Assembly: GCF_030013595.1 (NCBI RefSeq)
Contig: NZ_CP122768.1
Source: Escherichia coli
GTDB taxonomy: Bacteria; Pseudomonadota; Gammaproteobacteria; Enterobacterales; Enterobacteriaceae
Length of the DNA stretch: 64,000 nucleotides
Reading direction: 5' to 3' (one strand)
Of the stretch, positions 1 to 64,000 are shown piece by piece. The notes beneath the pieces are model-generated. The model searched no databases, was not told where the DNA came from, and saw only the letters and a program-made list of their open reading frames with translations. Numbering within the stretch: position 1 is the stretch's first letter; each line of letters begins with the position of its first letter. Made by a program: the position numbers and the translations under genes.

Positions 1-2495
1 CGCATCCGGCAAACTGGCTGACGTTACAACGTTTAAACGATACCCAGTATGAAGCCCGCGTACCGGTGAGCAATTCCTTTGCGCCTAACATCACTTTTTC
101 GGTGCTGTATACCCGTAACGGTCAGTACAGTTTTCAGAACGCCGGGATCAAAGTTGCCGTTCCCCAGCTGGATATCCGGGTGAAAACGGACAAAACCCAT
201 TACCAGCCTGGTGAACTGGTTAATGTCGAATTAACCTCGTTGCTGAAAGGTAAACCTGTTTCTGCGCAGCTAACGGTTGGCGTGATCGATGAAATGATCT
301 ACGCGCTGCAACCGGAAATCGCGCCGAATATCGGCAAATTTTTCTATCCGCTGGGGCGTAACAATGTGCGTACCAGCTCCAGTCTGTCGTTTATCAGCTA
401 CGACCAGGCGCTCTCCAGCGAGCCGGTTGCGCCTGGCGCGACTAACCGCAGCGAGCGGCGAGTAAAAATGCTTGAACGTCCACGGCGTGAAGAGGTGGAT
501 ACCGCGGCATGGATGCCGTCACTCACAACCGATAAACAAGGCAAAGCGTATTTCACGTTCCTGATGCCTGATTCGTTAACCCGCTGGCGCATTACCGCGC
601 GTGGGATGAGCGGCGACGGGTTGGTCGGGCAGGGGAGTGCTTATCTGCGTTCGGAAAAAAATCTCTACATGAAGTGGAGTATGCCAACGGTGTATCGCAT
701 GGGCGACAAACCGGCAGCAGGACTGTTTATCTTCAGTCAGCAGGATAACGAACCGGTGGCGCTGGTGACTAAATTTGCAGGCGCTGAGATGCGCCAGACG
801 CTGACGCTGCACAAAGGGGCGAATTATATTTCGCTGACGCAGAACATTCAGCAATCTGGCTTGTTAAGCGCAGAACTGCAACAAAATGGGCAAGTGCAGG
901 ACAGCATTAGCACAAAACTGTCTTTTGTGGATAACAGCTGGCCCGTTGAACAGCAGAAAAATGTCATGCTCGGCGGTGGCGATAACGCGCTGATGTTGCC
1001 CGAGCAGGCGAGCAATATCCGGCTACAAAGTAGTGAAACGCCGCAGGAGATTTTCCGTAACAATCTTGATGCGTTAGTCGATGAACCGTGGGGTGGCGTG
1101 ATCAACACCGGTAGCCGTCTGATCCCGCTCAGTCTCGCCTGGCGTTCGCTTGCCGATCATCAAAGTGCCGCCGCTAACGACATTCGTCAGATGATTCAGG
1201 ATAACCGTCTGCGGCTGATGCAACTGGCGGGGCCCGGAGCGCGCTTTACCTGGTGGGGTGAAGATGGCAATGGTGACGCCTTCCTTACGGCATGGGCATG
1301 GTACGCCGACTGGCAGGCCAGCCAGGCGCTCGGCGTAACGCAGCAACCGGATTACTGGCAACATATGCTCGACAGTTATGCCGAGCAGGCAGATAACATG
1401 CCGTTATTGCATCGCGCGCTGGTGCTGGCGTGGGCACAGGAGATGAATCTGCCGTGCAAAACGTTGTTGAAAGGGTTGGATGAAGCTATCGCCCGGCGCG
1501 GAACTAAAACTGAAGATTTCTCTGAGGAAGACACCCGCGATATCAATGACAGCCTGATCCTCGATACACCGGAATCTCCACTAGCAGATGCGGTGGCAAA
1601 CGTCTTAACCATGACGTTGCTGAAAAAAGCGCAGTTGAAGTCCACGGTGATGCCACAGGTTCAGCAATATGCGTGGGATAAAGCGGCAAACAGCAATCAG
1701 CCGCTGGCGCACACGGTTGTGCTGCTCAATAGCGGGGGCGACGCTACCCAGGCGGCTGCTATTTTAAGTGGTTTGACCGCTGAGCAATCTACTATTGAGC
1801 GCGCGCTGGCCATGAACTGGCTGGCGAAATATATGGCGACAATGCCTCCAGTTGTGTTGCCTGCGCCTGCGGGCGCATGGGCCAAACATAAGTTAACTGG
1901 AGGGGGCGAATACTGGCGTTGGGTTGGTCAGGGCGTGCCGGACATTCTCTCTTTTGGTGACGAATTATCGCCGCAAAATGTGCAGGTCCGCTGGCGTGAA
2001 CCGGCAAAAACGGCTCAACAAAGTAACATTCCGGTGACCGTTGAACGCCAGTTGTATCGGCTTATCCCCGGTGAAGAAGAGATGAGCTTTACTCTGCAGC
2101 CGGTGACCAGCAATGAGATTGACAGCGATGCGCTGTATCTCGATGAAATCACGCTTACCAGCGAGCAGGATGCAGTTCTGCGCTATGGTCAGGTGGAAGT
2201 ACCGCTCCCGCCGGGAGCCGATGTTGAGCGCACAACATGGGGCATTTCGGTCAATAAACCCAACGCCGCGAAACAGCAGGGGCAATTGCTGGAAAAAGCG
2301 CGAAATGAAATGGGCGAACTGGCCTATATGGTGCCGGTGAAAGAACTGACGGGAACGGTCACTTTCCGCCATTTGCTGCGCTTCTCGCAAAAAGGGCAAT
2401 TCGTTCTGCCTCCTGCTCGTTATGTGCGTTCCTATGCACCTGCACAGCAAAGTGTTGCGGCAGGGAGCGAATGGACCGGGATGCAGGTGAAATAA
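1..2495 (+). CDS. yfaS: alpha-2-macroglobulin family protein YfaS, C-terminal part (5' end lies outside the window)
   Basis: The reading frame stays open from base 3 to the stop at 2495, so the GTG at 66 is not the true start. The 809-aa tail is followed by yfaQ and yfaP as in the E. coli yfaS operon. Recognised from sequence and synteny. Confidence 0.8.
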
Positions 2496-4145
2496 GTGAA
2501 CTGGCGCAGAATCGTCTGGCTATTGGCGTTGGTTACTCTGCCAACGCTTGCGGAGGAGACGCCGTTACAACTGGTGCTGCGCGGTGCGCAGCACGATCAA
2601 CTGTATCAGCTGTCGTCATCAGGCGTGACCAAAGTCTCAGCATTACCTGACATGCTCACCACGCCGTTAGGGAGTTTGTGGAAACTGTATGTTTACGCCT
2701 GGCTGGAGGATACCCATCAACCGGAGCAGGCCTACCAGTGTCGTGGAAACTCCCCGGAAGAGGTTTATTGTTGTCAGGCTGGGGAGAGCATAACGCGCGA
2801 TACCGCGCTGGTACGTTCCTGTGGGCTCTATTTTGCGCCGCAGCGGTTGCATATTGGCGCAGATGTGTGGGGGCAATACTGGCAACAGCGTCAGGCACCT
2901 GCGTGGTTAGCGTCTCTTACTACGCTGAAGCCAGAAACCTCGGTAACGGTTAAATCACTGCTTGATTCATTAGCGACGTTACCCGCGCAAAACAAAGCTC
3001 AGGAAGTCTTACTGGATGTGGTGCTGGACGAGGCGAAAATCGGTGTCGCATCTATGCTCGGTAGTCGGGTACGGGTGAAAACCTGGAGCTGGTTTGCCGA
3101 TAATAAACAGGAAATCCGTCAGGGTGGTTTTGCTGGCTGGTTAACCGATGGTACACCGCTGTGGGCTACTGGCAGTGGCACCAGCAAAACGGTACTAACC
3201 CGTTATGCGACGGTGCTTAATCGAGTTTTGCCAGTGCCGACGCAGGTTGCCAGTGGGCAATGTGTAGAGGTGGAACTGTTTGCCCGCTATCCGCTGAAGA
3301 AAATCACAGCGGAAAAGAGTACGACGGCAGTAAAACCCGGCGTACTTAATGGGCGCTATCGTGTGACGTTTACTAATGGTAACCACATTACGTTTGTCAG
3401 CCACGGTGAGACGACCTTACTGAGCGAAAAGGGCAAACTGAAATTGCAGTCGCATCTTGATCGTGAAGAGTACGTTGCCAGAGTTCTGGATCGCGAGGCG
3501 AAAAGTACGCCCCCTGAGGCAGCGAAAGCCATGACCGTGGCGATTCGCACTTTTTTACAGCAAAACGCCAATCGGGAAGGCGATTGCCTGACCATCCCCG
3601 ACAGTAGCGCCACGCAGCGTGTTTCTGCTTCGCCAGCGACCACGGGGGCGCGAACGATGACCGCCTGGACGCAGGATCTCATCTATGCGGGCGATCCGGT
3701 TCATTATCACGGCAGTCGCGCTACCGAAGGGACGCTTTCCTGGCGGCAAGCCATGGCCCAGGCGGGGCAGGGGGAGCGTTACGACCAGATACTCGCGTTT
3801 GCTTATCCCGACAACAGCCTTAGCCGCTGGGGAGCGCCACGCTCAACCTGCCAGTTATTACCCAAAGCGAAAGCCTGGCTGGCGAAAAAAATGCCGCAGT
3901 GGCGGCGTATATTACAAGGTGAGACGGGGTACAACGAACCAGACGTGTTTGCGGTTTGCCGTTTAGTCTCAGGTTTCCCCTATACCGATCGGCAGCAGAA
4001 ACGGCTGTTTATTCGTAACTTCTTTACGCTTCAGGATCGGCTCGATTTAACCCATGAGTATCTGCATCTGGCCTTTGATGGTTATCCCACCGGGCTTGAT
4101 GAGAACTATATCGAAACGCTGACCCGACAATTATTAATGGACTAA
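2496..4145 (+). CDS. yfaQ: DUF2300-family exported protein YfaQ
   Basis: 549-aa ORF with an N-terminal signal-like segment (LALVTLPTLA). It abuts the yfaS stop codon. Size and position match K-12 YfaQ. Confidence 0.8.
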   Translation: MNWRRIVWLLALVTLPTLAEETPLQLVLRGAQHDQLYQLSSSGVTKVSALPDMLTTPLGSLWKLYVYAWLEDTHQPEQAYQCRGNSPEEVYCCQAGESITRDTALVRSCGLYFAPQRLHIGADVWGQYWQQRQAPAWLASLTTLKPETSVTVKSLLDSLATLPAQNKAQEVLLDVVLDEAKIGVASMLGSRVRVKTWSWFADNKQEIRQGGFAGWLTDGTPLWATGSGTSKTVLTRYATVLNRVLPVPTQVASGQCVEVELFARYPLKKITAEKSTTAVKPGVLNGRYRVTFTNGNHITFVSHGETTLLSEKGKLKLQSHLDREEYVARVLDREAKSTPPEAAKAMTVAIRTFLQQNANREGDCLTIPDSSATQRVSASPATTGARTMTAWTQDLIYAGDPVHYHGSRATEGTLSWRQAMAQAGQGERYDQILAFAYPDNSLSRWGAPRSTCQLLPKAKAWLAKKMPQWRRILQGETGYNEPDVFAVCRLVSGFPYTDRQQKRLFIRNFFTLQDRLDLTHEYLHLAFDGYPTGLDENYIETLTRQLLMD

Positions 4146-4149
4146 TGCT

Positions 4150-4926
4150 ATGCGAAAGATTTTTCTTCCGTTGTTACTGGTGGCGCTTTCGCCTGTTGCC
4201 CATGGCGAAGGTGTGCAGGAAGTCGAGATTGATGCACCGCTCTCTGGCTGGCATCAGGCAGAGGGCGAAGATGCCAGTTTTTCACAATCGATCAATTACC
4301 CGGCGTCGTCCGTCAACATGGCAGATGATCAAAATATCTCAGCGCAGATCCGCGGCAAAATAAAGAATTATGCTGCGGCGGGTAAAGTTCAGCAGGGCCG
4401 GCTGGTGGTCAACGGTGCCAGTATGCCGCAGAGAATTGAATCCGATGGTTCATTTGCACGCCCTTATATTTTCACTGAAGGCAGCAACAGCGTGCAGGTC
4501 ATCAGCCCGGATGGGCAAAGCCGACAAAAAATGCAGTTTTACTCAACGCCGGGCGCTGGAGCGATCCGCGCGCGTTTACGGCTGGTTCTCTCCTGGGACA
4601 CGGACAATACCGATCTCGACCTTCACGTTGTTACGCCCGATGGCGAACACGCCTGGTACGGTAACACCGTGCTGAAAAACAGTGGTGCACTGGATATGGA
4701 TGTCACGACGGGGTACGGACCCGAGATCTTCGCCATGCCAGCGCCAGTTCACGGACGTTATCAGGTGTATATCAACTACTATGGCGGACGCAGCGAAACG
4801 GAATTGACGACCGCCCAACTGACGCTGATCACCGATGAAGGATCGGTCAATGAGAAACAGGAAACATTTATTGTACCGATGCGTAATGCTGGCGAGCTGA
4901 CGCTGGTGAAAAGTTTTGACTGGTGA
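4150..4926 (+). CDS. yfaP: DUF2135-family exported protein YfaP
   Basis: 258-aa ORF with a signal peptide (LLLVALSPVAHG). It is the last gene of the yfaS cluster before the convergent atoB. Confidence 0.8.
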   Translation: MRKIFLPLLLVALSPVAHGEGVQEVEIDAPLSGWHQAEGEDASFSQSINYPASSVNMADDQNISAQIRGKIKNYAAAGKVQQGRLVVNGASMPQRIESDGSFARPYIFTEGSNSVQVISPDGQSRQKMQFYSTPGAGAIRARLRLVLSWDTDNTDLDLHVVTPDGEHAWYGNTVLKNSGALDMDVTTGYGPEIFAMPAPVHGRYQVYINYYGGRSETELTTAQLTLITDEGSVNEKQETFIVPMRNAGELTLVKSFDW

Positions 4927-4999
4927 TTAATGGGGTTACCTTCGCCGTCGATGTTCAAGAAAACGCCCGATAACTTTCGCTATCGGGTGTTTTTATTGA

Positions 5000-6184
5000 T
5001 TAATTCAACCGTTCAATCACCATCGCAATTCCCTGGCCGCCACCAATGCACAGTGTTGCCAGCCCCAGCGTTTTATCGTGTGCCTGCATGGCATGTAATA
5101 GTGTGACCAGAATACGAGCACCACTGGCACCGATAGGATGCCCGAGCGCGATGGCCCCGCCGTTGACATTCACTTTCTCAGAATCAAAGCCCAGGGTTTT
5201 CCCAACGGCAAGGAACTGTGCAGCAAATGCTTCATTAGCCTCAATGAGATCAATATCCGCCAGTTGCAGCCCCGCCAGTTGTAACGCTTTTTGCGTGGCA
5301 GGTACTGGCCCCATACCCATCAATGCGGGGGGCACGCCACCGCTGGCATAACTTTTAATGCGAGCCAGGGGGGTAAGGCCTGCTGCCAGCGCCGCAGATT
5401 CTTCCATAATCACCAGAGCGGCAGCACCGTCGTTAATACCAGACGCGTTCCCGGCGGTGACTGTTCCTGCTTTATCGAAGGCCGGGCGCAATGCGCCTAA
5501 CGCTTCAGTCGTAGAATCCGCTTTCGGGAATTCGTCTTGACTGAAGACGAAGGTTTTCTTCCGGGTGACAACATTTACCGGGACGATTTCGGCTGTAAAA
5601 GCACCGGACTCAATTGCGGCTGCCGCTTTACGCTGTGAATGTAGCGCCAGTTCATCCTGCATTTCTCGGGTAATTCCGTACTCTTTGGCCACGTTCTCGG
5701 CGGTAATCCCCATATGATAACCATGGGTGGCGCACATCAGACCATCGCGCAGGATTACGTCATAAACCTGTCCGTCTCCAAGACGATAACCAGCGCGTGC
5801 TTTTGCATCGAGTAAGTAGGGCGCTAAACTCATATTTTCCATACCCCCCGCCACAATGCTTTGCGCCTGACCTGCCTGAATTGCCTGGGCGGCAAGCGCC
5901 ACACTTTTAAGACCCGAACCACACACTTTATTGACCGTGAATCCGCATACCGTTTCTGCCAGCCCGCTTTTTAACAGTGCCTGACGTGCCGGATTTTGCC
6001 CCAACCCGGCTTGCAACACGTTACCCATAATCACTTCATCAATGTGTAGTGAATCGATTTTTGCACGTTCAATGGCGGCTTTAATTACTGTCGCCCCCAG
6101 GTCGATGGCGCTGGTGGAAGCGAGTGAACCGTTAAAACTACCGATAGCAGTACGTACCGCACTGACGATGACACAATTTTTCAT
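5000..6184 (-). CDS. atoB: acetyl-CoA acetyltransferase (thiolase II)
   Basis: 394 aa with thiolase active-site contexts ([27 protein letters not shown]). Last gene of atoDAEB. Confidence 0.95.
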
Positions 6185-6214
6185 TTTTTATTCCTTCTGT
6201 CTGTAGGGTTGCCG

Positions 6215-7537
6215 TCAGAACAGCGTTAAACCAATGACGAAAATGACGCCGGAGAAGAGCAGGGCAGTGATGCAATAGCCCATGATGTCGCGGACACCGA
6301 GTCCGGCGATTGCCAGTGCTGGCAGCGCCCAGAATGGTTGTGCCATGTTCATCCATTGCTCGCCGTAGGCGATCGCCATTACCGATTTACCGAGATCAGC
6401 GCCCAGCGCCTGGGCTGCGGGTATCACGAAAGGTCCCTGAATAACCCAGTGACCGCCGCCAGACGGAACGGCGAAGTTAATCAGTGCAGAACTAAAAAAG
6501 GTCATTACCGGGAAGGTGTCTTTGTTCGCAACATTGATGAAGAATTCGGTAATGAGTCCGCCCAGACCGGAATGCTCCATCATCAGTTGGATGCCAGCGT
6601 AGAAGGGGAATTGCACCAGAATACCGGCAGTACTGCGTGCTGCCGCGCTGATAGCACGCATATAAGCCATTGGCGTTTTATGTAGCAGCAGACCCGCAAT
6701 CATAAACATCAGGTTGACGGTATTGATGGTGATGTTGAAGCCATGTTCGCTGAAGTACATCGCAAGGTAAGCGATACCGAGTGCGCCGATGATCAACGTC
6801 AGAATGCGGCTTTCTTCCAGTCGCTCGGATGGTGGGGCATCTTTCGGTAGCTGCTTTTGGAAATCAGCCTCTTCCATGAGTAGTTTCGGATCGATACTCA
6901 CCACGTCAGACGGTTTTGGCATCATCATGCGGGTGATAAATGGCATCACCACAATCAACGCCACAGTGATGAAAATGTTAAAACCACTGAACAGAGTATC
7001 GCCCACCGGGATCAGCCCGGCGATATGCTCAACCGGGTTGCCCGGTGTTGCAGCCAACAGAGGCATTGAGCCAGAGAAACCGCCACCCCAGGTGAGAAAA
7101 CCAATGTAGGCGCAGGCAATGAGCAACGGATAATCAGAACCGGGTACTCGGCGGGCGACTTCACGGGCAAACATTGCGCCGACAACCAAACCAAATCCCC
7201 AGTTGATGACACAAGCGACTGAACCGAAGAAAGTAACCAGCATGACGCCCTGTACGGGCGTCTTTGCGGCGGAGGCGGCAGTACGCAGCAAACTTTTTAC
7301 CGGAGCAGAGCTGGCAAGGGCATGACCGGTAACGATGATAAGCGCCATCTGCATACCAAACGCCAGCAAGTTCCAGAAACCGTCACCCCACATTTTCACC
7401 ATGCTGATCGGCGTTTGTGGTGTTAACCAAAGCGCGATCACGAAAGTTAGCAATGTCAGCAACATGGCAAAGATCAGTGGATCGGGAAGCCACCGGCTGA
7501 CAAAACGCGTCATAAAACGCGATATGCGACCAATCAT
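6215..7537 (-). CDS. atoE: short-chain fatty acid transporter
   Basis: 440-aa polytopic membrane protein lying between atoA and atoB. It overlaps the atoA stop by 4 nt. Confidence 0.9.
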   Translation of the reverse strand: MIGRISRFMTRFVSRWLPDPLIFAMLLTLLTFVIALWLTPQTPISMVKMWGDGFWNLLAFGMQMALIIVTGHALASSAPVKSLLRTAASAAKTPVQGVMLVTFFGSVACVINWGFGLVVGAMFAREVARRVPGSDYPLLIACAYIGFLTWGGGFSGSMPLLAATPGNPVEHIAGLIPVGDTLFSGFNIFITVALIVVMPFITRMMMPKPSDVVSIDPKLLMEEADFQKQLPKDAPPSERLEESRILTLIIGALGIAYLAMYFSEHGFNITINTVNLMFMIAGLLLHKTPMAYMRAISAAARSTAGILVQFPFYAGIQLMMEHSGLGGLITEFFINVANKDTFPVMTFFSSALINFAVPSGGGHWVIQGPFVIPAAQALGADLGKSVMAIAYGEQWMNMAQPFWALPALAIAGLGVRDIMGYCITALLFSGVIFVIGLTLF

Positions 7538-8184
7538 AAATCACCCCGTTGCGTATTCAGATCGGCGGCGACTTCAAACCGAGCTTCTGTTTTGGCACGC
7601 ACGGTGGCTAAATCACACCCGTCGGCAATTTCGGTGAGCCACATTTTGCCGTCAATAAAACGAAAGACAGCCAGTTCAGTAACCAGCATATGCACCGCAT
7701 GTTGCGCAGTGAGTGGCATGGTGCAGCGGCGCAAAATTTTTGCTGAACCATCTTTGGCACAATGTTCCATGGCGATGATCACTTTGCGCGACCCGGTCAC
7801 CAGATCCATCGCGCCACCCATACCGGGCACCATTTTCCCAGGCACTACCCAGTTCGCGAGGTTTGCTTCTTCGTCTACTTGCAAACCGCCGAGCACGCAG
7901 GCATCAATATGACCGCCGCGGATTAGCGCAAATGACATGGCGCTATCAAACATGGCTGCACCGGGTAAAACACCGCACGGTTGCCCGCCAGCGTTCACCA
8001 GATCTGGATGCGCTGTCGTGACCGGGCCTAAACCGAGGAAGCCGTTTTCCGATTGCAGAGTGATATGAATACCCTCCGGTAAATAATTGGCGACCATTGT
8101 GGGTAAACCGATCCCTAAGTTAACGATGTCACCATCACGAAGCTCTTGCGCCACACGGCGCGCAATACGTTGTTTCGCATCCAT
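7534..8184 (-). CDS. atoA: acetate CoA-transferase beta subunit
   Basis: 216 aa; the sequence is that of a CoA-transferase B subunit. Operon position supports the call. Confidence 0.95.
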   Translation of the reverse strand: MDAKQRIARRVAQELRDGDIVNLGIGLPTMVANYLPEGIHITLQSENGFLGLGPVTTAHPDLVNAGGQPCGVLPGAAMFDSAMSFALIRGGHIDACVLGGLQVDEEANLANWVVPGKMVPGMGGAMDLVTGSRKVIIAMEHCAKDGSAKILRRCTMPLTAQHAVHMLVTELAVFRFIDGKMWLTEIADGCDLATVRAKTEARFEVAADLNTQRGDL

Positions 8185-8846
8185 TATTTGCTCTCCTGTG
8201 AAACGATGATGTGGTCGATAACGGCACCAGGGGTGACAATATGGTCAGGTTGCAGCTCGCCGGTTTCGACCAGTTCATCCGGCTCTACCAGCGTGATATC
8301 AGCCGCAAGGGCTATCAGGGGGTTAAAGTTGCGGGCGCTAAGGTGATAGGTCAGGTTGCCAAGTGTGTCGCAACGATGAGCGCGAATTAGCGCCAGGTCG
8401 GCGCGCAGCGGGCGTTCGAGCAGCCAGGTTTTACCGTCGAGTGTCAGTGTCTGTTTGCCTTCCTCTACGACGGTGCCGACACCCGTTGGTGTGAGAAAAC
8501 CACCAAGTCCAGCTCCACCACAGCGAATTTGCTCGATTAGCGTACCTTGCGGCACCAGAACGACGTCCATCTCACCAGATATCATGCGCCGACCTGTTTC
8601 CGGGTTGGTGCCGATATGTGAAGCAATCACTTTGCGGACTCGACCATTGACGATGAGCGGACCGATGCCAGTATCAACAAACGCGGTATCATTGGCTATC
8701 AATGTCAGGTCGCGAACACCAGATTCCAGTAATGCTTCAACCAGGCGGGATGGAGTGCCAATCCCCATAAATCCGCCCACCATGATGGTCATGCCGTCAC
8801 GAAAGAAGCCGGTGGCATCTTGTAATGTCATCAATTTTGTTTTCAT
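8184..8846 (-). CDS. atoD: acetate CoA-transferase alpha subunit
   Basis: 220 aa; the sequence is that of a CoA-transferase A subunit. First gene of atoDAEB. Confidence 0.95.
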
Positions 8847-8891
8847 TTTTTATCCCTCTTGCATACACCGTTGTGGGTACAGTCAGGGAAT

Positions 8892-8907
8892 AGCAAGGGG
8901 AGTGCCA
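8892..8907 (-). promoter_or_regulatory. sigma54 (-24/-12) promoter of atoDAEB
   Basis: The minus strand reads TGGCAC-N5-TTGCT about 45 nt upstream of the atoD start. This is the expected promoter type for the NtrC-family activator AtoC. Confidence 0.7.
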
Positions 8908-8989
8908 GAATGAGATTATTGGATTTTGTTATTTAACTAATTGAATATGAAGGGATAAATTGGATGGGGATTTATAAGGAGAATGAGCG

Positions 8990-9030
8990 GCTATGCAGAA
9001 AATTGCGCACTGTGCAAATTTCTGCATAGC
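8990..9030. promoter_or_regulatory. AtoC upstream activating sequence (41-bp palindrome)
   Basis: GCTATGCAGAAAATTGCGCA C TGTGCAAATTTCTGCATAGC is a near-perfect inverted repeat about 100-150 nt upstream of the sigma54 promoter. This is consistent with the described AtoC binding element. Confidence 0.6.
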
Positions 9031-9041
9031 AAGTTTTGGCG

Positions 9042-10427
9042 TTATACATCCGCCGGATCGATACCGTATTCCTGCAGTTTATACATCAATGCACGGCGAC
9101 TGATGCCCAGCATTAAAGCAGTGCGGGTTCGGTTTCCTTCTTGTTGTTCCAGCACTTCCATAATGATGCGTTTTTCGACGCGTTTAATTTCCTCTTTTAA
9201 ATTACGCTCACCGACAGGGGCTGTTTTTGCCTCACCAGCATTACAGACTGGCTGACGAATCTGTGGCGGAAGATCCTCAGAAAAAATGATCGGGCCTGAG
9301 TTCATCACGACGGCGCGTTCAATAACGTTGGAAAGCTCTCGAATATTTCCCGGCCATGACCAGGCGGTAAGCAGTGACATTGCCATCGGATCGATGTCGA
9401 TAATATCGCGCTGATTCTCACTACTGAATTTTTGCAAAAAGTGATTAGCTAACAGGGAAATATCTTCCCGGCGATCGCGCAGAGGCGGCAGTATTAAATG
9501 AATAACGTTAAGGCGATAAAAGAGATCTTCACGGAAGGTGCCTTCTTTTACCATTGCCTGCAAGTCACGGTTGGTGGCAGCAATGATGCGGATATCAACT
9601 TTTATGGTCTGATGGCCGCCAATCCGTTCAAATTCCCGTTCCTGCAGAATGCGTAGTAATTTGGCTTGCAGTACGAGCGGCATTTCGCCAATTTCGTCGA
9701 GGAGCAGAGTACCTTCGTTGGCACGTTCAAATAATCCCTGACGCAAGGTTTGTGCACCAGTAAATGCACCTTTTTCATGACCAAACAGTTCACTTTCGAG
9801 CAACGATTCCGGCAGCGCCGCGCAGTTGACTTTAATGAACGGCCCCTTTGCCCGCCGCGAATTGTAGTGAATCGCTCTGGCAATCAACTCTTTCCCGGTG
9901 CCGCTTTCACCGCTAATCAAGACGCTGGCCTGAGAAAGGGCAATTTTGGCGGTGTCTTTGCAGATGTCCATCATCGCCGGGCTGTTGGTGAGAATGTGCC
10001 CCCATTGCCAGCTGGTGCTCAGTGCCTGGTGCAGATGGCGGATCTCTTTTTTCATTGACTGGAGTTGTAAAGCGCGCTGAACGATTAAATTCAACTCATC
10101 GAGATCAAACGGTTTGATAACATAGTCGAAGGCTCCGCAGCGTAGCGCTTCGACGGCGTTTTCCACTTCAGCATAGGCCGTCATCAGAATAACGGGTGTC
10201 CGGGTCTCATTACTGCGCATCTCCTTGAGTGCCTTGATGCCGTCCATCTCTGGCATGCGGATATCCATCAACACCACGTCAGGGTGAATATCAGCAAACA
10301 GGTGTAATGCTGTGCGTCCGTTGTTCGCACAATGTGTTTCGAAACCTTGTAGTGCAAAAGCGGTGCTCAGCATACGGCGAACATTATCTTCATCATCCAC
10401 AATAAGGATGCGATTAATAGCAGTCAT
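9042..10427 (-). CDS. atoC: sigma54-dependent response regulator AtoC
   Basis: 461 aa with a receiver domain (DDEDNV...D), an AAA+ sigma54-interaction domain (GESGTGKE, GAFTGA) and a C-terminal Fis-type HTH. Confidence 0.95.
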   Translation of the reverse strand: MTAINRILIVDDEDNVRRMLSTAFALQGFETHCANNGRTALHLFADIHPDVVLMDIRMPEMDGIKALKEMRSNETRTPVILMTAYAEVENAVEALRCGAFDYVIKPFDLDELNLIVQRALQLQSMKKEIRHLHQALSTSWQWGHILTNSPAMMDICKDTAKIALSQASVLISGESGTGKELIARAIHYNSRRAKGPFIKVNCAALPESLLESELFGHEKGAFTGAQTLRQGLFERANEGTLLLDEIGEMPLVLQAKLLRILQEREFERIGGHQTIKVDIRIIAATNRDLQAMVKEGTFREDLFYRLNVIHLILPPLRDRREDISLLANHFLQKFSSENQRDIIDIDPMAMSLLTAWSWPGNIRELSNVIERAVVMNSGPIIFSEDLPPQIRQPVCNAGEAKTAPVGERNLKEEIKRVEKRIIMEVLEQQEGNRTRTALMLGISRRALMYKLQEYGIDPADV

Positions 10428-12250
10428 ACAGTCTGATTTCCCTGCGGGTTGATCGGTAAAATAAGGGTGAAGGTTGCGCCGTAGCCCGGCAAACTGGCGA
10501 CGCGAATATCACCCTGATGGGCATTAATGATGCGTTGACTTAACGCCAGACCAAGCCCGGTTCCTGAGGCTTTGGTGGTGAAAAAGGGATCGAAGATCTT
10601 TTTTTGCAGCGAGAGATCAATGCCACAGCCGTTGTCCTCTATCGAAATGGCCTGTTGTGAGTCGCTGTATTGCCAGGTTTGAATGCGAATTTTCCCTCGT
10701 GCGCTGATAGCCTGGACGGCATTGATCAGGATATTCAGTAGTACCTGTTTGAGCAGTTCACGATCGGCGTTAATCGGGTTTAATTCATTATCCAGTTCGC
10801 TTATGAAGTCGACCCGCGCTTGTACGCCGGCGGTTTGTACCAGTACCAGAGTTTCTTCAACCAATGCATTGAGACTGACTTGTTGCCATTGACTGTGGCG
10901 TGGACGTGAAAATTCGAGCAATTGCTGAATAACTTTGTTAATTGAATCGATTTCTTTGAGTACTACGGACAGATATTCCTGATGTATTAGGTCGCTGGTT
11001 TGTTGGCGCAAGATCTGTACATAACCACGAATAGCCGTTAGCGGATTACGTACTTCATGCGCGACGCCAGCCATCAGCTCACCCAGTGTAGCGAGGCGTT
11101 CTGCTTGCGCCATGCGGCGCTGGGTTTCTTTGCGGGCAGTTAAATCAGAGAAAATCACCAAAGCACCTATCATTTCACCATGCGTGTTATGAATACGACT
11201 GGTAGTGACACTGAGTTCAATGGTGCGGTCACGGCCTGGAAAACTGATCTCCAGCGCCACATGTTCGGTGCCATGTTCCAGCGTATCCAGTACGGGACTG
11301 TAGAACTGAGTATTGTCGAATAACATGGAGTAAGGCTGCCCTACCAGTTCATGACGTTGATAGCCAGTGATGACTTCTGCTGCCGGGTTCATGGTGGTTA
11401 CATCACCCTGGCGGTCAATGGCAATGACGCCATCGGCAGCGTTTTCAATAATCAGATCGTTAAGTGTCCGCGTTTCACGCAGTGCCTGGGCGAGGTTGTT
11501 AACACTCTGACTGATTTGCCCCATTTCACCGGGCAATTGTGGTAATCGAGTGGGAATATTTTGCGCCAGAGTCGAGAGGCCATCGGTGATGATATCAATA
11601 TTGGCGCTCAGGCGACGGGAGAAAAGGACAATCAACAGCAGGCTTATCAGCAAACCGGCGGTGAGCACAATGATAATCCTCACATCCATTTTCCAGGCCT
11701 GGCGGCGAATATCTTCGGTTAATTCATTGGCCCAGATATAGCCGAGGATTTCACCATTACGCTCAATGGGGATCATTGAATTCAAAATATCGCCGCGCAC
11801 CTGCCTGCCTGAATAAACCAAAGGGGTATTTGTACGCATGACTTCGCGACCAGGATGATCTGCGGCAATGGTAACGCCGACATTATTTTGATATAGCGCT
11901 GAAGGCGCGTAGGTGATTATCGCATCCAGCGTTTTGTTGTAATAACCAGCGCCGATGCCAGGGAAGGCGTGAGTGATATTTTCGGTAATGGGGGCAAGTT
12001 CTGCATTTAATGCGCGGATACGCTCCTCACGTGGTAAGTCGATGTAGAGATCATAGCGATCGCCTAGTGCCTGATTAAGCAGGTTGACCACGGCAGAAAG
12101 TTTTTTCTCTTTTTCAGATAAGACTGCTGAACGTCCTTCCGTTTCTACGATATAACCAATAGTAAGCGTTGGGACAATGACCATCAGGATTGCCATCAGG
12201 ATCATTTGATTGCGTAAGCGGCGTGGATAAATCCACTTCATATAATGCAT
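10424..12250 (-). CDS. atoS: sensor histidine kinase AtoS
   Basis: Carries HAMP and PAS domains, an H-box (AGVAHEVRNPL) and an HATPase domain. I placed the start at MHYMKWIYP (608 aa) rather than the first Met of the ORF track. It overlaps atoC by 4 nt. Confidence 0.9.
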   Translation of the reverse strand: MHYMKWIYPRRLRNQMILMAILMVIVPTLTIGYIVETEGRSAVLSEKEKKLSAVVNLLNQALGDRYDLYIDLPREERIRALNAELAPITENITHAFPGIGAGYYNKTLDAIITYAPSALYQNNVGVTIAADHPGREVMRTNTPLVYSGRQVRGDILNSMIPIERNGEILGYIWANELTEDIRRQAWKMDVRIIIVLTAGLLISLLLIVLFSRRLSANIDIITDGLSTLAQNIPTRLPQLPGEMGQISQSVNNLAQALRETRTLNDLIIENAADGVIAIDRQGDVTTMNPAAEVITGYQRHELVGQPYSMLFDNTQFYSPVLDTLEHGTEHVALEISFPGRDRTIELSVTTSRIHNTHGEMIGALVIFSDLTARKETQRRMAQAERLATLGELMAGVAHEVRNPLTAIRGYVQILRQQTSDLIHQEYLSVVLKEIDSINKVIQQLLEFSRPRHSQWQQVSLNALVEETLVLVQTAGVQARVDFISELDNELNPINADRELLKQVLLNILINAVQAISARGKIRIQTWQYSDSQQAISIEDNGCGIDLSLQKKIFDPFFTTKASGTGLGLALSQRIINAHQGDIRVASLPGYGATFTLILPINPQGNQTV

Positions 12251-12416
12251 GCTGAAATCCACTAGTCTTGTCCGGTATATGACGATTATCAGAGGTTAAG
12301 GTGATGATTTCTCGGCGGTGTATCATATTCCAGAGAAGAGAGAACATTGCGGTAACACGCTTTTACCGCTACCTTAACCACACTCCATCGGTCACCTGAG
12401 GCGGAGCTTCGCCCCT

Positions 12417-15266
12417 TTGAAATACCTTGCTTCTTTTCGTACAACCCTGAAAGCCTCGCGCTACATGTTCAGAGCATTGGCGTTAGTGCTCTGGCTGTTG
12501 ATTGCTTTTTCATCCGTTTTTTACATCGTTAATGCGTTACATCAGCGAGAATCGGAAATTCGTCAGGAATTTAATCTGAGTTCCGATCAGGCTCAGCGCT
12601 TTATTCAACGTACCTCTGATGTGATGAAAGAGCTGAAGTACATCGCTGAAAATCGCTTATCGGCAGAAAACGGTGTGCTTTCCCCGCGTGGACGAGAAAC
12701 GCAGGCGGATGTGCCTGCGTTTGAACCGCTGTTTGCCGACTCCGATTGTTCCGCAATGAGTAACACCTGGCGAGGCTCTCTGGAGTCATTGGCGTGGTTT
12801 ATGCGCTACTGGCGCGATAATTTTTCTGCGGCTTACGATCTCAACCGGGTATTTTTAATCGGCAGCGATAACCTCTGCATGGCCAATTTCGGTCTGCGTG
12901 ATATGCCAGTGGAACGCGATACCGCGTTGAAAGCGTTGCATGAACGCATCAATAAATATCGAAATGCACCACAAGATGATAGCGGCAGTAACCTCTACTG
13001 GATCAGCGAAGGTCCGCGCCCTGGCGTCGGGTATTTTTACGCGTTGACGCCAGTTTATCTGGCGAACCGGTTGCAGGCGCTTTTGGGTGTCGAGCAGACC
13101 ATCCGGATGGAGAACTTTTTCTTACCTGGTACGTTGCCGATGGGGGTTACCATTCTTGATGAAAATGGTCATACCCTGATTTCGCTTACCGGACCAGAAA
13201 GCAAAATTAAGGGCGATCCTCGCTGGATGCAGGAACGCTCCTGGTTTGGCTATACGGAAGGGTTCCGGGAGCTGGTGCTGAAGAAAAATCTGCCACCCTC
13301 ATCGCTAAGCATCGTGTATTCGGTGCCGGTTGATAAGGTGCTGGAACGCATTCGCATGTTGATCCTTAACGCAATTTTGCTGAATGTGCTTGCCGGAGCT
13401 GCATTGTTTACTCTCGCGCGGATGTACGAGCGACGTATTTTCATTCCGGCGGAAAGCGACGCCCTGCGACTGGAAGAACATGAGCAGTTTAATCGCAAGA
13501 TTGTCGCCTCCGCGCCAGTGGGTATCTGCATTTTGCGTACCGCTGATGGCGTCAATATTTTAAGTAACGAACTGGCGCATACCTATCTCAATATGCTTAC
13601 GCATGAGGATCGCCAACGACTGACGCAAATTATCTGTGGGCAGCAGGTCAATTTTGTTGATGTCCTGACCAGCAACAATACCAATCTGCAAATCAGCTTC
13701 GTCCATTCGCGCTATCGTAATGAAAACGTGGCCATTTGTGTGCTGGTGGATGTTTCTTCGCGCGTGAAGATGGAAGAGTCGTTGCAGGAGATGGCACAAG
13801 CAGCGGAACAGGCGAGCCAGTCAAAATCGATGTTCCTTGCCACCGTCAGTCATGAGCTGCGAACGCCGCTGTATGGCATTATCGGTAACCTGGATCTGTT
13901 GCAAACCAAAGAGTTACCGAAAGGCGTCGATCGTCTGGTGACGGCAATGAACAACTCTTCCAGCCTGTTGTTGAAAATTATCAGCGATATTCTCGATTTC
14001 TCGAAAATTGAATCAGAACAGTTGAAGATCGAACTGCGTGAGTTTTCACCGCGTGAAGTGATGAACCATATCACCGCCAACTATTTACCGCTGGTGGTAC
14101 GCAAGCAGCTAGGCTTGTACTGCTTTATTGAACCGGATGTGCCAGTGGCCTTAAATGGCGACCCGATGCGTTTACAGCAGGTCATCTCCAACCTGTTGAG
14201 TAACGCCATAAAATTCACCGATACCGGCTGTATAGTTTTGCATGTTCGCGCTGATGGCGATTATCTCTCTATCCGCGTTCGCGATACCGGCGTGGGGATT
14301 CCGGCGAAAGAAGTGGTGCGCTTGTTTGATCCCTTCTTCCAGGTCGGAACGGGCGTACAGCGTAACTTCCAGGGGACCGGTCTGGGGCTGGCGATTTGTG
14401 AAAAACTGATCAGCATGATGGACGGCGACATCTCGGTAGATTCAGAACCGGGAATGGGCAGCCAGTTTACCGTGCGTATTCCGTTGTACGGCGCTCAGTA
14501 CCCGCAGAAAAAAGGCGTGGAAGGGTTGAGTGGTAAACGCTGCTGGCTGGCGGTCCGCAATGCGTCGCTCTGTCAGTTCCTGGAAACCAGTTTGCAGCGC
14601 AGCGGCATCGTCGTTACAACATACGAAGGGCAGGAACCGACTCCCGAAGATGTGTTAATCACTGACGAGGTAGTGAGTAAAAAATGGCAGGGCAGAGCGG
14701 TAGTGACCTTCTGTCGTCGCCATATTGGTATTCCGCTGGAGAAAGCGCCAGGGGAGTGGGTACACAGTGTGGCTGCCCCGCATGAGCTACCGGCATTGTT
14801 GGCGCGTATTTATTTGATCGAGATGGAGAGCGACGATCCTGCTAACGCTCTGCCGTTAACGGACAAAGCGGTCAGCGATAATGACGATATGATGATTCTG
14901 GTCGTGGATGATCATCCGATTAACCGACGTCTGCTGGCAGATCAGTTGGGATCGTTGGGTTATCAATGTAAAACCGCGAATGATGGCGTCGATGCGCTTA
15001 ATGTACTTAGCAAGAATCATATTGATATCGTGCTTAGCGACGTCAACATGCCAAATATGGATGGTTACCGCTTGACGCAACGCATTCGTCAGTTGGGACT
15101 GACGTTGCCGGTAATCGGAGTAACTGCTAATGCGTTGGCTGAAGAGAAGCAGCGGTGTCTGGAGTCCGGTATGGACAGCTGCCTGTCGAAGCCGGTAACG
15201 CTGGATGTGATAAAACAGACGCTAACGGTATATGCCGAGAGGGTCAGGAAATCGCGGGATTCGTAG
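12417..15266 (+). CDS. rcsC: hybrid sensor kinase RcsC
   Basis: 949 aa with an H-box (VSHELRTPL), an HATPase domain and a C-terminal receiver (VVDDHPINRRLL...D). It converges on rcsB. Confidence 0.95.
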   Translation: MKYLASFRTTLKASRYMFRALALVLWLLIAFSSVFYIVNALHQRESEIRQEFNLSSDQAQRFIQRTSDVMKELKYIAENRLSAENGVLSPRGRETQADVPAFEPLFADSDCSAMSNTWRGSLESLAWFMRYWRDNFSAAYDLNRVFLIGSDNLCMANFGLRDMPVERDTALKALHERINKYRNAPQDDSGSNLYWISEGPRPGVGYFYALTPVYLANRLQALLGVEQTIRMENFFLPGTLPMGVTILDENGHTLISLTGPESKIKGDPRWMQERSWFGYTEGFRELVLKKNLPPSSLSIVYSVPVDKVLERIRMLILNAILLNVLAGAALFTLARMYERRIFIPAESDALRLEEHEQFNRKIVASAPVGICILRTADGVNILSNELAHTYLNMLTHEDRQRLTQIICGQQVNFVDVLTSNNTNLQISFVHSRYRNENVAICVLVDVSSRVKMEESLQEMAQAAEQASQSKSMFLATVSHELRTPLYGIIGNLDLLQTKELPKGVDRLVTAMNNSSSLLLKIISDILDFSKIESEQLKIELREFSPREVMNHITANYLPLVVRKQLGLYCFIEPDVPVALNGDPMRLQQVISNLLSNAIKFTDTGCIVLHVRADGDYLSIRVRDTGVGIPAKEVVRLFDPFFQVGTGVQRNFQGTGLGLAICEKLISMMDGDISVDSEPGMGSQFTVRIPLYGAQYPQKKGVEGLSGKRCWLAVRNASLCQFLETSLQRSGIVVTTYEGQEPTPEDVLITDEVVSKKWQGRAVVTFCRRHIGIPLEKAPGEWVHSVAAPHELPALLARIYLIEMESDDPANALPLTDKAVSDNDDMMILVVDDHPINRRLLADQLGSLGYQCKTANDGVDALNVLSKNHIDIVLSDVNMPNMDGYRLTQRIRQLGLTLPVIGVTANALAEEKQRCLESGMDSCLSKPVTLDVIKQTLTVYAERVRKSRDS

Positions 15267-15346
15267 GACGGATAAGGCGTTTACGCCGCATCTGGCATTC
15301 AGTGCAAATGCCAGATGCGACGCTGACGCGTCTTATCTGGCCTACA
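15266..15346. repeat. REP/BIME element pair
   Basis: Two inverted REP-type palindromic units (GACGGATAAGGCGTTTACGCCGCATCTGGCA ... TGCCAGATGCGACGCTGACGCGTCTTATCTGGCCTAC) lie in the rcsC/rcsB convergent gap. Confidence 0.6.
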
Positions 15347-15351
15347 GATGA

Positions 15352-16002
15352 TTAGTCTTTATCTGCCGGACTTAAGGTCACAGAAGAGAGATAATTCAGC
15401 AGGGCGATATCGTTCTCGACACCCAGCTTCATCATCGCAGATTTCTTCTGGCTACTGATGGTTTTAATACTGCGGTTCAGCTTTTTAGCGATCTCGGTCA
15501 CCAGGAAGCCTTCCGCAAACAGGCGCAGAACTTCACTCTCTTTTGGCGAGAGACGCTTGTCACCGTAACCACCAGCACTGATTTTTTCCAACAGGCGAGA
15601 AACGCTTTCCGGGGTAAATTTCTTCCCTTTCTGCAGCGCGGCGAGAGCTTTCGGCAGATCGGTCGGTGCACCTTGTTTCAGCACGATCCCTTCGATATCC
15701 AGATCCAATACCGCACTAAGAATCGCCGGGTTGTTGTTCATGGTCAGAACGATGATCGACAGGCTTGGGAAATGGCGCTTGATGTACTTGATTAAGGTAA
15801 TGCCATCGCCGTACTTATCGCCAGGCATGGAGAGATCGGTAATCAACACATGCGCATCCAGTTTCGGCAGGTTGTTGATCAGTGCTGTAGAGTCTTCAAA
15901 TTCGCCGACAACATTCACCCACTCAATTTGCTCAAGTGATTTGCGAATACCGAACAAGACTATCGGATGGTCATCGGCAATAATTACGTTCATATTGTTC
16001 AT
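15352..16002 (-). CDS. rcsB: response regulator RcsB (LuxR/FixJ-type)
   Basis: 216 aa counted from MNNMNVIIADDHP, which is an internal Met of the 231-aa ORF-track entry. It has a receiver domain plus a LuxR HTH. Confidence 0.95.
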   Translation of the reverse strand: MNNMNVIIADDHPIVLFGIRKSLEQIEWVNVVGEFEDSTALINNLPKLDAHVLITDLSMPGDKYGDGITLIKYIKRHFPSLSIIVLTMNNNPAILSAVLDLDIEGIVLKQGAPTDLPKALAALQKGKKFTPESVSRLLEKISAGGYGDKRLSPKESEVLRLFAEGFLVTEIAKKLNRSIKTISSQKKSAMMKLGVENDIALLNYLSSVTLSPADKD

Positions 16003-16018
16003 GTAATAGGCTACCTTG

Positions 16019-18691
16019 CTACAGCAAGCTCTTGACATAACTGTCAATGTCGCTGATGTATTTTTCTATTCCTGGAACATCCTTTTCACGAATCAGATGT
16101 TCCAGCGTTTCACATAACTGCTTGCCGGGTACCAGATTTAGCATGGCAAACACGCCTTTAAGACGATGAGCCGTTTGGGCTAACGCAGCAAAGTCACTGG
16201 TTGCTGCTTCAGTATACAGCCTCTTAACATCATCCGGTACTGTGTCTACAAAGAGCGCATAATAGCCGCTGGCATGGAGTTGCGCATTTTCATCTCCGCC
16301 CAGAGGCGATTCTGTCACCTCTTCCTGCGCCAGTTGCACTTCAATTAATTGTAAGACCGCTTCCTGCATAGCGTTGCTCATATTGAAGTTGACGCACAAT
16401 TGACCAGGCCCAATTTCCCGTACGCCAGACTCATCATCGCTTAAAAGCAAGCCAGAGGCAGTAAGATTAGACGGATTATCCGTTAAAAAGATATCATAAT
16501 CTTGACTAATTAATCTTTCATCGGGTGTGATACAGGTTGCACCCCAATTTTCTAACTGGCGAGTGACAATATTCCGAATTTCTGCCGAAGTAACATCCAC
16601 CATTACGCAGACATCATCCAGTAATCGCTCTTCTTCCTCTTCAACTTCCGGGTCAGCTGCGAGCATTTTGATATGCACAGAGTAGCGTGTACCAAGCCCA
16701 TCCCGCGTTTTGATGTTTAAATGACCGCCCAGTTTACGCGCCAGTTGATCGCTCAGCCAGAATGCCAGCGGGTCCGCCTTGCCATAGCGATCGTTTTGGG
16801 TCTGGTTGATAAACGGGAAGTGCAAATTATCCATTTCATGAATGCTTACGCCTTCTCCGGTGTCCAGAATGCGGAACGTCAGGCGGTCTTCGGAGGACTC
16901 ATCCTGATCAACCTCAAGGGTGATTTTTCCCAATTGCGTTGAGGTCACGGCATATTGCATCAGTAGCAGCAAAATACGTCGTAAGGCATCGCGATCGCCG
17001 CGGCGCATATCGTGTGCTTTCAGATGATTGTTAATCAGCAGTTGCAGACCTTTACGCTTGATGGCAGGCAACACTGAAGGCACAACTTCATCAATCAAAT
17101 CCTGCACGGAGAACAGCACCGTCTCACTTTTCCAGCTATCGTCCGCAAGCATGTTCGCTAACTGTATTTCATCGACCAGCCGCACCAGCACATCAGCCTG
17201 ATTCGCCAGTTGTTTGCTTTCCGGGGCGTTGAGTTTAGCCGCGCTCTCCGCCAGGGACTGTGCGGGTTCTTTCAGCGCATCGCCAATGTTTTTCATAAAG
17301 GTCATCCGCCCCTGCTGGTTTTTCTCATACAGACGCTGCGCCTGCTTGAGTTTCTTGTTTACCAGCACTTCGCGATCCTGATCGCGAATAATGAAAATTT
17401 GTGTGCGCGGCGCGACCTGGCTGCGGAACATGCGGATCTCATACAGCTCGTTATTGATCGTCGCCTGAATAATCCCCTGATGCTGTTCCGCCATGGTGGT
17501 GATGTTTTGCAGATTCAAATGCGGCAGCAAATGATCGGCAATTTTGTTACTTATGACAGTGCGGTTCGATTCCTGATCGTGAACCAGCAGGCCGAGCGGC
17601 AGCAGTGAGACTATCTCTTCATTGATTGCCCGTAAAATGCGCAATTCGTTATTGACCGCCGTGTTGGGTAGACTTTCTGTACTGCGACTGGAGAAATGGC
17701 GGAATGTGGTATAGCCAAATAACGCCAGCGCCAGCAAACCGATGTTCAGCAGCAGTGGCAGCAGAATGTTTTGCAACGTATCTAGCAATAAGGTGCCATA
17801 AGGAACCTGCCAGACCAGGCGCATATCGGTAGAGTTGAGTGCCGAGGAGATTTCAATCTTCGTACTGTTAAAGTGGATACTGACGCTATCCGTCCCTTCT
17901 TTCTCATTATCATTGTTTCCCGTTGCCGTCGCGTCTGGCTCAAGGCGGAAACTGTCCAGCGGCATACCCGGTGGGATCAAATCATTAATCGGCAGATCAA
18001 AAGCCACGACCGTTGCCAGATGTCCTGGCTGGTTAAAGGTAGTACGCAAGGTAAAGTAATGACCGTTCTGCCAGGCCAGGCGGCGCATGTTAGAAAAGCT
18101 TTCGCGTTCATCGAGGGCGTTGGCCTGTTGCAACATCTCTGCACGACGTGAATCAACAATGTCGCTGACGGTCGATTCTTTAAATCCGGAGGTGAGATCT
18201 TTGAGGGGCAGGGTTGAGATCAGCACCAGACTGTTATCCTGACCATTCAGGTAATACATCGACCATGGTACATTTTCTGCGCCCCACAACGTGTCAAGAT
18301 AAGTGGACATCCGTTGAGTCATCTCAAGCGTTGAGTTGTCGTGAGAGCCAAAGATTAACGCTTCCGTTTTGCGACGAGGTTTTTCCAGATAGTAGACATC
18401 CTGTTTCAGGCGCGTCTCTTGTAAACCTTCGCCGGAGGAGGGGGAGGTCGTCGCGGCAATGTTGTCGTAGATCTGCCAGGTCACGTAACGCCAGGTATCG
18501 ACGCGCTTTTGGATAGCGTGGGTAATGTCGACAATCTGGTAACTTTTATCTTTCAGCCAGGCGTTAACGGCGCTTTGTACCATTACCCCCATCGTCACCA
18601 GTAACACAATGATCAACAGTAAAAAGAAGCGGGTAATGCTCCCCGGTAGGAGTGAAAAGCGGGTCGTGGCCGTTGTCTCTTTCTGACGCAT
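16019..18691 (-). CDS. rcsD: phosphotransfer intermediate RcsD
   Basis: 890 aa, membrane-anchored, with a degenerate kinase core and a C-terminal HPt domain (AHRLKG). It lies 16 nt upstream of rcsB. Confidence 0.95.
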   Translation of the reverse strand: MRQKETTATTRFSLLPGSITRFFLLLIIVLLVTMGVMVQSAVNAWLKDKSYQIVDITHAIQKRVDTWRYVTWQIYDNIAATTSPSSGEGLQETRLKQDVYYLEKPRRKTEALIFGSHDNSTLEMTQRMSTYLDTLWGAENVPWSMYYLNGQDNSLVLISTLPLKDLTSGFKESTVSDIVDSRRAEMLQQANALDERESFSNMRRLAWQNGHYFTLRTTFNQPGHLATVVAFDLPINDLIPPGMPLDSFRLEPDATATGNNDNEKEGTDSVSIHFNSTKIEISSALNSTDMRLVWQVPYGTLLLDTLQNILLPLLLNIGLLALALFGYTTFRHFSSRSTESLPNTAVNNELRILRAINEEIVSLLPLGLLVHDQESNRTVISNKIADHLLPHLNLQNITTMAEQHQGIIQATINNELYEIRMFRSQVAPRTQIFIIRDQDREVLVNKKLKQAQRLYEKNQQGRMTFMKNIGDALKEPAQSLAESAAKLNAPESKQLANQADVLVRLVDEIQLANMLADDSWKSETVLFSVQDLIDEVVPSVLPAIKRKGLQLLINNHLKAHDMRRGDRDALRRILLLLMQYAVTSTQLGKITLEVDQDESSEDRLTFRILDTGEGVSIHEMDNLHFPFINQTQNDRYGKADPLAFWLSDQLARKLGGHLNIKTRDGLGTRYSVHIKMLAADPEVEEEEERLLDDVCVMVDVTSAEIRNIVTRQLENWGATCITPDERLISQDYDIFLTDNPSNLTASGLLLSDDESGVREIGPGQLCVNFNMSNAMQEAVLQLIEVQLAQEEVTESPLGGDENAQLHASGYYALFVDTVPDDVKRLYTEAATSDFAALAQTAHRLKGVFAMLNLVPGKQLCETLEHLIREKDVPGIEKYISDIDSYVKSLL

Positions 18692-19002
18692 TCGTGTTTA
18701 TGACCTGTTAAAACTTCGCGAAGTGATAGGGCAGTATAAAGGGTACAGTGTGAAATTCCAGACTCTTACCTGATTGATGATTCTCTATTCTCCCGTGATA
18801 TTTATCATCCTGCATTGGGGAAAATAGATGTACAAGCGCCATTTTGCTGTACAAATAACCTACAAAAAGCCCAACGAAATTAATTGCAAATAAACGAAGA
18901 TTGCTGGAAATTATGCTGATGTTAATTGTTTGTGAAATAGTTAACAAGCGTTATAGTTTTTCTGTGGTAGCACAGAATAATGAAAAGTGTGTAAAGAAGG
19001 GT

Positions 19003-19095
19003 AAAAAAAACCGGATGCGAAGCATCCGGTTGAAATAGGGGTAAACAGACATTCAGAAATGAATGACGGTAATAAATAAAGTTAATGATGATAGC
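19003..19095 (-). ncRNA. micF: MicF antisense sRNA
   Basis: The minus strand reads GCTATCATCATTAACTTTATTTATTACCGTCATTCATTTCTGAATGTCTGTTTACCCCTATTTCAACCGGATGC..CCGGTTTTTTTT. This is the known micF sequence, ending in a terminator hairpin. It is divergent from ompC. Confidence 0.9.
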
Positions 19096-19250
19096 GGGAG
19101 TTATTCTAGTTGCGAGTGAAGGTTTTGTTTTGACATTCAGTGCTGTCAAATACTTAAGAATAAGTTATTGATTTTAACCTTGAATTATTATTGCTTGATG
19201 TTAGGTGCTTATTTCGCCATTCCGCAACAATCTTAAAAAGTTCCCTTCTA

Positions 19251-19310
19251 TTTACATTTTGAAACATCTATAGCGATAAATGAAACATCTTAAAAGTTTT
19301 AGTATCATAT
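19251..19310 (+). promoter_or_regulatory. OmpR-binding boxes of the ompC promoter
   Basis: Repeated TTTACATTTTGAAACATCTA / TGAAACATCTTAAAAGTTTT motifs match the known ompC C-box architecture. They sit about 120-180 nt upstream of the ompC start. Confidence 0.65.
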
Positions 19311-19414
19311 TCGTGTTGGATTATTCTGCATTTTTGGGGAGAATGGACTTGCCGACTGATTAATGAGGGTTAATCAGTATGCAGTGGCATAAAAAAGCAA
19401 ATAAAGGCATATAA

Positions 19415-20557
<1,143 letters not shown>

Positions 20558-20575
20558 TCTCGATGGATATCGAAC

Positions 20576-20598
20576 AAAGGGCCTGCGGGCCCTTTTTT
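20576..20598 (+). terminator. rho-independent terminator of ompC
   Basis: A GGGCC-tgcg-GGCCC hairpin followed by TTTTTT, 20 nt after the ompC stop. Confidence 0.8.
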
Positions 20599-20668
20599 CA
20601 TTGTTTTCAGCGTACAAACACAGTTTTTTGGTGTACTCTTGCGACCGTTCGCATGAGGATAATCACGT

Positions 20669-21724
20669 ATGGAAATAAGCTTTACCCGCGTGGCACTGCT
20701 GGCTGCCGCGCTCTTCTTTGTTGGTTGCGATCAAAAACCACAACCCGCCAAAACCCACGCTACTGAAGTTACCGTCCTTGAAGGCAAAACTATGGGTACC
20801 TTCTGGCGTGCCAGCATTCCGGGCATTGACGCCAAACGCAGTGCCGAACTTAAAGAAAAGATTCAAACCCAGCTGGACGCCGACGATCAGCTGCTTTCGA
20901 CCTATAAAAAAGATTCCGCGCTGATGCGATTTAACGACTCGCAAAGTTTATCGCCGTGGCCGGTAAGTGAAGCGATGGCCGATATCGTCACTACCTCGCT
21001 ACGCATTGGCGCGAAGACCGATGGCGCGATGGATATAACCGTCGGGCCGCTGGTGAATCTGTGGGGTTTCGGTCCGGAACAACAGCCGGTTCAAATTCCG
21101 AGCCAGGAACAGATCGATGCGATGAAAGCCAAAACCGGCTTACAGCACCTGACGGTGATTAATCAGTCCCACCAGCAATATCTGCAAAAAGACCTGCCGG
21201 ATTTATATGTCGATCTCTCTACCGTCGGTGAAGGTTATGCGGCGGATCACCTGGCACGCTTGATGGAGCAGGAAGGGATTTCCCGCTATCTGGTGTCGGT
21301 GGGCGGCGCGCTGAACAGCCGTGGTATGAACGGTGCAGGCCAGCCGTGGCGGGTAGCGATTCAAAAACCAACCGCTCAGGAAAATGCGGTTCAGGCGGTG
21401 GTGGATATCAACGGTCATGGCATTAGCACCTCTGGCAGCTACCGTAACTATTACGAACTGGACGGCAAACGTCTTTCCCATGTTATCGATCCGCAAACCG
21501 GGCGTCCCATCGAACACAATCTGGTATCCGTGACGGTGATTGCTCCGACGGCGCTGGAAGCCGATGCCTGGGATACTGGCTTGATGGTACTCGGGCCGGA
21601 GAAAGCCAAAGAGGTTGTTCGCCGGGAAGGGCTGGCGGTTTATATGATCACCAAAGAAGACGATAGCTTTAAAACCTGGATGTCACCACAGTTTAAAAGC
21701 TTCCTTGTCAGCGAAAAAAATTAA
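20669..21724 (+). CDS. apbE: FAD:protein FMN transferase (lipoprotein ApbE)
   Basis: 351 aa with a lipobox (LFFVGC). Recognised as ApbE from sequence; its position between ompC and ada supports the call. Confidence 0.9.
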   Translation: MEISFTRVALLAAALFFVGCDQKPQPAKTHATEVTVLEGKTMGTFWRASIPGIDAKRSAELKEKIQTQLDADDQLLSTYKKDSALMRFNDSQSLSPWPVSEAMADIVTTSLRIGAKTDGAMDITVGPLVNLWGFGPEQQPVQIPSQEQIDAMKAKTGLQHLTVINQSHQQYLQKDLPDLYVDLSTVGEGYAADHLARLMEQEGISRYLVSVGGALNSRGMNGAGQPWRVAIQKPTAQENAVQAVVDINGHGISTSGSYRNYYELDGKRLSHVIDPQTGRPIEHNLVSVTVIAPTALEADAWDTGLMVLGPEKAKEVVRREGLAVYMITKEDDSFKTWMSPQFKSFLVSEKN

Positions 21725-21730
21725 AGCGCA
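21715..21730 (+). promoter_or_regulatory. Ada box of the ada-alkB promoter
   Basis: AAAAATTAAAGCGCA (the AAAGCGCA core) lies about 70 nt upstream of the ada start, as in the described methyl-Ada binding site. Confidence 0.6.
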
Positions 21731-21797
21731 AGATTGTTGGTTTTTGCGTGATGGTGACCGGGCAGACTAAAGGCTATCCTTAACCAAGGAGCTGATT

Positions 21798-22862
21798 ATG
21801 AAAAACGCCACATGCTTAACTGACGATCAACGCTGGCAATCTGTCTTAGCCCGCGACCCGAATGCCGACGGCGAATTCGTTTTCGCCGTGCGCACCACGG
21901 GTATCTTTTGCCGTCCGTCTTGCCGCGCCAGACATGCCTTGCGGGAAAATGTCTCCTTCTACGCAAATGCCAGCGAGGCACTCGCCGCCGGATTTCGCCC
22001 CTGCAAACGTTGTCAGCCAGACAAAGCCAATCCCCGGCAACATCGCCTTGATAAAATTACCCACGCCTGCCGACTGCTGGAACAGGAAACGCCTGTAACG
22101 CTGGAGGCCTTAGCCGATCAGGTGGCGATGAGTCCGTTCCATCTGCATCGATTGTTTAAAGCCACCACCGGGATGACACCGAAAGCCTGGCAACAGGCCT
22201 GGCGCGCTCGCCGTTTGCGCGAGTCGTTAGCGAAAGGGGAGAGCGTGACTACATCTATTCTTAACGCCGGATTCCCCGACAGCAGCAGTTACTACCGCAA
22301 AGCCGACGAAACGCTGGGCATGACGGCTAAACAATTCCGTCACGGTGGCGAAAATCTGGCGGTGCGTTACGCGCTGGCTGATTGTGAGCTGGGCCGTTGC
22401 CTGGTGGCAGAAAGCGAGCGGGGGATTTGCGCGATATTGCTGGGCGATGATGACGCGACACTAATCAGCGAGTTGCAGCAGATGTTTCCCGCTGCCGACA
22501 AAGCGCCTGCCGATCTGACGTTTCAGCAACATGTGCGTGAAGTGATCGCCAGCCTCAATCAACGCGATACGCCGCTGACGTTACCGCTGGATATTCGCGG
22601 CACTGCTTTTCAGCAACAAGTCTGGCAGGCACTGCGCACGATACCTTGTGGTGAAACCGTCAGTTATCAGCAACTGGCGAACGCCATCGGCAAACCGAAA
22701 GCGGTACGTGCCGTTGCCAGCGCCTGTGCCGCCAACAAGCTGGCTATCATAATACCCTGTCATCGGGTGGTCCGTGGTGATGGCACACTTTCCGGTTACC
22801 GCTGGGGCGTGTCGCGCAAAGCGCAACTGCTGCGCCGCGAAGTTGAAAATGAGGAGAGGTAA
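21798..22862 (+). CDS. ada: bifunctional Ada regulator / O6-methylguanine-DNA methyltransferase
   Basis: 354 aa with an N-terminal Zn-Cys cluster (CRPSC...CKRC), an AraC-type HTH and the C-terminal PCHRV active site. Confidence 0.95.
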   Translation: MKNATCLTDDQRWQSVLARDPNADGEFVFAVRTTGIFCRPSCRARHALRENVSFYANASEALAAGFRPCKRCQPDKANPRQHRLDKITHACRLLEQETPVTLEALADQVAMSPFHLHRLFKATTGMTPKAWQQAWRARRLRESLAKGESVTTSILNAGFPDSSSYYRKADETLGMTAKQFRHGGENLAVRYALADCELGRCLVAESERGICAILLGDDDATLISELQQMFPAADKAPADLTFQQHVREVIASLNQRDTPLTLPLDIRGTAFQQQVWQALRTIPCGETVSYQQLANAIGKPKAVRAVASACAANKLAIIIPCHRVVRGDGTLSGYRWGVSRKAQLLRREVENEER

Positions 22863-23512
22863 TGTTGGATCTGTTTGCCGATGCTGAACCGTGGCAAGAG
22901 CCACTGGCGGCTGGAGCGGTGATTTTACGGCGTTTTGCTTTTAACGCTGCGGAGCAACTGATCCGCGATATTAATGATGTTGCCAGCCAGTCGCCGTTTC
23001 GCCAGATGGTCACTCCAGGCGGATATACCATGTCGGTGGCGATGACCAACTGTGGGCATCTGGGCTGGACGACCCATCGGCAAGGTTATCTCTATTCGCC
23101 CATTGATCCGCAAACAAATAAACCGTGGCCCGCCATGCCACAAAGCTTTCATGATTTATGTCAACGTGCGGCTACGGCGGCGGGCTATCCAGATTTCCAG
23201 CCAGATGCTTGTCTTATCAACCGCTACGCTCCTGGCGCGAAACTGTCGCTGCATCAGGATAAAGACGAACCGGATCTGCGCGCGCCGATTGTTTCTGTTT
23301 CTCTGGGCTTACCCGCGATTTTTCAATTTGGCGGCCTGAAACGAAATGATCCGCTAAAACGTTTGTTGTTGGAACATGGCGATGTGGTGGTATGGGGCGG
23401 TGAATCGCGGCTGTTTTATCATGGCATTCAACCGTTGAAAGCGGGGTTTCATCCACTCGCCGGCGACTGCCGCTACAACCTGACATTCCGGCAGGCAGGT
23501 AAAAAAGAATAA
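22862..23512 (+). CDS. alkB: alpha-ketoglutarate/Fe(II)-dependent DNA dealkylase AlkB
   Basis: 216 aa with an HxD...H motif (LHQDKDE ... FYHGI). Its start overlaps the ada stop. Confidence 0.95.
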   Translation: MLDLFADAEPWQEPLAAGAVILRRFAFNAAEQLIRDINDVASQSPFRQMVTPGGYTMSVAMTNCGHLGWTTHRQGYLYSPIDPQTNKPWPAMPQSFHDLCQRAATAAGYPDFQPDACLINRYAPGAKLSLHQDKDEPDLRAPIVSVSLGLPAIFQFGGLKRNDPLKRLLLEHGDVVVWGGESRLFYHGIQPLKAGFHPLAGDCRYNLTFRQAGKKE

Positions 23513-23587
23513 AAATAAGAATTATTATTGCTGTGTGCGCGAAGATGTTTAAACTGCGGGCTGTAATTCATTGTCCGGGTTTTCTGC

Positions 23588-25231
23588 ATGGAACTTCTTG
23601 TACTTGTCTGGCGGCAGTATCGCTGGCCATTTATCAGTGTGATGGCGCTAAGCCTCGCCAGTGCGGCTTTAGGCATTGGCTTAATTGCTTTTATCAATCA
23701 GCGCCTTATCGAAACGGCGGATACCAGTCTGCTGGTGTTGCCGGAGTTTCTGGGATTATTGCTGCTGTTGATGGCAGTCACTCTCGGATCGCAACTGGCG
23801 CTCACCACTTTGGGGCATCACTTCGTTTACCGACTGCGTAGTGAATTTATCAAGCGGATTCTCGATACTCACGTTGAGCGCATTGAACAACTCGGTAGCG
23901 CCTCGTTGCTGGCGGGATTAACCAGCGATGTGCGCAATATCACCATTGCTTTTGTGCGTCTGCCGGAACTGGTGCAGGGGATCATCCTCACTATCGGTTC
24001 CGCGGCGTACTTGTGGATGCTGTCGGGCAAAATGTTGCTGGTAACGGCTATCTGGATGGCAGTCACCATCTGGGGCGGTTTTATACTGGTGGCGCGGGTG
24101 TACAAACATATGGCGACCCTGCGTGAAACCGAAGATAAGCTGTACACGGATTTTCAAACCGTACTCGAAGGGCGCAAAGAGCTGACTCTGAACCGTGAAC
24201 GCGCCGAGTATGTGTTTAACAACCTCTACATTCCTGATGCGCAAGAATATCGCCATCATATTATCCGCGCAGACACCTTCCATCTTAGTGCCGTGAACTG
24301 GTCAAACATCATGATGCTGGGCGCAATCGGTCTGGTGTTCTGGATGGCGAACAGTCTCGGTTGGGCTGATACCAACGTTGCCGCGACCTATTCGTTGACG
24401 CTGTTATTCCTGCGTACGCCGCTGCTTTCGGCGGTTGGTGCATTACCGACGCTGCTGACGGCGCAGGTGGCGTTTAACAAGCTGAACAAATTCGCACTCG
24501 CGCCTTTCAAAGCAGAGTTTCCGCGCCCACAGGCGTTTCCCAACTGGCAAACGCTGGAGCTGCGTAACGTGACGTTTGCTTATCAGGATAACGCGTTTTC
24601 CGTTGGGCCGATTAACCTCACCATCAAACGTGGCGAGCTGCTGTTTCTGATTGGCGGCAACGGTAGCGGAAAATCGACGCTGGCGATGTTGCTGACGGGC
24701 TTGTATCAGCCACAAAGCGGCGAAATCTTGCTGGATGGCAACCCTGTCAGCGGCGAACAACCGGAAGATTATCGCAAACTGTTTTCGGCAGTGTTTACCG
24801 ATGTCTGGCTGTTCGATCAACTGTTGGGGCCGGAGGGTCAACCCGCTAACCCGCAACTGATTGAGAAGTGGCTGGTGCAGCTGAAAATGGCTCATAAGCT
24901 TGAGTTAAGCAACGGGCGTATTGTTAACCTGAAGTTATCAAAAGGGCAGAAAAAACGCGTCGCGCTGTTGCTGGCGCTGGCAGAAGAACGCGATATTATC
25001 CTGCTGGATGAATGGGCGGCGGATCAGGATCCACACTTCCGTCGTGAGTTTTATCAGGTGTTGCTGCCGCTGATGCAGGAGATGGGTAAAACTATTTTCG
25101 CCATCAGTCATGATGATCATTACTTTATCCACGCCGACCGCCTGCTGGAAATGCGCAACGGGCAACTTAGCGAGCTGACGGGCGAAGAGCGCGATGCCGC
25201 TTCGCGTGATGCTATTGCCCGGACGGCATAA
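23588..25231 (+). CDS. yojI: ABC transporter (fused permease/ATPase) YojI
   Basis: 547 aa with N-terminal transmembrane helices, Walker A (GGNGSGKST), an ABC signature (LSKGQKKR) and Walker B (ILLDE). Confidence 0.9.
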
Positions 25232-25436
25232 TATTACGACGCTGACCTGGCGGACTGCTGCCGCCAGGTCAATATGCTAAAAATCCCTTCATTTCTAATA
25301 ACCCTATAATTAATCAACGAAATTATAATGTTTCTAAAATTAGAATATAATTTATAAACATTATTTAAATGTTGTTACTTAAGTGTTACCGTTGATGCCG
25401 CGCAAATCTCACCTGCAATAAAGCGACTAAAAGTAA

Positions 25437-27095
<1,659 letters not shown>

Positions 27096-27101
27096 TGATA
27101 T

Positions 27102-27222
27102 GCCACATCCGGCATGGTATGCCGGATGTGGCTTATGCTGATAAGACGCGCCATCGTCGCATCAGTCAACCGGCTCGGGCGTTAGATGTCGGATGCGGCG
27201 TGACCGCCTTATCCGACCTACG
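27102..27222. repeat. palindromic terminator-like hairpin plus REP elements
   Basis: A GCCACATCCGGCAT-ggt-ATGCCGGATGTGGC hairpin is followed by REP-type units (for example GTCGGATGCGGCGTGACCGCCTTATCCGACCTAC). They lie in the mqo/eco convergent gap. Confidence 0.6.
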
Positions 27223-27244
27223 GGGTGCCGCACTTCACAGCAGT

Positions 27245-27733
27245 TTAGCGAACTACCGCGTTGTCAATTTTCTCTTCCGCCTTCCAGATGCGGTATTTCA
27301 CATCCACATTGTCTGGCGTATACACCACGATCGGCAGCTTGCTGTTGTAACGCAGCATTCCAGCATCGCCCAGATACGCGGTGACAAATTTCTTCTCTTT
27401 TTTGCCATCCGGGCAGGCCATCATCGTGGAAACCGGGGAACTGACTTTATCAAAGACATAATAATCATAGCCCCAGCCTTCCAGCGTTTTGCTTTCCAGC
27501 TTCCCGCCGAGACGATGCAAATTGCAATCGACTTCCAGCGTCTGACCGATTAACAGTTCTACTTTCAGGGTAGATTCATCTTTTTGCGGGGTTAACTGAA
27601 TCACCTGACGCTTCATGCCTTTTTCAGCTTGTGGATAAGGCGCGATTTTTTCCAGTGGCTGGACACTCTCTGCCGCCCAGGCGGAAGTGGTGGCGAAAGC
27701 GGCAAACAATACTGCAGGTAGAATGGTCTTCAT
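27245..27733 (-). CDS. eco: periplasmic serine protease inhibitor ecotin
   Basis: 162 aa with a signal peptide (AFATTSAWA). Recognised as ecotin from sequence. Confidence 0.95.
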
Positions 27734-27992
27734 TTTTTTGCTTTCCTTCTTTATTTATAGGTTTTCACCGATGATGTCGCTGAAGGTTAACATATTCATC
27801 AGATTTATTAATTTGCTTTATGAATAACTTAAAGAACATTCAGACAATTTTACCTGCTCTTTTAGTGTTAAATTCTGATGAGGGAGCAAACCGACATAAA
27901 TATCTCTGGTGAATTAATCGCTATATAAATATGTTTATAACCATTTGAAATGTGAGCAAAAGCCAGTTTTTGCCACGCTTCCCGCCACTCTT

Positions 27993-28027
27993 TTGATCCT
28001 GCTACAGGTTTTACCCCGATCGGGGTA
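27993..28027 (+). promoter_or_regulatory. napF control region: FNR half-site region and NarP/NarL 7-2-7 site
   Basis: TTGATcctgCTACA is FNR-like. The perfect palindrome TACCCCG-AT-CGGGGTA has the NarP/NarL heptamer 7-2-7 form. Both lie about 115-150 nt upstream of napF. Confidence 0.6.
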
Positions 28028-28140
28028 TGCATCTTTGACACATCCTTTAATATCTTAGCGGCTATAAAAATGGCTTATTAATTATGCGGTTTATTTGGTC
28101 GCTCTCAATTTTCAGAGCGCGTTAATGATGGAAGGTCAAT

Positions 28141-28635
28141 GTGAAGATTGATGCATCCCGTCGGGGCATACTCACTGGTCGCTGGCGCAAAGCCAGTAAC
28201 GGTATCCGTCCGCCCTGGTCCGGTGATGAATCTCATTTTCTGACCCATTGCACCCGCTGCGACGCCTGTATTAATGCTTGTGAAAACAACATTCTGCAAC
28301 GCGGCGCGGGCGGCTATCCGAGCGTTAACTTCAAAAATAACGAGTGCAGCTTCTGTTACGCCTGCGCGCAGGCTTGCCCCGAATCGCTATTTTCTCCGCG
28401 CCACACCAGGGCCTGGGATTTGCAGTTCACCATTGGGGACGCGTGCCTGGCGTATCAGTCAGTTGAATGCCGCCGCTGTCAGGATAGCTGTGAGCCAATG
28501 GCAATTATCTTTCGCCCGACGCTCTCCGGGATCTACCAGCCGCAACTTAATAGCCAACTTTGCAACGGATGTGGAGCATGTGCAGCCAGCTGTCCGGTAT
28601 CAGCCATAACTGCGGAGTATCTCCATGCACACTAA
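28141..28635 (+). CDS. napF: ferredoxin-type protein NapF
   Basis: 164 aa with a GTG start and multiple CxxCxxCxxxC 4Fe-4S motifs. Confidence 0.9.
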   Translation: MKIDASRRGILTGRWRKASNGIRPPWSGDESHFLTHCTRCDACINACENNILQRGAGGYPSVNFKNNECSFCYACAQACPESLFSPRHTRAWDLQFTIGDACLAYQSVECRRCQDSCEPMAIIFRPTLSGIYQPQLNSQLCNGCGACAASCPVSAITAEYLHAH

Positions 28636-28888
28636 CTGGCAAGTTTGCAGCCTGGTCGTGCAGGCCAAAAGCGAACGAATTTCAGACATCAGCACCCAAC
28701 TGAACGCCTTTCCCGGCTGTGAAGTTGCTGTCAGCGACGCGCCGAGCGGTCAGTTGATTGTGGTGGTGGAAGCAGAAGACAGCGAAACGCTGATTCAAAC
28801 CATTGAGTCAGTACGCAACGTAGAGGGCGTGCTGGCGGTGTCGCTGGTTTATCACCAGCAGGAAGAGCAAGGTGAGGAAACACCATGA
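28625..28888 (+). CDS. napD: NapA chaperone NapD
   Basis: 87 aa. It overlaps napF and napA, as expected from the nap operon order. Confidence 0.9.
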
Positions 28889-31371
28889 AACTCAGTCGTC
28901 GTAGCTTTATGAAAGCTAACGCCGTTGCGGCCGCTGCGGCGGCTGCCGGTCTCAGCGTGCCGGGCGTTGCCCGCGCCGTTGTTGGTCAGCAGGAAGCCAT
29001 TAAATGGGATAAAGCGCCGTGCCGTTTCTGCGGTACTGGTTGCGGCGTTCTGGTCGGAACGCAGCAGGGGCGTGTGGTGGCCTGTCAGGGCGACCCGGAC
29101 GCACCGGTTAACCGTGGTCTGAACTGCATTAAGGGCTATTTCCTGCCCAAAATCATGTACGGTAAAGACCGTTTGACGCAGCCGCTTCTGCGTATGAAAA
29201 ACGGTAAATATGACAAAGAAGGCGAATTTACCCCAATCACCTGGGATCAGGCCTTCGATGTGATGGAAGAGAAATTCAAAACCGCCCTGAAAGAAAAAGG
29301 GCCGGAATCGATCGGTATGTTCGGTTCTGGTCAGTGGACTATCTGGGAAGGTTATGCCGCGTCCAAGCTGTTTAAAGCGGGATTCCGTTCGAACAACATC
29401 GACCCGAACGCGCGTCACTGTATGGCGTCGGCGGTAGTTGGCTTTATGCGTACCTTTGGTATGGATGAGCCGATGGGCTGCTATGACGACATCGAGCAGG
29501 CTGATGCGTTTGTGCTGTGGGGCGCGAACATGGCGGAGATGCACCCGATCCTCTGGTCGCGCATCACTAACCGTCGTCTCTCCAACCAGAACGTCACCGT
29601 GGCGGTGCTTTCTACCTACCAGCATCGTAGCTTCGAGCTGGCGGATAACGGCATCATCTTTACGCCGCAATCAGACCTGGTGATCCTGAACTACATCGCC
29701 AACTATATCATTCAAAACAATGCGATAAATCAGGACTTCTTTAGCAAACACGTTAACCTGCGCAAAGGGGCGACGGACATCGGCTACGGTTTACGTCCGA
29801 CCCATCCGCTGGAAAAAGCAGCGAAGAATCCGGGTTCTGATGCTTCCGAACCGATGAGCTTTGAAGATTACAAAGCCTTCGTTGCTGAGTATACGCTGGA
29901 AAAAACCGCTGAAATGACCGGCGTGCCGAAAGACCAGTTAGAACAACTGGCGCAGCTGTATGCCGATCCGAACAAGAAAGTCATCTCCTACTGGACGATG
30001 GGCTTCAACCAGCATACTCGTGGCGTGTGGGCCAACAACCTGGTCTACAACCTGCACCTGCTGACCGGCAAAATTTCCCAGCCGGGTTGCGGTCCGTTCT
30101 CCCTGACCGGGCAGCCTTCCGCGTGTGGTACTGCGCGTGAAGTGGGCACCTTTGCTCACCGTCTGCCTGCGGACATGGTGGTAACTAACGAGAAACATCG
30201 TGATATCTGCGAGAAGAAGTGGAATATCCCGAGCGGCACCATTCCGGCGAAAATCGGTCTGCATGCGGTAGCACAAGACCGTGCGCTGAAAGACGGCAAG
30301 CTGAATGTTTACTGGACCATGTGTACCAACAACATGCAGGCCGGGCCGAACATCAATGAAGAGCGTATGCCGGGCTGGCGCGATCCGCGCAACTTCATCA
30401 TCGTCTCCGATCCGTATCCGACAGTCAGTGCGCTGGCCGCCGACTTGATCCTGCCGACCGCAATGTGGGTAGAGAAAGAGGGGGCTTACGGTAACGCCGA
30501 ACGCCGTACTCAGTTCTGGCGTCAGCAGGTACAGGCACCGGGCGAAGCGAAATCGGATCTCTGGCAGTTAGTCCAGTTCTCCCGCCGCTTCAAAACAGAA
30601 GAAGTATGGCCGGAAGAGCTGCTGGCGAAGAAACCGGAACTGCGTGGCAAAACGCTGTACGAAGTGCTGTATGCCACCCCCGAAGTGAGCAAATACCCGG
30701 TATCCGAACTGGCGGAAGATCAGCTGAACGATGAATCCCGCGAGCTGGGCTTCTATCTGCAAAAAGGGCTGTTCGAAGAGTACGCATGGTTTGGTCGCGG
30801 TCACGGTCACGATCTCGCGCCGTTCGATGACTACCACAAAGCGCGCGGTCTGCGCTGGCCGGTGGTGAACGGTAAAGAAACGCAGTGGCGTTACAGCGAA
30901 GGTAACGACCCGTACGTGAAAGCGGGCGAAGGCTACAAGTTCTACGGTAAACCGGATGGCAAAGCGGTGATCTTCGCACTGCCATTCGAACCGGCGGCGG
31001 AAGCACCGGATGAAGAGTACGACCTGTGGCTCTCTACCGGACGCGTTCTGGAGCACTGGCACACCGGCAGTATGACTCGCCGTGTACCGGAACTGCACCG
31101 CGCCTTCCCGGAAGCGGTCCTGTTTATTCACCCGCTGGATGCGAAAGCGCGCGATCTGCGTCGTGGCGACAAAGTGAAAGTGGTTTCTCGCCGTGGCGAA
31201 GTGATCTCGATTGTCGAAACGCGCGGTCGTAACCGTCCGCCGCAGGGCCTGGTATACATGCCGTTCTTCGACGCCGCACAGCTGGTTAACAAACTGACGC
31301 TGGACGCGACCGATCCGCTCTCGAAAGAGACGGACTTCAAGAAGTGCGCGGTCAAACTGGAGAAGGTGTAA
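28885..31371 (+). CDS. napA: periplasmic nitrate reductase catalytic subunit NapA
   Basis: 828 aa with a twin-arginine signal (SRRSFMKA), an N-terminal CxxCxxxC cluster and molybdopterin oxidoreductase sequence. Confidence 0.95.
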
Positions 31372-31377
31372 GCCATT

Positions 31378-32073
31378 ATGTCCCGGTCAGCGAAACCTCA
31401 AAATGGTCGCCGCCGCTTTCTGCGCGATGTCGTTCGCACAGCAGGCGGGCTGGCTGCCGTGGGTGTGGCGCTGGGGTTACAACAGCAAACCGCACGCGCA
31501 TCTGGCGTGCGGTTGCGCCCGCCCGGAGCCATAAACGAGAACGCCTTTGCCAGTGCCTGTGTGCGTTGCGGTCAGTGTGTTCAGGCTTGCCCTTACGACA
31601 CCTTAAAACTGGCGACGCTGGCCTCTGGCCTGTCGGCGGGCACGCCATATTTTGTTGCACGGGATATTCCTTGCGAAATGTGTGAGGACATTCCGTGCGC
31701 CAAAGTGTGCCCGAGCGGTGCGCTGGATCGTGAGATCGAATCGATCGACGACGCGCGGATGGGGCTGGCGGTGCTGGTGGATCAGGAAAACTGTCTCAAC
31801 TTTCAGGGGCTGCGCTGCGATGTTTGTTATCGCGAATGCCCGAAAATTGATGAGGCCATCACCCTGGAGCTGGAGCGCAACACGCGTACCGGTAAGCACG
31901 CCCGCTTTCTGCCGACGGTTCACAGCGACGCCTGTACCGGTTGCGGTAAGTGCGAAAAAGTGTGCGTGCTGGAACAACCGGCAATCAAGGTGTTACCGCT
32001 GTCACTAGCGAAAGGGGAGTTAGGTCACCATTACCGCTTCGGCTGGCTGGAGGGGAACAATGGCAAATCGTAA
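31378..32073 (+). CDS. napG: ferredoxin-type protein NapG
   Basis: 231 aa with a Tat-like motif (RRRFLR) and four Cys clusters. Confidence 0.9.
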
Positions 32074-32923
32074 ACGTGACGCCGGGCGCGAGGCGCTGGA
32101 GAAAAAAGGCTGGTGGCGCAGCCACCGTTGGCTGGTGTTACGTCGCCTTTGTCAGTTCTTCGTGCTGGGGATGTTTTTGAGCGGTCCGTGGTTTGGTGTG
32201 TGGATCTTGCACGGCAACTACAGCAGTAGCCTGTTATTCGACACCGTTCCGCTGACCGATCCGCTGATGACGCTGCAAAGTCTTGCCAGCGGTCATCTGC
32301 CTGCCACGGTGGCGTTGACCGGTGCGGTAATTATCACCGTGCTCTACGCGCTGGCAGGAAAGCGATTATTTTGCAGCTGGGTCTGCCCGCTGAACCCGAT
32401 TACCGACTTAGCGAACTGGTTACGCAGGCGCTTTGACCTCAATCAGTCTGCGACGATCCCTCGCCACATTCGCTACGTGCTGTTGGTGGTCATTCTGCTG
32501 GGATCGGCCTTAACCGGCACGCTCATCTGGGAATGGATCAACCCCGTTTCCCTGATGGGGCGCAGTCTGGTAATGGGATTCGGCAGCGGCGCGCTGCTTA
32601 TTCTCGCGCTGTTTTTATTTGATCTACTGGTCGTTGAACACGGCTGGTGCGGGCACATTTGTCCGGTTGGCGCGCTGTATGGCGTGCTGGGTAGCAAAGG
32701 TGTCATTACCGTTGCGGCCACCGATCGGCAGAAATGTAACCGCTGTATGGATTGTTTTCATGTTTGCCCGGAACCGCATGTGCTACGTGCCCCGGTGCTG
32801 GATGAACAAAGCCCGGTGCAGGTCACCAGCCGCGATTGCATGACGTGCGGTCGCTGCGTGGATGTCTGTTCTGAGGATGTATTTACAATAACTACACGAT
32901 GGAGTTCGGGAGCGAAATCATGA
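32060..32923 (+). CDS. napH: membrane ferredoxin-type protein NapH
   Basis: 287 aa with transmembrane helices and C-terminal CxxCxxC clusters. Confidence 0.9.
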
Positions 32924-33369
32924 AAAGCCATGACCTGAAGAAAGCGCTGTGTCAATGGACGGCGATGCTGGCCCTGGTGGTGAGCGGCGCGGTTTGGGCG
33001 GCTAATGGCGTCGATTTTAGCCAGTCGCCGGAAGTATCCGGGACGCAGGAAGGGGCCATTCGGATGCCAAAAGAGCAGGATCGGATGCCGCTGAACTATG
33101 TGAATCAGCCGCCAATGATCCCGCATAGCGTTGAAGGTTATCAGGTAACGACCAATACCAACCGCTGCTTGCAGTGCCACGGTGTCGAAAGCTATCGCAC
33201 CACTGGCGCGCCGCGCATCAGTCCTACTCACTTTATGGACAGCGACGGCAAAGTGGGCGCGGAAGTGGCTCCGCGTCGTTATTTCTGTCTGCAATGTCAC
33301 GTACCGCAGGCCGATACCGCGCCAATCGTGGGGAATACCTTTACCCCGTCAAAAGGTTACGGGAAATAA
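32920..33369 (+). CDS. napB: diheme cytochrome c NapB
   Basis: 149 aa counted from MKSHDLKK, an internal Met of the ORF-track entry. It has two CxxCH motifs (CLQCH twice). Confidence 0.9.
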   Translation: MKSHDLKKALCQWTAMLALVVSGAVWAANGVDFSQSPEVSGTQEGAIRMPKEQDRMPLNYVNQPPMIPHSVEGYQVTTNTNRCLQCHGVESYRTTGAPRISPTHFMDSDGKVGAEVAPRRYFCLQCHVPQADTAPIVGNTFTPSKGYGK

Positions 33370-33378
33370 GAGGTTATT

Positions 33379-33981
33379 ATGGGAAATTCTGACCGTAAGC
33401 CTGGTCTGATTAAGCGCCTGTGGAAATGGTGGCGTACTCCCAGCCGTCTGGCGCTGGGGACGCTGCTGTTGATCGGCTTTGTTGGCGGCATCGTCTTCTG
33501 GGGCGGCTTTAACACCGGGATGGAAAAAGCCAATACCGAAGAGTTCTGCATTAGCTGCCACGAAATGCGTAACACGGTGTATCAGGAATACATGGATTCC
33601 GTGCACTACAACAACCGTAGCGGCGTTCGTGCGACCTGTCCGGATTGTCACGTTCCGCACGAGTTTGTGCCGAAGATGATACGCAAGCTCAAAGCAAGTA
33701 AAGAGCTGTATGGTAAAATTTTTGGCGTTATTGACACGCCGCAGAAATTTGAAGCTCATCGCCTGACGATGGCACAGAATGAGTGGCGGCGCATGAAGGA
33801 CAATAACTCGCAGGAGTGCCGTAACTGTCACAACTTCGAGTATATGGATACAACCGCCCAGAAATCGGTTGCCGCGAAGATGCATGACCAGGCGGTGAAA
33901 GATGGGCAAACCTGTATTGATTGCCATAAAGGGATAGCGCACAAGCTGCCCGATATGCGCGAAGTCGAGCCAGGTTTTTAA
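33379..33981 (+). CDS. napC: tetraheme cytochrome c NapC (NapC/NirT family)
   Basis: 200 aa with an N-terminal membrane anchor and four CxxCH motifs (CISCH, CPDCH, CRNCH, CIDCH). Confidence 0.95.
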   Translation: MGNSDRKPGLIKRLWKWWRTPSRLALGTLLLIGFVGGIVFWGGFNTGMEKANTEEFCISCHEMRNTVYQEYMDSVHYNNRSGVRATCPDCHVPHEFVPKMIRKLKASKELYGKIFGVIDTPQKFEAHRLTMAQNEWRRMKDNNSQECRNCHNFEYMDTTAQKSVAAKMHDQAVKDGQTCIDCHKGIAHKLPDMREVEPGF

Positions 33982-33993
33982 CAGGGTTATTGC

Positions 33994-34617
33994 GTGGGTA
34001 TGCTTGAAGCCAGAGAGTTACTTTGCGAGCGGGATGAACGAACCTTATTTAGTGGCTTGTCATTTACGCTGAACGCAGGAGAGTGGGTACAAATCACCGG
34101 TAGCAACGGCGCGGGGAAGACAACGCTTCTCCGTTTGCTGACGGGGTTGTCTCGCCCTGATGCGGGTGACGTTCTCTGGCAAGGGCAGCCCTTGCATCAG
34201 GTACGCGACAGCTACCATCAAAACCTGTTATGGATAGGCCATCAGCCGGGGATCAAAACCCGGCTGACGGCGTTAGAAAATCTGCACTTTTATCATCGCG
34301 ATGGCGATACCGCACAATGTCTGGAAGCCCTGGCGCAGGCCGGGCTTGCCGGATTCGAAGATATTCCGGTAAATCAACTTTCTGCCGGGCAACAACGCCG
34401 CGTCGCTTTAGCGCGTCTGTGGCTAACCCGTGCCACGTTATGGATCCTCGACGAGCCTTTTACCGCGATTGACGTTAACGGCGTCGATCGTCTGACCCAG
34501 CGTATGGCGCAGCATACGGAGCAGGGGGGGATTGTGATTCTGACTACCCACCAGCCGCTCAACGTTGCTGAAAGTAAAATTCGCCGCATTTCACTGACGC
34601 AAACGAGGGCCGCATGA
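33994..34617 (+). CDS. ccmA: heme exporter ATPase CcmA
   Basis: 207 aa with Walker A (GSNGAGKTT), an ABC signature (LSAGQQRR) and Walker B (ILDE). Confidence 0.95.
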
Positions 34618-35276
34618 TGTTCTGGCGCATTTTCCGTCTTGAGCTGCGCGTAGCGTTTCGCCATAGCGCCGAAATCGCCAACCCGCTGTGGTTCTTCCTG
34701 ATTGTCATTACCCTTTTTCCGCTCAGTATCGGTCCGGAGCCGCAACTGCTGGCGCGTATTGCGCCGGGCATTATCTGGGTTGCTGCGCTGCTTTCATCCT
34801 TGCTGGCACTGGAGCGTCTGTTCCGTGACGATTTGCAGGACGGCAGTCTTGAACAATTGATGTTGTTGCCGTTACCCTTGCCCGCCGTTGTGCTGGCGAA
34901 GGTGATGGCGCACTGGATGGTAACCGGTCTGCCGTTACTTATCCTTTCGCCCCTGGTAGCAATGCTACTGGGAATGGATGTTTATGGCTGGCAAGTGATG
35001 GCGCTGACGCTACTGCTGGGAACGCCTACGCTTGGCTTTCTCGGAGCACCGGGCGTGGCGCTGACAGTGGGACTTAAGCGCGGTGGTGTGCTGCTCAGCA
35101 TTCTCGTATTACCGCTGACTATCCCATTACTCATCTTTGCCACCGCCGCGATGGACGCGGCTTCTATGCATTTGCCCGTTGATGGGTATCTGGCAATTTT
35201 AGGCGCGTTGCTGGCAGGCACCGCGACATTAAGTCCTTTTGCGACGGCGGCAGCGTTACGAATCAGCATTCAATAA
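34614..35276 (+). CDS. ccmB: heme exporter permease CcmB
   Basis: 220-aa polytopic membrane protein. It overlaps ccmA by 4 nt. Confidence 0.95.
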
Positions 35277-35317
35277 CGCTGGATTACTGATTTTTGTTCG
35301 AGTCTGGTATCGAAACT

Positions 35318-36055
35318 ATGTGGAAAACACTGCATCAACTGGCGATCCCACCACGGCTGTATCAAATCTGTGGCTGGTTTATACCGTGGCTGGCAATTGC
35401 CAGTGTGGTCGTGCTTACCGTCGGCTGGATCTGGGGATTCGGCTTTGCTCCGGCTGATTATCAGCAGGGAAATAGCTACCGCATTATCTACCTGCATGTG
35501 CCTGCGGCGATCTGGTCGATGGGCATTTATGCATCAATGGCGGTGGCGGCTTTTATTGGCCTTGTCTGGCAGATGAAAATGGCCAACCTGGCGGTGGCGG
35601 CGATGGCCCCCATTGGTGCCGTGTTTACCTTTATTGCCCTGGTTACCGGCTCTGCATGGGGAAAACCGATGTGGGGCACCTGGTGGGTATGGGATGCACG
35701 CCTGACTTCTGAACTGGTGCTGCTGTTTCTGTATGTTGGTGTAATTGCCCTGTGGCACGCCTTCGACGACCGCCGTCTGGCGGGCCGTGCGGCAGGTATT
35801 CTGGTGCTGATTGGCGTGGTGAATCTGCCGATTATTCATTACTCCGTGGAGTGGTGGAACACCCTGCATCAGGGATCAACGCGGATGCAGCAAAGTATCG
35901 ATCCGGCGATGCGTTCGCCGCTGCGCTGGTCGATTTTTGGCTTCCTGCTGCTGTCTGCCACGCTGACGCTGATGCGGATGCGTAATTTAATTTTGCTGAT
36001 GGAAAAACGCCGTCCGTGGGTGAGTGAACTGATACTGAAAAGAGGCCGTAAATGA
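35318..36055 (+). CDS. ccmC: heme lyase/exporter subunit CcmC
   Basis: 245 aa counted from MWKTLHQLAIPP. It carries the WWxWD tryptophan-rich motif (WGTWWVWDARL). Confidence 0.95.
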   Translation: MWKTLHQLAIPPRLYQICGWFIPWLAIASVVVLTVGWIWGFGFAPADYQQGNSYRIIYLHVPAAIWSMGIYASMAVAAFIGLVWQMKMANLAVAAMAPIGAVFTFIALVTGSAWGKPMWGTWWVWDARLTSELVLLFLYVGVIALWHAFDDRRLAGRAAGILVLIGVVNLPIIHYSVEWWNTLHQGSTRMQQSIDPAMRSPLRWSIFGFLLLSATLTLMRMRNLILLMEKRRPWVSELILKRGRK

Positions 36056-36261
36056 CCCCTGCATTTGCTTCCTGGAATGAATTTTTCGCAATGGGCGGTT
36101 ACGCCTTTTTTGTCTGGCTGGCGGTGGTGATGACCGTTATTCCGCTGGTGGTTTTGGTCGTGCACTCGGTGATGCAGCATCGCACAATTCTGCGTGGTGT
36201 GGCGCAACAGCGGGCGCGTGAGGCGCGTTTACGTGCTGCGCAACAGCAGGAGGCTGCATGA
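36052..36261 (+). CDS. ccmD: heme exporter protein CcmD
   Basis: 69-aa protein with a single transmembrane helix. It is translationally coupled on both sides. Confidence 0.9.
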
Positions 36262-36737
36262 ATATTCGCCGTAAAAACCGCTTGTGGATTGCCTGTGCTG
36301 TGTTGGCAGGTTTGGCGCTGACCATCGGTCTGGTGCTGTATGCGCTGCGCTCGAATATCGATCTCTTTTATACGCCGGGGGAAATTCTCTACGGCAAGCG
36401 TGAAACTCAGCAGATGCCGGAAGTCGGTCAGCGTCTGCGCGTTGGCGGGATGGTGATGCCGGGTAGCGTGCAGCGCGATCCCAATTCGCTGAAAGTGACC
36501 TTCACCATTTACGATGCTGAAGGCTCAGTGGATGTTTCTTACGAAGGCATTTTGCCGGATCTGTTCCGTGAAGGGCAGGGCGTTGTGGTGCAGGGCGAGC
36601 TGGAAAAAGGCAATCATATCCTCGCGAAAGAAGTGCTGGCGAAACATGATGAAAACTACACGCCGCCAGAAGTTGAGAAAGCGATGGAAGCTAACCACCG
36701 TCGCCCGGCGAGTGTTTATAAGGACCCAGCATCATGA
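36258..36737 (+). CDS. ccmE: heme chaperone CcmE
   Basis: 159 aa with a membrane anchor and the heme-binding His context ([13 protein letters not shown]). Confidence 0.95.
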
Positions 36738-38677
36738 TGCCAGAAATTGGTAACGGGCTGCTGTGCCTGGCGTTAGGGATTGCGCTGCTGCTGTCCGTGT
36801 ATCCGCTATGGGGCGTGGCGCGCGGAGATGCGCGCATGATGGCGTCTTCCCGCTTGTTTGCCTGGCTGCTGTTTATGTCTGTGGCTGGCGCATTTCTGGT
36901 ACTGGTCAATGCCTTCGTGGTCAACGACTTTACCGTCACCTATGTTGCCAGCAACTCCAATACCCAGCTTCCGGTGTGGTATCGCGTGGCGGCTACCTGG
37001 GGCGCGCATGAAGGCTCGCTCCTGCTGTGGGTGCTGCTGATGAGCGGCTGGACCTTTGCGGTGGCGATTTTTAGTCAGCGTATTCCGCTGGATATTGTGG
37101 CCCGTGTATTGGCGATAATGGGGATGGTCAGTGTCGGCTTTTTGCTGTTCATTCTCTTTACCTCTAACCCGTTCTCACGCACGTTGCCGAACTTCCCGAT
37201 TGAAGGTCGCGATCTTAACCCGCTGTTGCAGGATCCGGGCCTGATCTTCCATCCGCCTCTGCTCTATATGGGGTACGTCGGTTTCTCGGTGGCGTTTGCT
37301 TTCGCCATTGCTTCTTTGTTGAGTGGGCGTCTGGACAGCACCTATGCGCGTTTTACCCGCCCGTGGACGCTGGCGGCGTGGATCTTCCTGACGCTCGGCA
37401 TCGTGCTCGGTTCCGCATGGGCCTATTACGAACTCGGCTGGGGTGGCTGGTGGTTCTGGGATCCGGTAGAAAACGCCTCGTTTATGCCGTGGCTGGTGGG
37501 GACTGCGCTGATGCACTCACTGGCGGTCACTGAACAACGCGCCAGCTTCAAAGCGTGGACATTACTGCTGGCAATCAGTGCCTTCTCGTTGTGTCTGTTG
37601 GGGACTTTCCTCGTGCGTTCCGGCGTGCTGGTATCGGTACACGCGTTTGCGTCTGATCCGGCGCGCGGTATGTTTATCCTCGCCTTTATGGTGCTGGTGA
37701 TTGGTGGTTCGCTGCTGCTGTTTGCCGCGCGTGGACACAAAGTTCGCTCACGCGTAAACAATGCGCTGTGGTCGCGGGAATCTCTGCTGTTAGCGAACAA
37801 CGTTTTGCTGGTCGCCGCGATGCTGGTGGTATTACTGGGGACGCTGCTGCCGCTGGTGCACAAGCAACTGGGACTGGGCAGTATTTCGATTGGCGAACCG
37901 TTCTTCAACACCATGTTTACCTGGCTGATGGTGCCGTTTGCGCTGCTGCTTGGTGTCGGTCCTCTGGTGCGCTGGGGGCGCGATCGCCCACGTAAAATCC
38001 GCAATTTATTGATTATCGCCTTCATCTCAACGCTGGTGCTGTCGCTGCTGCTGCCGTGGCTGTTTGAAAGCAAAGTTGTGGCGATGACGGTGCTCGGCCT
38101 GGCAATGGCCTGCTGGATTGCGGTGCTGGCAATTGCGGAAGCTGCGCTGCGTATTTCACGTGGCACGAAAACCACCTTCAGTTATTGGGGAATGGTGGCG
38201 GCTCACCTGGGGCTGGCAGTGACAATTGTTGGTATTGCCTTTAGCCAGAACTATAGCGTTGAGCGTGATGTGCGCATGAAGTCCGGCGATAGTGTCGATA
38301 TTCATGAATATCGCTTCACCTTCCGTGATGTCAAAGAGGTGACTGGCCCGAACTGGCGTGGCGGTGTGGCGACTATCGGCGTAACGCGCGATGGCAAGCC
38401 GGAAACGGTGCTGTATGCGGAAAAACGTTATTACAACACTGCCGGGTCGATGATGACCGAAGCGGCGATTGACGGTGGCATCACGCGTGACCTGTACGCC
38501 GCGCTCGGTGAAGAGCTGGAAAACGGCGCGTGGGCCGTGCGTCTTTACTACAAACCATTTGTTCGCTGGATTTGGGCGGGCGGGCTGATGATGGCGTTGG
38601 GCGGACTGCTGTGTCTGTTTGATCCTCGCTATCGTAAGCGCGTGAGCCCGCAAAAAACTGCGCCGGAGGCTGTATGA
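36734..38677 (+). CDS. ccmF: cytochrome c heme lyase subunit CcmF
   Basis: 647-aa polytopic protein with a W-rich motif ([12 protein letters not shown]). Confidence 0.95.
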
Positions 38678-39231
38678 AGCGCAAAGTATTGTTAATTCCG
38701 TTGATTATCTTCCTGGCGATTGCCGCGGCGCTGCTGTGGCAGCTGGCGCGTAATGCCGAAGGGGATGATCCGACCAATCTGGAATCGGCGCTCATTGGCA
38801 AGCCGGTGCCGAAGTTTCGCCTCGAATCACTGGACAATCCGGGGCAGTTTTATCAGGCGGATGTGCTGACTCAGGGCAAACCAGTGCTGCTTAACGTCTG
38901 GGCGACCTGGTGTCCGACCTGCCGTGCGGAACATCAATATCTGAATCAGCTTTCTGCGCAGGGCATCCGCGTGGTCGGCATGAACTATAAAGACGATCGC
39001 CAGAAGGCAATCAGCTGGCTGAAAGAGCTGGGCAATCCTTACGCGCTAAGCCTGTTTGATGGCGATGGCATGTTAGGGCTGGATCTCGGTGTCTATGGCG
39101 CGCCGGAAACGTTCCTCATCGACGGCAACGGCATCATTCGCTATCGCCATGCGGGCGATCTCAATCCTCGCGTCTGGGAAGAAGAGATCAAGCCGCTATG
39201 GGAGAAATACAGTAAGGAGGCCGCACAATGA
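38674..39231 (+). CDS. ccmG: thiol:disulfide interchange protein CcmG/DsbE
   Basis: 185 aa with the thioredoxin motif WCPTC. Confidence 0.95.
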   Translation: MKRKVLLIPLIIFLAIAAALLWQLARNAEGDDPTNLESALIGKPVPKFRLESLDNPGQFYQADVLTQGKPVLLNVWATWCPTCRAEHQYLNQLSAQGIRVVGMNYKDDRQKAISWLKELGNPYALSLFDGDGMLGLDLGVYGAPETFLIDGNGIIRYRHAGDLNPRVWEEEIKPLWEKYSKEAAQ

Positions 39232-40280
39232 GGTTTTTATTGGGCGTGCTGATGCTGATGATCTCCGGCTCAGCGCTGGCGACCATCGACGTGTTGCAGT
39301 TTAAGGATGAAGCGCAGGAGCAGCAGTTCCGCCAACTCACTGAAGAACTGCGCTGCCCGAAATGCCAGAACAACAGCATTGCCGATTCCAACTCGATGAT
39401 TGCCACCGACCTGCGCCAGAAAGTGTACGAACTGATGCAGGAAGGTAAAAGTAAGAAAGAGATTGTCGATTATATGGTGGCGCGTTACGGCAACTTCGTC
39501 ACTTACGATCCGCCGTTAACGCCGCTGACCGTGCTGCTGTGGGTACTTCCGGTAGTGGCTATTGGCATTGGCGGTTGGGTCATTTACGCCCGTTCGCGGC
39601 GTCGGGTACGCGTGGTGCCGGACGTGTTTCCTGAACAAAGCGTGCCGGAAGGCAAGCGTGCCGGATATGTTGTTTATCTGCCGGGTATTGTGGTGGCGTT
39701 AATTGTGGCTGGCGTCAGCTACTACCAGACGGGCAATTATCAGCAGGTGAAAATCTGGCAGCGGGCCACGGCACAGGCTCCGGCGTTACTGGACAGGGCG
39801 CTGGATCCGAAAGCCGATCCGCTCAACGAAGAAGAGATGTCGCGCCTGGCGCTGGGGATGCGTACTCAACTGCAAAAAAATCCGGGAGATATAGAAGGCT
39901 GGATTATGTTGGGCCGCGTTGGCCTGGCGCTGGGTAACGCCAGTATCGCCACCGATGCATACGCTACTGCGTATCGCCTCGATCCGAAAAACAGCGATGC
40001 TGCACTGGGATACGCTGAAGCGTTGACACGTTCATCTGATCCCAACGACAACCGCCTCGGCGGTGAACTGCTACGTCAGCTGGTGAGAACGGATCATAGT
40101 AATATCCGTGTGTTAAGCATGTATGCGTTTAATGCCTTTGAGCAGCAGCGATTTGGCGAAGCCGTTGCCGCGTGGGAGATGATGTTGAAACTCTTACCTG
40201 CCAACGATACTCGCCGTGCGGTGATTGAACGTAGTATCGCGCAGGCGATGCAACATTTGTCGCCGCAGGAGAGTAAATAA
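39228..40280 (+). CDS. ccmH: cytochrome c maturation protein CcmH (fused CcmH/CcmI type)
   Basis: 350 aa with an LRCPKC motif, transmembrane helices and a TPR-like C-terminal half. Confidence 0.95.
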   Translation: MRFLLGVLMLMISGSALATIDVLQFKDEAQEQQFRQLTEELRCPKCQNNSIADSNSMIATDLRQKVYELMQEGKSKKEIVDYMVARYGNFVTYDPPLTPLTVLLWVLPVVAIGIGGWVIYARSRRRVRVVPDVFPEQSVPEGKRAGYVVYLPGIVVALIVAGVSYYQTGNYQQVKIWQRATAQAPALLDRALDPKADPLNEEEMSRLALGMRTQLQKNPGDIEGWIMLGRVGLALGNASIATDAYATAYRLDPKNSDAALGYAEALTRSSDPNDNRLGGELLRQLVRTDHSNIRVLSMYAFNAFEQQRFGEAVAAWEMMLKLLPANDTRRAVIERSIAQAMQHLSPQESK

Positions 40281-40286
40281 TAAGAG

Positions 40287-40316
40287 GCCCGATGGTGATG
40301 CCATCGGGCTATTTTT
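40287..40316. terminator. bidirectional hairpin terminator between ccmH and narP
   Basis: A GCCCGATGG-tgatg-CCATCGGGC hairpin followed by ATTTTTATT lies in the convergent gap. Confidence 0.7.
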
Positions 40317-40962
40317 ATTGTGCCCCGCGTTGTTGCAGGAACAGAATGGTGGCCGCCACGCGTGAGCGGACATTGAGTTTACGCAGCAGATTGCGAATGT
40401 GTACTTTTACTGTCTGCTCGGAAATATTCAACACCGAGGCAATCTGTTTATTTGACAGCCCCTGTGCCAGCTCGTGCAGAACATCCAGCTCGCGCTCCGT
40501 CAGCACGCTGAAGGGATCTTCTTCTGCTCCAAACATTTCACGTTCACGTAAGTACTGATTGACGCGTTCGCTAAAGACTTTGCTGCCTTTCGCTCCGGCA
40601 CGAATCGCTTCCAGCAACACTTCCGGGTCGCTATCTTTCAACAGATAACCGTCTGCGCCTGCGTCTATCAGCGCAAAGACATCGCTGGAGGCATCTGATA
40701 CGGTCAGGATAATAATTTGCGCGGTAACGCCATCCCTGCGCAAGGCATTGAGGGTATCCAGGCCACTCATACCTTTCATATTGAGATCCAGCAAGATCAC
40801 GTCGATATCCAGTCTATTCGCCAGATCGATCGCGCTCGCGCCGTCGCCCGCTTCGGCGACCACTTCAAAGCCAGGATCAAGCTCCAGTAACTGACGAACA
40901 CCGCGTCGCATAAGTGGATGATCATCCACAATCATCACCTGAAAAGGCGTTGCTTCAGGCAT
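40315..40962 (-). CDS. narP: nitrate/nitrite response regulator NarP
   Basis: 215 aa counted from MPEATPFQVMIVDDHP, an internal Met of the 225-aa ORF. It has a receiver domain plus a LuxR HTH. Confidence 0.95.
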   Translation of the reverse strand: MPEATPFQVMIVDDHPLMRRGVRQLLELDPGFEVVAEAGDGASAIDLANRLDIDVILLDLNMKGMSGLDTLNALRRDGVTAQIIILTVSDASSDVFALIDAGADGYLLKDSDPEVLLEAIRAGAKGSKVFSERVNQYLREREMFGAEEDPFSVLTERELDVLHELAQGLSNKQIASVLNISEQTVKVHIRNLLRKLNVRSRVAATILFLQQRGAQ

Positions 40963-41281
40963 AGTAGTCTCCTGAGGTTTTATTAGAATCATTATGTTTG
41001 AGCGTAGCGTTGGTAACGCTACCAGGCGCGTGAATGTTACCCCATTTTATGTATGGACATGTAGCGAAAACTACAACCTTGTCGTTCGCTTTGGCATCAC
41101 TTTCATTATAAAGACGGAATTTTGCATCAGCTTCTCATCAAGAAAAACAACTAAAAAATCAATCACAATACTTGTGCATTTCTTTAAACAGTTTTTAAAA
41201 ACTGACTCCGGGTATGGAGCTATGGGTATTTTCTCTACCCAATGCTTTTAACAGCAATTAATTTCATAGGATGAAAGCTCA

Positions 41282-43873
41282 ATGCATCAATCTGGTTCTG
41301 TTTCTCTTTGTCGTTCCGCAATATCTGTTCTGGTGGCTACAGCGTTATATTCACCCATAGCATTGGCATCAACAGTTGAGTATGGTGAGACAGTTGATGG
41401 TGTTGTCCTGGAAAAAGATATCCAGCTGGTTTATGGGACCGCCAATAATACGAAAATCAATCCTGGCGGAGAACAGCATATAAAAGAATTTGGTGTAAGT
41501 AGTAATACTGAAATTAACGGAGGGTATCAGTACATTGAAATGAATGGCACCGCAGAATACTCAGTATTAAATGACGGTTATCAAATTGTTCAAATGGGTG
41601 GCGCGGCAAACCAGACTACCCTCAATAATGGTGTGCTACAGGTTTATGGCGCAGCGAATGATACTACCATTAAAGGCGGGCGCTTAATTATTGAAAAAGA
41701 TGGGATTACCGTCTTTGCCGCTATCGAAAAGGGAGGATTACTGGAGGTTAAAGAGGGGGGATTAGCATTTGCGGTAGATCAGAAAGCAGGCGGTGCGATT
41801 AAAACAACCACGCGGGCCATGGAGGTATTCGGAACAAACCGTCTCGGTCAGTTCGATATCAAGGATGGTATTGCTAATAATATGCTGTTGGAAAACGGCG
41901 GAAGTTTGCGAGTTGAAGAAAATGACTTCGCTTATAATACCACTGTGGATAGTGGCGGCTTACTGGAGGTTATGGATGGCGGGACTGCAACTGGCGTTGA
42001 TAAAAAAGCAGGCGGAAAATTAATTGTCTCAACGAATGCGCTGGAAGTGAGTGGTACAAACAGTAAAGGCCAATTTAGTATAAAAGATGGTGTGTCAAAA
42101 AATTATGAACTGGATGATGGTTCCGGGCTCATTGTTATGGAGGACACGCAGGCCATTGATACTATCCTTGATGAGCATGCCACTATGCAATCGCTGGGAA
42201 AGGATACTGGTACGAGAGTGCAGGCAAATGCGGTATATGATCTCGGTCGATCAGATCAGAATGGAAGTATCACGTATTCCTCTAAAGCCATCTCTGAAAA
42301 TATGGTTATCAACAATGGCCGCGCTAATGTCTGGGCTGGCACAATGGTTAACGTTTCAGTCAGAGGGAATGATGGCATTCTTGAGGTCATGAAGCCGCAA
42401 ATAAATTATGCACCCGCTATGTTGGTGGGTAAGGTAGTGGTTTCTGAGGGCGCTTCTTTTAGAACGCATGGTGCCGTGGATACCAGCAAAGCGGATGTTT
42501 CGCTCGAAAATAGCGCATGGACCATCATTGCCGATATCACTACGACGAACCAAAACACTCGCCTCAACTTAGCCAACCTTGCGATGTCTGGCGCAAATGT
42601 GATTATGATGGCTGAGCCAGTGACTCGTTCATCTGTGACGGCAAGTGCGGAAAATTTCACTACGTTGACCACCAATACCCTATCGGGAAACGGCAATTTT
42701 TATATGCGTACTGATATGGCTAATCATCAGAGCGATCAGCTCAACGTGACCGGTCAGGCAACAGGTGATTTCAAAATATTTGTGACGGACACAGGGGCCA
42801 GCCCGGCAGCAGGTGATAGCCTTACACTGGTAACAACGGGCGGCGGTGATGCTGCATTTACGTTGGGCAATGCCGGAGGCGTTGTTGATATCGGTACGTA
42901 TGAATATACCTTGCTGGATAATGGCAACCATAGCTGGAGTCTGGCAGAGAATCGCGCGCAAATTACCCCTTCAACCACTGATGTGCTGAATATGGCGGCA
43001 GCACAACCGCTGGTATTTGATGCAGAACTGGACACCGTGCGTGAGCGTCTTGGTAGCGTAAAAGGCGTTAGTTACGATACGGCGATGTGGAGTTCGGCAA
43101 TTAACACCCGCAACAACGTGACCACTGATGCGGGAGCTGGCTTTGAGCAAACATTGACGGGCCTGACGCTCGGTATCGATAGCCGTTTCTCCCGTGAAGA
43201 AAGCAGTACAATTCGCGGCTTGTTCTTTGGTTACTCTCATTCTGATATTGGTTTTGATCGCGGCGGCAAAGGCAATGTCGATAGCTATACCCTGGGGGCT
43301 TATGCCGGTTGGGAGCATCAGAACGGTGCCTATGTTGATGGGGTGGTGAAAGTTGACCGTTTTGCCAACACCATCCATGGCAAGATGAGTAATGGGGCAA
43401 CAGCGTTTGGCGATTACAATAGTAACGGCGCGGGTGCTCATGTCGAGAGCGGGTTCCGTTGGGTTGACGGATTGTGGAGTGTTAGACCTTATCTGGCCTT
43501 TACCGGCTTTACCACAGATGGTCAGGACTACACGTTATCAAACGGCATGCGTGCGGATGTGGGAAATACCCACATATTACGCGCTGAAGCGGGAACGGCG
43601 GTAAGCTATCACATGGACCTGCAAAACGGTACGACGCTGGAACCCTGGCTGAAAGCCGCCGTACGTCAGGAATACGCCGATTCTAACCAGGTGAAAGTTA
43701 ATGACGATGGCAAATTTAATAATGATGTGGCTGGAACCCGTGGCGTTTATCAGGCTGGGATAAGGTCATCGTTTACCCCGACGTTAAGCGGTCATTTGTC
43801 TGTCAGCTATGGCAATGGCGCAGGGGTAGAATCACCGTGGAATACTCAGGCGGGTGTGGTCTGGTCGTTCTGA
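41282..43873 (+). CDS. yejO: AIDA-type autotransporter adhesin-like protein YejO (uninterrupted)
   Basis: 863 aa with a signal-like N-terminus, Gly/Asn-rich beta-helix repeats and a C-terminal beta-barrel ending ...GVVWSF. Its position next to narP and proL supports the call. Confidence 0.85.
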   Translation: MHQSGSVSLCRSAISVLVATALYSPIALASTVEYGETVDGVVLEKDIQLVYGTANNTKINPGGEQHIKEFGVSSNTEINGGYQYIEMNGTAEYSVLNDGYQIVQMGGAANQTTLNNGVLQVYGAANDTTIKGGRLIIEKDGITVFAAIEKGGLLEVKEGGLAFAVDQKAGGAIKTTTRAMEVFGTNRLGQFDIKDGIANNMLLENGGSLRVEENDFAYNTTVDSGGLLEVMDGGTATGVDKKAGGKLIVSTNALEVSGTNSKGQFSIKDGVSKNYELDDGSGLIVMEDTQAIDTILDEHATMQSLGKDTGTRVQANAVYDLGRSDQNGSITYSSKAISENMVINNGRANVWAGTMVNVSVRGNDGILEVMKPQINYAPAMLVGKVVVSEGASFRTHGAVDTSKADVSLENSAWTIIADITTTNQNTRLNLANLAMSGANVIMMAEPVTRSSVTASAENFTTLTTNTLSGNGNFYMRTDMANHQSDQLNVTGQATGDFKIFVTDTGASPAAGDSLTLVTTGGGDAAFTLGNAGGVVDIGTYEYTLLDNGNHSWSLAENRAQITPSTTDVLNMAAAQPLVFDAELDTVRERLGSVKGVSYDTAMWSSAINTRNNVTTDAGAGFEQTLTGLTLGIDSRFSREESSTIRGLFFGYSHSDIGFDRGGKGNVDSYTLGAYAGWEHQNGAYVDGVVKVDRFANTIHGKMSNGATAFGDYNSNGAGAHVESGFRWVDGLWSVRPYLAFTGFTTDGQDYTLSNGMRADVGNTHILRAEAGTAVSYHMDLQNGTTLEPWLKAAVRQEYADSNQVKVNDDGKFNNDVAGTRGVYQAGIRSSFTPTLSGHLSVSYGNGAGVESPWNTQAGVVWSF

Positions 43874-43933
43874 TAACAGACAATAAACAGGCCGTGATGT
43901 GTCGCGGTCTGTTTATCGAATTAAATGCAGATA

Positions 43934-43966
43934 TAAAAAAACCAACCTTTACGGTTGGTTTTTTTG
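43934..43966 (-). terminator. hairpin terminator, probably the ancestral proL terminator now separated from proL by the island
   Basis: AAAAAAACCAACC-tttac-GGTTGGTTTTTTT sits immediately outside the distal island junction. Read on the minus strand it is a canonical stem followed by a T-run. Confidence 0.6.
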
Positions 43967-43972
43967 GGATTT

Positions 43973-43995
43973 TTGGTCACGAGAGTATTCAAAAC
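43973..43995. repeat. distal att remnant (degenerate copy of the proL 3' end)
   Basis: TTGGTC---ACGAGAGTATTCAAAAC here compares with TTGGTCGGCACGAGAGGATTTGAACC at 54171-54196. GATTT(TT)GGTC is shared at both junctions. Confidence 0.6.
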
Positions 43996-44046
43996 ACGCC
44001 AATAACCTCTTGATTCAATTGAAGTCGAAAATTTTAAGTCAAAAAT

Positions 44047-44072
44047 CGTATAGCTTAACGTGTAGCTAAAAA
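44047..44072. repeat. 26-nt direct repeat (candidate integrase arm-type site), distal copy
   Basis: CGTATAGCTTAACGTGTAGCTAAAAA differs by 1 nt from CGTATAGCTAAACGTGTAGCTAAAAA at 54028-54053. Confidence 0.6.
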
Positions 44073-44622
44073 TGTTTGCTGCAAAAGTATACAATTTTAA
44101 CCGTTATGACTCCCTGTTATCCGTTATCAAGCTGGTGGATGATCATGGATAACCCGTTATGGGAATCCCCATATCGGCATCAGGCCCATGCCATAACAAA
44201 AACCCCATATTCGTGGGTTTTCTGTGTTGTGGCTATTCTGCCGTTGCCGTGCTGGTGGATATTTCCGGTATGTGGCTCACCATATCGGCATCACGCCCAC
44301 CAGCGCGACGCATTTTTTTAATTTCGCGGGTGTAAAAATTTGACGGGGCGGGCGGTCCTATAAGCAATGGGGGGTAGGGATTTCGATCCCCCCTCCTGAA
44401 TGCAATTTTCCGTATGTGGCTGTGCGGCAATCATACTCGTCACATGTTTTTGACAATAAAAGGCCCGACCGTGAGACTCACAAACAAAAAAGTTACGGAG
44501 AAACAGGGGATCGGGCTCGGTTGCCGCTAAATCTATTCAATTAAAAGAAGATGTCAATAGGGAAAACGAAAAAAAACAATGCTGATATTGTCATAATTTG
44601 AACAAAACCACTATATGTAGTT

Positions 44623-44853
44623 TTAGTTCATGAGGTTAGTCGCTACCAGATGCGTCAATAGTTTTTTGCTATTAATAATCCCTCTTTTTCCATCGGGAGC
44701 TTTGCACTTGTCACTACCTGGTAACTCCTGGTGGCGTTCCTGTTGCAGCACAACGGAAACAGGCGCTGAACACCTGTTAATTTTGCTTGCAGGTTGTTTG
44801 ATTTCGGCAATGCTGCGGATCATCTCCAGCATATCGGCTTCGGTGATGGTCAT
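44623..44853 (-). CDS. hypothetical small protein (76 aa)
   Basis: The ORF is preceded by an AAGGTG Shine-Dalgarno 6 nt from the ATG. I recognise no family, and it lies in an otherwise ORF-poor region. Confidence 0.35.
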   Translation of the reverse strand: MTITEADMLEMIRSIAEIKQPASKINRCSAPVSVVLQQERHQELPGSDKCKAPDGKRGIINSKKLLTHLVATNLMN

Positions 44854-44884
44854 GATTTACACCTTAGGAAATCTTAGGGGCTGG

Positions 44885-45142
44885 TTGACACTTTCCGGCT
44901 TAAGACCTTAACAAATCTTAACATCGCAGGTTGACACACTTGACACTTTTTCGCGAAAAACCTTATCAAACCTTAGCATTTCTAAGCATGGCAACTTGAC
45001 ACTTTTCGCGATTTTTTCGGCTTTTTGACGTGGTAAATCTGGCGCAAAGCCAGTAACGGCGGGGTTTACAGCGAGGTTGACACTTTTTCGCGTTCAGAGT
45101 GTAAAGTGTCAACCTGGCAAGCTGCTCAACTTGACACTTTTT
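44885..45142. repeat. iteron array TTGACACTTT(TT)CGCG (at least 6 direct copies plus 1 inverted)
   Basis: Copies start at 44885, 44931, 44940, 44996, 45077 and 45131, with one inverted copy at 45103-45112. They are interspersed with CCTTA(G/A/T) repeats and lie between the Nu1-like gene and the 76-aa ORF. Confidence 0.8.
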
Positions 45143-45146
45143 GAGG

Positions 45147-45674
45147 TCATTGATGGCCTGATTTTTCCCACTCAGCCAGGGCGTTTAGTCCGGCTTCACT
45201 CCAGTTATCCAGCTCATCGGGACAATCACCTGCAACATAGCAGAGCTCACAACGCAGCATACGAATTGCCAGCCTGGCATTTTCCCGAAAATCATACTGC
45301 TCAAAGTAATATTGCCCAGCATAATCCTCAAGGCAGATAGCACCATCATCAAGAAATTGCACTTCACAGCATAGTTCCCCGGCTGCATCCTGTACACGCT
45401 GCTGTATGTCATTGTCCGTTACTGGTGCAGGGATTTTACCGTCTCTGGCCTTAACTGCTTTCCAGAACTCGCCCCACGTCATTTCCAGCGTTCTCTCTGG
45501 CCACATTTCAGAAACGGTATCTTTTCCCTGTGCTGGTGGGCTGTTCCGCTGCTCTGTCGCTTCCACATCGATTTTTTTACCGGACATGACCACTTCGCCT
45601 TTCTCGATCCAGTCGTAAACTGTCTGGCGGCTTACGCCTTTGTGTTTGGCATATTCTGCCTTGCTCATAAACAT
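45147..45674 (-). CDS. protein with a lambda Nu1 (small terminase)-like N-terminal HTH; candidate packaging-specificity factor
   Basis: 175 aa. The N-terminus SKAEYAKHKGVSRQTVYDWIEKGEV resembles lambda Nu1 NKKQLADIFGASIRTIQNWQEQGMPV. The rest is unrecognised and Cys-rich. A good Shine-Dalgarno (GAGGGGAAG) precedes the start. Confidence 0.55.
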   Translation of the reverse strand: MFMSKAEYAKHKGVSRQTVYDWIEKGEVVMSGKKIDVEATEQRNSPPAQGKDTVSEMWPERTLEMTWGEFWKAVKARDGKIPAPVTDNDIQQRVQDAAGELCCEVQFLDDGAICLEDYAGQYYFEQYDFRENARLAIRMLRCELCYVAGDCPDELDNWSEAGLNALAEWEKSGHQ

Positions 45675-45844
45675 GACACTTCCCCTCAGACTGTATTAAT
45701 GCGCCGGAAAGCGCGTGTATTTAAATCATCCCAGGAACCGTTGAGCACCAATTAGTTGCGCGAAGTAATCGGCACCAGCGTTCCGAACAATTTCCAACTT
45801 AACGTTCTGATCATTGTTTCCTGCTGCAGGGACAATCCCACGAT

Positions 45845-46498
45845 TCATAGCCAGCGCCCGGATATTTCTTCCAGTTTTTCCAGAGCTGGCTTGCAGGCCG
45901 CATCAATAACTTCACGGACCATTCCGGCGAGCTGTTCTTCTTCTGTCGGCGTTGTTACTTCCACACCTGATGGTTTCCCGCCCTTATCCCATACGCCCAA
46001 CGGTACGAGCGCAACGTGATCGATAAGAAATGGCGTACCCTCAATGAAAAAATTGTCCTCGCCCATTACATCAGGAACTTCTGCCCCACCGGACGCACCA
46101 CAAAACACAACCGACGGGCTGGTGGATACCTCCCCCCGTGCTTTCTGGATGTAATCGATGATTTCCTGCCCGTAAATCCGGCATACGCCCCACACCTCGT
46201 CACCGCGAATATACGGCAACATGACGGTGCCAATAATGCGCGACCGTTCGCCCACGTCTTCAAGGGTTTTGCTTTCGGGATGGTCGATAATGACGGGTAC
46301 TCCGGCGCAACGTTCCAGGAACTGCGGATTGAGATAAGTTTGCGGTGAACGCCAGACAAATTCTTTTTCTTCGGCGCGATAGGCCATTCCGGTTCCTGTG
46401 ATACGCAGGTTAATCAGCCACATGTTGGAAAACTGATAAGGCGACGGTAGCTGACCGTCCCGAATCTGCTTTGCCGCCTCAATTTCTGTTAAAAGCAT
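45845..46498 (-). CDS. DUF2213-like protein (phage scaffold/prohead-protease-like family)
   Basis: 217 aa. The motifs GVPVIIDHPES, IGTV and IDHVALVPLGVWDKGG follow the pattern I remember for DUF2213. This has not been verified by HMM. Confidence 0.5.
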   Translation of the reverse strand: MLLTEIEAAKQIRDGQLPSPYQFSNMWLINLRITGTGMAYRAEEKEFVWRSPQTYLNPQFLERCAGVPVIIDHPESKTLEDVGERSRIIGTVMLPYIRGDEVWGVCRIYGQEIIDYIQKARGEVSTSPSVVFCGASGGAEVPDVMGEDNFFIEGTPFLIDHVALVPLGVWDKGGKPSGVEVTTPTEEEQLAGMVREVIDAACKPALEKLEEISGRWL

Positions 46499-46562
46499 AA
46501 TGTCCCCCGGTTATAAGCAATAAGCCCCACCAAATCCGGCAGGGCTGAAATCAGCACGTTTT

Positions 46563-47147
46563 TCATGCCCCCGCGAGGCTTGCAACGTTAATTTTAACCA
46601 GGCGACGGGGAGGGATTTTGAAAGCACTAAGCCAGTTATTCGGATCCCCCTGATATTCAGTAATCCGCCGTCCGGCTTCATCCATTCTTACGGTTTTACG
46701 CAAATAGCCCGGCGTATTTTCCACAGCCCACTGAACACTGTCTTTTGCAGCCTGGTAAATCTGATCTTCCAGCACCGCCAGCGTTGCAGAATCTGAAACG
46801 GAACGAATATCCACATCACTGAATTTTTTAGCCAGCTTCTGTGCACCAATTAATGCACGCTTGCGGTAATCCATCGACTTTTCACCAGCAAACGGGGCTG
46901 GAGCGCGACGGCCCATATTGCTGTATGCGGAATCCGCTTTAGCCTGGGCTTCTGCCAGTGAGGATTCATCTTCGACTGACGCGACGATGTTTTTATTCGC
47001 GTCATCCTCGTCCGCTTTTGTGAAATCCTGTGCGGGGATCGCATTCAGAATTTCGATAATCTCCTGCGGAGTGCTGCCCTGCGACTCTGACAGAGCGTTA
47101 ACCACCTCCATCAGTTTTAATCGCAAATCTTCTTTGCTTGCTGGCAT
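46563..47147 (-). CDS. hypothetical protein (194 aa) with an acidic N-terminal half
   Basis: The ORF has a GAGAGG Shine-Dalgarno before the ATG at 47147; the ORF track begins 9 nt earlier at a GTG. I recognise no family. It lies immediately upstream of the DUF2213-like gene. Confidence 0.5.
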   Translation of the reverse strand: MPASKEDLRLKLMEVVNALSESQGSTPQEIIEILNAIPAQDFTKADEDDANKNIVASVEDESSLAEAQAKADSAYSNMGRRAPAPFAGEKSMDYRKRALIGAQKLAKKFSDVDIRSVSDSATLAVLEDQIYQAAKDSVQWAVENTPGYLRKTVRMDEAGRRITEYQGDPNNWLSAFKIPPRRLVKINVASLAGA

Positions 47148-47186
47148 TTTTACCACCTCTCTTTTTTCACCAAAAAATCACGACCA

Positions 47187-47360
47187 TCAGGCCGGACGTT
47201 CTACGGGATAAAGCGCCCGCTGCATTAAACGCCGGGCGACCTCATGAATGCTCGGAGCAATCCCCAGCGGAGAATTGCGGCGTTCCTCGTCCTGGATGCG
47301 CTGTAATGCTTCAATCTGATCACGAGCGAGTAAAACGGGTTTCACGCTGGCTTTTCTCAT
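47187..47360 (-). CDS. hypothetical small protein (57 aa)
   Basis: An AGGAG Shine-Dalgarno lies 8 nt before the ATG at 47360; alternative ATGs are at 47366 and 47384. It is the first ORF after the tandem terminators. Confidence 0.45.
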   Translation of the reverse strand: MRKASVKPVLLARDQIEALQRIQDEERRNSPLGIAPSIHEVARRLMQRALYPVERPA

Positions 47361-47486
47361 AGTCATATCTCCTGAACAAAACAATGATTATGATTGCACA
47401 AACTGAAATAACGATCTACATCATTGCAATTTATGAAACAATAACGCATGATGATCGCGTTCTTCCCATTGACTTCAATCACCTGA

Positions 47487-47525
47487 AAAACAAAGCCCGC
47501 AACACTTCTGGCTGCGGGTTTTTTA
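47487..47525. terminator. hairpin with T-runs on both strands
   Basis: A CCCGCA-N11-TGCGGG hairpin is followed by TTTTTT on the plus strand and by TTTGTTTTT on the minus strand. Confidence 0.55.
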
Positions 47526-47531
47526 CTGGCA

Positions 47532-47557
47532 CAAAAAAGCCGGGAAAAATCCCGGCC
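47532..47557 (-). terminator. rho-independent terminator after the PerC-like gene
   Basis: The minus strand reads GCCGGGA-tttt-TCCCGGC followed by TTTTTT, 5 nt after the stop codon. Confidence 0.75.
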
Positions 47558-47561
47558 TCCG

Positions 47562-47849
47562 TCACTGACTGCAATTTTTCGATCCAGGGTATTTCCTGAA
47601 TGCCTTACCATTGGGCTGATGTAATCCCATCCCGGCATGTGCCCGGCTGATGGTTTCGCGCATTTCCCCGAAATTATCCTGCCTTGCTGGTGGGCGTGCT
47701 GCCTTGCGGATACATTCCGCGCGACGTTTTGCCGCCTGTTCCCGTGCCTTGTCATCATTCGCCAGCATGATGACCTCAGCCCACCGCGCCGCCGCTCTCC
47801 GGTACAGACCACGCGCTTCCAGTGCTTCCGCTTTGCTGTCGTGAATCAT
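47562..47849 (-). CDS. PerC/Pch-like transcriptional regulator
   Basis: 95 aa. The N-terminal AEALEARGLYRRAAARWAEV matches the PerC-family signature as I recall it. Its start overlaps the upstream gene's stop by 4 nt. Confidence 0.55.
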   Translation of the reverse strand: MIHDSKAEALEARGLYRRAAARWAEVIMLANDDKAREQAAKRRAECIRKAARPPARQDNFGEMRETISRAHAGMGLHQPNGKAFRKYPGSKNCSQ

Positions 47850-48388
47850 GCGCCTGTTTTCTCCTTTGCTGCCCGGCGCTGACGTTTGCGCTTCTCATTC
47901 AGCGCCACCAGCCGCGTTTCTGCGTCCTGTTGTTCCTGTGGTGTCACCTCGCCGCACGGCTGGCCTTTCAGGTCGTAGCGTACCCCACCAGCCATTAAGG
48001 CGCGGTAATAGCGCGGACACTGCGCATAAGATGCCAGCGTCGCACGCAATGCCCCTGGACCGAATGCCAGCCCCCTGACGGCGAGATCCTGCATCAGGTC
48101 GTCGAATATCCCCACCTTAAGCGGCTTCGGTGCTTCCCGGCTGAATAATTCAGGCCACAACTCAGTGAGGCGGTTAACGCGCCTGCGGTTTTTGCGCTGG
48201 CGTTTGGTCATATGCCGCCACGGTGTCGCCCCTGTGGGCTTCTGCTGCGCTTTCTGGTTACCGGGCATCACTTTATGCGCCGATGTGGTTTTATCCTGCT
48301 CCTGCGCCGCCTGCGTCGTTTTCTGCGGCGTGCCGTAAATGCCTTTCGGTTTTCTGTTAATGGTCAGCTTAGTCATGCTTTGCCCCAT
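47846..48388 (-). CDS. FinO/ProQ-domain RNA-binding protein
   Basis: 180 aa. KPLKVGIFDDL ... LRATLASYAQCPRYYRAL..GGVRYDLKGQPCGEV aligns with E. coli ProQ RPLKIGIFQDL ... [35 protein letters not shown]. Both the N- and C-terminal tails are basic. Confidence 0.8.
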   Translation of the reverse strand: MGQSMTKLTINRKPKGIYGTPQKTTQAAQEQDKTTSAHKVMPGNQKAQQKPTGATPWRHMTKRQRKNRRRVNRLTELWPELFSREAPKPLKVGIFDDLMQDLAVRGLAFGPGALRATLASYAQCPRYYRALMAGGVRYDLKGQPCGEVTPQEQQDAETRLVALNEKRKRQRRAAKEKTGA

Positions 48389-48537
48389 CGTTTTTACTGG
48401 TTGCTACGTTGCCCAACGGCACTGACACAACATTCTGTTTTCATTTTTAACATTCCTGATTTTTTAATTCCTCACCTGCTGCACAGTGAAAATTTATGAA
48501 GTTAATAACAATATGATTTTAAATGTATTTTTAAGTA

Positions 48538-48856
48538 CTCACTTTTTAATCCTTATATATACGCAAAAGTGAGGTAAATAGTTAAGTTTTAGTTAATATC
48601 TTGCATGGTGTGTTTTTTAACCTACCTGTTATTTTTATTACCTCATTTCTATTAACTCACCATTCCTCACTTTTGTTCCTCACTTTTTATTATTCTTGTT
48701 CTGCTCCTCAGTCGTTTTCTTTATTGTTGTAATCTGTTGTTTTGCAATGTGTTTTTAACTCCTCACTTTTTGACCTATATACAGGTGAGAAAGTGAGGAG
48801 TGGCGTTGATTTTTTGTTAAATTACCCGCCATCCTCACTTTTGCTCCTCACTTTTT
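48538..48856. repeat. iteron array CCTCACTTTT(T) in AT-rich DNA: candidate island replication origin
   Basis: Direct copies lie at 48538, 48665, 48678, 48761, 48833 and 48846. Inverted copies lie at 48565-48574 and 48789-48800, and there are degenerate copies as well. The array is immediately downstream of the helicase gene. Confidence 0.75.
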
Positions 48857-50270
48857 ACAGTGGGCGCACATAATCACCGTCAATAGCGATTACGCCGTCG
48901 CTTTCCAGCTTGTACAGCCAGCGCCGGAAGTGTTTCATCTCATACCCCAGCTTTTTCATATCATCGCGGAGAAGGGCGATAGTGCACGCCTCCCCGTGTG
49001 CTGTTCGCGTTCTGATGCACTGCCATAGCGCAGCGTGATTTTCCGTCTTGTTCCCGGCCTCCTCGATGCGTTCCAGTTCAACAGGTGGGCGCGGCTTATC
49101 CACAACCACCAGCGACGTGATTAACTCCCCGTCAGTGTCGGTAAAAAGCTCCACCACGCGTAAATCATATGCAGCCTCTTTCAGTTCCTCCGCGTCCTTC
49201 ATTTTGGTGCAGGAGATAACCAGGGCTTCACTGTCCGCACCTTCACGGCGAATACGGTATTCAGCGTCCAGAGATGCACGAAATGCACTGGAACCACGCG
49301 CCCCTTTTGTTTCATCCTTGCCGGAATGGTGAACCACCAGTACCGTGGCCCCTGTGCGTCGTTTCAGTTCGTCACATCCACGGATAAACGCCCCCATATC
49401 CCGCGCGTCATTTTCATCATTACCGCCAAAGCAACGCGCCAGCGTATCCAGAATAATCATGCGTACCGGTTTACCCGTTTCCCGTTCAACCTGACGGGAA
49501 GCGATGACCATTTCATCAACATCAAGCGGGACCGCCGGAAAAATCGGGCGGTTTACCAGGTACAGATTTTTCACCCGTTCATCATTAACGATTTCCCATG
49601 CTTTGATACGACGAGGAACACCGATCCCGCCCTCACCAACGACATACATAACCGCACCATGTACAACCCTGCGACCTCCCCAGTGGCGACCAGTGGCAAC
49701 ATGACACGCCCAGGAACACGCGAGGAACGATTTATAGGAACCGCTCGCGCCGTATGTGCTGCACAACGAATTAGCCGGAATCACGCCCTTAACGACATAA
49801 TCAAGCTGTGTGTCGTATCCTGCAGATCCAATACTCATTGGTAGCGTGGTTTTTCGCTGGCTGTATTGCTCGTCAGTAAGTATTTCCCCGCGCTCTGCCT
49901 GTTCGCGGATCCGTTGCAGGTAGTCGTGCCAGTTCTCCAGCTTCTGGCTGTGCATTCCCTCAGGGTAATAATTCGCATCCCGTACACCTGCCGCCGCCAG
50001 TTTTTGCCCGATGGCATTAATATTTGACGGCTTGATGTGGCCTGCCTTGTACAGCCGGACACAATAGCGACCATCGTCGATAATTTTCAGGTCTGCCAGT
50101 TCGTCAAGCTGGCTGTCTCCCAGCCATACAGGCGGAACATTGTCGCCAGCAAGTCGCCCGTCCTGTTCCTGCCATTGTTTCGCGTGCGCCCAGGCATCAC
50201 TACCCGCAAAAATAATGACTTCGGTCATTTTGTCGTGTGGCTGTTTTTTTAAGTTCGGTGCCAGTTTCAT
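48855..50270 (-). CDS. RepA/AAA_25-type replicative helicase-like initiator
   Basis: 471 aa with a RecA-fold core: Walker A-like GASGSYKS, Walker B MIILD and an HHSGK motif. The C-terminus is wHTH-like. It is translationally coupled to the upstream ORF. Confidence 0.7.
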   Translation of the reverse strand: MKLAPNLKKQPHDKMTEVIIFAGSDAWAHAKQWQEQDGRLAGDNVPPVWLGDSQLDELADLKIIDDGRYCVRLYKAGHIKPSNINAIGQKLAAAGVRDANYYPEGMHSQKLENWHDYLQRIREQAERGEILTDEQYSQRKTTLPMSIGSAGYDTQLDYVVKGVIPANSLCSTYGASGSYKSFLACSWACHVATGRHWGGRRVVHGAVMYVVGEGGIGVPRRIKAWEIVNDERVKNLYLVNRPIFPAVPLDVDEMVIASRQVERETGKPVRMIILDTLARCFGGNDENDARDMGAFIRGCDELKRRTGATVLVVHHSGKDETKGARGSSAFRASLDAEYRIRREGADSEALVISCTKMKDAEELKEAAYDLRVVELFTDTDGELITSLVVVDKPRPPVELERIEEAGNKTENHAALWQCIRTRTAHGEACTIALLRDDMKKLGYEMKHFRRWLYKLESDGVIAIDGDYVRPL

Positions 50271-50566
50271 TTTGTGCCCCTGAATGCGTTAATCATGTTT
50301 TTCATTTTCTGAATATTTGCCCGTGCCTTTGCGTTGCTGGTGGGCTGTTTGCGTGGTGTGGCCTGTATCAGTGAAAAATCACGCCGGAACTGATAAACAG
50401 GCATCACGCAGTCGTAGCTGTACCCATCACGGCGGTAAGTAACGCACCGTCCGGCAATACTTTTAATCGTTACCGTGCCGCCGTAGTTATCCCGGAAAAT
50501 ATCGCCGGGGCGGATTTCAGGCCGAGGGAGACCACTGGCAGTAAAGCCAGAATTTTTCTTTTTCAT
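50267..50566 (-). CDS. hypothetical protein (99 aa)
   Basis: The ORF overlaps the rep start by 4 nt. I could not confidently recognise a family. Confidence 0.5.
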   Translation of the reverse strand: MKKKNSGFTASGLPRPEIRPGDIFRDNYGGTVTIKSIAGRCVTYRRDGYSYDCVMPVYQFRRDFSLIQATPRKQPTSNAKARANIQKMKNMINAFRGTK

Positions 50567-50570
50567 GGTT

Positions 50571-50771
50571 TTATTTTCCTGTCAGCAGTTCCGGTTTTAT
50601 TTCCGCACGAATACAGAGTTCAGAAAAAAATTCAGGAGAACCAACAATCTCATTACTTTTCAGTCGGCATTGTGATTTCACTTTCCCTTTATCCAGGTAA
50701 ACCAGTATGCGTCCGGTGAAATCATCTGGCACACTCAGGGTAATTGTCATTGTTGCTTGCTGATTATCCAT
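50571..50771 (-). CDS. hypothetical protein carrying one copy of the FTG(R/Q) module (66 aa)
   Basis: It shares the pattern FTGRILVYLDKGKV...VGSPEFFSEL with both halves of the upstream 121-aa protein. Confidence 0.5.
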   Translation of the reverse strand: MDNQQATMTITLSVPDDFTGRILVYLDKGKVKSQCRLKSNEIVGSPEFFSELCIRAEIKPELLTGK

Positions 50772-51129
50772 GATTCACCCCCTGAATAACCTGATAACCG
50801 CAACTGGTCAGCAATTCGATAAATTCCGGCAGTGTTCCGAAACAGCAATCATCTCGCAGCCGTTCTCGGGATACTTCAACGCCGTTTTCGTAGTGACTCA
50901 CCATGCGTCCGGTAAAATGCAGATCATCATCGTGATGGCTCGTTAACGGCTTAATCAGTCGCGCACGTTCTGCCAGCTCCAGCAATGCTTCAACGCTTCC
51001 GGCAATTGCACCATCCGGCAGGTGATAATTACTTGCCACGCGTCCATTCTCCACGTTAACCAGTAGCTGCCCGGTGAATTTCTCATCAAACTGAATGCTG
51101 TTAAGGTCAGAAATTGACAGGTTAATCAT
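50764..51129 (-). CDS. hypothetical protein carrying two tandem copies of the FTG(R/Q) module (121 aa)
   Basis: Internal duplication: FTGQLLVNVENGRV...AGSVEALLEL and FTGRMVSHYENGVEV...FGTLPEFIEL. It overlaps both neighbouring genes by 8 nt. Confidence 0.55.
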   Translation of the reverse strand: MINLSISDLNSIQFDEKFTGQLLVNVENGRVASNYHLPDGAIAGSVEALLELAERARLIKPLTSHHDDDLHFTGRMVSHYENGVEVSRERLRDDCCFGTLPEFIELLTSCGYQVIQGVNHG

Positions 51130-51325
51130 GGCGTACCTCCTGGCGAATACGGGCAGCGAATACCATCACGCAGCCATCAGGAGATTGCTGACGCGCTTCC
51201 TGTTCGCTGGTGGCCTCAATGGTAATCACGCGCGGTTGTGCCGTGCTCAGGGCGATAAAACGCCAGATGTATTTATTCAGGTTGTGCGAGTCCCGCCCTT
51301 GCGGGTGTGTGGTATGATTTCTCAT
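51122..51325 (-). CDS. Icd-like small protein (67 aa)
   Basis: This is the 3' third of the 286-aa ORF-track entry, starting at MRNHTTHPQGRDSH. The segment YIWRFIALS...IEATSEQEARQQSP.GCVMVFAARIRQE resembles proteins annotated as host cell division inhibitor Icd-like in satellite islands. That match is from memory only. Confidence 0.5.
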   Translation of the reverse strand: MRNHTTHPQGRDSHNLNKYIWRFIALSTAQPRVITIEATSEQEARQQSPDGCVMVFAARIRQEVRHD

Positions 51326-51422
51326 AGCTACCTCGATACTCTTTCTATCGTTGGTGGTTAGAAGCCCCGTTACTGCTCCAACAGTGCGGGGTTTCGTCGT
51401 TTCTGTGCCTTGCATTAACAAG

Positions 51423-51504
51423 GTGTAAGACACAATGTAAAATACAAGTGTCTTACACGTCAAGCCTTCAAAATAATTTTTTTTCGTGTATATTGTCTTA
51501 CACC
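51423..51504. promoter_or_regulatory. operator-like repeats in the divergent control region
   Basis: GTGTAAGACAC (51423-51433) and its exact inverted copy GTGTCTTACAC (51448-51458) are joined by a third copy, GTCTTACACC (51495-51504). They lie between the Icd-like operon and the plus-strand RHH-like gene. Confidence 0.6.
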
Positions 51505-51524
51505 AACAACATAAGGAGTTAGAC

Positions 51525-60699: not shown

Positions 60700-61890
60700 G
60701 TGACCACCCGACAGCATTCGTCGTTTGCTATTGTTTTTATCCTTGGCCTGCTGGCCATGTTGATGCCGCTGTCGATTGATATGTATCTGCCTGCGCTACC
60801 GGTAATTTCAGCGCAGTTTGGCGTACCGGCGGGCAGTACGCAGATGACCCTCAGTACTTATATTCTGGGCTTTGCGTTGGGGCAGTTAATCTACGGGCCG
60901 ATGGCAGACAGCTTCGGGCGTAAGCCGGTGGTTCTTGGCGGTACGCTGGTGTTTGCCGCCGCCGCGGTGGCGTGTGCGTTGGCACAAACTATCGAGCAGC
61001 TGATTGTGATGCGTTTCTTCCACGGACTGGCGGCTGCTGCGGCCAGCGTGGTTATCAACGCTTTAATGCGTGATATCTACCCGAAAGAAGAGTTCTCGCG
61101 GATGATGTCGTTTGTCATGCTGGTGACGACCATTGCACCGCTGATGGCACCGATAGTTGGCGGCTGGGTACTGGTGTGGCTGAGCTGGCATTACATCTTC
61201 TGGATCCTCGCCGTGGCGGCGATTCTGGCTTCGGCAATGATTTTCTTCCTGATTAAAGAAACGTTGCCGCCAGAGCGTCGTCAGCCATTTCACATTCGTA
61301 CCACTATTGGTAACTTTGCGGCGCTGTTCCGTCATAAGCGTGTCCTGAGTTATATGCTTGCCAGTGGTTTCAGCTTTGCCGGGATGTTCTCGTTCTTAAG
61401 CGCCGGACCGTTTGTCTACATTGAAATTAACCACGTCGCGCCGGAAAACTTTGGTTATTACTTTGCGCTAAACATTGTTTTCCTGTTCGTGATGACCATC
61501 TTTAACAGCCGCTTCGTCCGCCGAATTGGCGCGTTAAATATGTTCCGCTCGGGGTTGTGGATACAGTTTATTATGGCGGCGTGGATGGTCATCAGTGCGC
61601 TGCTGGGGCTGGGATTCTGGTCGCTGGTGGTTGGCGTTGCGGCGTTTGTGGGCTGCGTGTCGATGGTGTCATCTAATGCGATGGCGGTCATTCTTGATGA
61701 GTTTCCCCATATGGCGGGAACGGCATCTTCGCTGGCAGGAACCTTCCGTTTCGGCATAGGGGCAATTGTTGGCGCATTGCTTTCTCTTGCGACCTTTAAC
61801 TCTGCATGGCCGATGATTTGGTCAATTGCATTCTGCGCAACCAGCTCCATTCTCTTCTGTCTGTACGCCAGTCGGCCGAAAAAACGGTGA
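60700..61890 (+). CDS. bcr: MFS multidrug (bicyclomycin/sulfonamide) efflux transporter Bcr
   Basis: 396 aa with a GTG start and 12 transmembrane segments. It carries MFS motif A ([11 protein letters not shown]). Confidence 0.9.
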
Positions 61891-62222
61891 TCTATTGCAC
61901 AACGAGGAAGCTAAAAGGCTTCCTTTGTTGATGCATGTCAACCATAAATCCATCATTCCCCCGATATATGTTTATTTTATGTAAAATCAATTTATGTAAA
62001 AAGTCACATCATTGTAGTTAAAAAGGTTGAGTTAGATCGCAGAAACGGGTACATATAGCCCCGCAAACGTGACCACGCCCGCAGATATTATTTAAATCAG
62101 AGCCATAGAGGCCACGCTGGCGAGGCATCAATCTTTACGATCTGTATAAAGACGGATTGTTGATGATGTGTTAAAGTTGATGTAAACAAATTGTGAAGTA
62201 AATGTGCTTCCGGGGAAAATAA

Positions 62223-62567
62223 GTGACTTCATTACAACTCTCAATCGTCCATCGACTGCCGCAGAACTATCGCTGGTCTGCTGGTTTCGCAGGTTCGAAG
62301 GTTGAACCGATTCCGCAAAATGGACCGTGCGGTGACAACAGCCTGGTGGCGCTTAAATTGCTTAGCCCGGATGGCGATAATGCATGGTCGGTGATGTACA
62401 AACTCAGCCAGGCGTTAAGCGACATCGAAGTTCCATGCTCGGTACTGGAGTGTGAAGGTGAGCCGTGCCTGTTTGTAAATCGCCAGGACGAGTTTGCAGC
62501 AACATGCCGATTGAAAAATTTTGGTGTGGCAATTGCCGAACCCTTTTCAAACTACAATCCTTTTTAA
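62223..62567 (+). CDS. yejG: uncharacterised protein YejG
   Basis: 114 aa with a GTG start. Recognised from sequence and position. Confidence 0.8.
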
Positions 62568-62570
62568 GCG

Positions 62571-64000
62571 TCAGCTCAACGCCAGTAGCTGACGCGTATA
62601 CTCCTGCTGCGGTGCGGCAAACACGCGCGCGCACGGTCCTTGTTCCACTACTTCCCCTTGTCGCAGTACGATAACCTGATGACATAACGCGCGGACAACG
62701 TGCAAATCGTGACTGATAAACAAATAGGCCAATTGATGCTTCTGTTGCAATGATTTCAATAGCGTCAATATTTGCGCCTGTACCGTTTTGTCGAGCGATG
62801 ATGTTGGTTCATCGAGTATGATCAGCGAGGGCTTAAGAATTAACGCCCTGGCAATCGCAATACGTTGCCGCTGACCACCAGAGAACTCCGCTGGATAACG
62901 GTGGCGTGTTTCAGGATCTAATCCCACTTCATGCATCACGGCTATCACTTGTTGTTCGCGTTGTACGGCAGAAAGCGTCGGCTGTTGAACCCGTAAGCCT
63001 TCCTCAATAATTTGCAAAACGTTGAGTCGTGGGTTGAGCGAGGAGTTTGGATCCTGAAATACCACCTGAATGCGATGACGAATAGGTAACAGCTGGCGGC
63101 GATTTAAATTTTGCAGTGGCTGACCGTCAAAGATAATGCTGCCCTGAGAATTAATCAGTCGCAGCAGCGCCAGTCCCGTCGTGCTTTTCCCGGAACCTGA
63201 CTCGCCTACTAAACCCAGTGTTTCACCCGCCCGTAGCGTAAAACTGATGTTTTTCACCACCACATTATGATCCACAATGCGCTTCAAAATCCCTTTGCGA
63301 ATGGGGAAGGCAACCTGAAGCTGTTCAACATCCAGCAACGTTGAGGCAGGTTCTGGCAATGGCACCGGGTCGCCTGACGGTTCACTGTTGAGTAGCCTTT
63401 GTGTGTAAGGATGAGTGGGTGAGGCAAATAGCGTAGCGGCGTTATTTTGCTCGACACAGCGACCGTTTTGCATTACCGCCACGCGGTGGGCTAGTTTTCT
63501 GACAATGCTGAGGTTATGAGTAATAAACAGCATGCCCATATTCAGCTCGCCTTGCAGTTCGCGCAACAGCTGTAAAATCTGCGCCTGGACAGAGACGTCC
63601 AGCGCGGTGGTCGGTTCATCGGCAATTAATAATTCCGGTCGCGTTAACAGCGCCATCGCAATCATCACCCGCTGGCGTTCGCCGCCGGAGAGCTGATGCG
63701 GATAATCTGTCAGCCGTTTTGCCGCCTGGCGGATACCGACGCGATCAAGGCAGTTAAGAATTTCGCCACGAGCCGCTTCCCGACGCATCCCGCGGTGGAG
63801 TGAAAGCACTTCATAAAGCTGTTTTTCCAGGGTATGCAATGGATTTAACGACACCATCGGTTCCTGAAAAATCATGGCAATCTTATTACCGCGTACACCG
63901 CGTAACGTTTGATCGCTGGCATGAAGCAGCGATTCGCCATGAAAACGAATATCGCCGGAGAGATATTCAACCGGCGGGGAAGGGAGCAGGCGTAAAATTG
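62571..64000 (-). CDS. yejF: ABC transporter ATPase YejF (two ATPase domains), N-terminus outside the window
   Basis: The frame stays open to the window edge; upstream residues read ...[17 protein letters not shown]. The C-terminal domain has a full Walker A (GESGSGKS). The window also holds both ABC signatures ([16 protein letters not shown]) and both Walker B boxes. Confidence 0.9.

Follow-up and report, generated by a model that had tools for sequence, protein, structure and literature searches.

What role could the 545 nt of noncoding DNA play that separate the last ORF of an integrated E. coli island from its left attachment (att) repeat? Within the 64-kb stretch of DNA analysed here (the window), this segment (44076–44620) begins 4 nt past the att repeat, and a first-pass annotation had described it as ORF-poor and internally duplicated, reading it either as the packaging site of a phage satellite or as a locus for structured RNA. 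The lack of genes agrees with the RefSeq annotation of the identical ETEC6335 island, which has zero genes in this stretch. In the E. coli collection, no record covered at least 80% of the 981-nt stretch 43880–44860. We consider it very likely that the region is the packaging end of a phage-inducible chromosomal island (PICI) of ~10 kb, in which a core at 44313–44415 represents a cos site of the phiP27/phi1026b family and is preceded by a left module bearing Chi sites.

Borders, gene content and setting of the island

The window contains the nap-ccm-narP-yejO block of E. coli, with the autotransporter gene yejO at 41282–43873, and at the opposite border of the island tRNA-Pro(GGG) (54172–54248) is followed by yejM (54323–56083). 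The DNA inserted between yejO and tRNA-Pro(GGG) is delimited by a left att direct repeat, CGTATAGCTTAACGTGTAGCTAAAAA (44047–44072), which is identical at 25/26 positions to a right att repeat (54028–54053) that adjoins the integrase gene and lies ~120 nt from tRNA-Pro(GGG). The att-to-att distance, and hence the size of the island, is ~10.0 kb.

All genes of the island lie on the minus strand. Full-length ORFs encode a tyrosine integrase (52721–53962), AlpA (51987–52193; PF05930) and a RepA-type helicase (48855–50270); further ORFs have family matches to Icd-like/repressor-like, DUF4222, ProQ/FinO and PerC proteins, while a 197-aa protein and a DUF2213 protein jointly match one PHROG of unknown function. 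The last ORF of the operon (44623–44853) encodes 76 aa and has no family match. It is followed by the noncoding tail of the operon (44416–44622, minus strand), which is shared with island L017 from 44404 on (94.7%), and in which a hairpin (44463–44516) and then a U-run (44452–44462, minus strand) plausibly form the operon terminator; a simple terminator scan did not pick up this hairpin.

For classification we used the definition of Fillol-Salom 2018 (integrase at one end, att repeats, AlpA, a replication module and a size of ~10–15 kb), together with the absence of phage-family matches among the ORFs scanned. The island displays the gene layout of Gram-negative PICIs and, judged by this layout, is a Gram-negative PICI. 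When its ORFs were scanned against PHROGs and Pfam, matches of a structural type were limited to two families, one of head maturation proteases and one of small terminases, and tblastn with the small terminase, large terminase and HNH protein of P27 detected no terminase or HNH gene in the 64-kb window. The island also differs from capsid-forming PICIs (cf-PICIs) in having none of the genes for capsid, portal, protease, HNH, small terminase and large terminase with which these elements are equipped. Because it has no terminase, HNH or capsid genes of its own, the island would have to borrow its packaging proteins.

The cos core and its phage and satellite relatives

Using blastn, the sole E. 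coli match obtained in the phage collection was the 'cos-site' region of the Stx2e phage phiP27, to which window positions 44315–44396 are 85.7% identical, including a perfect run of 44 nt that reads TTTTTAATTTCGCGGGTGTAAAAATTTGACGGGGCGGGCGGTCC in the pairwise alignment. The G-rich segment ACGGGGCGGGCGGTCCT, flagged in the first-pass annotation as a possible packaging site, is present at 44343–44359, one base off the position given there, and contains the 10-nt cohesive-end sequence of phiP27, which bears out the suggestion that the satellite carries a cos of its own at the island end. This predicted cosN sequence, GGGGCGGGCG (44345–44354, plus strand), is identical to the annotated 'cos-site' of phiP27 (NC_003356). 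On the side of the small terminase it is preceded by a flank (44313–44344, plus strand) made up of an A/T run and the 22-nt sequence TTCGCGGGTGTAAAAATTTGAC (44323–44344); the latter is identical to phiP27 at 22/22 positions, and the flank as a whole matches phiP27 at 30/32 and cf-PICI L040 at 32/32 positions. The HNH side (44355–44415, plus strand) comprises a GT after the overhang, AGGGATTT (44376–44383) and the C-rich box CCCCCCTCC (44388–44396); in an alignment of 25 sites, the GT, GGATT and C-rich box fall in columns that are invariant or nearly so. The extension beyond this box, CTGAATGCAATTTTCCGTAT (44397–44415, plus strand), is specific to satellites, being matched at 16–18 of 19 positions in other satellites and at 2/19 in phiP27. 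By sequence, the small-terminase flank, the 10-nt sequence and the HNH-side elements of a P27-family cos are all present.

A more permissive search matched positions 1–30 of the phi1026b and phiE125 records to the window flank. Both records start at the physical genome end, and the circularised phi1026b junction (...TTTTTAATTTCGCGGGCGTGAAAATTTGAC, GAAGCGGGCG and GTCCC..., in this order) aligns with the window base by base and puts the last 10 nt of the phi1026b record at 44345–44354; the island cos is therefore found at the same position as the phi1026b physical end. The small terminases of phiP27 and phi1026b are 55% identical and both belong to PF05119 (Terminase_4), and the gene order HNH, cos, small terminase, large terminase is common to the two phages, whereas the island cos has neither an HNH nor a small-terminase gene nearby. 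A literature search on the cohesive ends of phiP27 found nothing specific.

Phages of the P27 family package their DNA by means of a Terminase_4 small terminase, a large terminase and an HNH nuclease. A 3' polarity of the overhang is reportedly described in papers on phiE125 and phi1026b and, also by analogy with HK97, may apply to the P27 family. HK97, of the systems studied the closest one, is an HNH-dependent cos phage with a 10-nt 3' overhang, and its small terminase binds a 15-bp site located at +15 to +29 from the cut (PMC11331095). Transferred to the window, the offset of this minimal site gives positions 44316–44330 as a candidate small-terminase site; the placement is a purely positional one, since the small terminases of phiP27 and HK97 show no detectable relationship. 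The candidate site falls inside the perfectly conserved block.

Conservation of the core extends well beyond E. coli. In a scan of one genome per bacterial species, a degenerate form of the 22-mer was found at 16 loci in alpha-, beta- and gamma-proteobacteria, and the 5 loci checked (Comamonas, Halomonas, Pseudaeromonas, Modicisalibacter and Castellaniella) display the order HNH, motif, Terminase_4 small terminase, large terminase. Outside the search pattern, 25 diverse cos sites have in common the upstream A/T run, a GT after 10 variable bases, GGATT and, ~35–50 nt away, a C-run; the window keeps every one of these family-conserved elements, and all family-invariant positions are intact. The G6...C6 hairpin reported earlier at 44369–44393 is present. 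Its C-run is conserved in the family and its G-run varies in the relatives without compensation, so that the hairpin can be regarded as the family C-rich box with a G-run pairing by chance in this copy.

Within E. coli, the cos core is present in 333 of 5426 complete genomes. It is located at the ends of distinct islands, inserted at yejO, clpS, dinD, smrA and yifB sites, and in many distinct, intact-looking islands it is positioned between the operon end and att. IMG/VR contigs with a matching terminal sequence encode a capsid, an S78 protease, a portal, a connector, an HNH protein, a Terminase_4 small terminase and a large terminase, and are therefore cf-PICIs; one 10.0-kb unit of the present island corresponds to ~65–85% of the lengths of the cf-PICI contigs found here (11.8–15.5 kb). 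Cohesive cos ends have been reported for cf-PICI DNA (bioRxiv 10.1101/2025.02.11.637232). An O157:H7 element at dinD that we had considered as a cf-PICI prototype was rejected, as it represents another PICI-like island.

A comparison of successive segments of the window gave matches at 19/20, 32/32, 8/10, 17/21, 21/21 and 18/19 positions with cf-PICI L040, and at 4/20, 30/32, 10/10, 9/21, 13/21 and 2/19 positions with phiP27. The window cos thus represents a satellite subtype of the P27-family cos, the extended flanks of which match cf-PICIs and not phiP27. With phiP27 it shares the identical 22-nt flank and 10-nt sequence as well as the GT, the GGATT and the C-rich box, but it differs in the flanks beyond the core (the values of 4/20 and 2/19 given above). 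No phage record in the collection has a satellite-type right flank. The HNH, cos, small-terminase module of P27-family prophages is complete in 18 E. coli genomes and represented by parts in 924, and some genomes carry both a P27-family prophage and a satellite-type cos. A point against reading too much into conservation is that the high similarity between satellite ends could stem from recent exchange and not from constraint.

The left terminal module and its Chi sites

The repeats described in the first-pass annotation are real, and all of them lie at, or within one base of, the positions assigned to them. The decamer GCTGGTGGAT occurs at 44131 and 44251, and CCATATCGGCATCA(G/C)GCCCA at 44169 and 44280, with a spacing of 111–120 nt between copies. 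They do not, however, make up a simple tandem duplication: the repeats belong to two variant units (44097–44188 and 44241–44307) that are parted by a 52-nt spacer. A further repeat, TTTCCG(G)TATGTGGCT, is found at 44261–44277 and 44405–44421 (15/17 match), and the copy on the right is not conserved in relatives, where the sequence is TTTTTCGTATATATA.

Unit A (44097–44188, plus strand) matches the module of cf-PICI L006, present there as a single copy, with 90% identity. It comprises CCGTTAT direct repeats (44101, 44121 and 44154) and a CCATATCGGCATCAGGCCCA block, a 14-nt inverted repeat (44116–44129 and 44140–44153) surrounds its Chi site, and it is kept in satellites with different att sequences. 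The spacer (44189–44240), with a small hairpin and a T-run at 44204–44217, recurs between the units of IHE3034. Unit B (44241–44307, plus strand) contains a Chi site at 44251–44258 (plus strand), a CCATATCGGCATCACGCCCA block and a second Chi site, CCACCAGC, at 44297–44304 (minus strand). Spacer and unit B together (44178–44308) match many other genomes independently, for example IHE3034 and ST648; in IHE3034 they are preceded by a degenerate unit A.

Conservation of the repeats among related islands, put forward as a check on the earlier reading, is found: the module is kept at the ends of many islands. A single unit is present in L006 and L035, other inserts in L003 and L040, and the same pair in IHE3034. 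AAGCTGGTGGAT is conserved in 12/14 related ends and GCCCACCAGCG in all cos-bearing relatives, and the order TTAAyCGTTATC...CTATCCGTTATCAAGCTGGTGGAT, variable insert and GCCCACCAGCG just before the cos flank is universal in the related ends. Parts of the module are present in 727 genomes, among them in islands that carry other packaging genes and lack a P27-type cos. Overall, we regard the left 240 nt as a general terminal module of E. coli satellites that is not specific to this type of cos, and the two units look like the recombination product of two module variants. Recombination promoted by Chi would account for the mosaic breakpoints (~44308 and ~44415) and for the chimeric halves of the cos in L037. 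The CCGTTAT heptamer occurs three times within 60 nt, vs nine times in the remaining 64 kb; together with the 14-nt inverted repeat, these heptamers may serve as sites of AlpA, an excisionase, IHF or a protein accessory to packaging.

Could the left module instead be a packaging element private to the island? In such a scenario, 44097–44307 would act, by analogy with cosB and Rpp of EcCICFT073, as the island's own cosB, in which the CCGTTAT repeats and the 14-nt inverted repeat form an array of binding sites for a redirecting protein encoded by the island, for example the 175-aa protein encoded at 45147–45674 (minus strand). The N-terminal part of this protein is a winged helix-turn-helix that belongs to the Xis / small-terminase / Rpp fold class, and its C-terminal domain is unmatched; its gene occupies the same position as Rpp in EcCICFT073, and homologues adjoin the P27-type cos in L019 and L023. 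Although compatible with a packaging end that carries a P27-family cos, an own cosB is unlikely. The module also ends islands with other packaging modules that lack a P27-type cos (L015, L034, L036 and L049), so that it is not a cosB specific to the P27-type cos, and a tie between the module and the 175-aa protein was rejected, as cf-PICIs without any homologue carry the module too. The 175-aa protein itself shows no sequence similarity to RppC, no PDB sequence match, no similarity to the P27 small terminase and no tblastn match in 50,697 phage records, and a role as Rpp or small terminase was discarded on the basis of the empty PDB, P27 small-terminase and phage-record comparisons; no Rpp homologue was found encoded next to the cos. 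The Rpp heterodimer mechanism, moreover, does not transfer, because the P27 small terminase is not of the Nu1-type helix-turn-helix class. Finally, the repeats lie 30–100 nt from the att core and could therefore be excisionase (AlpA) or IHF sites. The DUF1441 protein of L003, tried as an RppC homologue, was likewise rejected, as it had no PDB match.

Two points were absent from the earlier reading, namely that the duplication corresponds to a generic satellite terminal module, and that the repeated decamer contains the Chi octamer. RecBCD arriving from a DNA end must meet the 3' side of the Chi octamer. The exact octamer GCTGGTGG is found in this RecBCD-active orientation, on the plus strand, at 44131 (44131–44138) and 44251, that is 206 and 86 nt from the predicted cos cut and facing the cos end at 44344. 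The third Chi, inverted and located at 44297 on the minus strand, is the complement of GCTGGTGG; it has no obvious protective role, and the inverted repeat formed by GCTGGTGG and CCACCAGC could serve another function. Facing the other cos end, the first Chi lies 3.5 kb into the island.

Three Chi octamers within 268 nt have a Poisson P of ~3e-5 at E. coli density, and in the whole island there are 14 in 10 kb, where the average density of E. coli would predict ~2.2 (P = 8e-8). None of 1000 Markov simulations reached 14 Chi. Chi density is ~5-fold above the E. coli average, and in related satellites it amounts to 0.9–1.2 per kb. Kobayashi and Stahl reportedly worked on the interplay of Chi and cos in lambda. 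As in lambda and Chi-rich lambdoid phages (PMC8791490), the Chi octamers of the island are oriented towards a cos-generated end and Chi density is high; the island is distinguished by having its Chi sites within a terminal module that is conserved and includes an inverted Chi partner. No RecBCD inhibitor encoded by the island was detected here, and the Chi-bearing module suggests how satellites without such an inhibitor may protect linear DNA. A literature search on Chi in satellites and PICIs found nothing specific.

Other readings of the region and the proposed packaging route

The island has no terminase and satellite ends are mosaic, with the breakpoints and the chimeric L037 halves described above, as might be expected if the cos-like sequence were an inert relic of a decayed P27-like prophage or cf-PICI through which the island is no longer mobilised. 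Such a relic is very unlikely given that all family-invariant positions are intact, that many distinct islands of intact appearance have the site at the same place between the end of the operon and att, and that the att repeats agree at 25/26 positions and none of the ORFs for integrase, AlpA and helicase is shortened.

The proposal that the repeats and the hairpin are elements of one or more structured noncoding RNAs fared poorly and is, in our view, highly improbable. It is in keeping with the scarcity of ORFs, with DNA/RNA folds that are slightly stabler than shuffles (z = -2.6, -2.2 and -1.3; 44095–44420 and 44400–44620) and with one promoter-like site on the minus strand (44557–44530), but these z-scores are weak, the promoter count is below shuffle expectation, and Rfam 15 gave no match in 44076–44620 even at E up to 1. 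The G6/C6 hairpin lacks covariation, its G arm varying uncompensated while the C-run is kept, and the conserved core is shared with phages, whose known cut site it forms between the genes for HNH and the small terminase. A weak Rfam match to OrzO-P at 43893–43965, obtained when scanning 40000–50000, corresponds to the yejO terminator hairpin and was discarded.

A cos of the lambda/phi80/N15 type (12-nt 5' overhang, cosQ-cosN-cosB), which would point to lambdoid helpers with a Nu1-type small terminase, is practically untenable: the noted likeness to lambda is correct in that ACGGGGCGG and AATTTTCCG both occur in the lambda cos, and described E. coli PICIs do use a lambda-like cosN (PMC6092414, PMC6739421), but the best local alignment to the circularised lambda cos is the 9-mer ACGGGGCGG with a score of 18, which is at chance level (shuffles 18.2, sd 2.2) and contrasts with a score of 100 against phiP27, there is no GGGCGGCGACCT-like 12-mer (<=2 mismatches) within 1.5 kb of the module, nor a lambda-like cosN close to any of the related modules, and the segment is identical to the phiP27 cos.

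Reading the region as the packaging end of a PICI with a P27-family cos, we propose the following route. Excision at the att repeats and replication would come first, after which a borrowed terminase would bind the conserved flank (44316–44344) and cut around GGGGCGGGCG (44345–44354). Packaging would then proceed leftward, crossing the terminal module and the att junction, and continue around the island until the next cos is reached. Chi sites facing the cos end would keep RecBCD from degrading linear DNA, whether cos-cut or injected, and promote recombination. The terminase, HNH protein and capsid may be supplied by a P27-family prophage or by a co-resident cf-PICI. Since the cos module matches the cf-PICI subtype, and the flank at 44397–44415 is found only in satellites, it is possible, if rather unlikely, that this terminase-less and capsid-less PICI is a satellite of a satellite, which would use the terminase and small capsids of a co-resident cf-PICI and not those of a helper phage.

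Several known systems resemble the island in part. The closest are cf-PICIs (EcCIEDL933 family; bioRxiv 10.1101/2022.09.08.507074), which have a nearly identical cos, satellite flanks and the Chi module, with the cos between the late-operon end and att as in this island; most of them differ, apart from the packaging genes noted above, by a single terminal unit and by GCGGGTTA repeats right of the cos, which are absent here. EcCICFT073 (PMC6092414, PMC6739421) has an integrase, AlpA and a replication module, needs a helper terminase, and carries its cos at the island end after the gene of a small DNA-binding protein; however, its cosN and cosQ are of the lambda/phi80 type, whereas the present site is of the HNH/P27 type, and its private cosB is read by a heterodimer of Rpp and small terminase, whereas the flank found here on the small-terminase side is the phage's own. 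HK97 is insensitive to Rpp (PMC6092414, PMC6739421). According to the account of cos SaPIs given in one of these papers (Quiles-Puchalt 2014, via PMC6092414), SaPIbov5-type islands of Staphylococcus aureus are likewise terminase-less and use the HNH-dependent cos of their helper; they are Gram-positive, and the likeness is one of description, the sequences being called unrelated. The classical E. coli PICIs described so far are mobilised by way of lambda/phi80-type cos sites together with Rpp, and a literature search turned up no account of an E. coli PICI that lacks a terminase and has a P27-type cos. Satellites with a helper-type cos are thus a known kind, and the present combination appears undescribed.

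Taken together, the island and a recurrent lineage of similar islands in porcine ETEC/STEC and other strains carry an HNH-dependent cos of the P27 type, and the 22-nt flank offers a handy probe for such cos sites across Proteobacteria. The presence of a P27-type cos in PICIs would widen the range of phages or satellites able to spread these islands, and the P27 family includes an Stx2e-converting phage. With a cos module common to islands with and without capsid and terminase genes, a hierarchy of phage, capsid-forming satellite and minimal satellite becomes testable.

Late genes and Chi content of the island

The 175-aa protein encoded on the minus strand at 45147-45674 belongs to an uncharacterised Enterobacterales family, which we found to be a recurrent late gene in phage-inducible chromosomal islands (PICIs). 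Its N-terminal part is predicted by modelling to adopt a winged helix of the Xis/small-terminase/Rpp class, and the C-terminal alpha/beta domain, which was modelled confidently, returned no structural match. Two further minus-strand genes, encoding a DUF2213 protein (45845-46498) and the following 197-aa protein (46563-47156), match the N-terminal/middle and the C-terminal parts, respectively, of one and the same PHROG (phrog_6216, 545 residues), which is annotated as function unknown and shows weak similarity to head maturation proteases. The pair may represent a split or two-gene capsid-remodelling module.

Across the island (44052-54055), 14 Chi octamers in 10 kb were counted on both strands (44131, 44251, 44297, 45532, 46118, 47686, 47905, 47985, 49106, 50336, 51206, 51706, 52401 and 52793), corresponding to approximately 5-6 times the E. 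coli average. Related satellites carry 0.9-1.2 Chi per kb, and no description of high Chi density in PICIs was found in the literature searched.

Outside the island, a weak Rfam match to the OrzO-P antitoxin RNA at 43893-43965 (27.9 bits, E 0.41) is almost certainly due to chance, as its score lies far under the gathering score and its position coincides with the yejO terminator hairpin.

Terminal module and cos-proximal repeats in other islands

The Chi-bearing terminal module lying between att and cos is also used by other terminase-less or partly equipped islands. Among these, the island on the clpS side in E. coli Rb-3 (L003) encodes a ClpP-protease/major-capsid fusion together with DUF1441, and the IHE3034 island (L049) encodes a small terminase, a major capsid protein and a head decoration protein, and carries three copies of GAAAATATCAACGGGTTAGGC at the expected cos position.

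In most satellites, cos is followed directly on its right by three copies of GCGGGTTA and then by three to four inverted TAACCCGC repeats (L003, 6100-6290; the related locus L006, 450-640; other capsid-forming PICI ends), an arrangement whose sequence looks like iterons or another protein-binding array. In contrast to these capsid-forming PICI ends, the window lacks the array, and its island continues with a different module from 44416 on.

Composition of the cos sites

A direct repeat matching at 15 of 17 positions is found on both sides of the cos core, at 44261-44277 (ATTTCCGGTATGTGGCT) and 44405-44421 (ATTTTCCGTATGTGGCT). It is unlikely to have arisen by chance, is not conserved in relatives, and may have been left behind by recombination where the modules meet, near 44404-44415.

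In the related locus L037 (IMG/VR UViG_3300003337_000019), a candidate chimeric cos lies approximately 350-420 nt past the terminal module.

This L037 site combines an unrelated left flank with a satellite-type right half (GGCGGGCGGTCCCATAAGCAATGGGGCGTAGGGATTTCGATCCCCCC), and that of the related locus L019 joins a phiP27-type right flank to a satellite-type left flank. Both sites look like chimeras, and their composition suggests recombination at or near cosN.

Follow-up and report, generated by a model that had tools for sequence, protein, structure and literature searches.

In E. coli, the closest described counterpart of the locus considered here is the packaging module of the PICI EcCICFT073, in which a heterocomplex of Rpp and TerS recognises the PICI cosB (PMC6739421, PMC6092414). 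Rpp and the PICI cosB of EcCICFT073 were reported by Fillol-Salom et al. 2019 (PMC6739421), with structures deposited as PDB 6HLK and 6HN7. Many other Gram-negative PICIs carry no recognisable packaging module and are scored as doubtful or defective, as has been discussed for EcCIMP1 (PMC11773190). In the CFT073 genome, EcCICFT073 runs from PerC through capsid-related genes to rppA (144 aa, with a winged helix-turn-helix, wHTH), then to cos, a small ORF starting MTEAE and the island end; between rppA and the downstream cosN lies the 10-mer ATGTCCGGTT, in two direct copies and one inverted copy. Two kinds of phage site offer further points of comparison. Lambda cos consists of cosQ, cosN and cosB, with the sites R3, R2 and R1 and the IHF site I1, and is bound by gpNu1. 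Headful pac sites place repeated motifs around a central cleavage segment, as in P1 pac with its flanking hexamer repeats and in the SPP1 arrangement pacL-pacC-pacR.

The locus described here belongs to a module that is real and recurs in PICI-type satellites, consisting of a strongly conserved composite cis element and one or two small DNA-binding proteins. It lies in a 64-kb stretch of E. coli DNA (the window), within an island of 9.98 kb that is delimited by a 26-nt att direct repeat (44047-44072 on the plus strand, and 54028-54053). The island is a PICI-type phage satellite. Its genes are on the minus strand and comprise int with an adjoining alpA, an AAA_25 primase-replicase, ProQ/FinO, PerC and the late genes, and its late end holds a 65-aa ORF, two protease/scaffold-related ORFs, a gene for a 175-aa protein, the repeat array and a 76-aa ORF. 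The 175-aa gene (45147-45674, minus strand) is the last of the late operon, and the array comes directly after it, beginning ≈780 bp inside the island as measured from the left att copy. The att repeat itself sits ≈120 bp beyond a tRNA-Pro(GGG) gene (54172-54248), outside the tRNA gene. The last 500 bp of the island also contain CCGTTATGGGAATCCCCATATCGGCATCA-type repeats (44154-44188 and 44265-44299), which recur at the end of EcCICFT073 (≈23975 in locus L036) as a terminal element common to the two, and CCGTTATGGGnATCCCCATATCG repeats are found at the ends of both islands, which are otherwise different PICIs.

The array occupies 44855-45146, from the stop of the 175-aa gene (45147) to the start of the 76-aa ORF (44853), and it is conserved across genera. 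Exact copies of TTGACACTTT begin at 44885, 44940, 44996, 45077 and 45131 on the plus strand, and one more lies at 45103-45112 on the minus strand; the 64-kb window has no exact copy elsewhere, the remaining matches outside the array all having one mismatch. A seventh TTGACAC core is found at 44931. Together the cores span 44885-45140, seven in 301 nt where the rest of the window would predict 0.028 (Poisson P = 2.9e-15), and degenerate TTTACAC copies are present at 44856 (plus strand) and 45099-45105 (minus strand). These seven cores, six of them in exact TTGACACTTT copies, bear out the count of at least six direct copies and one inverted copy given in the first-pass annotation of this DNA. 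The 16-nt repeat with a CGCG tail that it had drawn was too long, as CGCG occurs in only three copies (44940, 44996 and 45077); the family-wide consensus is (G)GTTGACACTTT(T). Related arrays contain 2 to 9 copies, the window's island being among the richest, and no Rfam family matched inside the array.

The left part of the array is made up of three units of ≈55 bp (44885-45010, plus strand; starts at 44885, 44940 and 44996) that are spaced by 55 bp and share 78% identity. In units 1 and 2, TTGACACTTT is followed by a tandem CTTA(R) pair, and an extra pair lies immediately to the left of unit 1. The interleaved CCTTA(G/A/T) repeats seen on first reading are real, and they form tandem pairs with an offset of exactly 10 bp: CTTAG at 44863/44873, CTTAAC at 44907/44917 and CCTTA at 44961/44971. 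Across 79 related arrays, the same 5-mer recurs at a 10-bp offset 653 times, compared with ≈26 times in shuffled sequence, counts that are inflated by kinship among the arrays. The words repeated at this offset differ by subfamily and include TTAAG, CTAAG, TTGAG and GTTAT.

A central non-repeat element (45013-45076) separates the left units from the right part of the array. Its core, CAAAGCCAGTAACGGC at 45045-45060, reads GCCGTTACTGGCTTTG in gene orientation and is kept in Escherichia, Raoultella, Pantoea, Serratia and Erwinia. This element is a candidate cleavage or entry point for a terminase. To its right is a convergent inverted pair, TTGACACTTT-N16-AAAGTGTCAA (45077-45112), which is the invariant core of the family: the distance between its two copies is constant at 16-17 nt, though the sequence filling it varies between subfamilies, and in 72 of 73 arrays the span from 7-mer to 7-mer measures 36-37 nt. 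The gene-proximal TTGACACTTT copy (45131-45140, plus strand) stands 7 nt away from the 175-aa stop codon and corresponds to position -25 in group A arrays.

Repeats of this kind could be a transcriptional operator array, through which the 175-aa wHTH protein and/or the protein of the 65-aa ORF, a ribbon-helix-helix (RHH) protein designated p65, would repress or activate the accessory region downstream, to which the 76-aa ORF (44623-44853, minus strand) belongs, or would terminate or insulate the late operon. Both folds are typical of transcription factors, the HTH of the 175-aa protein gives weak NCBIfam matches to RacR and excisionase-type regulators, and the 76-aa ORF begins right at the edge of the array. 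The promoter evidence points the other way. A consensus scan of 44855-45146 found no sigma-70-like promoter, and none of the TTGACA hexamers, which had been read initially as perfect -35 elements, is followed by a -10 box 16-18 nt downstream; most of them also face away from the 76-aa ORF. The linkage of that ORF to the array is inconstant, as it is absent or ≈750 bp away in close relatives that retain the array, which tells against the suggestion that the array is its operator. In three loci (L018, L006 and L009), cargo genes lie between the gene for the 175-aa homolog and the array, and yet the full array architecture is intact. Finally, an operator would need far less than ≈300 bp of DNA, as many as nine sites and a conserved core free of repeats. 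On balance, we consider an operator function unlikely.

Two side observations concern these neighboring genes. A weak match links the N terminus of the 76-aa ORF to the small ORF located after cos in EcCICFT073. In the Serratia aquatilis locus L018, the cargo (7157-10054) inserted between the wHTH gene and the array encodes proteins of 320, 80 and 571 aa, the last with a P-loop motif, and probably represents a cassette of accessory or defence genes at a PICI hotspot.

The 175-aa protein, our proposed binder of the TTGACAC sites, combines an N-terminal wHTH (residues 1-43) with a lineage-restricted alpha/beta C-domain (residues 60-170); an AlphaFold model (pLDDT 88) places a disordered linker between them. 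Its homologs are all annotated as hypothetical and are confined to Enterobacterales, and in their alignment the first ≈41-43 residues are almost invariant, whereas the remainder diverges to 33% identity. In Pfam, only HTH models matched, all below thresholds. The PHROG terminase-small-subunit profile matches residues 1-42 (E = 5e-7). In structural comparisons, the wHTH scored 7.0 against Xis, 6.4 against a TerS DNA-binding domain, 6.2 against lambda TerS from the Rpp complex, 6.1 against BldC, 5.9 against P2 Cox and 5.6 against RppC, all within a fold class that is common to lambda TerS, Rpp, Xis, excisionases and transcription factors. Neither single-sequence (phmmer) nor profile searches of PDB sequences returned a match to Rpp (6HLK/6HN7) or Nu1, and hhalign against RppA aligned just 28 HTH columns at a probability of 33%. 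The term "Nu1-like", which the first-pass annotation had used for this protein, therefore denotes no more than the fold class of the DNA-binding domain: it suits the first ≈43 residues, beyond which the likeness ends, and even there Xis scores as well as TerS. The 175-aa protein does not belong to the Rpp family.

The C-domain stands apart. A remote-homology search of 1.84 billion representatives yielded only 20 clusters and no tie to other known families; because the domain has no known relatives, a contact between it and the terminase can only be inferred. Among the island ORFs compared with Pfam and PHROGs, there was no TerS family match beyond the HTH of the 175-aa protein. A closely similar wHTH (≈74% identical over 43 aa) occurs in Lelliottia wanjuensis (L020; 2386-3552, 4165-5361 and 5974-6171), where it is fused to an unrelated domain of ≈340 aa. 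The fusions are tandemly repeated proteins of 388/398 aa, each followed by a protein of ≈189 aa with a signal-like N terminus, and no TTGACAC array lies near their genes. We considered these proteins as a TerS bearing the same HTH and rejected that assignment given the unrelated domain and the non-phage character of the cluster.

The gene and the array are linked in both directions, in answer to the question that the first-pass annotation had raised about their conservation across homologous islands. We selected 23 loci by protein from one-genome-per-species contigs. In the 400 nt downstream of the gene they have 47 TTGACAC sites in 8.6 kb, compared with 19 in 256 kb elsewhere, a 74-fold difference in density, and this enrichment extends to genera in which the protein is only 34-39% identical. 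Conversely, a scan of IMG/VR with the inverted DNA pair alone returned 116 contigs, mostly of 10-17 kb and almost exclusively satellites. Of 80 that were fetched, 72 encode a homolog of the 175-aa protein with its 3' end within ≈100 bp of the pair; in the eight that do not, the spacing is mostly different, and the one that was checked (L097) has no terminase nearby. The residues of the HTH and the DNA motif are nearly invariant together, while the C-domain and the spacers diverge. Such linkage alone cannot prove that it is the 175-aa protein, and not another factor, that binds the sites.

The module is found in at least a dozen enterobacterial genera. Within E. coli, the array region is present in 169 of 5426 complete genomes (≈3%), always on the chromosome and always in the same context, so that it does not represent a generic repeat family of E. 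coli, the outcome that had been named as counting against a dedicated array. Island-bearing strains such as E. coli cq9 (NZ_CP031546) and ETEC4077 (NZ_CP122648) have 2-3 copies. The central 77 nt occur in only 164 complete E. coli genomes, all of them island-bearing, and always in unannotated DNA, never under prophage genes. Two loci from Lelliottia and Enterobacter look like island remnants that keep only the packaging-slot end: in L012, proB-proA is followed immediately by the wHTH gene and array, and the sequence fetched upstream shows no recognisable island genes, and in L014, tblastn with the island proteins finds the wHTH gene only.

A role in excision or integration would make the 175-aa protein an Xis-like RDF and the repeats a set of RDF sites and integrase arm sites in an attP arm. 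Xis proteins do bind arrays of direct repeats, the array lies within the terminal kilobase of the island, and the HTH matches the TIGR01764 excisionase model (E = 0.003) as well as a PHROG Cox-like profile. However, the array is ≈780 bp from the att core, where a distance within ≈200 bp would be expected, and this distance varies among relatives. RDFs normally co-vary with their integrase, but the module is conserved at 90-97% identity beside integrases that are only 34-37% identical and AlpA proteins that are 42% identical. The island moreover already has AlpA beside int. The 175-aa protein also differs from Xis/BldC-type wHTH proteins, which bind direct-repeat arrays cooperatively, in having an extra C-domain of 110 residues, and its array differs from theirs in lying far from the att core and being independent of the integrase lineage. 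We judge this explanation to be quite improbable.

The same divergence is seen when islands are compared half by half. In L055, L101 and L103, the half from ProQ and PerC through p65 to the wHTH gene and array (window 44600-48400) is >90% conserved, while across window 50270-53962 the integrase is 34-37% identical, AlpA 42% and the replicase 57-61%. The conserved right half beside a divergent integrase, AlpA and replicase indicates modular exchange between PICI halves.

The near-regular spacing of the direct repeats, at ≈55 bp, looks iteron-like and might suggest a second replication origin or a partition or incompatibility site built of iterons. The primase-replicase gene, though, has its own adjoining iterons (CCTCACTTTT, 48530-48857) 3.4 kb away; the array is separate from these, as had been noted from the start, and since the replication gene is thus already provided for, a second origin is unsupported. 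The array also follows the 175-aa gene and not the replicase, whose identity is only 45-62% in most islands sharing the array, and there is no partition ATPase among the island ORFs to serve a partition site. PICIs replicate only after induction, and this confinement argues against a second origin as well. Readings of this kind strike us as exceedingly improbable.

The array could alternatively be an oriT-like site, with p65 and the wHTH protein as relaxosome accessory factors and the relaxase supplied in trans by a conjugative element. RHH proteins and wHTH proteins of the Xis/MerR type are classic relaxosome accessory factors, the module has both folds, and its inverted and direct repeats around a conserved non-repeat core resemble oriT layouts. 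Against this, no relaxase was found among the island ORFs, a set of 72,556 plasmids contains no member of the 175-aa protein family, each of the 190 occurrences in E. coli is on the chromosome and the module sits in the packaging slot of a PICI late operon. We hold mobilisation through this site to be very unlikely. The alternatives to packaging that had at first been ranked as equally possible are, taken with the evidence above, not equal to it.

The second protein of the module, p65, is encoded at 47187-47384 on the minus strand. Its homologs start at an internal Met near 47360, which would give a protein of 57 aa. In almost every related island, the p65 gene accompanies the 175-aa gene; it has no homology to its positional counterpart in EcCICFT073. 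The tandem sub-sites to which RHH dimers usually bind lie about one helical turn from each other, and p65 is, speculatively, a candidate binder of the 10-bp-spaced CTTA(R) pairs. Through these interleaved pairs, it is perhaps a partner in packaging recognition.

We put the chances at about even that the array is a cosB/pac-like packaging recognition region of this ≈10-kb PICI-type satellite, serving the 175-aa protein. That the array might be of this type and belong to the adjacent HTH protein had been suggested at first reading; the suggestion is favored by the linkage across genera, by the correspondence in position to rppA and cos and by the TerS/Rpp fold class, and it is retained here as a proposal. 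Induction of the island by a helper phage would lead to expression of the 175-aa protein from the late operon. Its wHTH domain would bind the TTGACAC sites, with a dimer on the convergent pair at 45077-45112 and further copies on the ≈55-bp-spaced direct repeats on the other side of the central element, and p65 or a host bending protein might occupy the 10-bp-spaced CTTA(R) pairs between these sites. The resulting nucleoprotein complex would present the central element (45013-45076) to the helper terminase, which the family-specific C-domain would contact, and in this proposal the satellite concatemer would therefore be packaged in preference to the phage.

A broader proposal can be put forward with more reserve. 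In it, p65, the 175-aa wHTH protein and the TTGACAC/CTTA array would together be an unrecognised, self-contained packaging-specificity module, neither a satellite TerS as in SaPI nor an Rpp-type TerS mimic acting on a helper cosN, and this module would let many "unclassifiable" enterobacterial PICIs capture a helper terminase, possibly a headful (pac-type) one, at a satellite-private site. We regard this wider scheme as tentative, possible but short of probable.

A clue to the type of helper comes from the two protease/scaffold-related ORFs upstream of the 175-aa gene (217 and 197 aa; window 45845-46498 and 46563-47156, both minus strand). Phage Rac-SA53 encodes a single 430-aa DUF2213 protease/scaffold-like protein, whose N- and C-terminal halves they match at 54-65% identity. 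In the island, each half has a gene of its own and the order is swapped, so that the gene for the C-terminal part stands first. This arrangement recurs in ≈11 of 103 related loci, Pantoea included, and the two may be a capsid-remodelling pair. Rac-SA53 has Terminase_2 and Terminase_6N genes, which are typical of headful packaging, and the homology hints at a pac-type helper. Because the protease/scaffold homologs are present in only those ≈11 of 103 loci, the clue is weak and does not generalise. The packaging region of Rac-SA53 itself has no TTGACAC near the terminase genes and no words of the central element.

Searches for shared sequence in phages turned up no helper phage. A blastn search of the array DNA against 50,697 phage records returned one spurious 30-nt match, tblastn of the 175-aa protein against phage records returned none, and a search of all complete E. 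coli genomes placed the central element in no prophage. No terminase, portal or capsid phage genes lie beside the related islands, as they would if an island were embedded in its helper. The inverted-pair scan of IMG/VR, also tried as a route to a helper phage cos, was set aside, as it had yielded satellites almost exclusively. The lambda cosN sequence GGGCGGCGACCT has only chance-level matches in the island, with 2-3 mismatches, and among the 103 related loci neither lambda cosN nor, by tblastn, an RppA homolog was found. With no shared phage DNA or protein and no lambda cosN, no helper-derived cleavage site is therefore recognisable, unlike the situation in EcCICFT073.

These features define a candidate module that can be searched for, namely a cis site, in which a convergent TTGACACTTT pair of constant spacing is joined by additional copies and a conserved core, together with one or two trans factors. 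If the array is a packaging site, it would represent a second, non-homologous answer to the problem that Rpp solves, and a straightforward assay for transduction of the cloned array would allow helper phages to be identified. Satellite annotation would improve, and engineered PICI delivery vehicles would gain a new orthogonal packaging signal.

Compared with the headful pac sites of P1 and SPP1, the array is similar in layout, with repeats at 44885-45005 and 45077-45140 flanking the conserved 45013-45076, where cleavage is our proposal, and the candidate helper type, represented by Rac-SA53, has headful-type terminase genes. It differs in sharing no motif or protein homology with those systems: the adjacent protein is not a recognisable TerS, and in the place of a cognate small terminase beside the site stands the 175-aa protein, which has only its HTH in common with TerS profiles. 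Like lambda cos, the array contains several short sites, an inverted pair included, for what is by inference an adjacently encoded wHTH protein that binds them, and AT-rich, possibly bendable elements lie between the sites. Unlike lambda cos, it is downstream of the gene and not upstream, has more sites (7-9) on both flanks and has no GGGCGGCGACCT above chance within 3 mismatches and no established IHF consensus.

The comparison with EcCICFT073 is the closest. The Rpp/lambda-cos module and the module described here are mutually exclusive, the former occurring in 0 of 103 related loci, and their parts differ: homology of the 175-aa protein to Rpp ends at the 28-column HTH match, its alpha/beta C-domain is unrelated to the all-helical homo/heterodimerisation domain of Rpp, lambda cosN/cosQ is lacking, the repeat motif is TTGACACTTT and not ATGTCCGGTT, the repeats lie on both sides of a central element, and the co-occurring RHH gene is not homologous to the gene in its slot in EcCICFT073. 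The parts therefore depart from those of the single system of this sort so far described in E. coli, whereas the plan is shared. Both islands follow the order int-alpA-primase-PerC-late genes, and in both a small wHTH protein is encoded by the last late gene, after which come a cis site with repeats, a small ORF and the end of the island. The ATGTCCGGTT stretch of EcCICFT073 is the positional analogue of the array, and the N-terminal domain of the 175-aa protein has the fold class of lambda TerS. In its most likely role, that of packaging recognition, the module would work like Rpp and cosB without belonging to the Rpp family.

Follow-up and report, generated by a model that had tools for sequence, protein, structure and literature searches.

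A small-terminase-derived DNA-binding protein and its downstream site array as a candidate packaging-hijack module in PICIs of Escherichia coli

To our knowledge, Rpp is the only described mechanism by which Gram-negative cos-type phage-inducible chromosomal islands (PICIs) hijack helper packaging, and lambda-like phages are the helpers concerned. P2 Cox and phage Xis proteins, which have a winged helix-turn-helix (HTH), are single-domain proteins of ~55 to 90 amino acids (aa) that polymerize on direct-repeat arrays and act at att or early promoters. For the Rpp proteins of EcCICFT073-type PICIs, RppC was described to pair with the small terminase (TerS) by mimicry of the TerS DNA-binding domain (Fillol-Salom et al. 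2019; PDB 6HN7; PMC6739421). In pac-type staphylococcal PICIs, the SaPI-encoded TerS_S goes together with a SaPI pac site (PMC6092414).

Here, a 175-aa protein encoded by an island of E. coli was compared with these systems. Its gene lies in a 64,000-nucleotide (nt) stretch of contig NZ_CP122768.1 (RefSeq assembly GCF_030013595.1), which was analyzed as a whole and is called the window below. The protein and an array of short sites behind its gene may be a new kind of packaging-hijack module and are probably not a member of the known Rpp family.

The island, its cos site, and the rpp slot

The island covers ~10 kb (44057-54053) between yejO and tRNA-Pro/yejM, with all of its genes on the minus strand (Table 1). 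It is a PICI, carrying int, an alpA-type regulator, a helicase with an iteron origin, unidirectional late genes, att repeats, and a helper-type cos. The genes follow each other in the order integrase, AlpA-like HTH, Icd-like ORF, DUF4222, RepA-type helicase, ProQ/FinO, PerC, 65-aa ORF, 197-aa protein, DUF2213 protein, and the 175-aa gene. No terL, tail, or lysis genes were found among the ORFs between the att repeats, in agreement with an earlier note on this sequence, which had stated that the island encodes no large terminase. The 197-aa and 217-aa late proteins match the C- and N-terminal halves, respectively, of the 545-aa PHROG 6216, with a weak match to the head maturation protease PHROG 530, and are probable capsid protease/scaffold-like remodeling genes; as a pair, they may represent a split capsid protease/scaffold for capsid remodeling.

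Several smaller features were also observed. The 16-bp att-like repeat near int lies ~120 bp past the 3' end of tRNA-Pro(GGG), outside the tRNA itself. A GTG-start ORF of 286 codons (51122-51982, minus strand) has an Icd-like domain in its last ~45 residues only and is probably overextended, since the near-identical ETEC6335 island is annotated with a shorter Icd-like gene. Between cos and att, there are direct repeats of ~35 nt (44154-44188 and 44265-44299; core CCATATCGGCATC) and a second repeat pair (44121-44140 and 44241-44260), and the EcCICFT073 and 83972 PICIs carry comparable GATGCCGATAT elements close to their att end; the repeats at 44121-44299 may be integrase arm-type sites.

Table 1. 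Features of the island, with positions in the 64,000-nt window
Feature	Position	Strand	Evidence
Att-like direct repeat AACGTGTAGCTAAAAA, distal end	44057..44072	.	Sole exact repeat of at least 11 nt (16 nt) between 43874-45147 and 53900-54400
phiP27/HK97-type cos	44315..44396	-	blastn E 1e-13 to annotated phiP27 cos
76-codon ORF, apparently a diverged/frameshifted copy of a small gene kept after the rpp/terS slot in PICIs	44623..44853	-	N terminus matches small PICI ORFs
Array of probable binding sites, gene-strand consensus AAAAGTGTCAAC	44885..45142	-	6 exact TTGACACTT against an expectation of 0.44 per 64 kb
175-aa gene, last core gene of the satellite late operon, terS/rpp slot	45147..45674	-	ORF and translation; homologues; slot as in EcCICFT073
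Codons ~59-175, orphan alpha/beta domain, topology b-a-a-b-b-b-a-b-a	45150..45500	-	
Codons ~43-58, variable, predicted disordered linker	45501..45548	-	pLDDT <50 at residues 45-54; length and sequence vary in the alignment
Codons 1-42, winged HTH homologous to the Nu1-type small terminase DNA-binding domain	45549..45674	-	
Late genes: 197-aa protein (46563-47156) and 217-aa DUF2213 protein (45845-46498)	45845..47156	-	DUF2213 E 2.2e-6
Replication origin, AT-rich, at least 9 CCTCACTTTT iterons in both orientations, right after the RepA-type helicase gene (48855-50270)	48440..48860	.	AAA_25 E 2e-44
Integrase (52721-53962) and AlpA-like HTH (51987-52193), proximal end	51987..53962	-	PRK09692 (NCBIfam) E 2.8e-168; near-identical ETEC6335 island annotation
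Second att-like repeat copy, between int and tRNA-Pro(GGG) (54172-54248)	54038..54053	.	

A blastn search of the 1.07-kb noncoding tail against phages retrieved the cos of phiP27 (an Stx2e phage) and the termini of Burkholderia phi1026b-like phages. Identity to phiP27 extends over 44 nt, which span cosN and an A/T-rich stretch ~15 to 29 bp from the cut; the HK97 small terminase binding site lies 15 to 29 bp from the cut (PMC11331095). Thus, the phiP27/HK97-type cos with its TerS site marks the island as a cos-type PICI for a phiP27/HK97-like helper, and this cos should be recognized directly by the helper TerS. In phiP27, cos is placed between the HNH endonuclease and a Terminase_4 (P27-family) TerS, which has no similarity to the 175-aa protein. 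The lambda cosN GGGCGGCGACCT did not occur within 1 mismatch in the 64-kb window, and P2 cos was absent; there was no cos in the 170 bp upstream of the 175-aa gene and no lambda- or BZS1-type cosN beside the array. Moreover, cos is uncoupled from the gene and its array. In the window island, it is located 480 to 830 bp beyond the array, 750 bp past the gene. The distance grows to 3.2 kb from the gene, and to ~2.9 kb from the last array site, in locus L012 of E. ruysiae, while in loci L030, L032, and L034 cos lies 3 to 5 kb upstream, on the other side of the gene.

EcCICFT073 was located in the CFT073 genome, where it comprises int, alpA, an Icd-like gene, DUF4222, a primase, PerC, capsid and decoration homologues, cos1-rppA-cos2, a small ORF, and att; a 144-aa ORF was taken to be RppA because it has the fitting length, lies behind cos1, and agrees with the account given in PMC6739421. 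The 76-codon ORF of the window island has no family match. Its first ~45 residues match a 59-aa ORF of the 83972 PICI, and its N terminus matches a 93-aa ORF after rppA in EcCICFT073; the tail differs, which suggests a conserved small PICI gene that has undergone a frameshift. Given the homologous small ORF after both genes and the same gene order, the 175-aa gene occupies the rpp slot, which in the SatelliteFinder PICI model is that of a terS homologue (PMC10085698). Four E. coli PICIs with differing replication and capsid modules keep the 175-aa gene in this slot.

The 175-aa protein and its site array

The earlier note had placed an ORF at 45147-45674 and quoted the peptides SKAEYAKHKGVSRQTVYDWIEKGEV, CCEVQF, CLEDY, and CELCYVAGDCPDE from its product. 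The length of 175 codons was confirmed and all four peptides were found in the translation, while the reading direction had to be set to the minus strand, the plus-strand frame there being full of stops. The protein starts with MFMSK behind the Shine-Dalgarno sequence GAGGGG, and M(L/F)MSK is kept in homologues; the ORF is a real gene under selection. A word-indexed search of a 5.8-billion-protein database (100 candidates) revealed at least 68 relatives at an E value of ≤1e-3, with 31 to 98% identity, in Escherichia, Citrobacter, Pantoea, Serratia, Rouxiella, Enterobacter, and Raoultella. Nearly all of these 68 homologues are named "hypothetical protein" and one UniRef entry is named "Repressor," while the E. 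coli copies are labeled "hypothetical" in RefSeq, except for one "MerR family transcriptional regulator"; both the "MerR family" and the "Repressor" labels are automatic annotations. The gene with its array is present in 166 of 5,426 complete E. coli genomes, at up to four places per genome and always on the chromosome, and carriers of the family include O104:H4 HUSEC2011, the ABU strain 83972, and porcine ETEC, as well as at least eight other genera. Profile searches, in which an unrelated regulator family could have emerged, assigned the protein to no known regulator family in Pfam or NCBIfam, and PADLOC gave no meaningful defense-system match. In the literature searched, we found no mention of the RefSeq accessions and no description of such a PICI protein.

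The N terminus had been likened to the Nu1 HTH over ~30 residues, a similarity that proved genuine and slightly longer (~1 to 42). The PHROG 57 profile, "terminase small subunit," matches residues 1 to 42 (E 5.4e-7), and, among 50,697 phage records searched by tblastn, only residues 3 to 40 were matched, at 45 to 47% identity, and only in the Nu1-type TerS of Serratia phage BZS1 and Citrobacter phage phiNP. In addition, hhalign aligned the family with the BZS1/phiNP TerS clade with a probability of 96.9% and an E value of 1.4e-10; the 39 aligned columns include the wing. Scores for HTH_17 of Pfam on residues 3 to 28 (20.8 bits versus a cutoff of 27) and for TIGR01764 of NCBIfam (17.7 versus 28.8) were below threshold, and neither the single sequence (phmmer) nor the family profile (hmmsearch) retrieved RppC or Nu1 from the PDB at an E value of ≤10. 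The HTH lies within the MerR/Xis/AlpA superfamily, a fold also used by excisionases and regulators, but its nearest relatives are terminases and not regulators (PHROG 57 and hhalign). The recognition helix VSRQTVYxW is invariant across the family. These comparisons point to clear ancestry of the winged HTH in a Nu1-type small terminase.

Terminase homology ends at residue ~42, where the PHROG, tblastn, and hhalign alignments all stop; there is no Phage_Nu1 Pfam match, and the C-terminal domain has no likeness to terminase oligomerization or TerL-binding domains, as had been said in the earlier note of the remainder of the protein. AlphaFold2, run on a 37-sequence alignment (pLDDT 88.6), yielded a winged HTH at residues 1 to 42, a disordered linker, and a compact alpha/beta domain, which reached a pLDDT of 94 and a pTM of 0.87 when modeled alone. 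No match to the C-terminal domain was obtained among solved or viral structures, with nothing in BFVD at an E value of ≤1e-3. When 1.84 billion proteins were searched exhaustively by HMM, this domain was matched in 34 cluster representatives. Almost all of them have the same architecture; the remaining matches are a handful of versions that are short or differ at the N terminus, and their contexts are not informative. The several Cys residues that had been stressed before are present in the window copy (six) but are not a family feature, C145 alone being conserved (34 of the 37 aligned sequences, against 17 for C151 and 1 to 4 for the remaining four). With one of six Cys conserved, a metal or disulfide motif is unsupported and the Cys-rich character does not appear functional, and a zinc/redox motif in the tail was ruled out on the same count. 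A weak PDB match to an Fe-S protein (E 0.1) was regarded as noise.

The array starts 5 nt past the stop codon of the 175-aa gene and is ~260 bp long, with exact TTGACACTT copies at 44885, 44940, 44996, 45077, 45104 (inverted), and 45131, spaced from the gene outward by 27, 27, 81, 56, and 55 bp, plus TTGACAC at 44930. For comparison, 23 loci encoding full-length or nearly full-length relatives were fetched. Results revealed that the core AAAAGTGT(C/A)AAC occurs in 2 to 8 copies within 300 to 650 bp after the gene in most loci, and that these downstream copies are nearly all of the occurrences per 20-kb locus. An unbiased 9-mer count over ten nonredundant downstream regions placed AAAGTGTCA and AAGTGTCAA at the top (9 of 10 loci), and the array motif was the sole 9-mer common to nine of these ten regions from different genera. 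The set sharing the motif includes Enterobacter proteins that are 34% identical overall, with the first 40 residues almost unchanged. Sharing of the motif across genera agrees with the invariant recognition helix, and since helix and site are both invariant, an analysis of their covariation was impossible. We infer that the 175-aa protein binds the array.

The array is missing in loci L017 (Serratia oryzae) and L020 (Erwinia tracheiphila) despite an intact DNA-binding domain, and L029 has one site; the islands of the former two may have decayed, or their proteins may work in trans on a further copy. Neither phiP27, the presumed helper, nor EcCICFT073 contains the motif. The GTGTCAA sites alternate with another phased motif, TAAGxxxTxxTAAGG (window 44860-45000; L006 10780-11180), which was seen in E. 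coli, E. ruysiae, and Enterobacter arrays and in no other genera. Several other readings of the array were rejected, namely tandem sigma-70 promoters (there are no -10 elements), a replication origin (a separate iteron origin follows the helicase, and the module occurs with three different replication modules), and a structured RNA (no Rfam match). The palindrome CTGGCTTTGCGCCAG in the 81-bp gap was ruled out as a hidden cosN for want of conservation in the 83972 island.

Both the gene and the array are retained in three sister PICIs, those of E. coli 83972, HUSEC2011, and APEC E19019. No lambda, P27, or P2 cos was found in these three islands; the 83972 island had no match of at least 28 nt to any phage cos region, and its megablast phage match was the primase gene only. 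With no recognizable cos, the gene and its array are thus the only visible packaging determinant in these sister PICIs. Accessory genes follow terS/pac in PICIs (PMC10085698), and defense-like cargo lies behind the module in the sister islands. Specifically, an AAA ATPase and a DUF4435 gene were observed there in HUSEC2011 (L050, 8703-10659), a methyltransferase with DUF262 and a HEPN-like nuclease in APEC E19019 (L051, 7367-10465), and an "RNA-binding domain" protein in 83972 (L049, 8480-10468).

Proposed role and alternatives

Considering the small-terminase-derived DNA-binding domain, the terS/rpp slot, and an array that travels with the gene, we favor a satellite packaging-recognition module, in which a TerS-derived DNA binder and a cis array would mark satellite DNA for the helper terminase; this reading is tentative, and we give it a probability of roughly 40%. 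The winged HTH would recognize the AAAAGTGTCAAC sites 3' of its own gene, and sites nowhere else in the island or the presumed helper, and several copies bound at ~27/55-bp spacing would form a nucleoprotein complex marking the satellite DNA. More speculatively, both as to the partner and as to the effect on packaging, the orphan alpha/beta domain would contact a helper packaging protein (the large terminase, a P27-type small terminase, or the HNH endonuclease), and this contact would favor packaging of the satellite and possibly penalize the helper. The cut would be made at the phiP27/HK97-type cos 480 to 830 bp downstream of the array in the window island, while in sister islands without a recognizable cos the array itself may serve as a pac-like packaging site.

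A wider version is possible, if doubtful: the captured Nu1-type domain and the orphan adaptor may constitute a portable satellite packaging system that directs terminases from unrelated helpers, of the HK97/P27 type or other types, to the array as a satellite-specific pac/cosB-like site, so that cos-less PICIs such as those of E. coli 83972, HUSEC2011, and APEC E19019 could be packaged and the helper outcompeted. Several observations argue against a packaging module. The array is not beside cosN in the window island, L012, L030, L032, or L034, and, because the window island holds a complete helper-type cos with a TerS site, an extra specificity factor is not obviously needed there. Further points are the C-terminal domain, which is unlike those used for terminase oligomerization or TerL binding, the sparse or missing arrays of L017, L020, and L029, and the use of this HTH fold by excisionases and regulators as well.

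The earlier note had proposed an Rpp analogue, possibly of a new family. The rppA slot and the combination of a TerS-type winged HTH with a nonterminase C terminus uphold this in part, but there is no homology past the HTH, the C-terminal fold is another one, and no lambda cosN is present. The Rpp mechanism requires a Nu1-type helper TerS that can be mimicked, and a lambda-type cosN with an island-specific cosB immediately upstream of the gene. In the strict form of this proposal, the TerS-like domain would pair with the DNA-binding domain of the helper small terminase, and the heterocomplex would lose its binding to the phage cosB and be retargeted to the array as a satellite cosB. The 47% identity to the Nu1-type TerS clade could allow mimicry as in RppC-TerS (PMC6739421), and the slot is the same as that of rppA. 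Nevertheless, we consider such a mechanism quite improbable, since no lambda- or BZS1-type cosN adjoins the array, the helical dimerization/TerS-clamping domain is absent, and hhalign to the Rpp family covers 28 HTH columns only, at 52% probability. Moreover, the cos is of the phiP27/HK97 type, whose Terminase_4 TerS offers no Nu1-like domain as a pairing partner. A strict Rpp mechanism is therefore unlikely with the helper that the island cos implies, and the idea that the protein retargets the helper TerS to the satellite cos does not follow from the anatomy, as this cos keeps the helper's own TerS site and the helper TerS is unrelated to the 175-aa protein.

The protein could instead be a transcriptional or architectural regulator whose array controls the small ORF and the cargo, or insulates the 3' end of the island from read-through, with no direct packaging role. 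Many regulators use an HTH of the MerR/Xis/AlpA superfamily, the array lies between the gene and the conserved small ORF with the cargo, no terminator follows the 175-aa gene, and single RefSeq and UniRef entries are named "MerR family transcriptional regulator" and "Repressor." These names, however, were assigned automatically, the closest relatives of the DNA-binding domain are terminases, EcCICFT073 has the same small ORF without such an array, and six to eight sites over 260 to 650 bp without a recognizable promoter would be unusual for an operator, so that we regard a purely regulatory role as unlikely, if worth weighing. Very improbable, in our view, is an accessory function in excision directionality (Xis/Cox-like), as a second origin, or in partitioning the excised circle as plasmids do. 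Rep-iteron and Par-centromere modules likewise consist of a gene beside an array of direct repeats, but the array is 810 to 1,090 bp from the att core, with kilobases of cargo between array and att in other islands. The presence of an AlpA-type protein and of a separate helicase and iteron origin in the island, together with the distance to att, makes roles in excision, replication, and partition less likely; furthermore, the module is kept with three different replication modules, and no partition NTPase is present.

The family fills the rpp slot in a different set of enterobacterial PICIs. If the favored packaging-recognition module exists, it would explain the movement of islands that often carry defense cargo right behind it and may explain the packaging of cos-less PICIs; it would also provide a new orphan domain whose partner can be tested, and a compact protein-site pair usable for engineered transducing particles. 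If the protein is only a regulator, the finding is of local interest.

Comparison with described systems

Rpp and the 175-aa protein are both encoded by PICIs without terL, in the same late-operon slot (rppA in EcCICFT073), at ~145 to 175 aa, and both consist of an N-terminal small-terminase/MerR-type winged HTH and a nonterminase C-terminal part. Sequence similarity, in contrast, is limited to ~25 to 28 HTH residues, with 10/25 identities to RppA of CFT073 in blastp (HTH only). Profile and AlphaFold comparisons with Nu1/TerS and Rpp, as envisaged in the earlier note, gave a split outcome, Nu1-type TerS being matched over the HTH at 96.9%, against 52% over 28 columns for Rpp, whose C-terminal fold differs. 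The C terminus of Rpp consists of three helices forming a coiled-coil dimer that clamps TerS, whereas that of the 175-aa protein is compact alpha/beta. Furthermore, rppA sits right behind a lambda-type cosN (cos1) with an island-specific cosB, whereas the 175-aa gene is trailed by its array and the cos is of the phiP27/HK97 type. Beyond the HTH, the protein is not homologous to Rpp.

With the Nu1-type small terminases (lambda gpNu1 and the TerS of BZS1 and phiNP), the protein shares a homologous DNA-binding domain, including the wing, and several short sites near the gene, comparable to the R sites of lambda cosB (PMC9026076). Unlike these terminases, it lacks a self-association or gpA-binding region and an adjacent terL, its homology to them stops at residue ~42, and its sites follow the gene on the 3' side instead of lying between cosN and the gene. 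P2 Cox and phage Xis differ in lacking the extra 115-aa domain, and the sites of the 175-aa protein are ~1 kb or more from att, with no evident promoter. Sub-threshold scores, the second 115-aa domain, and sites at least 810 bp from att also place the protein outside the excisionase/AlpA/MerR HTH_17 group. As in the SaPI TerS_S system, a satellite specificity protein and its cis site travel together and close the packaging operon, accessory genes coming next; SaPI TerS, however, is a full phage TerS homologue, whereas the 175-aa protein shares the DNA-binding domain only, and headful packaging would be putative for the islands that carry it. While a member of neither the Rpp nor the SaPI TerS group, the 175-aa protein is like both in its proposed purpose.

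Follow-up and report, generated by a model that had tools for sequence, protein, structure and literature searches.

Two neighbouring genes in a phage satellite of Escherichia coli encode proteins that, judged by their sequences, are the separated and re-ordered halves of one helper-type protease-scaffold protein. The first half is a 217-aa protein carrying the protease fold, and the second is a 194-aa protein carrying the C-terminal domain. The pair is a good candidate for a new way of tampering with the assembly of helper capsids. In it, a widespread and poorly understood phage head protein appears as a natural dissection into a protease module and a C-terminal module. The window, meaning the whole 64-kb stretch of DNA that was analysed, is a part of the E. 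coli chromosome in which ccmH, narP, and yejO lie upstream and a tRNA-Pro gene lies downstream. Coordinates of the features are collected in Table 1.

Table 1. Features of the satellite and its surroundings, in positions of the window.
Feature	Position	Strand	Basis or remark
PICI-type satellite, 10.0 kb	44047-54053	minus	26-nt direct repeats, domain matches
Direct repeat, 26 nt, first copy	44047-44072
TTGACAC/GTGTCAA motifs, at least seven	44890-45145	none	repeat families D2 and D5 and the sequence itself
Small-terminase-like protein, 175 aa	45147-45674	minus	phrog_57 (terminase small subunit), E = 5.4e-7
Tail lytic-transglycosylase gene, 3'-end remnant	45726-45853	minus	encodes ...NRGIVPAAGNNDQNVKLEIVRNAGADYFAQLIGAQRFLG (stop)
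DUF2213 protein, 217 aa	45845-46498	minus	open reading frame list
Partner protein, 194 aa	46563-47147	minus	start by homologues
57-aa protein, first cassette gene	47187-47360	minus	tblastn, RefSeq 'hypothetical protein'
Iterons, five copies	48530-48856
Direct repeat, 26 nt, second copy	54028-54053
tRNA-Pro	54172-54248

The two proteins and their phage counterpart

Both open reading frames lie where the first-pass annotation had put them, on the minus strand. Read from its first possible start codon, the frame of the partner spans 46563-47156. Its start is placed instead at the ATG at 47147, the end coordinate also given in that annotation, because nearly all of about 100 database homologues are 194 residues long and begin with MPASKEDL.

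The relationship between the two proteins becomes visible in comparison with a 440-aa 'DUF2213 domain-containing protein' from a prophage of E. coli W, a reference reached through a distant DNA search. In BLASTP, the 217-aa protein aligns with residues 1-220 of this protein (54% identity, E = 2e-83). The partner matches it from residue 305 to residue 433, over its own residues 63-191 (64% identity, E = 6e-57). A search of PHROGs, proposed earlier as a check, has been run and places both proteins on a single profile of 545 columns, phrog_6216, with the 217-aa protein at positions 115-315 and the partner at positions 405-544. The same two-piece match pattern is found by tblastn in eight loci. 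In the satellite the gene order is swapped, with the gene for the C-terminal piece standing first, and the 82-residue linker that joins the two regions of the phage protein is absent from the pair. This linker is rich in Ala, Glu, and Lys, being composed of 26 Ala, 23 Glu, 14 Lys, 7 Asp, 5 Arg, and seven other residues. An interdomain stretch of 126-291 residues, about 41% of them charged, is present in 36 of 36 full-length homologues.

The usual form of the PF09979 (DUF2213) family is a single protein of about 440-480 residues, with a protease domain, a charged linker, and a C-terminal part, whose gene lies between a portal or MuF-like gene and the major capsid gene. Such a plan is seen in the E. 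coli W prophage, with the order small terminase, large terminase, portal, head-morphogenesis protein, 440-aa DUF2213 protein, 205-aa protein, and major head protein. A position between the portal and major capsid genes, which the first-pass annotation had given as typical of the family, is likewise found in Pseudomonas phage PB1. The pair in the window departs from the usual form in being split, re-ordered, and linker-less, with no capsid or portal gene nearby.

The assignment of the 217-aa protein to DUF2213, made at first from motifs, is borne out by the HMM search, in which PF09979 matches residues 39-168 (E = 2.2e-6) and scores 28.2 bits, where the curated gathering cut-off is 22. In current Pfam labels this family carries the name Pa193_gp24, and E. 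coli homologues of the protein are named 'DUF2213 domain-containing protein' in RefSeq. The AlphaFold model, with a mean pLDDT of 85, predicts that the 217-aa protein is a stand-alone prohead-protease-fold domain with one following helix. By hhalign this C-terminal helix matches the helix that follows the protease domain in the phage protein (E = 1.5e-15). The protein belongs to the fold class of T4 gp21 and herpesvirus assemblin, and its fold matches are proteases only; the annotation of phrog_530 and phrog_2229, and likewise of PB1 gp22, is 'head maturation protease'. The earlier description of the family as scaffold- or prohead-protease-like is thus apt, in that the phage protein from which the pair descends serves in head assembly and has a prohead-protease fold.

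Conserved residues point in the same direction. When 34 sequences are aligned, 11 of them from satellites, H73, S127, and D160 do not vary at all and H161 hardly varies. The motifs quoted for the family in the first-pass annotation contain H73 and D160/H161. The spacing of H73, S127, and H161 resembles that of the His63/Ser132/His157 triad of HCMV, and the conserved residues fit a candidate Ser/His/His centre like that of assemblin.

At its 3' end, the window's copy of the 217-aa gene has lost the last 6-10 codons to a deletion. The same deletion took out a 205-aa gene and most of a tail lytic-transglycosylase gene, which are present in sibling islands. What remains of the transglycosylase gene encodes a product ending in NRGIVPAAGNNDQNVKLEIVRNAGADYFAQLIGAQRFLG, identical to the C-terminus of a 679-aa protein in one sibling island (L003).

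The 194-aa partner had been listed as unrecognised. It is in fact related to the same phage protein family as the 217-aa protein, since its residues 63-191 make up the C-terminal domain that is conserved in phage DUF2213 protease-scaffolds. In the AlphaFold model this region is a confident helical domain with a beta hairpin, and pLDDT is about 90 at residues 60-140. Residues 1-62 form a satellite-specific acidic stretch, modelled as two helices followed by a disordered linker, with pLDDT below 50 at residues 40-58. The description of the partner as acidic holds for the protein overall, though mildly (pI 5.2), and for residues 1-62 (pI 4.05), but not for the conserved C-terminal domain, which is basic (pI 9.7). 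The first reading overlooked the main structural point of the locus: each protein is one end of a single helper protein. An origin of the partner's N-terminus by tandem duplication was considered and rejected, with hhalign giving E = 0.62 for its comparison with the helix after the phage protease domain.

The C-terminal domain is widespread. Its profile matches 1757 cluster representatives; of the 150 best hits, nearly all have the domain at their C-terminus or close to it. Among 100 sampled family members, a NUDIX domain stands at the N-terminus of 30, and a DUF2213 domain can be detected in at least 25. NCBI and UniRef name the 194-aa protein 'NUDIX hydrolase', and this name, together with the true N-terminal NUDIX domain in about 30% of the sample, would allow the pair to be read as metabolic. 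The sequence refutes such a reading, to which we give next to no credence: neither Pfam nor NCBIfam finds a NUDIX domain (PF00293) in the 194-aa protein, which corresponds to the far C-terminal part of the fusions. The name is a propagated error, inherited from NUDIX-DUF2213 fusions by a protein that has no such domain. On the phage linker, NCBIfam gives spurious TolA-like matches only. The misleading database names 'NUDIX hydrolase', 'TolA', and 'glycosyl transferase' are corrected by these comparisons.

Among characterized phage proteins, Pa193 gp24 and PB1 gp22 are of the parent type, with an N-terminal maturation protease and a C-terminal part that stays with the capsid. Lambda gpC/Nu3 and P2 gpO are protease-scaffold fusion proteins of the same kind. 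The satellite version differs from the phage fusions in consisting of two polypeptides without a linker, encoded by an element without a capsid gene. Pa193 gp24 is a putative scaffolding protein according to its authors, who observed a fragment of it, residues 286-326, bound on the inside of the capsid at its five-fold vertices (PMC11456595). Mapping this capsid-binding hairpin onto the C-terminal domain of the 194-aa protein fails, because PB1 gp22, standing in for Pa193 gp24, has no detectable similarity to the C-domain profile (E = 0.29); its match to the N-domain profile is marginal (E = 0.032). Searches of PDB sequences with the 194-aa and 440-aa proteins give no meaningful match.

The island and its late cassette

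The island has the structure of a Gram-negative PICI, and the satellite context proposed in the first-pass annotation is correct. The structural criteria for such elements are a length of about 10-20 kb, att repeats, an integrase with AlpA, and a replication protein with an adjacent iteron origin, along with genes that all run in one direction and the absence of lysis genes and of a complete virion gene set. The island is inserted between yejO and the adjoining tRNA-Pro gene, and its 26-nt direct repeats are 9981 nt apart. Domain matches on the minus strand identify an integrase and AlpA. Further genes are an Icd-like region, a DUF4222 protein, a RepA-type helicase (AAA_25), a ProQ/FinO protein, a PerC protein, and the late cassette. 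Five copies of the iteron TCCTCACTTTTT are found directly 3' of the helicase gene, and the replication origins of PICIs are found just 3' of this gene (PMC6092414).

The island holds no capsid gene, as had been claimed. Its open reading frames have no capsid or portal match in Pfam or PHROGs, and helper-type capsid, portal, and large-terminase proteins have no tblastn match anywhere in the window. The placement of an HE-PICI, inside a helper late gene and in the same orientation, is not that of this island. An Rfam scan of the island finds nothing besides tRNA, and promoter and terminator scans perform no better than on shuffled sequence. For the pair itself, PADLOC matches no defence system and NCBIfam matches neither protein.

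The late cassette is composed, in order, of the 57-aa gene, the C-domain gene, the protease gene, and the small-terminase-like gene. The 57-aa protein has no Pfam or PHROGs match, and by tblastn its gene is directly upstream of the pair in eight of eight related loci from five genera, with 67-100% identity. The pair thus sits immediately upstream of the small-terminase-like gene and downstream of the replication genes, and interference and packaging genes of PICIs are usually located downstream of the replication genes (PMC6739421).

The 175-aa small-terminase-like protein has an N-terminal helix-turn-helix of the small-terminase or excisionase kind, with a match to Pfam HTH_17 (E = 4.6e-4) that is below the Pfam cut-off. 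In relatives of the island in Pantoea, Klebsiella, and Citrobacter, a Sf6_terminase-like gene occupies the same position. The protein resembles Rpp proteins in its position in the island and in its N-terminal helix-turn-helix, and it is a candidate packaging-redirection protein. Among all PDB chain sequences, phmmer finds no match to it at E below 0.1; RppC was presumably among the chains searched, because its crystal structure is reported (PMC6739421). Just downstream of the 175-aa gene, the array of TTGACAC motifs is a candidate packaging-recognition site.

Conservation of the cassette and probable helpers

The order of the cassette is the same in PICIs of E. coli, Pantoea agglomerans, Klebsiella aerogenes, Enterobacter mori, and Citrobacter braakii, and both open reading frames of the pair are intact in the five genera, at 56-98% identity. 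Comparison of the E. coli copies gives dN/dS values of 0.10-0.14 (protease gene) and 0.20-0.33 (C-domain gene). The cassette is under purifying selection. Satellite copies of the protease domain are 62% identical to one another across genera versus 55-57% to the phage copies, and for the C-terminal domain the corresponding values are 65-75% versus 53-62%. Phage copies likewise cluster together for both domains. The split is therefore old and no recent accident, since satellite copies group with satellite copies and phage copies with phage copies. All invariant residues of both domains are retained in the satellite copies.

These observations bear on whether the pair does anything at all. The late zones of PICIs change readily and accumulate late genes of helpers (PMC10111431), and with a deletion scar lying beside the pair in the window's island, the two genes might be taken for an inert remnant of captured helper late genes. 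A remnant would hardly have kept intact frames in five genera, dN/dS values of 0.1-0.3, the invariant residues, the gene order, and the neighbouring 57-aa gene, which makes the absence of function very improbable.

The likely helpers, from the distribution of related sequences, are Rac-type prophages with the full-length gene, such as the E. coli W prophage and Rac-SA53. Of 5426 complete E. coli genomes, just 86 have the full-length gene, and it is carried also by phage Rac-SA53 and by related phages of Klebsiella, Yersinia, and Pantoea. At least four of the roughly 16 pair-bearing strains listed have the full-length gene as well (cq9, UMNF18, A17, and STEC005), a rough count that ignores kinship among strains. 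In cq9, a Rac-site prophage with the full-length gene lies about 7 kb from the island. Sibling E. coli islands hold homologues of two tail genes of the same phage type, with 83% and 50% identity. The cassette is a concrete, testable candidate for capsid tampering, with a named helper family and strains that carry both partners.

A more intimate association is seen in two relatives, the PICIs of Pantoea (L004) and Citrobacter (L008), which are inserted at codon 332 of a prophage large-terminase gene. The open reading frame right after each island corresponds to terminase residues 332-442 with 80-86% identity, and the portal gene, the gene for a 438/440-aa DUF2213 protein, and the capsid gene follow directly. 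Both match the helper-embedded PICI arrangement of Mageeney et al. (PMC10111431). The same authors proposed that captured late genes serve as back-up copies for satellites embedded in late genes (PMC10111431), and the two insertions interrupt the large-terminase gene upstream of the head genes. By extension, the pair could supplement the helper by providing protease and scaffold in trans when the helper late genes are delayed or reduced. We consider such a supply improbable. The gene interrupted is that of the terminase and not of the DUF2213 protein, and the satellite version is incomplete, being split and without the linker. Furthermore, the satellite copies are old lineages of their own, unlike the co-resident helper: the Pantoea satellite is 57% identical to its own helper in the protease domain and 61% in the C-terminal domain.

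Possible action on helper head assembly

On balance, we lean towards the view that the pair is a satellite-adapted, two-piece derivative of the helper protease-scaffold that acts on helper head assembly. During the late phase of the helper, the 194-aa protein would join the assembly of the helper's 342-aa major capsid protein through its conserved C-terminal domain. It would serve there as an alternative scaffold that is short and lacks the protease, or else compete with the helper's own protein. An untethered maturation protease would be supplied by the 217-aa protein. Procapsids might be remodelled as a result, most plausibly to a smaller size, and/or the helper might yield less, while the small-terminase-like protein would steer packaging to the satellite. 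Whether such an action on head assembly extends to a true redirection of capsid size is a more tentative matter, to which we give about the same weight as to interference without small capsids. Redirection or interference like that of CpmAB or Sid, as proposed in the first-pass annotation, is something we infer from the family and its context.

Helper-derived or helper-mimicking satellite proteins that remodel heads are already known, among them CpmB, Ccm, Sid, and TcaP. The pair is most readily set beside CpmA/CpmB of SaPI1, where two satellite genes likewise form a module of the packaging or late operon and adjoin a small-terminase gene. An alternative internal scaffold that competes with the helper scaffold for capsid protein is the reported role of CpmB (Dearborn et al. 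2017, eLife), and by analogy the pair may act in the same manner. CpmA and CpmB have, however, no sequence or fold relationship to the pair. Unlike them, the pair clearly comes from the helper's own protein, has a protease domain among its parts, and is split and re-ordered.

Captured helper late genes are common in the late zones of PICIs (PMC10111431). Ccm of SaPIbov5, c1499/c1500 of EcCICFT073, and the PICI 'Late zone' genes go back, like the pair, to head genes of the helper and have been retained in the late zone. Ccm is a capsid-protein homologue that redirects capsid size (PMC8569155). Ccm and c1499/c1500 differ from the pair in being capsid or decoration homologues; none is a protease-scaffold, and none is split and re-ordered. 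P4 Sid and the PLE protein TcaP are similar to the proposed role of the pair as satellite proteins that act on the helper capsid protein. Sid and TcaP turn this protein into small capsids (PMC10945586, PMC6092414). Both of these act outside the shell and are unrelated to the pair in sequence, whereas the parent of the pair would work inside the head, by analogy with Pa193 gp24. Pfam, PHROGs, and PDB sequences give no indication of homology between the pair and CpmA/B, Ccm, Sid/Psu, TcaP, or Rcm. A full-text search of the literature returns no description of a split, re-ordered, linker-less protease-scaffold cassette, and none that gives DUF2213 proteins any role in satellites, in line with what had been supposed at the outset.

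Size redirection has to be weighed against what is seen in EcCICFT073. Interference of this PICI with lambda is intact after deletion of either its captured capsid homologue or its head-decoration homologue, and its DNA goes into heads of full size (PMC6092414). Capture of a late gene therefore does not imply that capsid size is redirected. The Sf6-like small-terminase genes of related PICIs suggest headful packaging. If packaging is by the headful, concatemers of a 10-kb satellite could fill full-size heads, and small capsids would then not be required. The codons missing from the end of the window's own 217-aa gene, and the failure to place the Pa193 hairpin on the C-terminal domain, also call for caution.

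The pair may accordingly do nothing but interfere, a reading that we regard as possible though doubtful. The 194-aa protein would block the sites on the capsid protein that the helper's protease-scaffold normally uses, and the free protease would miscleave head proteins, too early, too late, or in the wrong location; no satellite-sized capsid would be made, helper yield would drop, and the satellite would be packaged as concatemers in the remaining full-size heads. EcCICFT073 offers a precedent, as it interferes through another protein, RppA, with full-size capsids (PMC6092414, PMC6739421), and the small-terminase-like genes of the cassette suggest packaging redirection. The conservation of the C-terminal domain and of the candidate catalytic residues is also what a purely interfering pair would show. 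A strong block of assembly, however, would harm the satellite too, as it needs working heads. Moreover, a protease that appears active from its residues, together with a satellite-specific N-terminal module under selection, fits a constructive role at least equally well.

In its most specific form, the preferred action on head assembly would make the cassette a hitherto undescribed capsid-size redirection system of Gram-negative PICIs. The pair would be a non-covalent, two-piece mimic of the helper protease-scaffold without its long, charged, single-helix linker. Assembly on so short a scaffold would yield small heads, which the free protease would then mature. We hold this version to be speculative and rather unlikely. 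To our knowledge, no gene has been shown to redirect capsid size in any Gram-negative PICI. PmCI172 does make small capsids, and its authors state that the genes responsible are unidentified (PMC6092414). Were this version true, the charged linker of DUF2213-type protease-scaffolds would be a molecular ruler for head size.

Deletion scar beside the 217-aa gene

The island in the window still encodes, directly past the stop codon of the 217-aa DUF2213 protease-domain gene, ~40 C-terminal residues of a lytic-transglycosylase tail protein, and it is therefore a deletion derivative. This tail protein, 679 aa long, is present in the sibling island of E. coli strain ETEC4077 (L003). The deletion removed the final 6-10 codons of the DUF2213 gene, the bulk of the transglycosylase gene, and a 205-aa gene from the window's island. 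Two helper tail genes also have homologues in some of these satellites, which are 83% and 50% identical to their counterparts in the E. coli W prophage.

Coordinates of features in the window and in related loci
Feature	Location	Strand	Description
Lytic-transglycosylase gene 3' remnant	window 45726-45853	-	matches end of sibling-island protein; corresponding sibling region L003 6248-8969
26-nt direct repeat	window 44047-44072 and 54028-54053		25/26 identical, copies 9981 nt apart
TTGACAC/GTGTCAA, at least 7 copies	window 44890-45145	both orientations	just downstream of 175-aa small-terminase-like gene
G+C-rich hairpin, 10 bp	window 46523-46546	-	in 64-nt gap between 194-aa stop codon and 217-aa ribosome-binding site
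57-aa ORF	window 47187-47360	-	without family match
Five TCCTCACTTTTT-type iterons	window 48530-48856		spacing 83-141 nt; directly 3' of RepA-type helicase gene
Insertion point in relatives	L004 12045-12449; L008 13040-13372		large-terminase gene of prophage, codon 332
E. coli cq9 locus	L009, NZ_CP031546.1, 2326000-2375900		island and Rac-site prophage
NUDIX-DUF2213 fusions	alignment A1 of homologues: P0036, P0037, P0039, P0044-P0046, P0048-P0050, P0053		also phages PdC23, vB_Kpn_Chronis

Likely island ends and origin, and the pair's surroundings

The 26-nt direct repeat likely constitutes the attachment sites of the island. Its right-hand copy stops ~120 nt from tRNA-Pro(ggg) (54172-54248), outside the tRNA gene. 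The iteron stretch is the likely replication origin. Copies of TTGACAC/GTGTCAA are frequently embedded in CGCGAAAAAGTGTCAA, and this array may serve as a packaging-recognition site.

Directly upstream of the pair formed by the 194-aa and 217-aa genes, the 57-aa ORF is found in all eight related loci, which span five genera, at 67-100% identity, and it seems to be a member of the cassette. The hairpin between the two genes of the pair might set the ratio of the 194-aa versus 217-aa products; the terminator scan overall performed no better than shuffled sequence.

Islands inside or near helper-type prophages

Relatives of the island in Pantoea agglomerans (L004) and Citrobacter braakii (L008) share an identical insertion point within a prophage's large-terminase gene. 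Mageeney et al. described helper-embedded satellites integrated in nine late genes, which are named after their phage lambda counterparts (PMC10111431). In E. coli cq9, only ~7 kb separates the ttcA (Rac) attachment site from an island whose pair shares 99.8% identity with that of the window. The prophage at this site carries intR, xisR, recET, and a complete head module, in which the 440-aa gene encodes the full-length DUF2213 protease-scaffold. Other genes of this prophage code for a scabin-related ADP-ribosyltransferase and the binding subunit of an AB5 toxin.

NUDIX fusions and database names

A genuine NUDIX hydrolase domain precedes, and is fused to, the DUF2213 protease domain in many phage and metagenome homologues; among sampled family members the figure is 30 of 100. 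The 194-aa protein owes its erroneous "NUDIX hydrolase" name to these fusions, which suggest an enzyme that would be brought into the head via the protease-scaffold. Other names look wrong as well. RefSeq calls the prophage portal protein "anti-CBASS protein Acb1 family protein" (L002 14055-15491; L009 42777-44213), but the protein has matches to both Pfam Phage_portal_3 and phrog_146 (portal, E = 3e-74). In phage records, the names given to the 440-aa protein vary between TolA, NUDIX hydrolase, and glycosyl transferase.

Follow-up and report, generated by a model that had tools for sequence, protein, structure and literature searches.

What does a PerC-family protein do on a mobile satellite element? 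The question is raised by a 95-aa open reading frame in a stretch of 64,000 nucleotides of Escherichia coli (contig NZ_CP122768.1, assembly GCF_030013595.1), hereafter the window. The original prediction, made from the sequence alone, proposed a PerC/Pch-like regulator coupled to a FinO-like gene on a mobile satellite, which might act on chromosomal promoters (ler among those to be tested) or helper-phage promoters, or on the satellite's own late module. Loci compared with the window are denoted by L and a number, and coordinates are those of the window unless a locus is named.

The perC gene and its protein

The 95-aa protein belongs to the PerC/Pch family. The proposed HMM search against Pfam PF06069 was positive and the match is full-length (E 2.2e-32, 111.6 bits against a cut-off of 22.6, residues 1-89, 90 profile positions). 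The protein starts with MIHDSKAEALEARGLYRRAAARWAEV and has the N-terminal motif A-x2-LE-x2-G-[LF]-Y-R-R-A-A-x-R-W, and the length is within the family range of about 90-105 aa. In the alignment, the part G-[LF]-YRRAA-x-RW is common to the window protein, PerC of EPEC and PchE, and residues Y16, R18, R22 and W23 are invariant across 93 aligned family members. Thus the open reading frame, its N-terminal motif and the profile match bear out the family assignment.

The dN/dS ratio of perC is below 1, at approximately 0.1-0.2 for residues 1-55 and 0.5-0.9 in the C-terminal part. By this measure purifying selection acts on the N-terminal domain, and constraint on the C-terminal part is relaxed. The identical protein occurs in 3745 blocks of the assembly index. 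Because of this and of the dN/dS values, perC is considered a real gene and not a chance open reading frame. A decaying or functionless passenger would agree with the almost neutral evolution of the C-terminal third and with the truncated alleles of 54-73 aa that are common in databases. However, the reading frame is intact and preceded by a good Shine-Dalgarno box, thousands of assemblies contain the identical protein, and the N-terminal domain is the constrained one, all of which makes such a passenger extremely unlikely.

The fold is predicted to consist of helices throughout, with a TPR-like hairpin at the N-terminus; three N-terminal helices are followed by an additional one. No helix-turn-helix or other DNA-reading motif was observed in the model. 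No solved PerC structure was found, and the profile search of PDB produced only a designed coiled coil (E 0.006). The predicted fold argues for interference with proteins or nucleoprotein complexes over promoter-specific activation.

The carrier island

The gene is carried by an island whose insertion site is the 3' end of the tRNA-Pro(GGG) gene proL (54172-54248), between yejM/lapC and yejO (Table 1). The ends of the island are flanked by an imperfect att repeat of the tRNA end. No exact att repeat of at least 11 nt was found, and the boundaries were set instead by alignment to the empty site of K-12. On the minus strand the order is integrase, AlpA-type regulator, Icd-like and small open reading frames, DUF4222 protein, RepA, origin, FinO-like protein, PerC, two terminators, and the late module consisting of a 57-aa ORF (orf57), a 197-aa protein, a DUF2213 protein and a 175-aa protein. 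The integrase, AlpA, DUF4222 and RepA genes, the iterons, the module with DUF2213 and TerS-like proteins, and the att site in proL together define the carrier, by its architecture, as a Gram-negative PICI; its size is in the range of about 10-15 kb expected for such elements, and it has no lysis or tail genes. The mobile satellite of the original prediction is therefore an island of approximately 10.2 kb at proL.

The origin is situated between repA and finO, and hence the finO-perC pair is downstream of it. Consensus promoters were looked for in the origin region, and none was found. The only Rfam match in the island is the tRNA, and neither the list of open reading frames nor the annotation contains an AraC-family gene in the island.

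Table 1. Features of the island and of the perC transcription unit
Feature	Coordinates	Strand	Basis
PICI-type island, ~10.2 kb	43975-54190		alignment to empty K-12 site
Tyrosine integrase	52721-53962	-	ORF and annotation of homologues
AlpA-type regulator	51987-52193	-	PF05930 on homologous genes in related loci; PGAP: HTH regulator
DUF4222 (RgdR-like) protein, overlaps repA start	50267-50566	-	PF13973, E 2.7e-24
RepA-type replicative helicase (AAA_25)	48855-50270	-	PF13481, E 2e-44; PGAP 'helicase RepA family protein'
AT-rich replication origin	48468-48857		GC 25-34%; at least 8 AAAGTGAGGA iterons, both orientations
ProQ/FinO-domain gene, 176-180 aa depending on the start chosen	47846-48388	-	Pfam PF04352
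Shine-Dalgarno box AAGGAG of perC	47861-47866	-	11 nt 5' of ATG, within finO-like coding sequence
ATGA stop/start overlap of finO-like gene and perC	47846-47849	-	read directly: perC ATG 47849-47847, finO TGA 47848-47846
perC-like gene (PerC/Pch family), 95 aa	47562-47849	-	Pfam PF06069; PGAP name of homologue
Intrinsic terminator 1 (GCCGGGA-TTTT-TCCCGGC, then T6)	47533-47556	-	sequence and folding; 3' of perC stop
Intrinsic terminator 2 (CCCGCAGC...GTTGCGGG, then T-rich tail)	47486-47518	-	terminator listing and folding
Late-module promoter repeats TTTCA-N3/4-RTKGCAAT, two, direct, 30 bp apart	47393-47438	-	palindromic ATTGCAAT core
orf57, first gene of late module	47187-47360	-	ORF list; ribbon-helix-helix-like appearance
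Rest of late/packaging module (197-aa, DUF2213 head-protease-like and 175-aa proteins)	45147-47156	-	Pfam, PHROG

The transcription unit

The upstream neighbour of perC encodes a protein with the ProQ/FinO domain (PF04352, E 8.2e-24, 84.1 bits against a cut-off of 27, residues 68-172). The NCBIfam models of FinO and ProQ match it below their cut-offs, which are of the equivalog type. The gene ends with GGC GCA TGA, and perC starts with ATG ATT CAC, so that the overlap had been placed exactly in the original prediction. The four-nucleotide ATGA overlap is retained in every FinO-PerC locus examined (L005, L006, L016, L017-L026 and seven more loci). This conservation supports the proposed coupling, and we infer that perC is transcribed together with the FinO-like gene and that the translation of the two is coupled. 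On the other side the unit is closed by the tandem terminators; both hairpins fold, with a z-score of -3.15 relative to shuffled sequence.

The GC content of the finO-perC pair is 60-63% (47560-48390), compared with about 50% elsewhere in the island and 25-34% in the adjacent origin. The difference between the pair and the island suggests a cassette of different origin.

One of the loci with the overlap, L016, is from a metagenome-assembled genome labelled Candidatus Paceibacterota. Its FinO-PerC-SSB block is typical of enterobacterial satellites, and the taxonomic assignment is probably due to a binning contaminant.

Distribution and earlier reports

DNA-level homologues of perC were found in 1175 of the 5426 complete E. 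coli genomes, and all homologues among the matches listed are named 'PerC family transcriptional regulator' by PGAP. At E <= 0.001 the family comprises 309 clusters among 1.84 billion representatives. All of them are small stand-alone proteins, and no informative domain fusions were observed in these clusters. Homologues are present in 191 plasmids and in only two of 50,697 phage records. The near-absence from sequenced phages implies that PerC is associated with satellites.

Some E. coli PICIs were reported to encode PerC alleles, a part of which activate LEE (Fillol-Salom et al. 2018, PMC6092414). OI-51/Sp7 of O157:H7 (EcCIEDL933) has PchE at the equivalent place (PMC3378721), and a 2026 survey of Enterobacter lists both PerC and ProQ/FinO genes among PICI genes (PMC13612085). 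Given these published homologues and the RefSeq/PGAP annotation, a PICI-borne perC gene is already known and routinely annotated, and we do not present it as new.

Two plasmid observations should be mentioned. Firstly, a PerC homologue of 58% identity is encoded by a 12,152-bp 'plasmid' of a chicken E. coli (NZ_CP148430.1, H26), which may in fact be not a plasmid but a PICI excised as a circle. Secondly, many large E. coli plasmids of the IncF type (H41-H55) have a PerC-annotated gene whose match, at 60-63% identity, is limited to the first 33 residues and which by this alignment seems to encode a short relative limited to the N-terminal domain.

The position of perC in other islands

In every PICI type examined that has perC, the replication unit ends with this gene, and the terminators and then the late module follow. 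Such an arrangement was seen in classical islands having the late module of 57-, 192-, 223- and 175-aa proteins and in capsid-forming islands of the HK97 and lambda types. The immediate upstream neighbour varies, being FinO, SSB or primase.

On the other hand, three of the ten distinct contexts with an identical DUF4222 protein do not have perC at that place. In particular, L037 and L039 share with the window the identical DUF4222 protein and the same 471-aa AAA_25 RepA-type replicase and contain a late module, but perC is nowhere in them. In L037 (9075-9350) the hairpin of terminator 1 of the window, GCCGGGATTTTTCCCGGC, directly follows SSB, with no finO-perC in between. Furthermore, in L018 and in the window one and the same PerC allele stands before two unrelated fronts of the late module, and the joint is in the terminators. 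Comparison of these sequences suggests that early and late modules recombine at the terminator, which appears to be the joint in both cases. One PerC allele occurs alone, as a moron, in a P22-like prophage. The perC-less sister islands, the lone moron, the plasmid homologues and the GC contrast are the reasons to consider finO-perC an optional cassette inserted before the operon terminator. The comparative evidence narrows the question of what PerC does for the satellite, as perC appears to be dispensable for the late module.

Some variation was observed around these genes. In L007-L010 and L014 a field of repeats (TTCGCAGT/TGCGCA) follows perC, instead of an origin preceding finO. The right-hand ends of L017-L026, islands otherwise identical, contain variable defence-like cargo after or around the 175-aa gene: OLD/Gabija-like ATPase, Abi_2, SocA_Panacea, SieB, DUF4747 and SLT-domain proteins. 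This cargo site is a satellite defence hotspot. At the same position the window island has only short open reading frames (43990-45140), and PADLOC found no defence-system match for PerC, the FinO-like protein or the late genes.

The late module and its promoter

The constant location directly upstream of the late module, seen in all PICI types that have perC, suggests that PerC might be a late switch of the satellite, activating the packaging-module promoter beyond the terminators. The promoter region (47385-47445) has a weak -35 box and looks factor-dependent, and the association of PerC with satellites is also consistent with such a switch. The promoter region contains two direct repeats with the ATTGCAAT core, which could be considered as a candidate PerC box.

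However, the distribution of this core points to another protein. Among 41 fetched loci, many of which are near-identical so that they represent about five independent lineages, the ATTGCAAT 8-mer is present in 24 of the 24 loci with an orf57 homologue, each time immediately 5' of the late module, and it is missing from all 15 PerC loci lacking orf57. L018 retains it although the front of the module is different and orf57 is the third gene. In L005, an insertion of 1.8 kb lies between perC and the promoter, and the motif has remained with orf57. The PerC-box assignment was rejected, as the repeat tracks orf57 perfectly. Since ATTGCAAT co-occurs with orf57 alone, the operator-like element goes with orf57 and not with PerC, and the repeats are a candidate operator of the 57-aa protein. 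The latter looks ribbon-helix-helix-like and is a putative member of that class by appearance of its sequence; it had no match in Pfam, PHROG or PADLOC.

Thus the linkage of ATTGCAAT to orf57, the recombined late fronts carrying the same PerC allele, and the sister islands L037 and L039 argue against the late switch, as does the PerC model with no predicted DNA-reading motif. We consider this function improbable, and the suggestion of the original prediction that PerC could activate the module starting at 47360 did not find support.

Outside the window, ATTGCAAT sites are at 11163 and 11202 in L005, 9883 in L010, 2260 in L013 and 6433 in L018; the motif occurs once per locus of 8-18 kb and twice in L005. 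The late promoters of L037 and L039 have related TGCAAT/TTGCAA repeats.

The remaining proteins of the module resemble phage head and packaging proteins. DUF2213 is recognized by Pfam with E 2e-6, and the PHROGs of the module are 6216, 530 (head maturation protease) and 57 (terminase small subunit). The 197-aa and DUF2213 proteins (45845-47156, minus strand) match PHROG 6216, of 545 positions, at 405-544 and 115-315, respectively. Their appearance is that of a head protease/scaffold protein that was split and re-ordered, and one possibility is that they form a module interfering with capsid size or assembly. The 175-aa protein (45147-45674, minus strand) has a TerS-like N-terminal HTH domain (PHROG 57, E 5e-7). 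A sequence search of PDB with this protein found no match to solved Rpp or TerS structures, and on this ground it was rejected as an Rpp homologue. We regard it as a candidate for packaging redirection, of a type other than RppA-C.

Named relatives

Among the named alleles compared, group-3 PchE is the closest to the window PerC by sequence. PchE (ECs1588; Sp7 of Sakai, OI-51 or CP-933C of EDL933, that is, the capsid-forming PICI EcCIEDL933) belongs to PF06069 and is 51% identical to the window protein; over the first 54 residues, the window protein is 91% identical to a truncated allele named PchE. As in the window, pchE is the last gene of the replication unit before the late module, on a satellite with int, alpA, DUF4222 (RgdR) and replicase genes; Sakai ECs1581 (RgdR) has the same DUF4222 family and position as the window DUF4222 protein (PMC3378721). 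Unlike in the window, the upstream neighbour is SSB rather than FinO, the ATGA overlap is absent, and the late module has a full capsid set. Also unlike the window allele, PchE has published phenotypes: its over-expression represses csgD and curli and raises flhDC, with little effect on LEE (PMC6265319, PMC7369912).

The founding member of PF06069 is PerC of EPEC (BfpW, from perABC of pEAF/pMAR2). It is 44% identical to the window protein, has the same N-terminal motif, and the two span 89-95 aa. Both genes are the last in their operons. However, the EPEC gene is plasmid-borne, is located downstream of perB and perA, the latter encoding an AraC-type protein, and its product activates LEE1. Derivation of EPEC perBC from a finO-perC cassette was considered and rejected: PerB and FinO are unrelated (BLASTP E 0.085).

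PchA, PchB and PchC of EHEC lambdoid prophages belong to the same family and are the source of the only mechanistic data, namely anti-silencing of H-NS/StpA/Hha at LEE1 (PMC4764244). They differ from the window protein in being group 1 alleles, carried by prophages or prophage-like elements (PMC6265319) and essential for full LEE expression. The window PerC shares 64% identity with a 122-aa protein labelled 'PchABC family'. Finally, EcCIMP1_025 from the PICI EcCIMP1 of E. coli MP1 is a PerC-family protein of an E. coli PICI, for which the authors noted weak similarity to ANR. It is reported to be approximately 40% identical to other PICI PerC proteins and silences LEE1 in C. rodentium; an adjacent FinO gene was not reported (ISME J 2025, PMC11773190).

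One could suppose that the window PerC is a classical LEE activator, turning on ler like PerC of EPEC and PchA-C of EHEC, with which it shares the Pfam family and the N-terminal motif. However, it is nearer to PchE than to EPEC PerC, as the identities above demonstrate. The best genome matches to the island are porcine ETEC strains, and the nearest host genomes, these and other strains not known for LEE, we take to be LEE-negative. As already mentioned, some PICI-coded homologues are stated to activate LEE (PMC6092414), but EcCIMP1_025 represses LEE1 (PMC11773190), and little or no effect on LEE1 was reported for PchD, PchE and the homologues from EcCICFT073 and EcCIEDL933 (PMC6265319, PMC11773190). 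Given these alleles, activation of ler and LEE, also proposed originally, is not supported, and we regard it as highly unlikely.

Relationship to ANR proteins

The window PerC scores 14.4 bits (E 0.024) against the NCBIfam model of ANR (NF033650), below the cut-off of 32, and by this model it is not a member of ANR. In the family as a whole, 74 of 93 members match ANR_neg_reg over approximately 50 N-terminal residues, with the best E of 1.1e-6, and proteins of 57-69 aa consisting only of the PerC N-terminal domain reach 31.6 bits. These matches suggest that the N-terminal domain of PerC is remotely related to ANR proteins of the Aar type.

The ANR proteins Aar, Rnr and Cnr resemble PerC in being small and helical, in having no DNA-binding motif, and in their link to H-NS-dependent regulation. 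Aar has three helices and does not bind DNA; it binds AggR, one of the AraC-type activators, and H-NS (PMC5570504). The differences are that ANR proteins are of about 60 aa and have no C-terminal helix, whereas the window PerC is of 95 aa with the additional helix predicted in the model.

By analogy with Aar and AggR, PerC might be an anti-activator, binding an activator of the AraC/XylS family, H-NS, or both, and repressing the corresponding regulon. The ANR matches, although weak, are consistent over the N-terminal 50 residues across the family, and the predicted fold of three helices plus an extension is of the expected kind. Furthermore, EcCIMP1_025 acts as a repressor and an ANR-like action was proposed by its authors (PMC11773190), and EPEC perC shares an operon with the AraC-type perA. 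On the other hand, the match is below the threshold, the island has no AraC-family gene, and PerC proteins tested elsewhere are activators or anti-silencers (PMC4764244). This mechanism seems unlikely.

Proposed role

The reading that we prefer, giving it about an even chance, is that the window perC is optional cargo, carried together with the FinO-like gene at the 3' end of the early unit of the PICI and modulating silencing, by analogy with characterized relatives. Since perC appears to be co-transcribed and coupled with the FinO-like gene, PerC would be produced alongside the FinO-like protein once helper-phage induction sets off the AlpA-driven early operon, and possibly at a basal level as well. 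As a small, all-helical TPR/ANR-like module predicted to have no DNA-reading motif, it could disturb silencing complexes of the H-NS/StpA/Hha type, or partner regulators, on AT-rich horizontally acquired DNA, in the manner of PchA and ANR. The outcome would be allele- and host-specific changes in host expression, involving adhesins, flagella, curli and, if present, LEE; cross-regulation of host genes is thus plausible. PerC would not be a dedicated switch of the packaging module of the island.

The precedent is PchA, which activates LEE1 only by relieving the silencing by H-NS/StpA/Hha and lowers the occupancy of H-NS (PMC4764244). However, in the same study (Fukui et al.) H-NS was not co-precipitated with PchA and binding of DNA by Pch was favoured, so that the physical target may be DNA, H-NS or another protein. 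Three other considerations also stand against the preferred reading: the ANR score of the window protein below the curated cut-off, the lack of a consensus promoter in the origin upstream of finO-perC, and the constant position with translational coupling, which would also fit a function in the life cycle of the satellite.

In a variant of this reading PerC would be the satellite's own timed counter-silencer, an ANR/TPR-like disruptor of H-NS complexes that opens the AT-rich origin and the late region, and perhaps also DNA of the helper prophage. We consider this variant improbable. Were it true, LEE, curli and flagella would be affected only collaterally, PerC would not be virulence cargo, and the coupled FinO-like chaperone would set the dose of PerC via the terminator-rich 3' end of the mRNA.

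Returning to modulation of silencing by optional cargo, the PerC/Pch homologues carried by PICIs can rewire adhesion, motility and type III secretion, and their spread on satellites is thus relevant to the evolution of pathogens. The stretch considered here is a standard, recognisable feature of the PICI backbone.

What the first reader, a model, noticed from the sequence alone, without database searches (positions are those of the whole stretch)
47846..48388. FinO/ProQ-domain RNA chaperone homolog encoded next to the island origin
The central ~100 residues align convincingly with the N-terminal FinO domain of E. coli ProQ: KPLKVGIFDDL versus RPLKIGIFQDL, and RYDLKGQPCGEV versus RVDLDGNPCGEL. 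The domain is flanked by Lys/Arg/Gln-rich tails.

FinO-domain proteins act on specific structured RNAs (FinP, RepX, RocR, many ProQ ligands). A satellite-borne copy placed between ori and the late module implies RNA-based control of island replication, late gene expression or helper interference. I know of no defined RNA partner for this element.
Basis: partly seen in the sequence, partly recalled or inferred. Interest (0 to 1): 0.65.

Follow-up and report, generated by a model that had tools for sequence, protein, structure and literature searches.

The report
FinO-type RNA-binding gene on phage satellite
The gene really encodes a FinO/ProQ-type RNA-binding protein. It sits on a 10-kb E. coli phage satellite (PICI), databases already label it, it is an optional add-on gene, and no partner RNA could be found.

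Summary
The ORF at 47846-48376(-) hits Pfam PF04352 (E=8e-24, 84 bits against a cut-off of 27). Its AlphaFold model matches only FinO-domain structures. The residues that bind the RNA 3' end (G89, Y123, R133) are conserved.

The gene lies in a 9.98-kb Gram-negative PICI beside tRNA-Pro. It is directly downstream of the iteron origin, overlaps a PerC-family gene, and is followed by tandem terminators and the packaging module.

It is neither FinO proper nor ProQ, because both NCBIfam models score below their cut-offs. It belongs to a tight clade found on enterobacterial islands. RefSeq already names it 'ProQ/FINO family protein'. A 2026 Enterobacter survey lists such a gene in a PICI without assigning a function.

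It is accessory. Only 8 of 69 RgdR-bearing satellite loci carry it. It swaps with PerC at the same slot. No other gene and no non-coding sequence is inherited with it.

No partner RNA was identified. The candidates are its own operon's terminators, the antisense ylcI transcript and a hairpin at the rgdR start, and the last occurs whether or not FinO is present.

Verdict: a new member of a known kind. Interest is moderate.

The parts
47846..48376 (-). Residues 1-51 are a disordered basic/Gln/Thr-rich tail. Residues 52-73 form a basic helix (PWRHMTKRQRKNRRRVNRL). Residues 85-145 are the FinO core with a beta-hairpin. Residues 146-175 form a long basic C-terminal helix.
   Evidence: Pfam PF04352 84 bits; PDB sequence hits; AlphaFold and Foldseek; RefSeq WP_063102546.1 'ProQ/FINO family protein'.
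47562..47849 (-). PerC-family small regulator gene. Its ATG overlaps the FinO stop codon (ATGA), so the two are probably translationally coupled.
   Evidence: Pfam PF06069 E=2e-32; ORF coordinates.
47486..47556 (-). Tandem intrinsic terminators that end the early operon. T_a: hairpin 47556-47539 plus U-tract 47538-47533. T_b: hairpin 47518-47496 plus tail to 47486. T_b also reads as a weaker terminator on the + strand.
   Evidence: fold z-score -3.8. A terminator at this position is found in most related loci, including the FinO-less Sp7.
48389..48857 (.). Island replication origin: an AT-rich stretch with direct and inverted CCTCACTTT/AAAGTGAGG iterons.
   Evidence: The position immediately 3' of the initiator gene is as described for PICIs in PMC6092414.
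48855..50270 (-). RepA-type helicase/initiator (AAA_25).
   Evidence: Pfam PF13481 E=2e-44; phrog_2850.
50267..50566 (-). RgdR-family (DUF4222) gene that overlaps the rep start by 4 nt. A conserved CUGGC-N6-GCCAG hairpin lies at codons 6-11.
   Evidence: Pfam PF13973; homology to ECs1581/RgdR; hairpin survey.
51122..51300 (-). Icd-like small gene, the first gene of the early operon. A promoter-like site lies at 51463-51434(-).
   Evidence: NCBIfam NF033153 on the C-terminal 48 residues of ORF 51122-51982; promoter scan.
51525..51955 (+). The island's only opposite-strand transcription unit. It comprises ylcI/ynfO (51525-51704) and two strong terminators (about 51804-51831 and 51928-51955). It converges on alpA, so alpA read-through would be antisense to it.
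   Evidence: NCBIfam NF041551; promoter 51415-51443(+), 10 of 12 matches; folds with z -2.8 and -4.8.
51987..52193 (-). AlpA-family activator gene.
   Evidence: Pfam PF05930.
52721..53962 (-). Tyrosine integrase.
   Evidence: Pfam PF00589 and others; NCBIfam PRK09692 560 bits.
45147..47384 (-). Late/packaging module: a small ORF 47187-47384, phrog_6216-related genes 46563-47156 and 45845-46498 (DUF2213, protease-like), and a TerS/HTH-like gene 45147-45674.
44047..44072 (.). attR copy of the 26-nt direct repeat. The partner copy lies at 54028-54053, about 120 nt from tRNA-Pro(ggg) at 54172-54248. The island is about 9.98 kb.

Best explanation
Shown here:
- The gene encodes a genuine FinO-domain protein with FinO-like architecture: a basic N-terminal extension and helix, the FinO core, and a basic C-terminal helix, with no ProQ-type C-terminal domain.
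- It lies in a Gram-negative phage-inducible chromosomal island (PICI).
- It is the second-to-last gene of the one-directional early/replication operon: icd-like, rgdR, rep, ori, finO, perC, then tandem terminators.

Inferred from the family:
- Like RocC, FinO and ProQ, the protein should clamp the base of a terminator-type hairpin and bury the 3'-OH end of its U-tail in the conserved Gly/Tyr/Arg pocket. That would protect the RNA and, through the basic helices, help it pair.
- It has no room for a promoter of its own in most loci, so it should be made only after AlpA-driven induction, during helper phage growth.

Inferred, low confidence:
- It travels as a lone cassette with no co-inherited RNA gene. 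Its ligands are therefore probably terminator-ended transcripts that any such island makes.
- First candidate: the tandem-terminator 3' end of its own finO-perC message. Binding there would stabilise the message and raise FinO and PerC at the switch from early to late genes.
- Second candidate: the terminator of the antisense ylcI transcript, which opposes read-through from alpA.

My estimates: about 0.9 that it is a terminator-binding RNA protein, about 0.3 that its main ligands are island-encoded.
For: - Domain, fold and residues. ProQ K35, R58, Y64, Y70 and R80 map to K87, R111, Y117, Y123 and R133. These positions and G89 are invariant or nearly so in 18 and 58 homologues. The roles of the equivalent RocC residues G52, R75, Y87 and R97 are described in PMC9674577.
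- FinO-like architecture: the NCBIfam FinO model aligns residues 35-176 to FinO positions 46-179. The AlphaFold model has helices at 58-73 and 146-175.
- Operon position: all island genes except ylcI are on one strand. In most loci only about 36 nt separate ssb from finO.
- Terminators: sites directly after the pair (z -3.8), with a terminator at the same position in most related loci.
- Antisense unit: promoter and strong terminators.
- Lone cassette.
Against: - No RNA ligand was observed, and nothing here measures binding.
- A terminator after the slot also exists in the FinO-less Sp7/OI-51, so it is not specific to FinO.
- The ylcI unit is absent from C4/IsrK-type islands that also carry FinO.
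- The N-cap motif differs from characterised members. Gly106 replaces the usual Ser, and Pro107 replaces a Lys, so hairpin recognition may differ.
- Presence in only about 12% of related satellites shows it is dispensable for the basic satellite cycle.
Confidence: 0.5

Rival explanations
1. The protein acts on RNAs of the helper phage or the host. It would be expressed during induction and bind terminator-ended RNAs of the helper phage (for example antisense or short leader RNAs of lambdoid phages) or host ProQ/Hfq-class sRNAs and 3' UTRs. It would compete with or mimic host ProQ, to bias helper development or host physiology in the satellite's favour.
For: It is a lone accessory cassette with no partner inherited in cis. 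It occupies the same swap slot as PerC, whose PICI homologues have been reported to affect host virulence genes. The 3'-end pocket is conserved and generic. The clade also occurs in non-PICI islands alongside YagK/YfjJ and DUF3987 genes. The N-terminal tail varies or is missing in some members.
Against: There is no direct evidence. No helper phage is in the window to examine. Characterised FinO-family proteins encoded on mobile elements (FinO, FopA, PcnR) mostly act on their own element, although Salmonella FinO also regulates a co-resident plasmid through RepX (PMC9977716).
Confidence: 0.25
2. The protein controls replication copy number, as FopA and PcnR do. It would bind the conserved stem-loop at codons 6-11 of the rgdR leader gene, or an antisense RNA ending there. 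That would repress translation of rgdR and of the coupled rep gene, giving negative feedback on island replication.
For: rgdR overlaps rep by 4 nt. A 5-bp GC-rich hairpin lies right after the rgdR start in 30 of 33 distinct sequences. It keeps three four-fold-degenerate sites fixed, and Salmonella loci have a different hairpin at the same place. PcnR binds a stem-loop in the leader ORF repR (PMC8053102). FopA acts with the Inc RNA on the repZ mRNA.
Against: The hairpin is present in dozens of FinO-less satellites and is disrupted in one FinO-positive locus, L045. The antisense-strand fold is not significant (z -0.86), and no antisense promoter was found. Related FinO genes accompany three unrelated initiator types. 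In strain cq9 an identical finO-perC block sits beside only a 408-nt RepA pseudogene, with a primase-family gene upstream.
Confidence: 0.12
3. The protein gates the terminators in front of the late genes. It would bind the nascent T_a/T_b terminator RNA and, with PerC, alter termination or read-through into the packaging module.
For: Tandem terminators lie exactly between perC and the late module. The downstream late-promoter region has poor -35 elements and conserved TGCAAT repeats, which suggests it depends on an activator.
Against: No FinO-family protein is known to act on termination. FinO-less islands have the same terminator layout. FinO-domain binding requires a free 3'-OH, so it would occur after termination.
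Confidence: 0.08
4. The gene is a decaying or hitch-hiking passenger with no current role, or a protein that binds DNA rather than RNA.
For: It is optional among satellites. This island's late module appears reduced compared with L031. The gene often neighbours ssb.
Against: The reading frame is intact and the clade keeps conserved functional residues across 55-98% identity. The gene is widespread: 329 genomes have a match covering at least 80% of it. The RNA 3'-end pocket is conserved.
Confidence: 0.05

Closest known systems
FinO of F-like plasmids (FinOP fertility inhibition)
   Same: It shares the FinO domain and a similar size (176 aa against 186). It has a basic, partly disordered N-terminal extension leading into a long helix, and a basic C-terminal helix. 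It is encoded at the distal end of the long operon it could feed back on. It is carried by a mobile element. The NCBIfam FinO model aligns across residues 35-176, and 1dvo is a structural match.
   Different: It scores 64.6 bits against the model's cut-off of 136. It is chromosomal and PICI-borne, not plasmid-borne: all 1634 DNA matches in E. coli genomes are on chromosomes, and PLSDB plasmid matches are below 60% identity apart from two records, the better one a 4.8-Mb sequence. No FinP-like RNA was found. No tra genes are present.
ProQ (enterobacterial global RNA chaperone)
   Same: It is the best PDB sequence match to the FinO domain (5nb9, E=6e-12). The KPLKxGIF and RxDLxGxPCGE motifs are shared, as are Y70 and R80.
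   Different: It scores 57.8 bits against a cut-off of 127. It has no linker and no Tudor-like C-terminal domain. It carries an N-terminal extension instead. It is accessory and island-encoded.
FopA (IncI1 pCol1B9) and PcnR (IncI2)
   Same: They are FinO-domain proteins of mobile replicons that act near the replication genes. The PcnR precedent, a stem-loop in a leader ORF coupled to rep, resembles the rgdR-rep layout.
   Different: No Inc-like antisense RNA was found. The rgdR hairpin is not linked to FinO presence.
RocC of Legionella bound to the RocR terminator (7rgu)
   Same: It is among the best structural matches (TM-score 0.77-0.84). The 3'-nucleotide pocket residues (RocC G52, Y87, R97) and R75 are conserved as G89, Y123, R133 and R111.
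   Different: The N-cap Ser70 and Lys71 equivalents are Gly106 and Pro107, with Ala109 at the Lys73 position. RocC has a long C-terminal region and a trans-acting sRNA partner.
ProQ/FinO gene noted in an Enterobacter cloacae PICI (Viruses 2026, PMC13612085)
   Same: It is the same kind of element and carries the same annotation. That survey groups perC and proQ together as accessory 'host-interaction' genes.
   Different: That report is annotation only. No sequence comparison with it was made here.

Membership tests
ProQ/FinO domain family (PF04352) | Profile HMM match above the curated threshold | tested here: met
   84.1 bits against a gathering score of 27; E=8.2e-24; profile positions 5-108 of 109.
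ProQ/FinO domain family (PF04352) | FinO fold (helical core with a beta-hairpin) | tested here: met
   AlphaFold pLDDT about 90 over residues 52-175. The top 26 Foldseek PDB hits are all FinO-domain structures, with TM-score up to 0.84.
ProQ/FinO domain family (PF04352) | 3'-nucleotide pocket residues (RocC G52/Y87/R97 = ProQ G37/Y70/R80) | tested here: met
   G89, Y123 and R133 are invariant in 18 sequences and at least 90% conserved in 58. Their roles are described in PMC9674577.
ProQ/FinO domain family (PF04352) | Helical N-cap motif (Ser cap plus Lys/Arg; RocC S70, K71, K73, R75) | tested here: inconclusive
   R111 is kept. The cap residue is Gly106 (invariant in 18 sequences, at least 90% conserved in 58). 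The Lys71 position holds P, S, Q, A or T, and the Lys73 position is Ala109 here.
ProQ/FinO domain family (PF04352) | Binds structured RNA with a 3' tail | not testable with these tools
   Needs gel-shift, CLIP or RIP experiments.
FinO proper (NCBIfam NF010317) | Score above the family cut-off | tested here: not met
   64.6 bits against 136.
FinO proper (NCBIfam NF010317) | Cognate FinP-type cis-antisense RNA and an F-like tra operon context | tested here: not met
   No Rfam hit other than the tRNA reaches its family's gathering score, and FinP is not among the weak matches up to E=1 in 43500-54800. The context is a PICI, not a plasmid.
ProQ equivalog (NCBIfam NF003434) | Score above the cut-off, plus a linker and C-terminal Tudor-like domain | tested here: not met
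   57.8 bits against 127. The protein ends after the FinO-domain helix at residue 176.
FopA/PcnR-type replication controllers | A rep-leader RNA target (antisense RNA or leader stem-loop) functionally tied to the protein | tested here: inconclusive
   A leader hairpin exists at the rgdR start, but it occurs in 30 of 33 distinct starts regardless of FinO. The antisense fold is not significant.
Gram-negative PICI (phage-inducible chromosomal island) | int, alpA and an initiator with an iteron origin immediately 3' of it; one-directional transcription; att repeats; about 10 kb; no tail or lysis genes | tested here: met
   The criteria are from PMC6092414.
Gram-negative PICI (phage-inducible chromosomal island) | Induction and mobilisation by a helper phage | not testable with these tools
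   Needs experiments.

The most novel reading that the evidence does not exclude
Phage satellites of enterobacteria carry their own FinO-class RNA chaperone as a mobile weapon. It would be made only during helper growth. It would capture terminator-ended regulatory RNAs of the helper phage, or displace host ProQ from them, to re-time helper development or the satellite's own early-to-late switch. That would be a new, post-transcriptional layer of conflict between satellite and helper.
Probability: 0.12. Interest if true: 0.7.

Novelty: new member of a known kind. Interest (0 to 1): 0.4.

Why it matters
All characterised FinO-family proteins on mobile elements (FinO, FopA, PcnR) tune their element's spread or copy number through RNA. 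None has been studied on a phage satellite. This clade is common: a close relative is present in 329 of 5426 complete E. coli genomes, and partial DNA matches occur in 1158. It occupies a fixed slot between the replication and packaging genes of both classical and capsid-forming PICIs. The PICI papers consulted do not mention it.

If it has a specific RNA ligand, that would reveal post-transcriptional control in the biology of satellites and their helpers. It would also add a natural test case for how FinO domains choose their RNAs, because its N-cap motif is unusual. If it has no specific ligand, it is one more accessory gene.

Tried and rejected
1. Known RNA families. An Rfam E-value scan of the island gave only the tRNA and sub-threshold noise. 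C4 and IsrK RNAs occur in some FinO-bearing islands (L004, L027, L032) but not in this one or most others, so they are not a general partner.

2. An antisense RNA inside or beside finO. No promoter-like site lies in 47000-48800. The + strand 'terminators' at 48168-48184 and 48327-48343 are weak 5-bp stems within coding sequence.

3. Synonymous-site conservation. It is somewhat reduced over codons 12-40. The nucleotide alignment shows this reflects close relatedness among a subset of sequences, not a constraint held in distant members.

4. An antisense terminator over the rgdR start codon. The fold z-score is -0.86. The U-run is not conserved, for example in L046 and L049.

5. The sense-strand rgdR hairpin as a ligand specific to FinO. 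It is real and conserved but shows no association with FinO.

6. Co-inherited partners. No ORF cluster is associated with FinO by Fisher tests. No 12-mer outside the FinO ORF is shared by at least 60% of 18 distinct FinO-positive loci while being rare in 62 FinO-negative loci.

7. FinO and PerC as an obligate pair. L046 and L047 have FinO without PerC. Sp7/OI-51 has PerC without FinO. Five of the 8 FinO-positive IMG/VR loci carry PerC.

8. Defence-system membership. PADLOC gave no hit.

9. Phage or plasmid origin. The closest phage hits are below 40% identity, and true plasmid hits are below 60%.

10. The genome-contig scan added only E. ruysiae and E. albertii islands, plus distant chromosomal homologues in Burkholderiales.

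Full report
**What is at the coordinates**

A minus-strand ORF ends at 47846. RefSeq uses 48376 (MTKLTIN..., 176 aa). Only that ATG is preceded by a GGGG/GGAG Shine-Dalgarno sequence that is conserved in homologous loci, whereas the upstream ATG is not conserved.

The protein matches Pfam PF04352 (ProQ/FinO) at E=8.2e-24 and 84.1 bits, against a gathering score of 27, over almost the whole profile. phmmer against PDB sequences finds only FinO-domain proteins: ProQ N-terminal domain 5nb9 (6e-12), FinO 1dvo (2e-10), NMB1681 and RocC.

An AlphaFold model built on 58 homologues is confident for residues 52-175 and disordered for residues 7-51. Its 26 best Foldseek matches in the PDB are all FinO-domain structures, including RocC bound to a terminator (TM-score up to 0.84, rmsd 2.2-2.4 A); the next hit has E>1.

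**Functional residues**

In the RocC-RocR terminator structure, G52, Y87 and R97 form the pocket that buries the 3'-terminal nucleotide. S70, K71, K73 and R75 form a helical N-cap that reads the hairpin phosphates (PMC9674577). Here the pocket equivalents G89, Y123 and R133 are conserved, as is R111. These correspond to ProQ G37, Y70, R80 and R58. They are invariant or nearly so across homologues of 55-98% identity.

The N-cap differs. The cap residue is Gly106 rather than Ser, the first Lys position holds Pro, Ser, Gln, Ala or Thr, and the second is Ala109 here. Binding of a hairpin with a free 3' tail is therefore expected, but hairpin recognition may be atypical.

**Which family member it is**

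It is neither FinO nor ProQ in the strict sense. The NCBIfam FinO model scores 64.6 bits (cut-off 136) and the ProQ equivalog model 57.8 bits (cut-off 127).

In architecture it resembles FinO. It has an N-terminal extension running into a basic helix (58-73) and a long basic C-terminal helix (146-175). It has no ProQ linker or Tudor-like domain.

A scan of 1.84 billion representative proteins finds 2214 family clusters at E<=1e-3 but only 8 at E<=1e-30. This is a small, tight clade inside a large family.

Close relatives come from Escherichia, Shigella, Salmonella and Citrobacter. None comes from sequenced phages, where the best hit is below 40% identity. True plasmids give matches below 60% identity. 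In complete E. coli genomes every match is chromosomal. Of 5426 genomes, 1158 have a DNA-detectable relative and 329 have one covering at least 80% of the gene. RefSeq already calls these genes 'ProQ/FINO family protein'.

**The element**

The window is E. coli chromosome. The finO region (47300-48900) is 100% identical to strain cq9, and the island as a whole is about 98.6% identical, over 89% of its length, to a porcine ETEC strain. A 26-nt direct repeat at 44047-44072 and 54028-54053 bounds a 9.98-kb island next to tRNA-Pro(ggg), between yejM and yejO.

Reading along the minus strand, the island contains:
- the integrase and AlpA genes;
- one opposite-strand unit, ylcI/ynfO, with its own promoter-like site and two strong terminators;
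- an Icd-like gene and two small ORFs;
- an RgdR-family (DUF4222) gene overlapping a RepA-type helicase gene;
- a 467-bp iteron origin;
- finO, then perC overlapping the finO stop;
- tandem intrinsic terminators;
- a small packaging module: phrog_6216-related and DUF2213 genes and a TerS/HTH-like gene.

This matches the published definition of Gram-negative PICIs: one-directional transcription, an AlpA activator induced by the helper, and an origin immediately 3' of the initiator (PMC6092414).

**Comparative context**

More than 20 islands from four genera share this order: rgdR, rep, origin, optional ssb, finO, perC or another small gene, a terminator, then the late or cargo module.
- The slot is the same with three unrelated initiator types: RepA/AAA_25, DUF927 and D5_N primase.
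- It is the same in classical PICIs and in capsid-forming PICIs.
- It is the same in islands whose late region is replaced by large cargo genes.
- In cq9 the finO-perC-ori block is identical to the window while the initiator module is different.

The gene is nevertheless optional. O157 Sakai Sp7/OI-51 has ssb, pchE (PerC) and gene X with no finO. Its relatives L046 and L047 have ssb, finO and gene X with no perC. The exchange boundaries lie in the ssb 3' end and just before the late-promoter region.

An unbiased sample was obtained by scanning IMG/VR with an RgdR alignment. Of 69 loci with at least 5 kb of downstream sequence, 8 carry finO. Roughly 30 carry perC, and 5 of the 8 finO loci also carry perC.

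A related subclade (64-68% identity) sits in non-PICI islands with YagK/YfjJ and DUF3987 genes.

**Search for the RNA partner**

No partner was identified. The lines of evidence were:
- Rfam finds nothing in the island apart from the tRNA. C4 and IsrK RNAs occur only in one island subtype.
- There are no promoter-like sites around finO, and the antisense 'terminators' inside it are weak.
- Tandem terminators follow perC (z -3.8). A terminator at this position recurs in most loci but also in the FinO-less Sp7.
- The ylcI transcript ends in strong terminators (z -2.8 and -4.8). By its geometry it would be antisense to alpA read-through. This unit is absent from the C4-type islands that also carry finO.
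- A GC-rich hairpin at codons 6-11 of rgdR is strikingly conserved, in 30 of 33 distinct starts. Three degenerate sites are fixed, and Salmonella has a different hairpin at the same place. It recalls PcnR binding a stem-loop in the leader ORF repR (PMC8053102). However, it is equally present in FinO-less satellites.
- No ORF cluster and no 12-mer outside the FinO ORF is inherited with finO.

finO therefore moves as a solitary cassette without a dedicated cis-encoded RNA.

**Most likely mechanism**

Domain, fold, pocket residues, operon position and terminators are shown. RNA binding of the terminator-hairpin/3'-tail kind is inferred from the family. Expression only during the induced cycle is inferred from the lack of space for a separate promoter: about 36 nt separate ssb from finO in most loci.

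The biological target is an open inference. I favour island transcripts that every such PICI produces. These are the operon's own 3' end, giving self-stabilisation and more PerC at the early-to-late transition, and the antisense ylcI RNA. My estimate for an island-encoded target is about 0.3.

The rivals, in order, are:
- helper or host RNAs (0.25);
- FopA/PcnR-like replication control at the rgdR-rep leader (0.12);
- terminator gating of the late genes (0.08);
- no current role, or DNA binding (0.05).

**Comparison with the literature, and novelty**

FinO (FinP/traJ), FopA (Inc/repZ), PcnR (repR stem-loop), RocC (RocR) and ProQ are the characterised members (PMC9977716, PMC7491321, PMC8053102, PMC9674577).

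The PICI literature discusses PerC and RgdR as 'virulence' regulators and does not mention FinO/ProQ. One 2026 survey lists a ProQ/FinO-like gene in an Enterobacter PICI without a function.

This is a new, unstudied member of a known kind, and it is already annotated.

Noticed in passing
window 50267-50566 (-); L049 4805-5104: The DUF4222 gene coupled to rep belongs to the RgdR family (99 aa, RPGD at residues 19-22). Its type member is ECs1581 of O157 Sakai Sp7/OI-51, a reported regulator of LEE and motility. A hairpin CUGGC-N6-GCCAG at codons 6-11 is kept in 30 of 33 distinct gene starts, with three degenerate sites fixed. It may be a translational control element for rgdR-rep.
   Followed up: partly
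window 44047-44072 and 54028-54053: The att repeats (26 nt, 1 mismatch) lie about 120 nt downstream of tRNA-Pro(ggg), not inside the tRNA. The strong hairpin at 54106-54139(-) between them looks like the tRNA's own terminator and lies outside the island.
   Followed up: partly
window 44913-45146: There are three copies of TTGACACTTTTT(CGCG), within longer 39-nt degenerate repeats, between the TerS/HTH-like gene and attR. They could be a cos or pac site, or binding sites for the TerS-like protein.
   Followed up: no
window 47385-47480 (-) compared with L031: The region between the terminators and the first late gene keeps TTGCAAT and GTGCAAT repeats and a CATAAT -10-like element. The spacers between them diverge between the window and a Citrobacter island. 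This looks like an activator-dependent late promoter, and PerC or the small ORF at 47187-47384 are candidate regulators.
   Followed up: no
window 51415-51463: Overlapping, back-to-back promoter-like sites lie between ylcI and the icd-like gene: + strand 51415-51443 (10 of 12 matches) and - strand 51463-51434 (9 of 12). The layout resembles a genetic switch between the antisense unit and the early operon.
   Followed up: no
window 45845-47156 (-): phrog_6216, a 545-position profile, matches two separate ORFs in permuted order: 46563-47156 matches profile 405-544, and 45845-46498 matches profile 115-315. Compared with the Citrobacter island L031, two genes (88 and 345 aa) are missing between the DUF2213 gene and the TerS-like gene. 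The late module here may be reduced.
   Followed up: no
L001 (E. coli cq9) 9556-12028: cq9 carries an identical finO-perC-ori block. Its RepA gene is a 408-nt pseudogene, and a D5_N-type primase gene lies upstream. This is a clear module-swap mosaic at the origin.
   Followed up: partly
L046/L047 6522-6782; L049 8670-8894: A conserved small protein of about 75-82 aa (MP.KF.E......) follows either finO or perC in capsid-forming PICIs. It was not searched against any protein-family library here and may be a third small regulator in the same slot.
   Followed up: no
L004/L027 about 3236-3424; L032 2791-2878: Some FinO-bearing PICIs carry Rfam C4 antisense RNA and IsrK elements upstream of icd, as in P1/P4-type RNA immunity. 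The window's island instead has the ylcI antisense unit at the equivalent place.
   Followed up: partly
L035-L037, L048 (downstream of finO): In a very common E. coli variant (P0047, indexed in about 4000 blocks of the contig collection), finO is followed by an unknown 120-138-aa gene, a frameshifted perC remnant and three very large genes (about 840, 600-690 and over 820 aa). This is probably cargo or a defence system.
   Followed up: no
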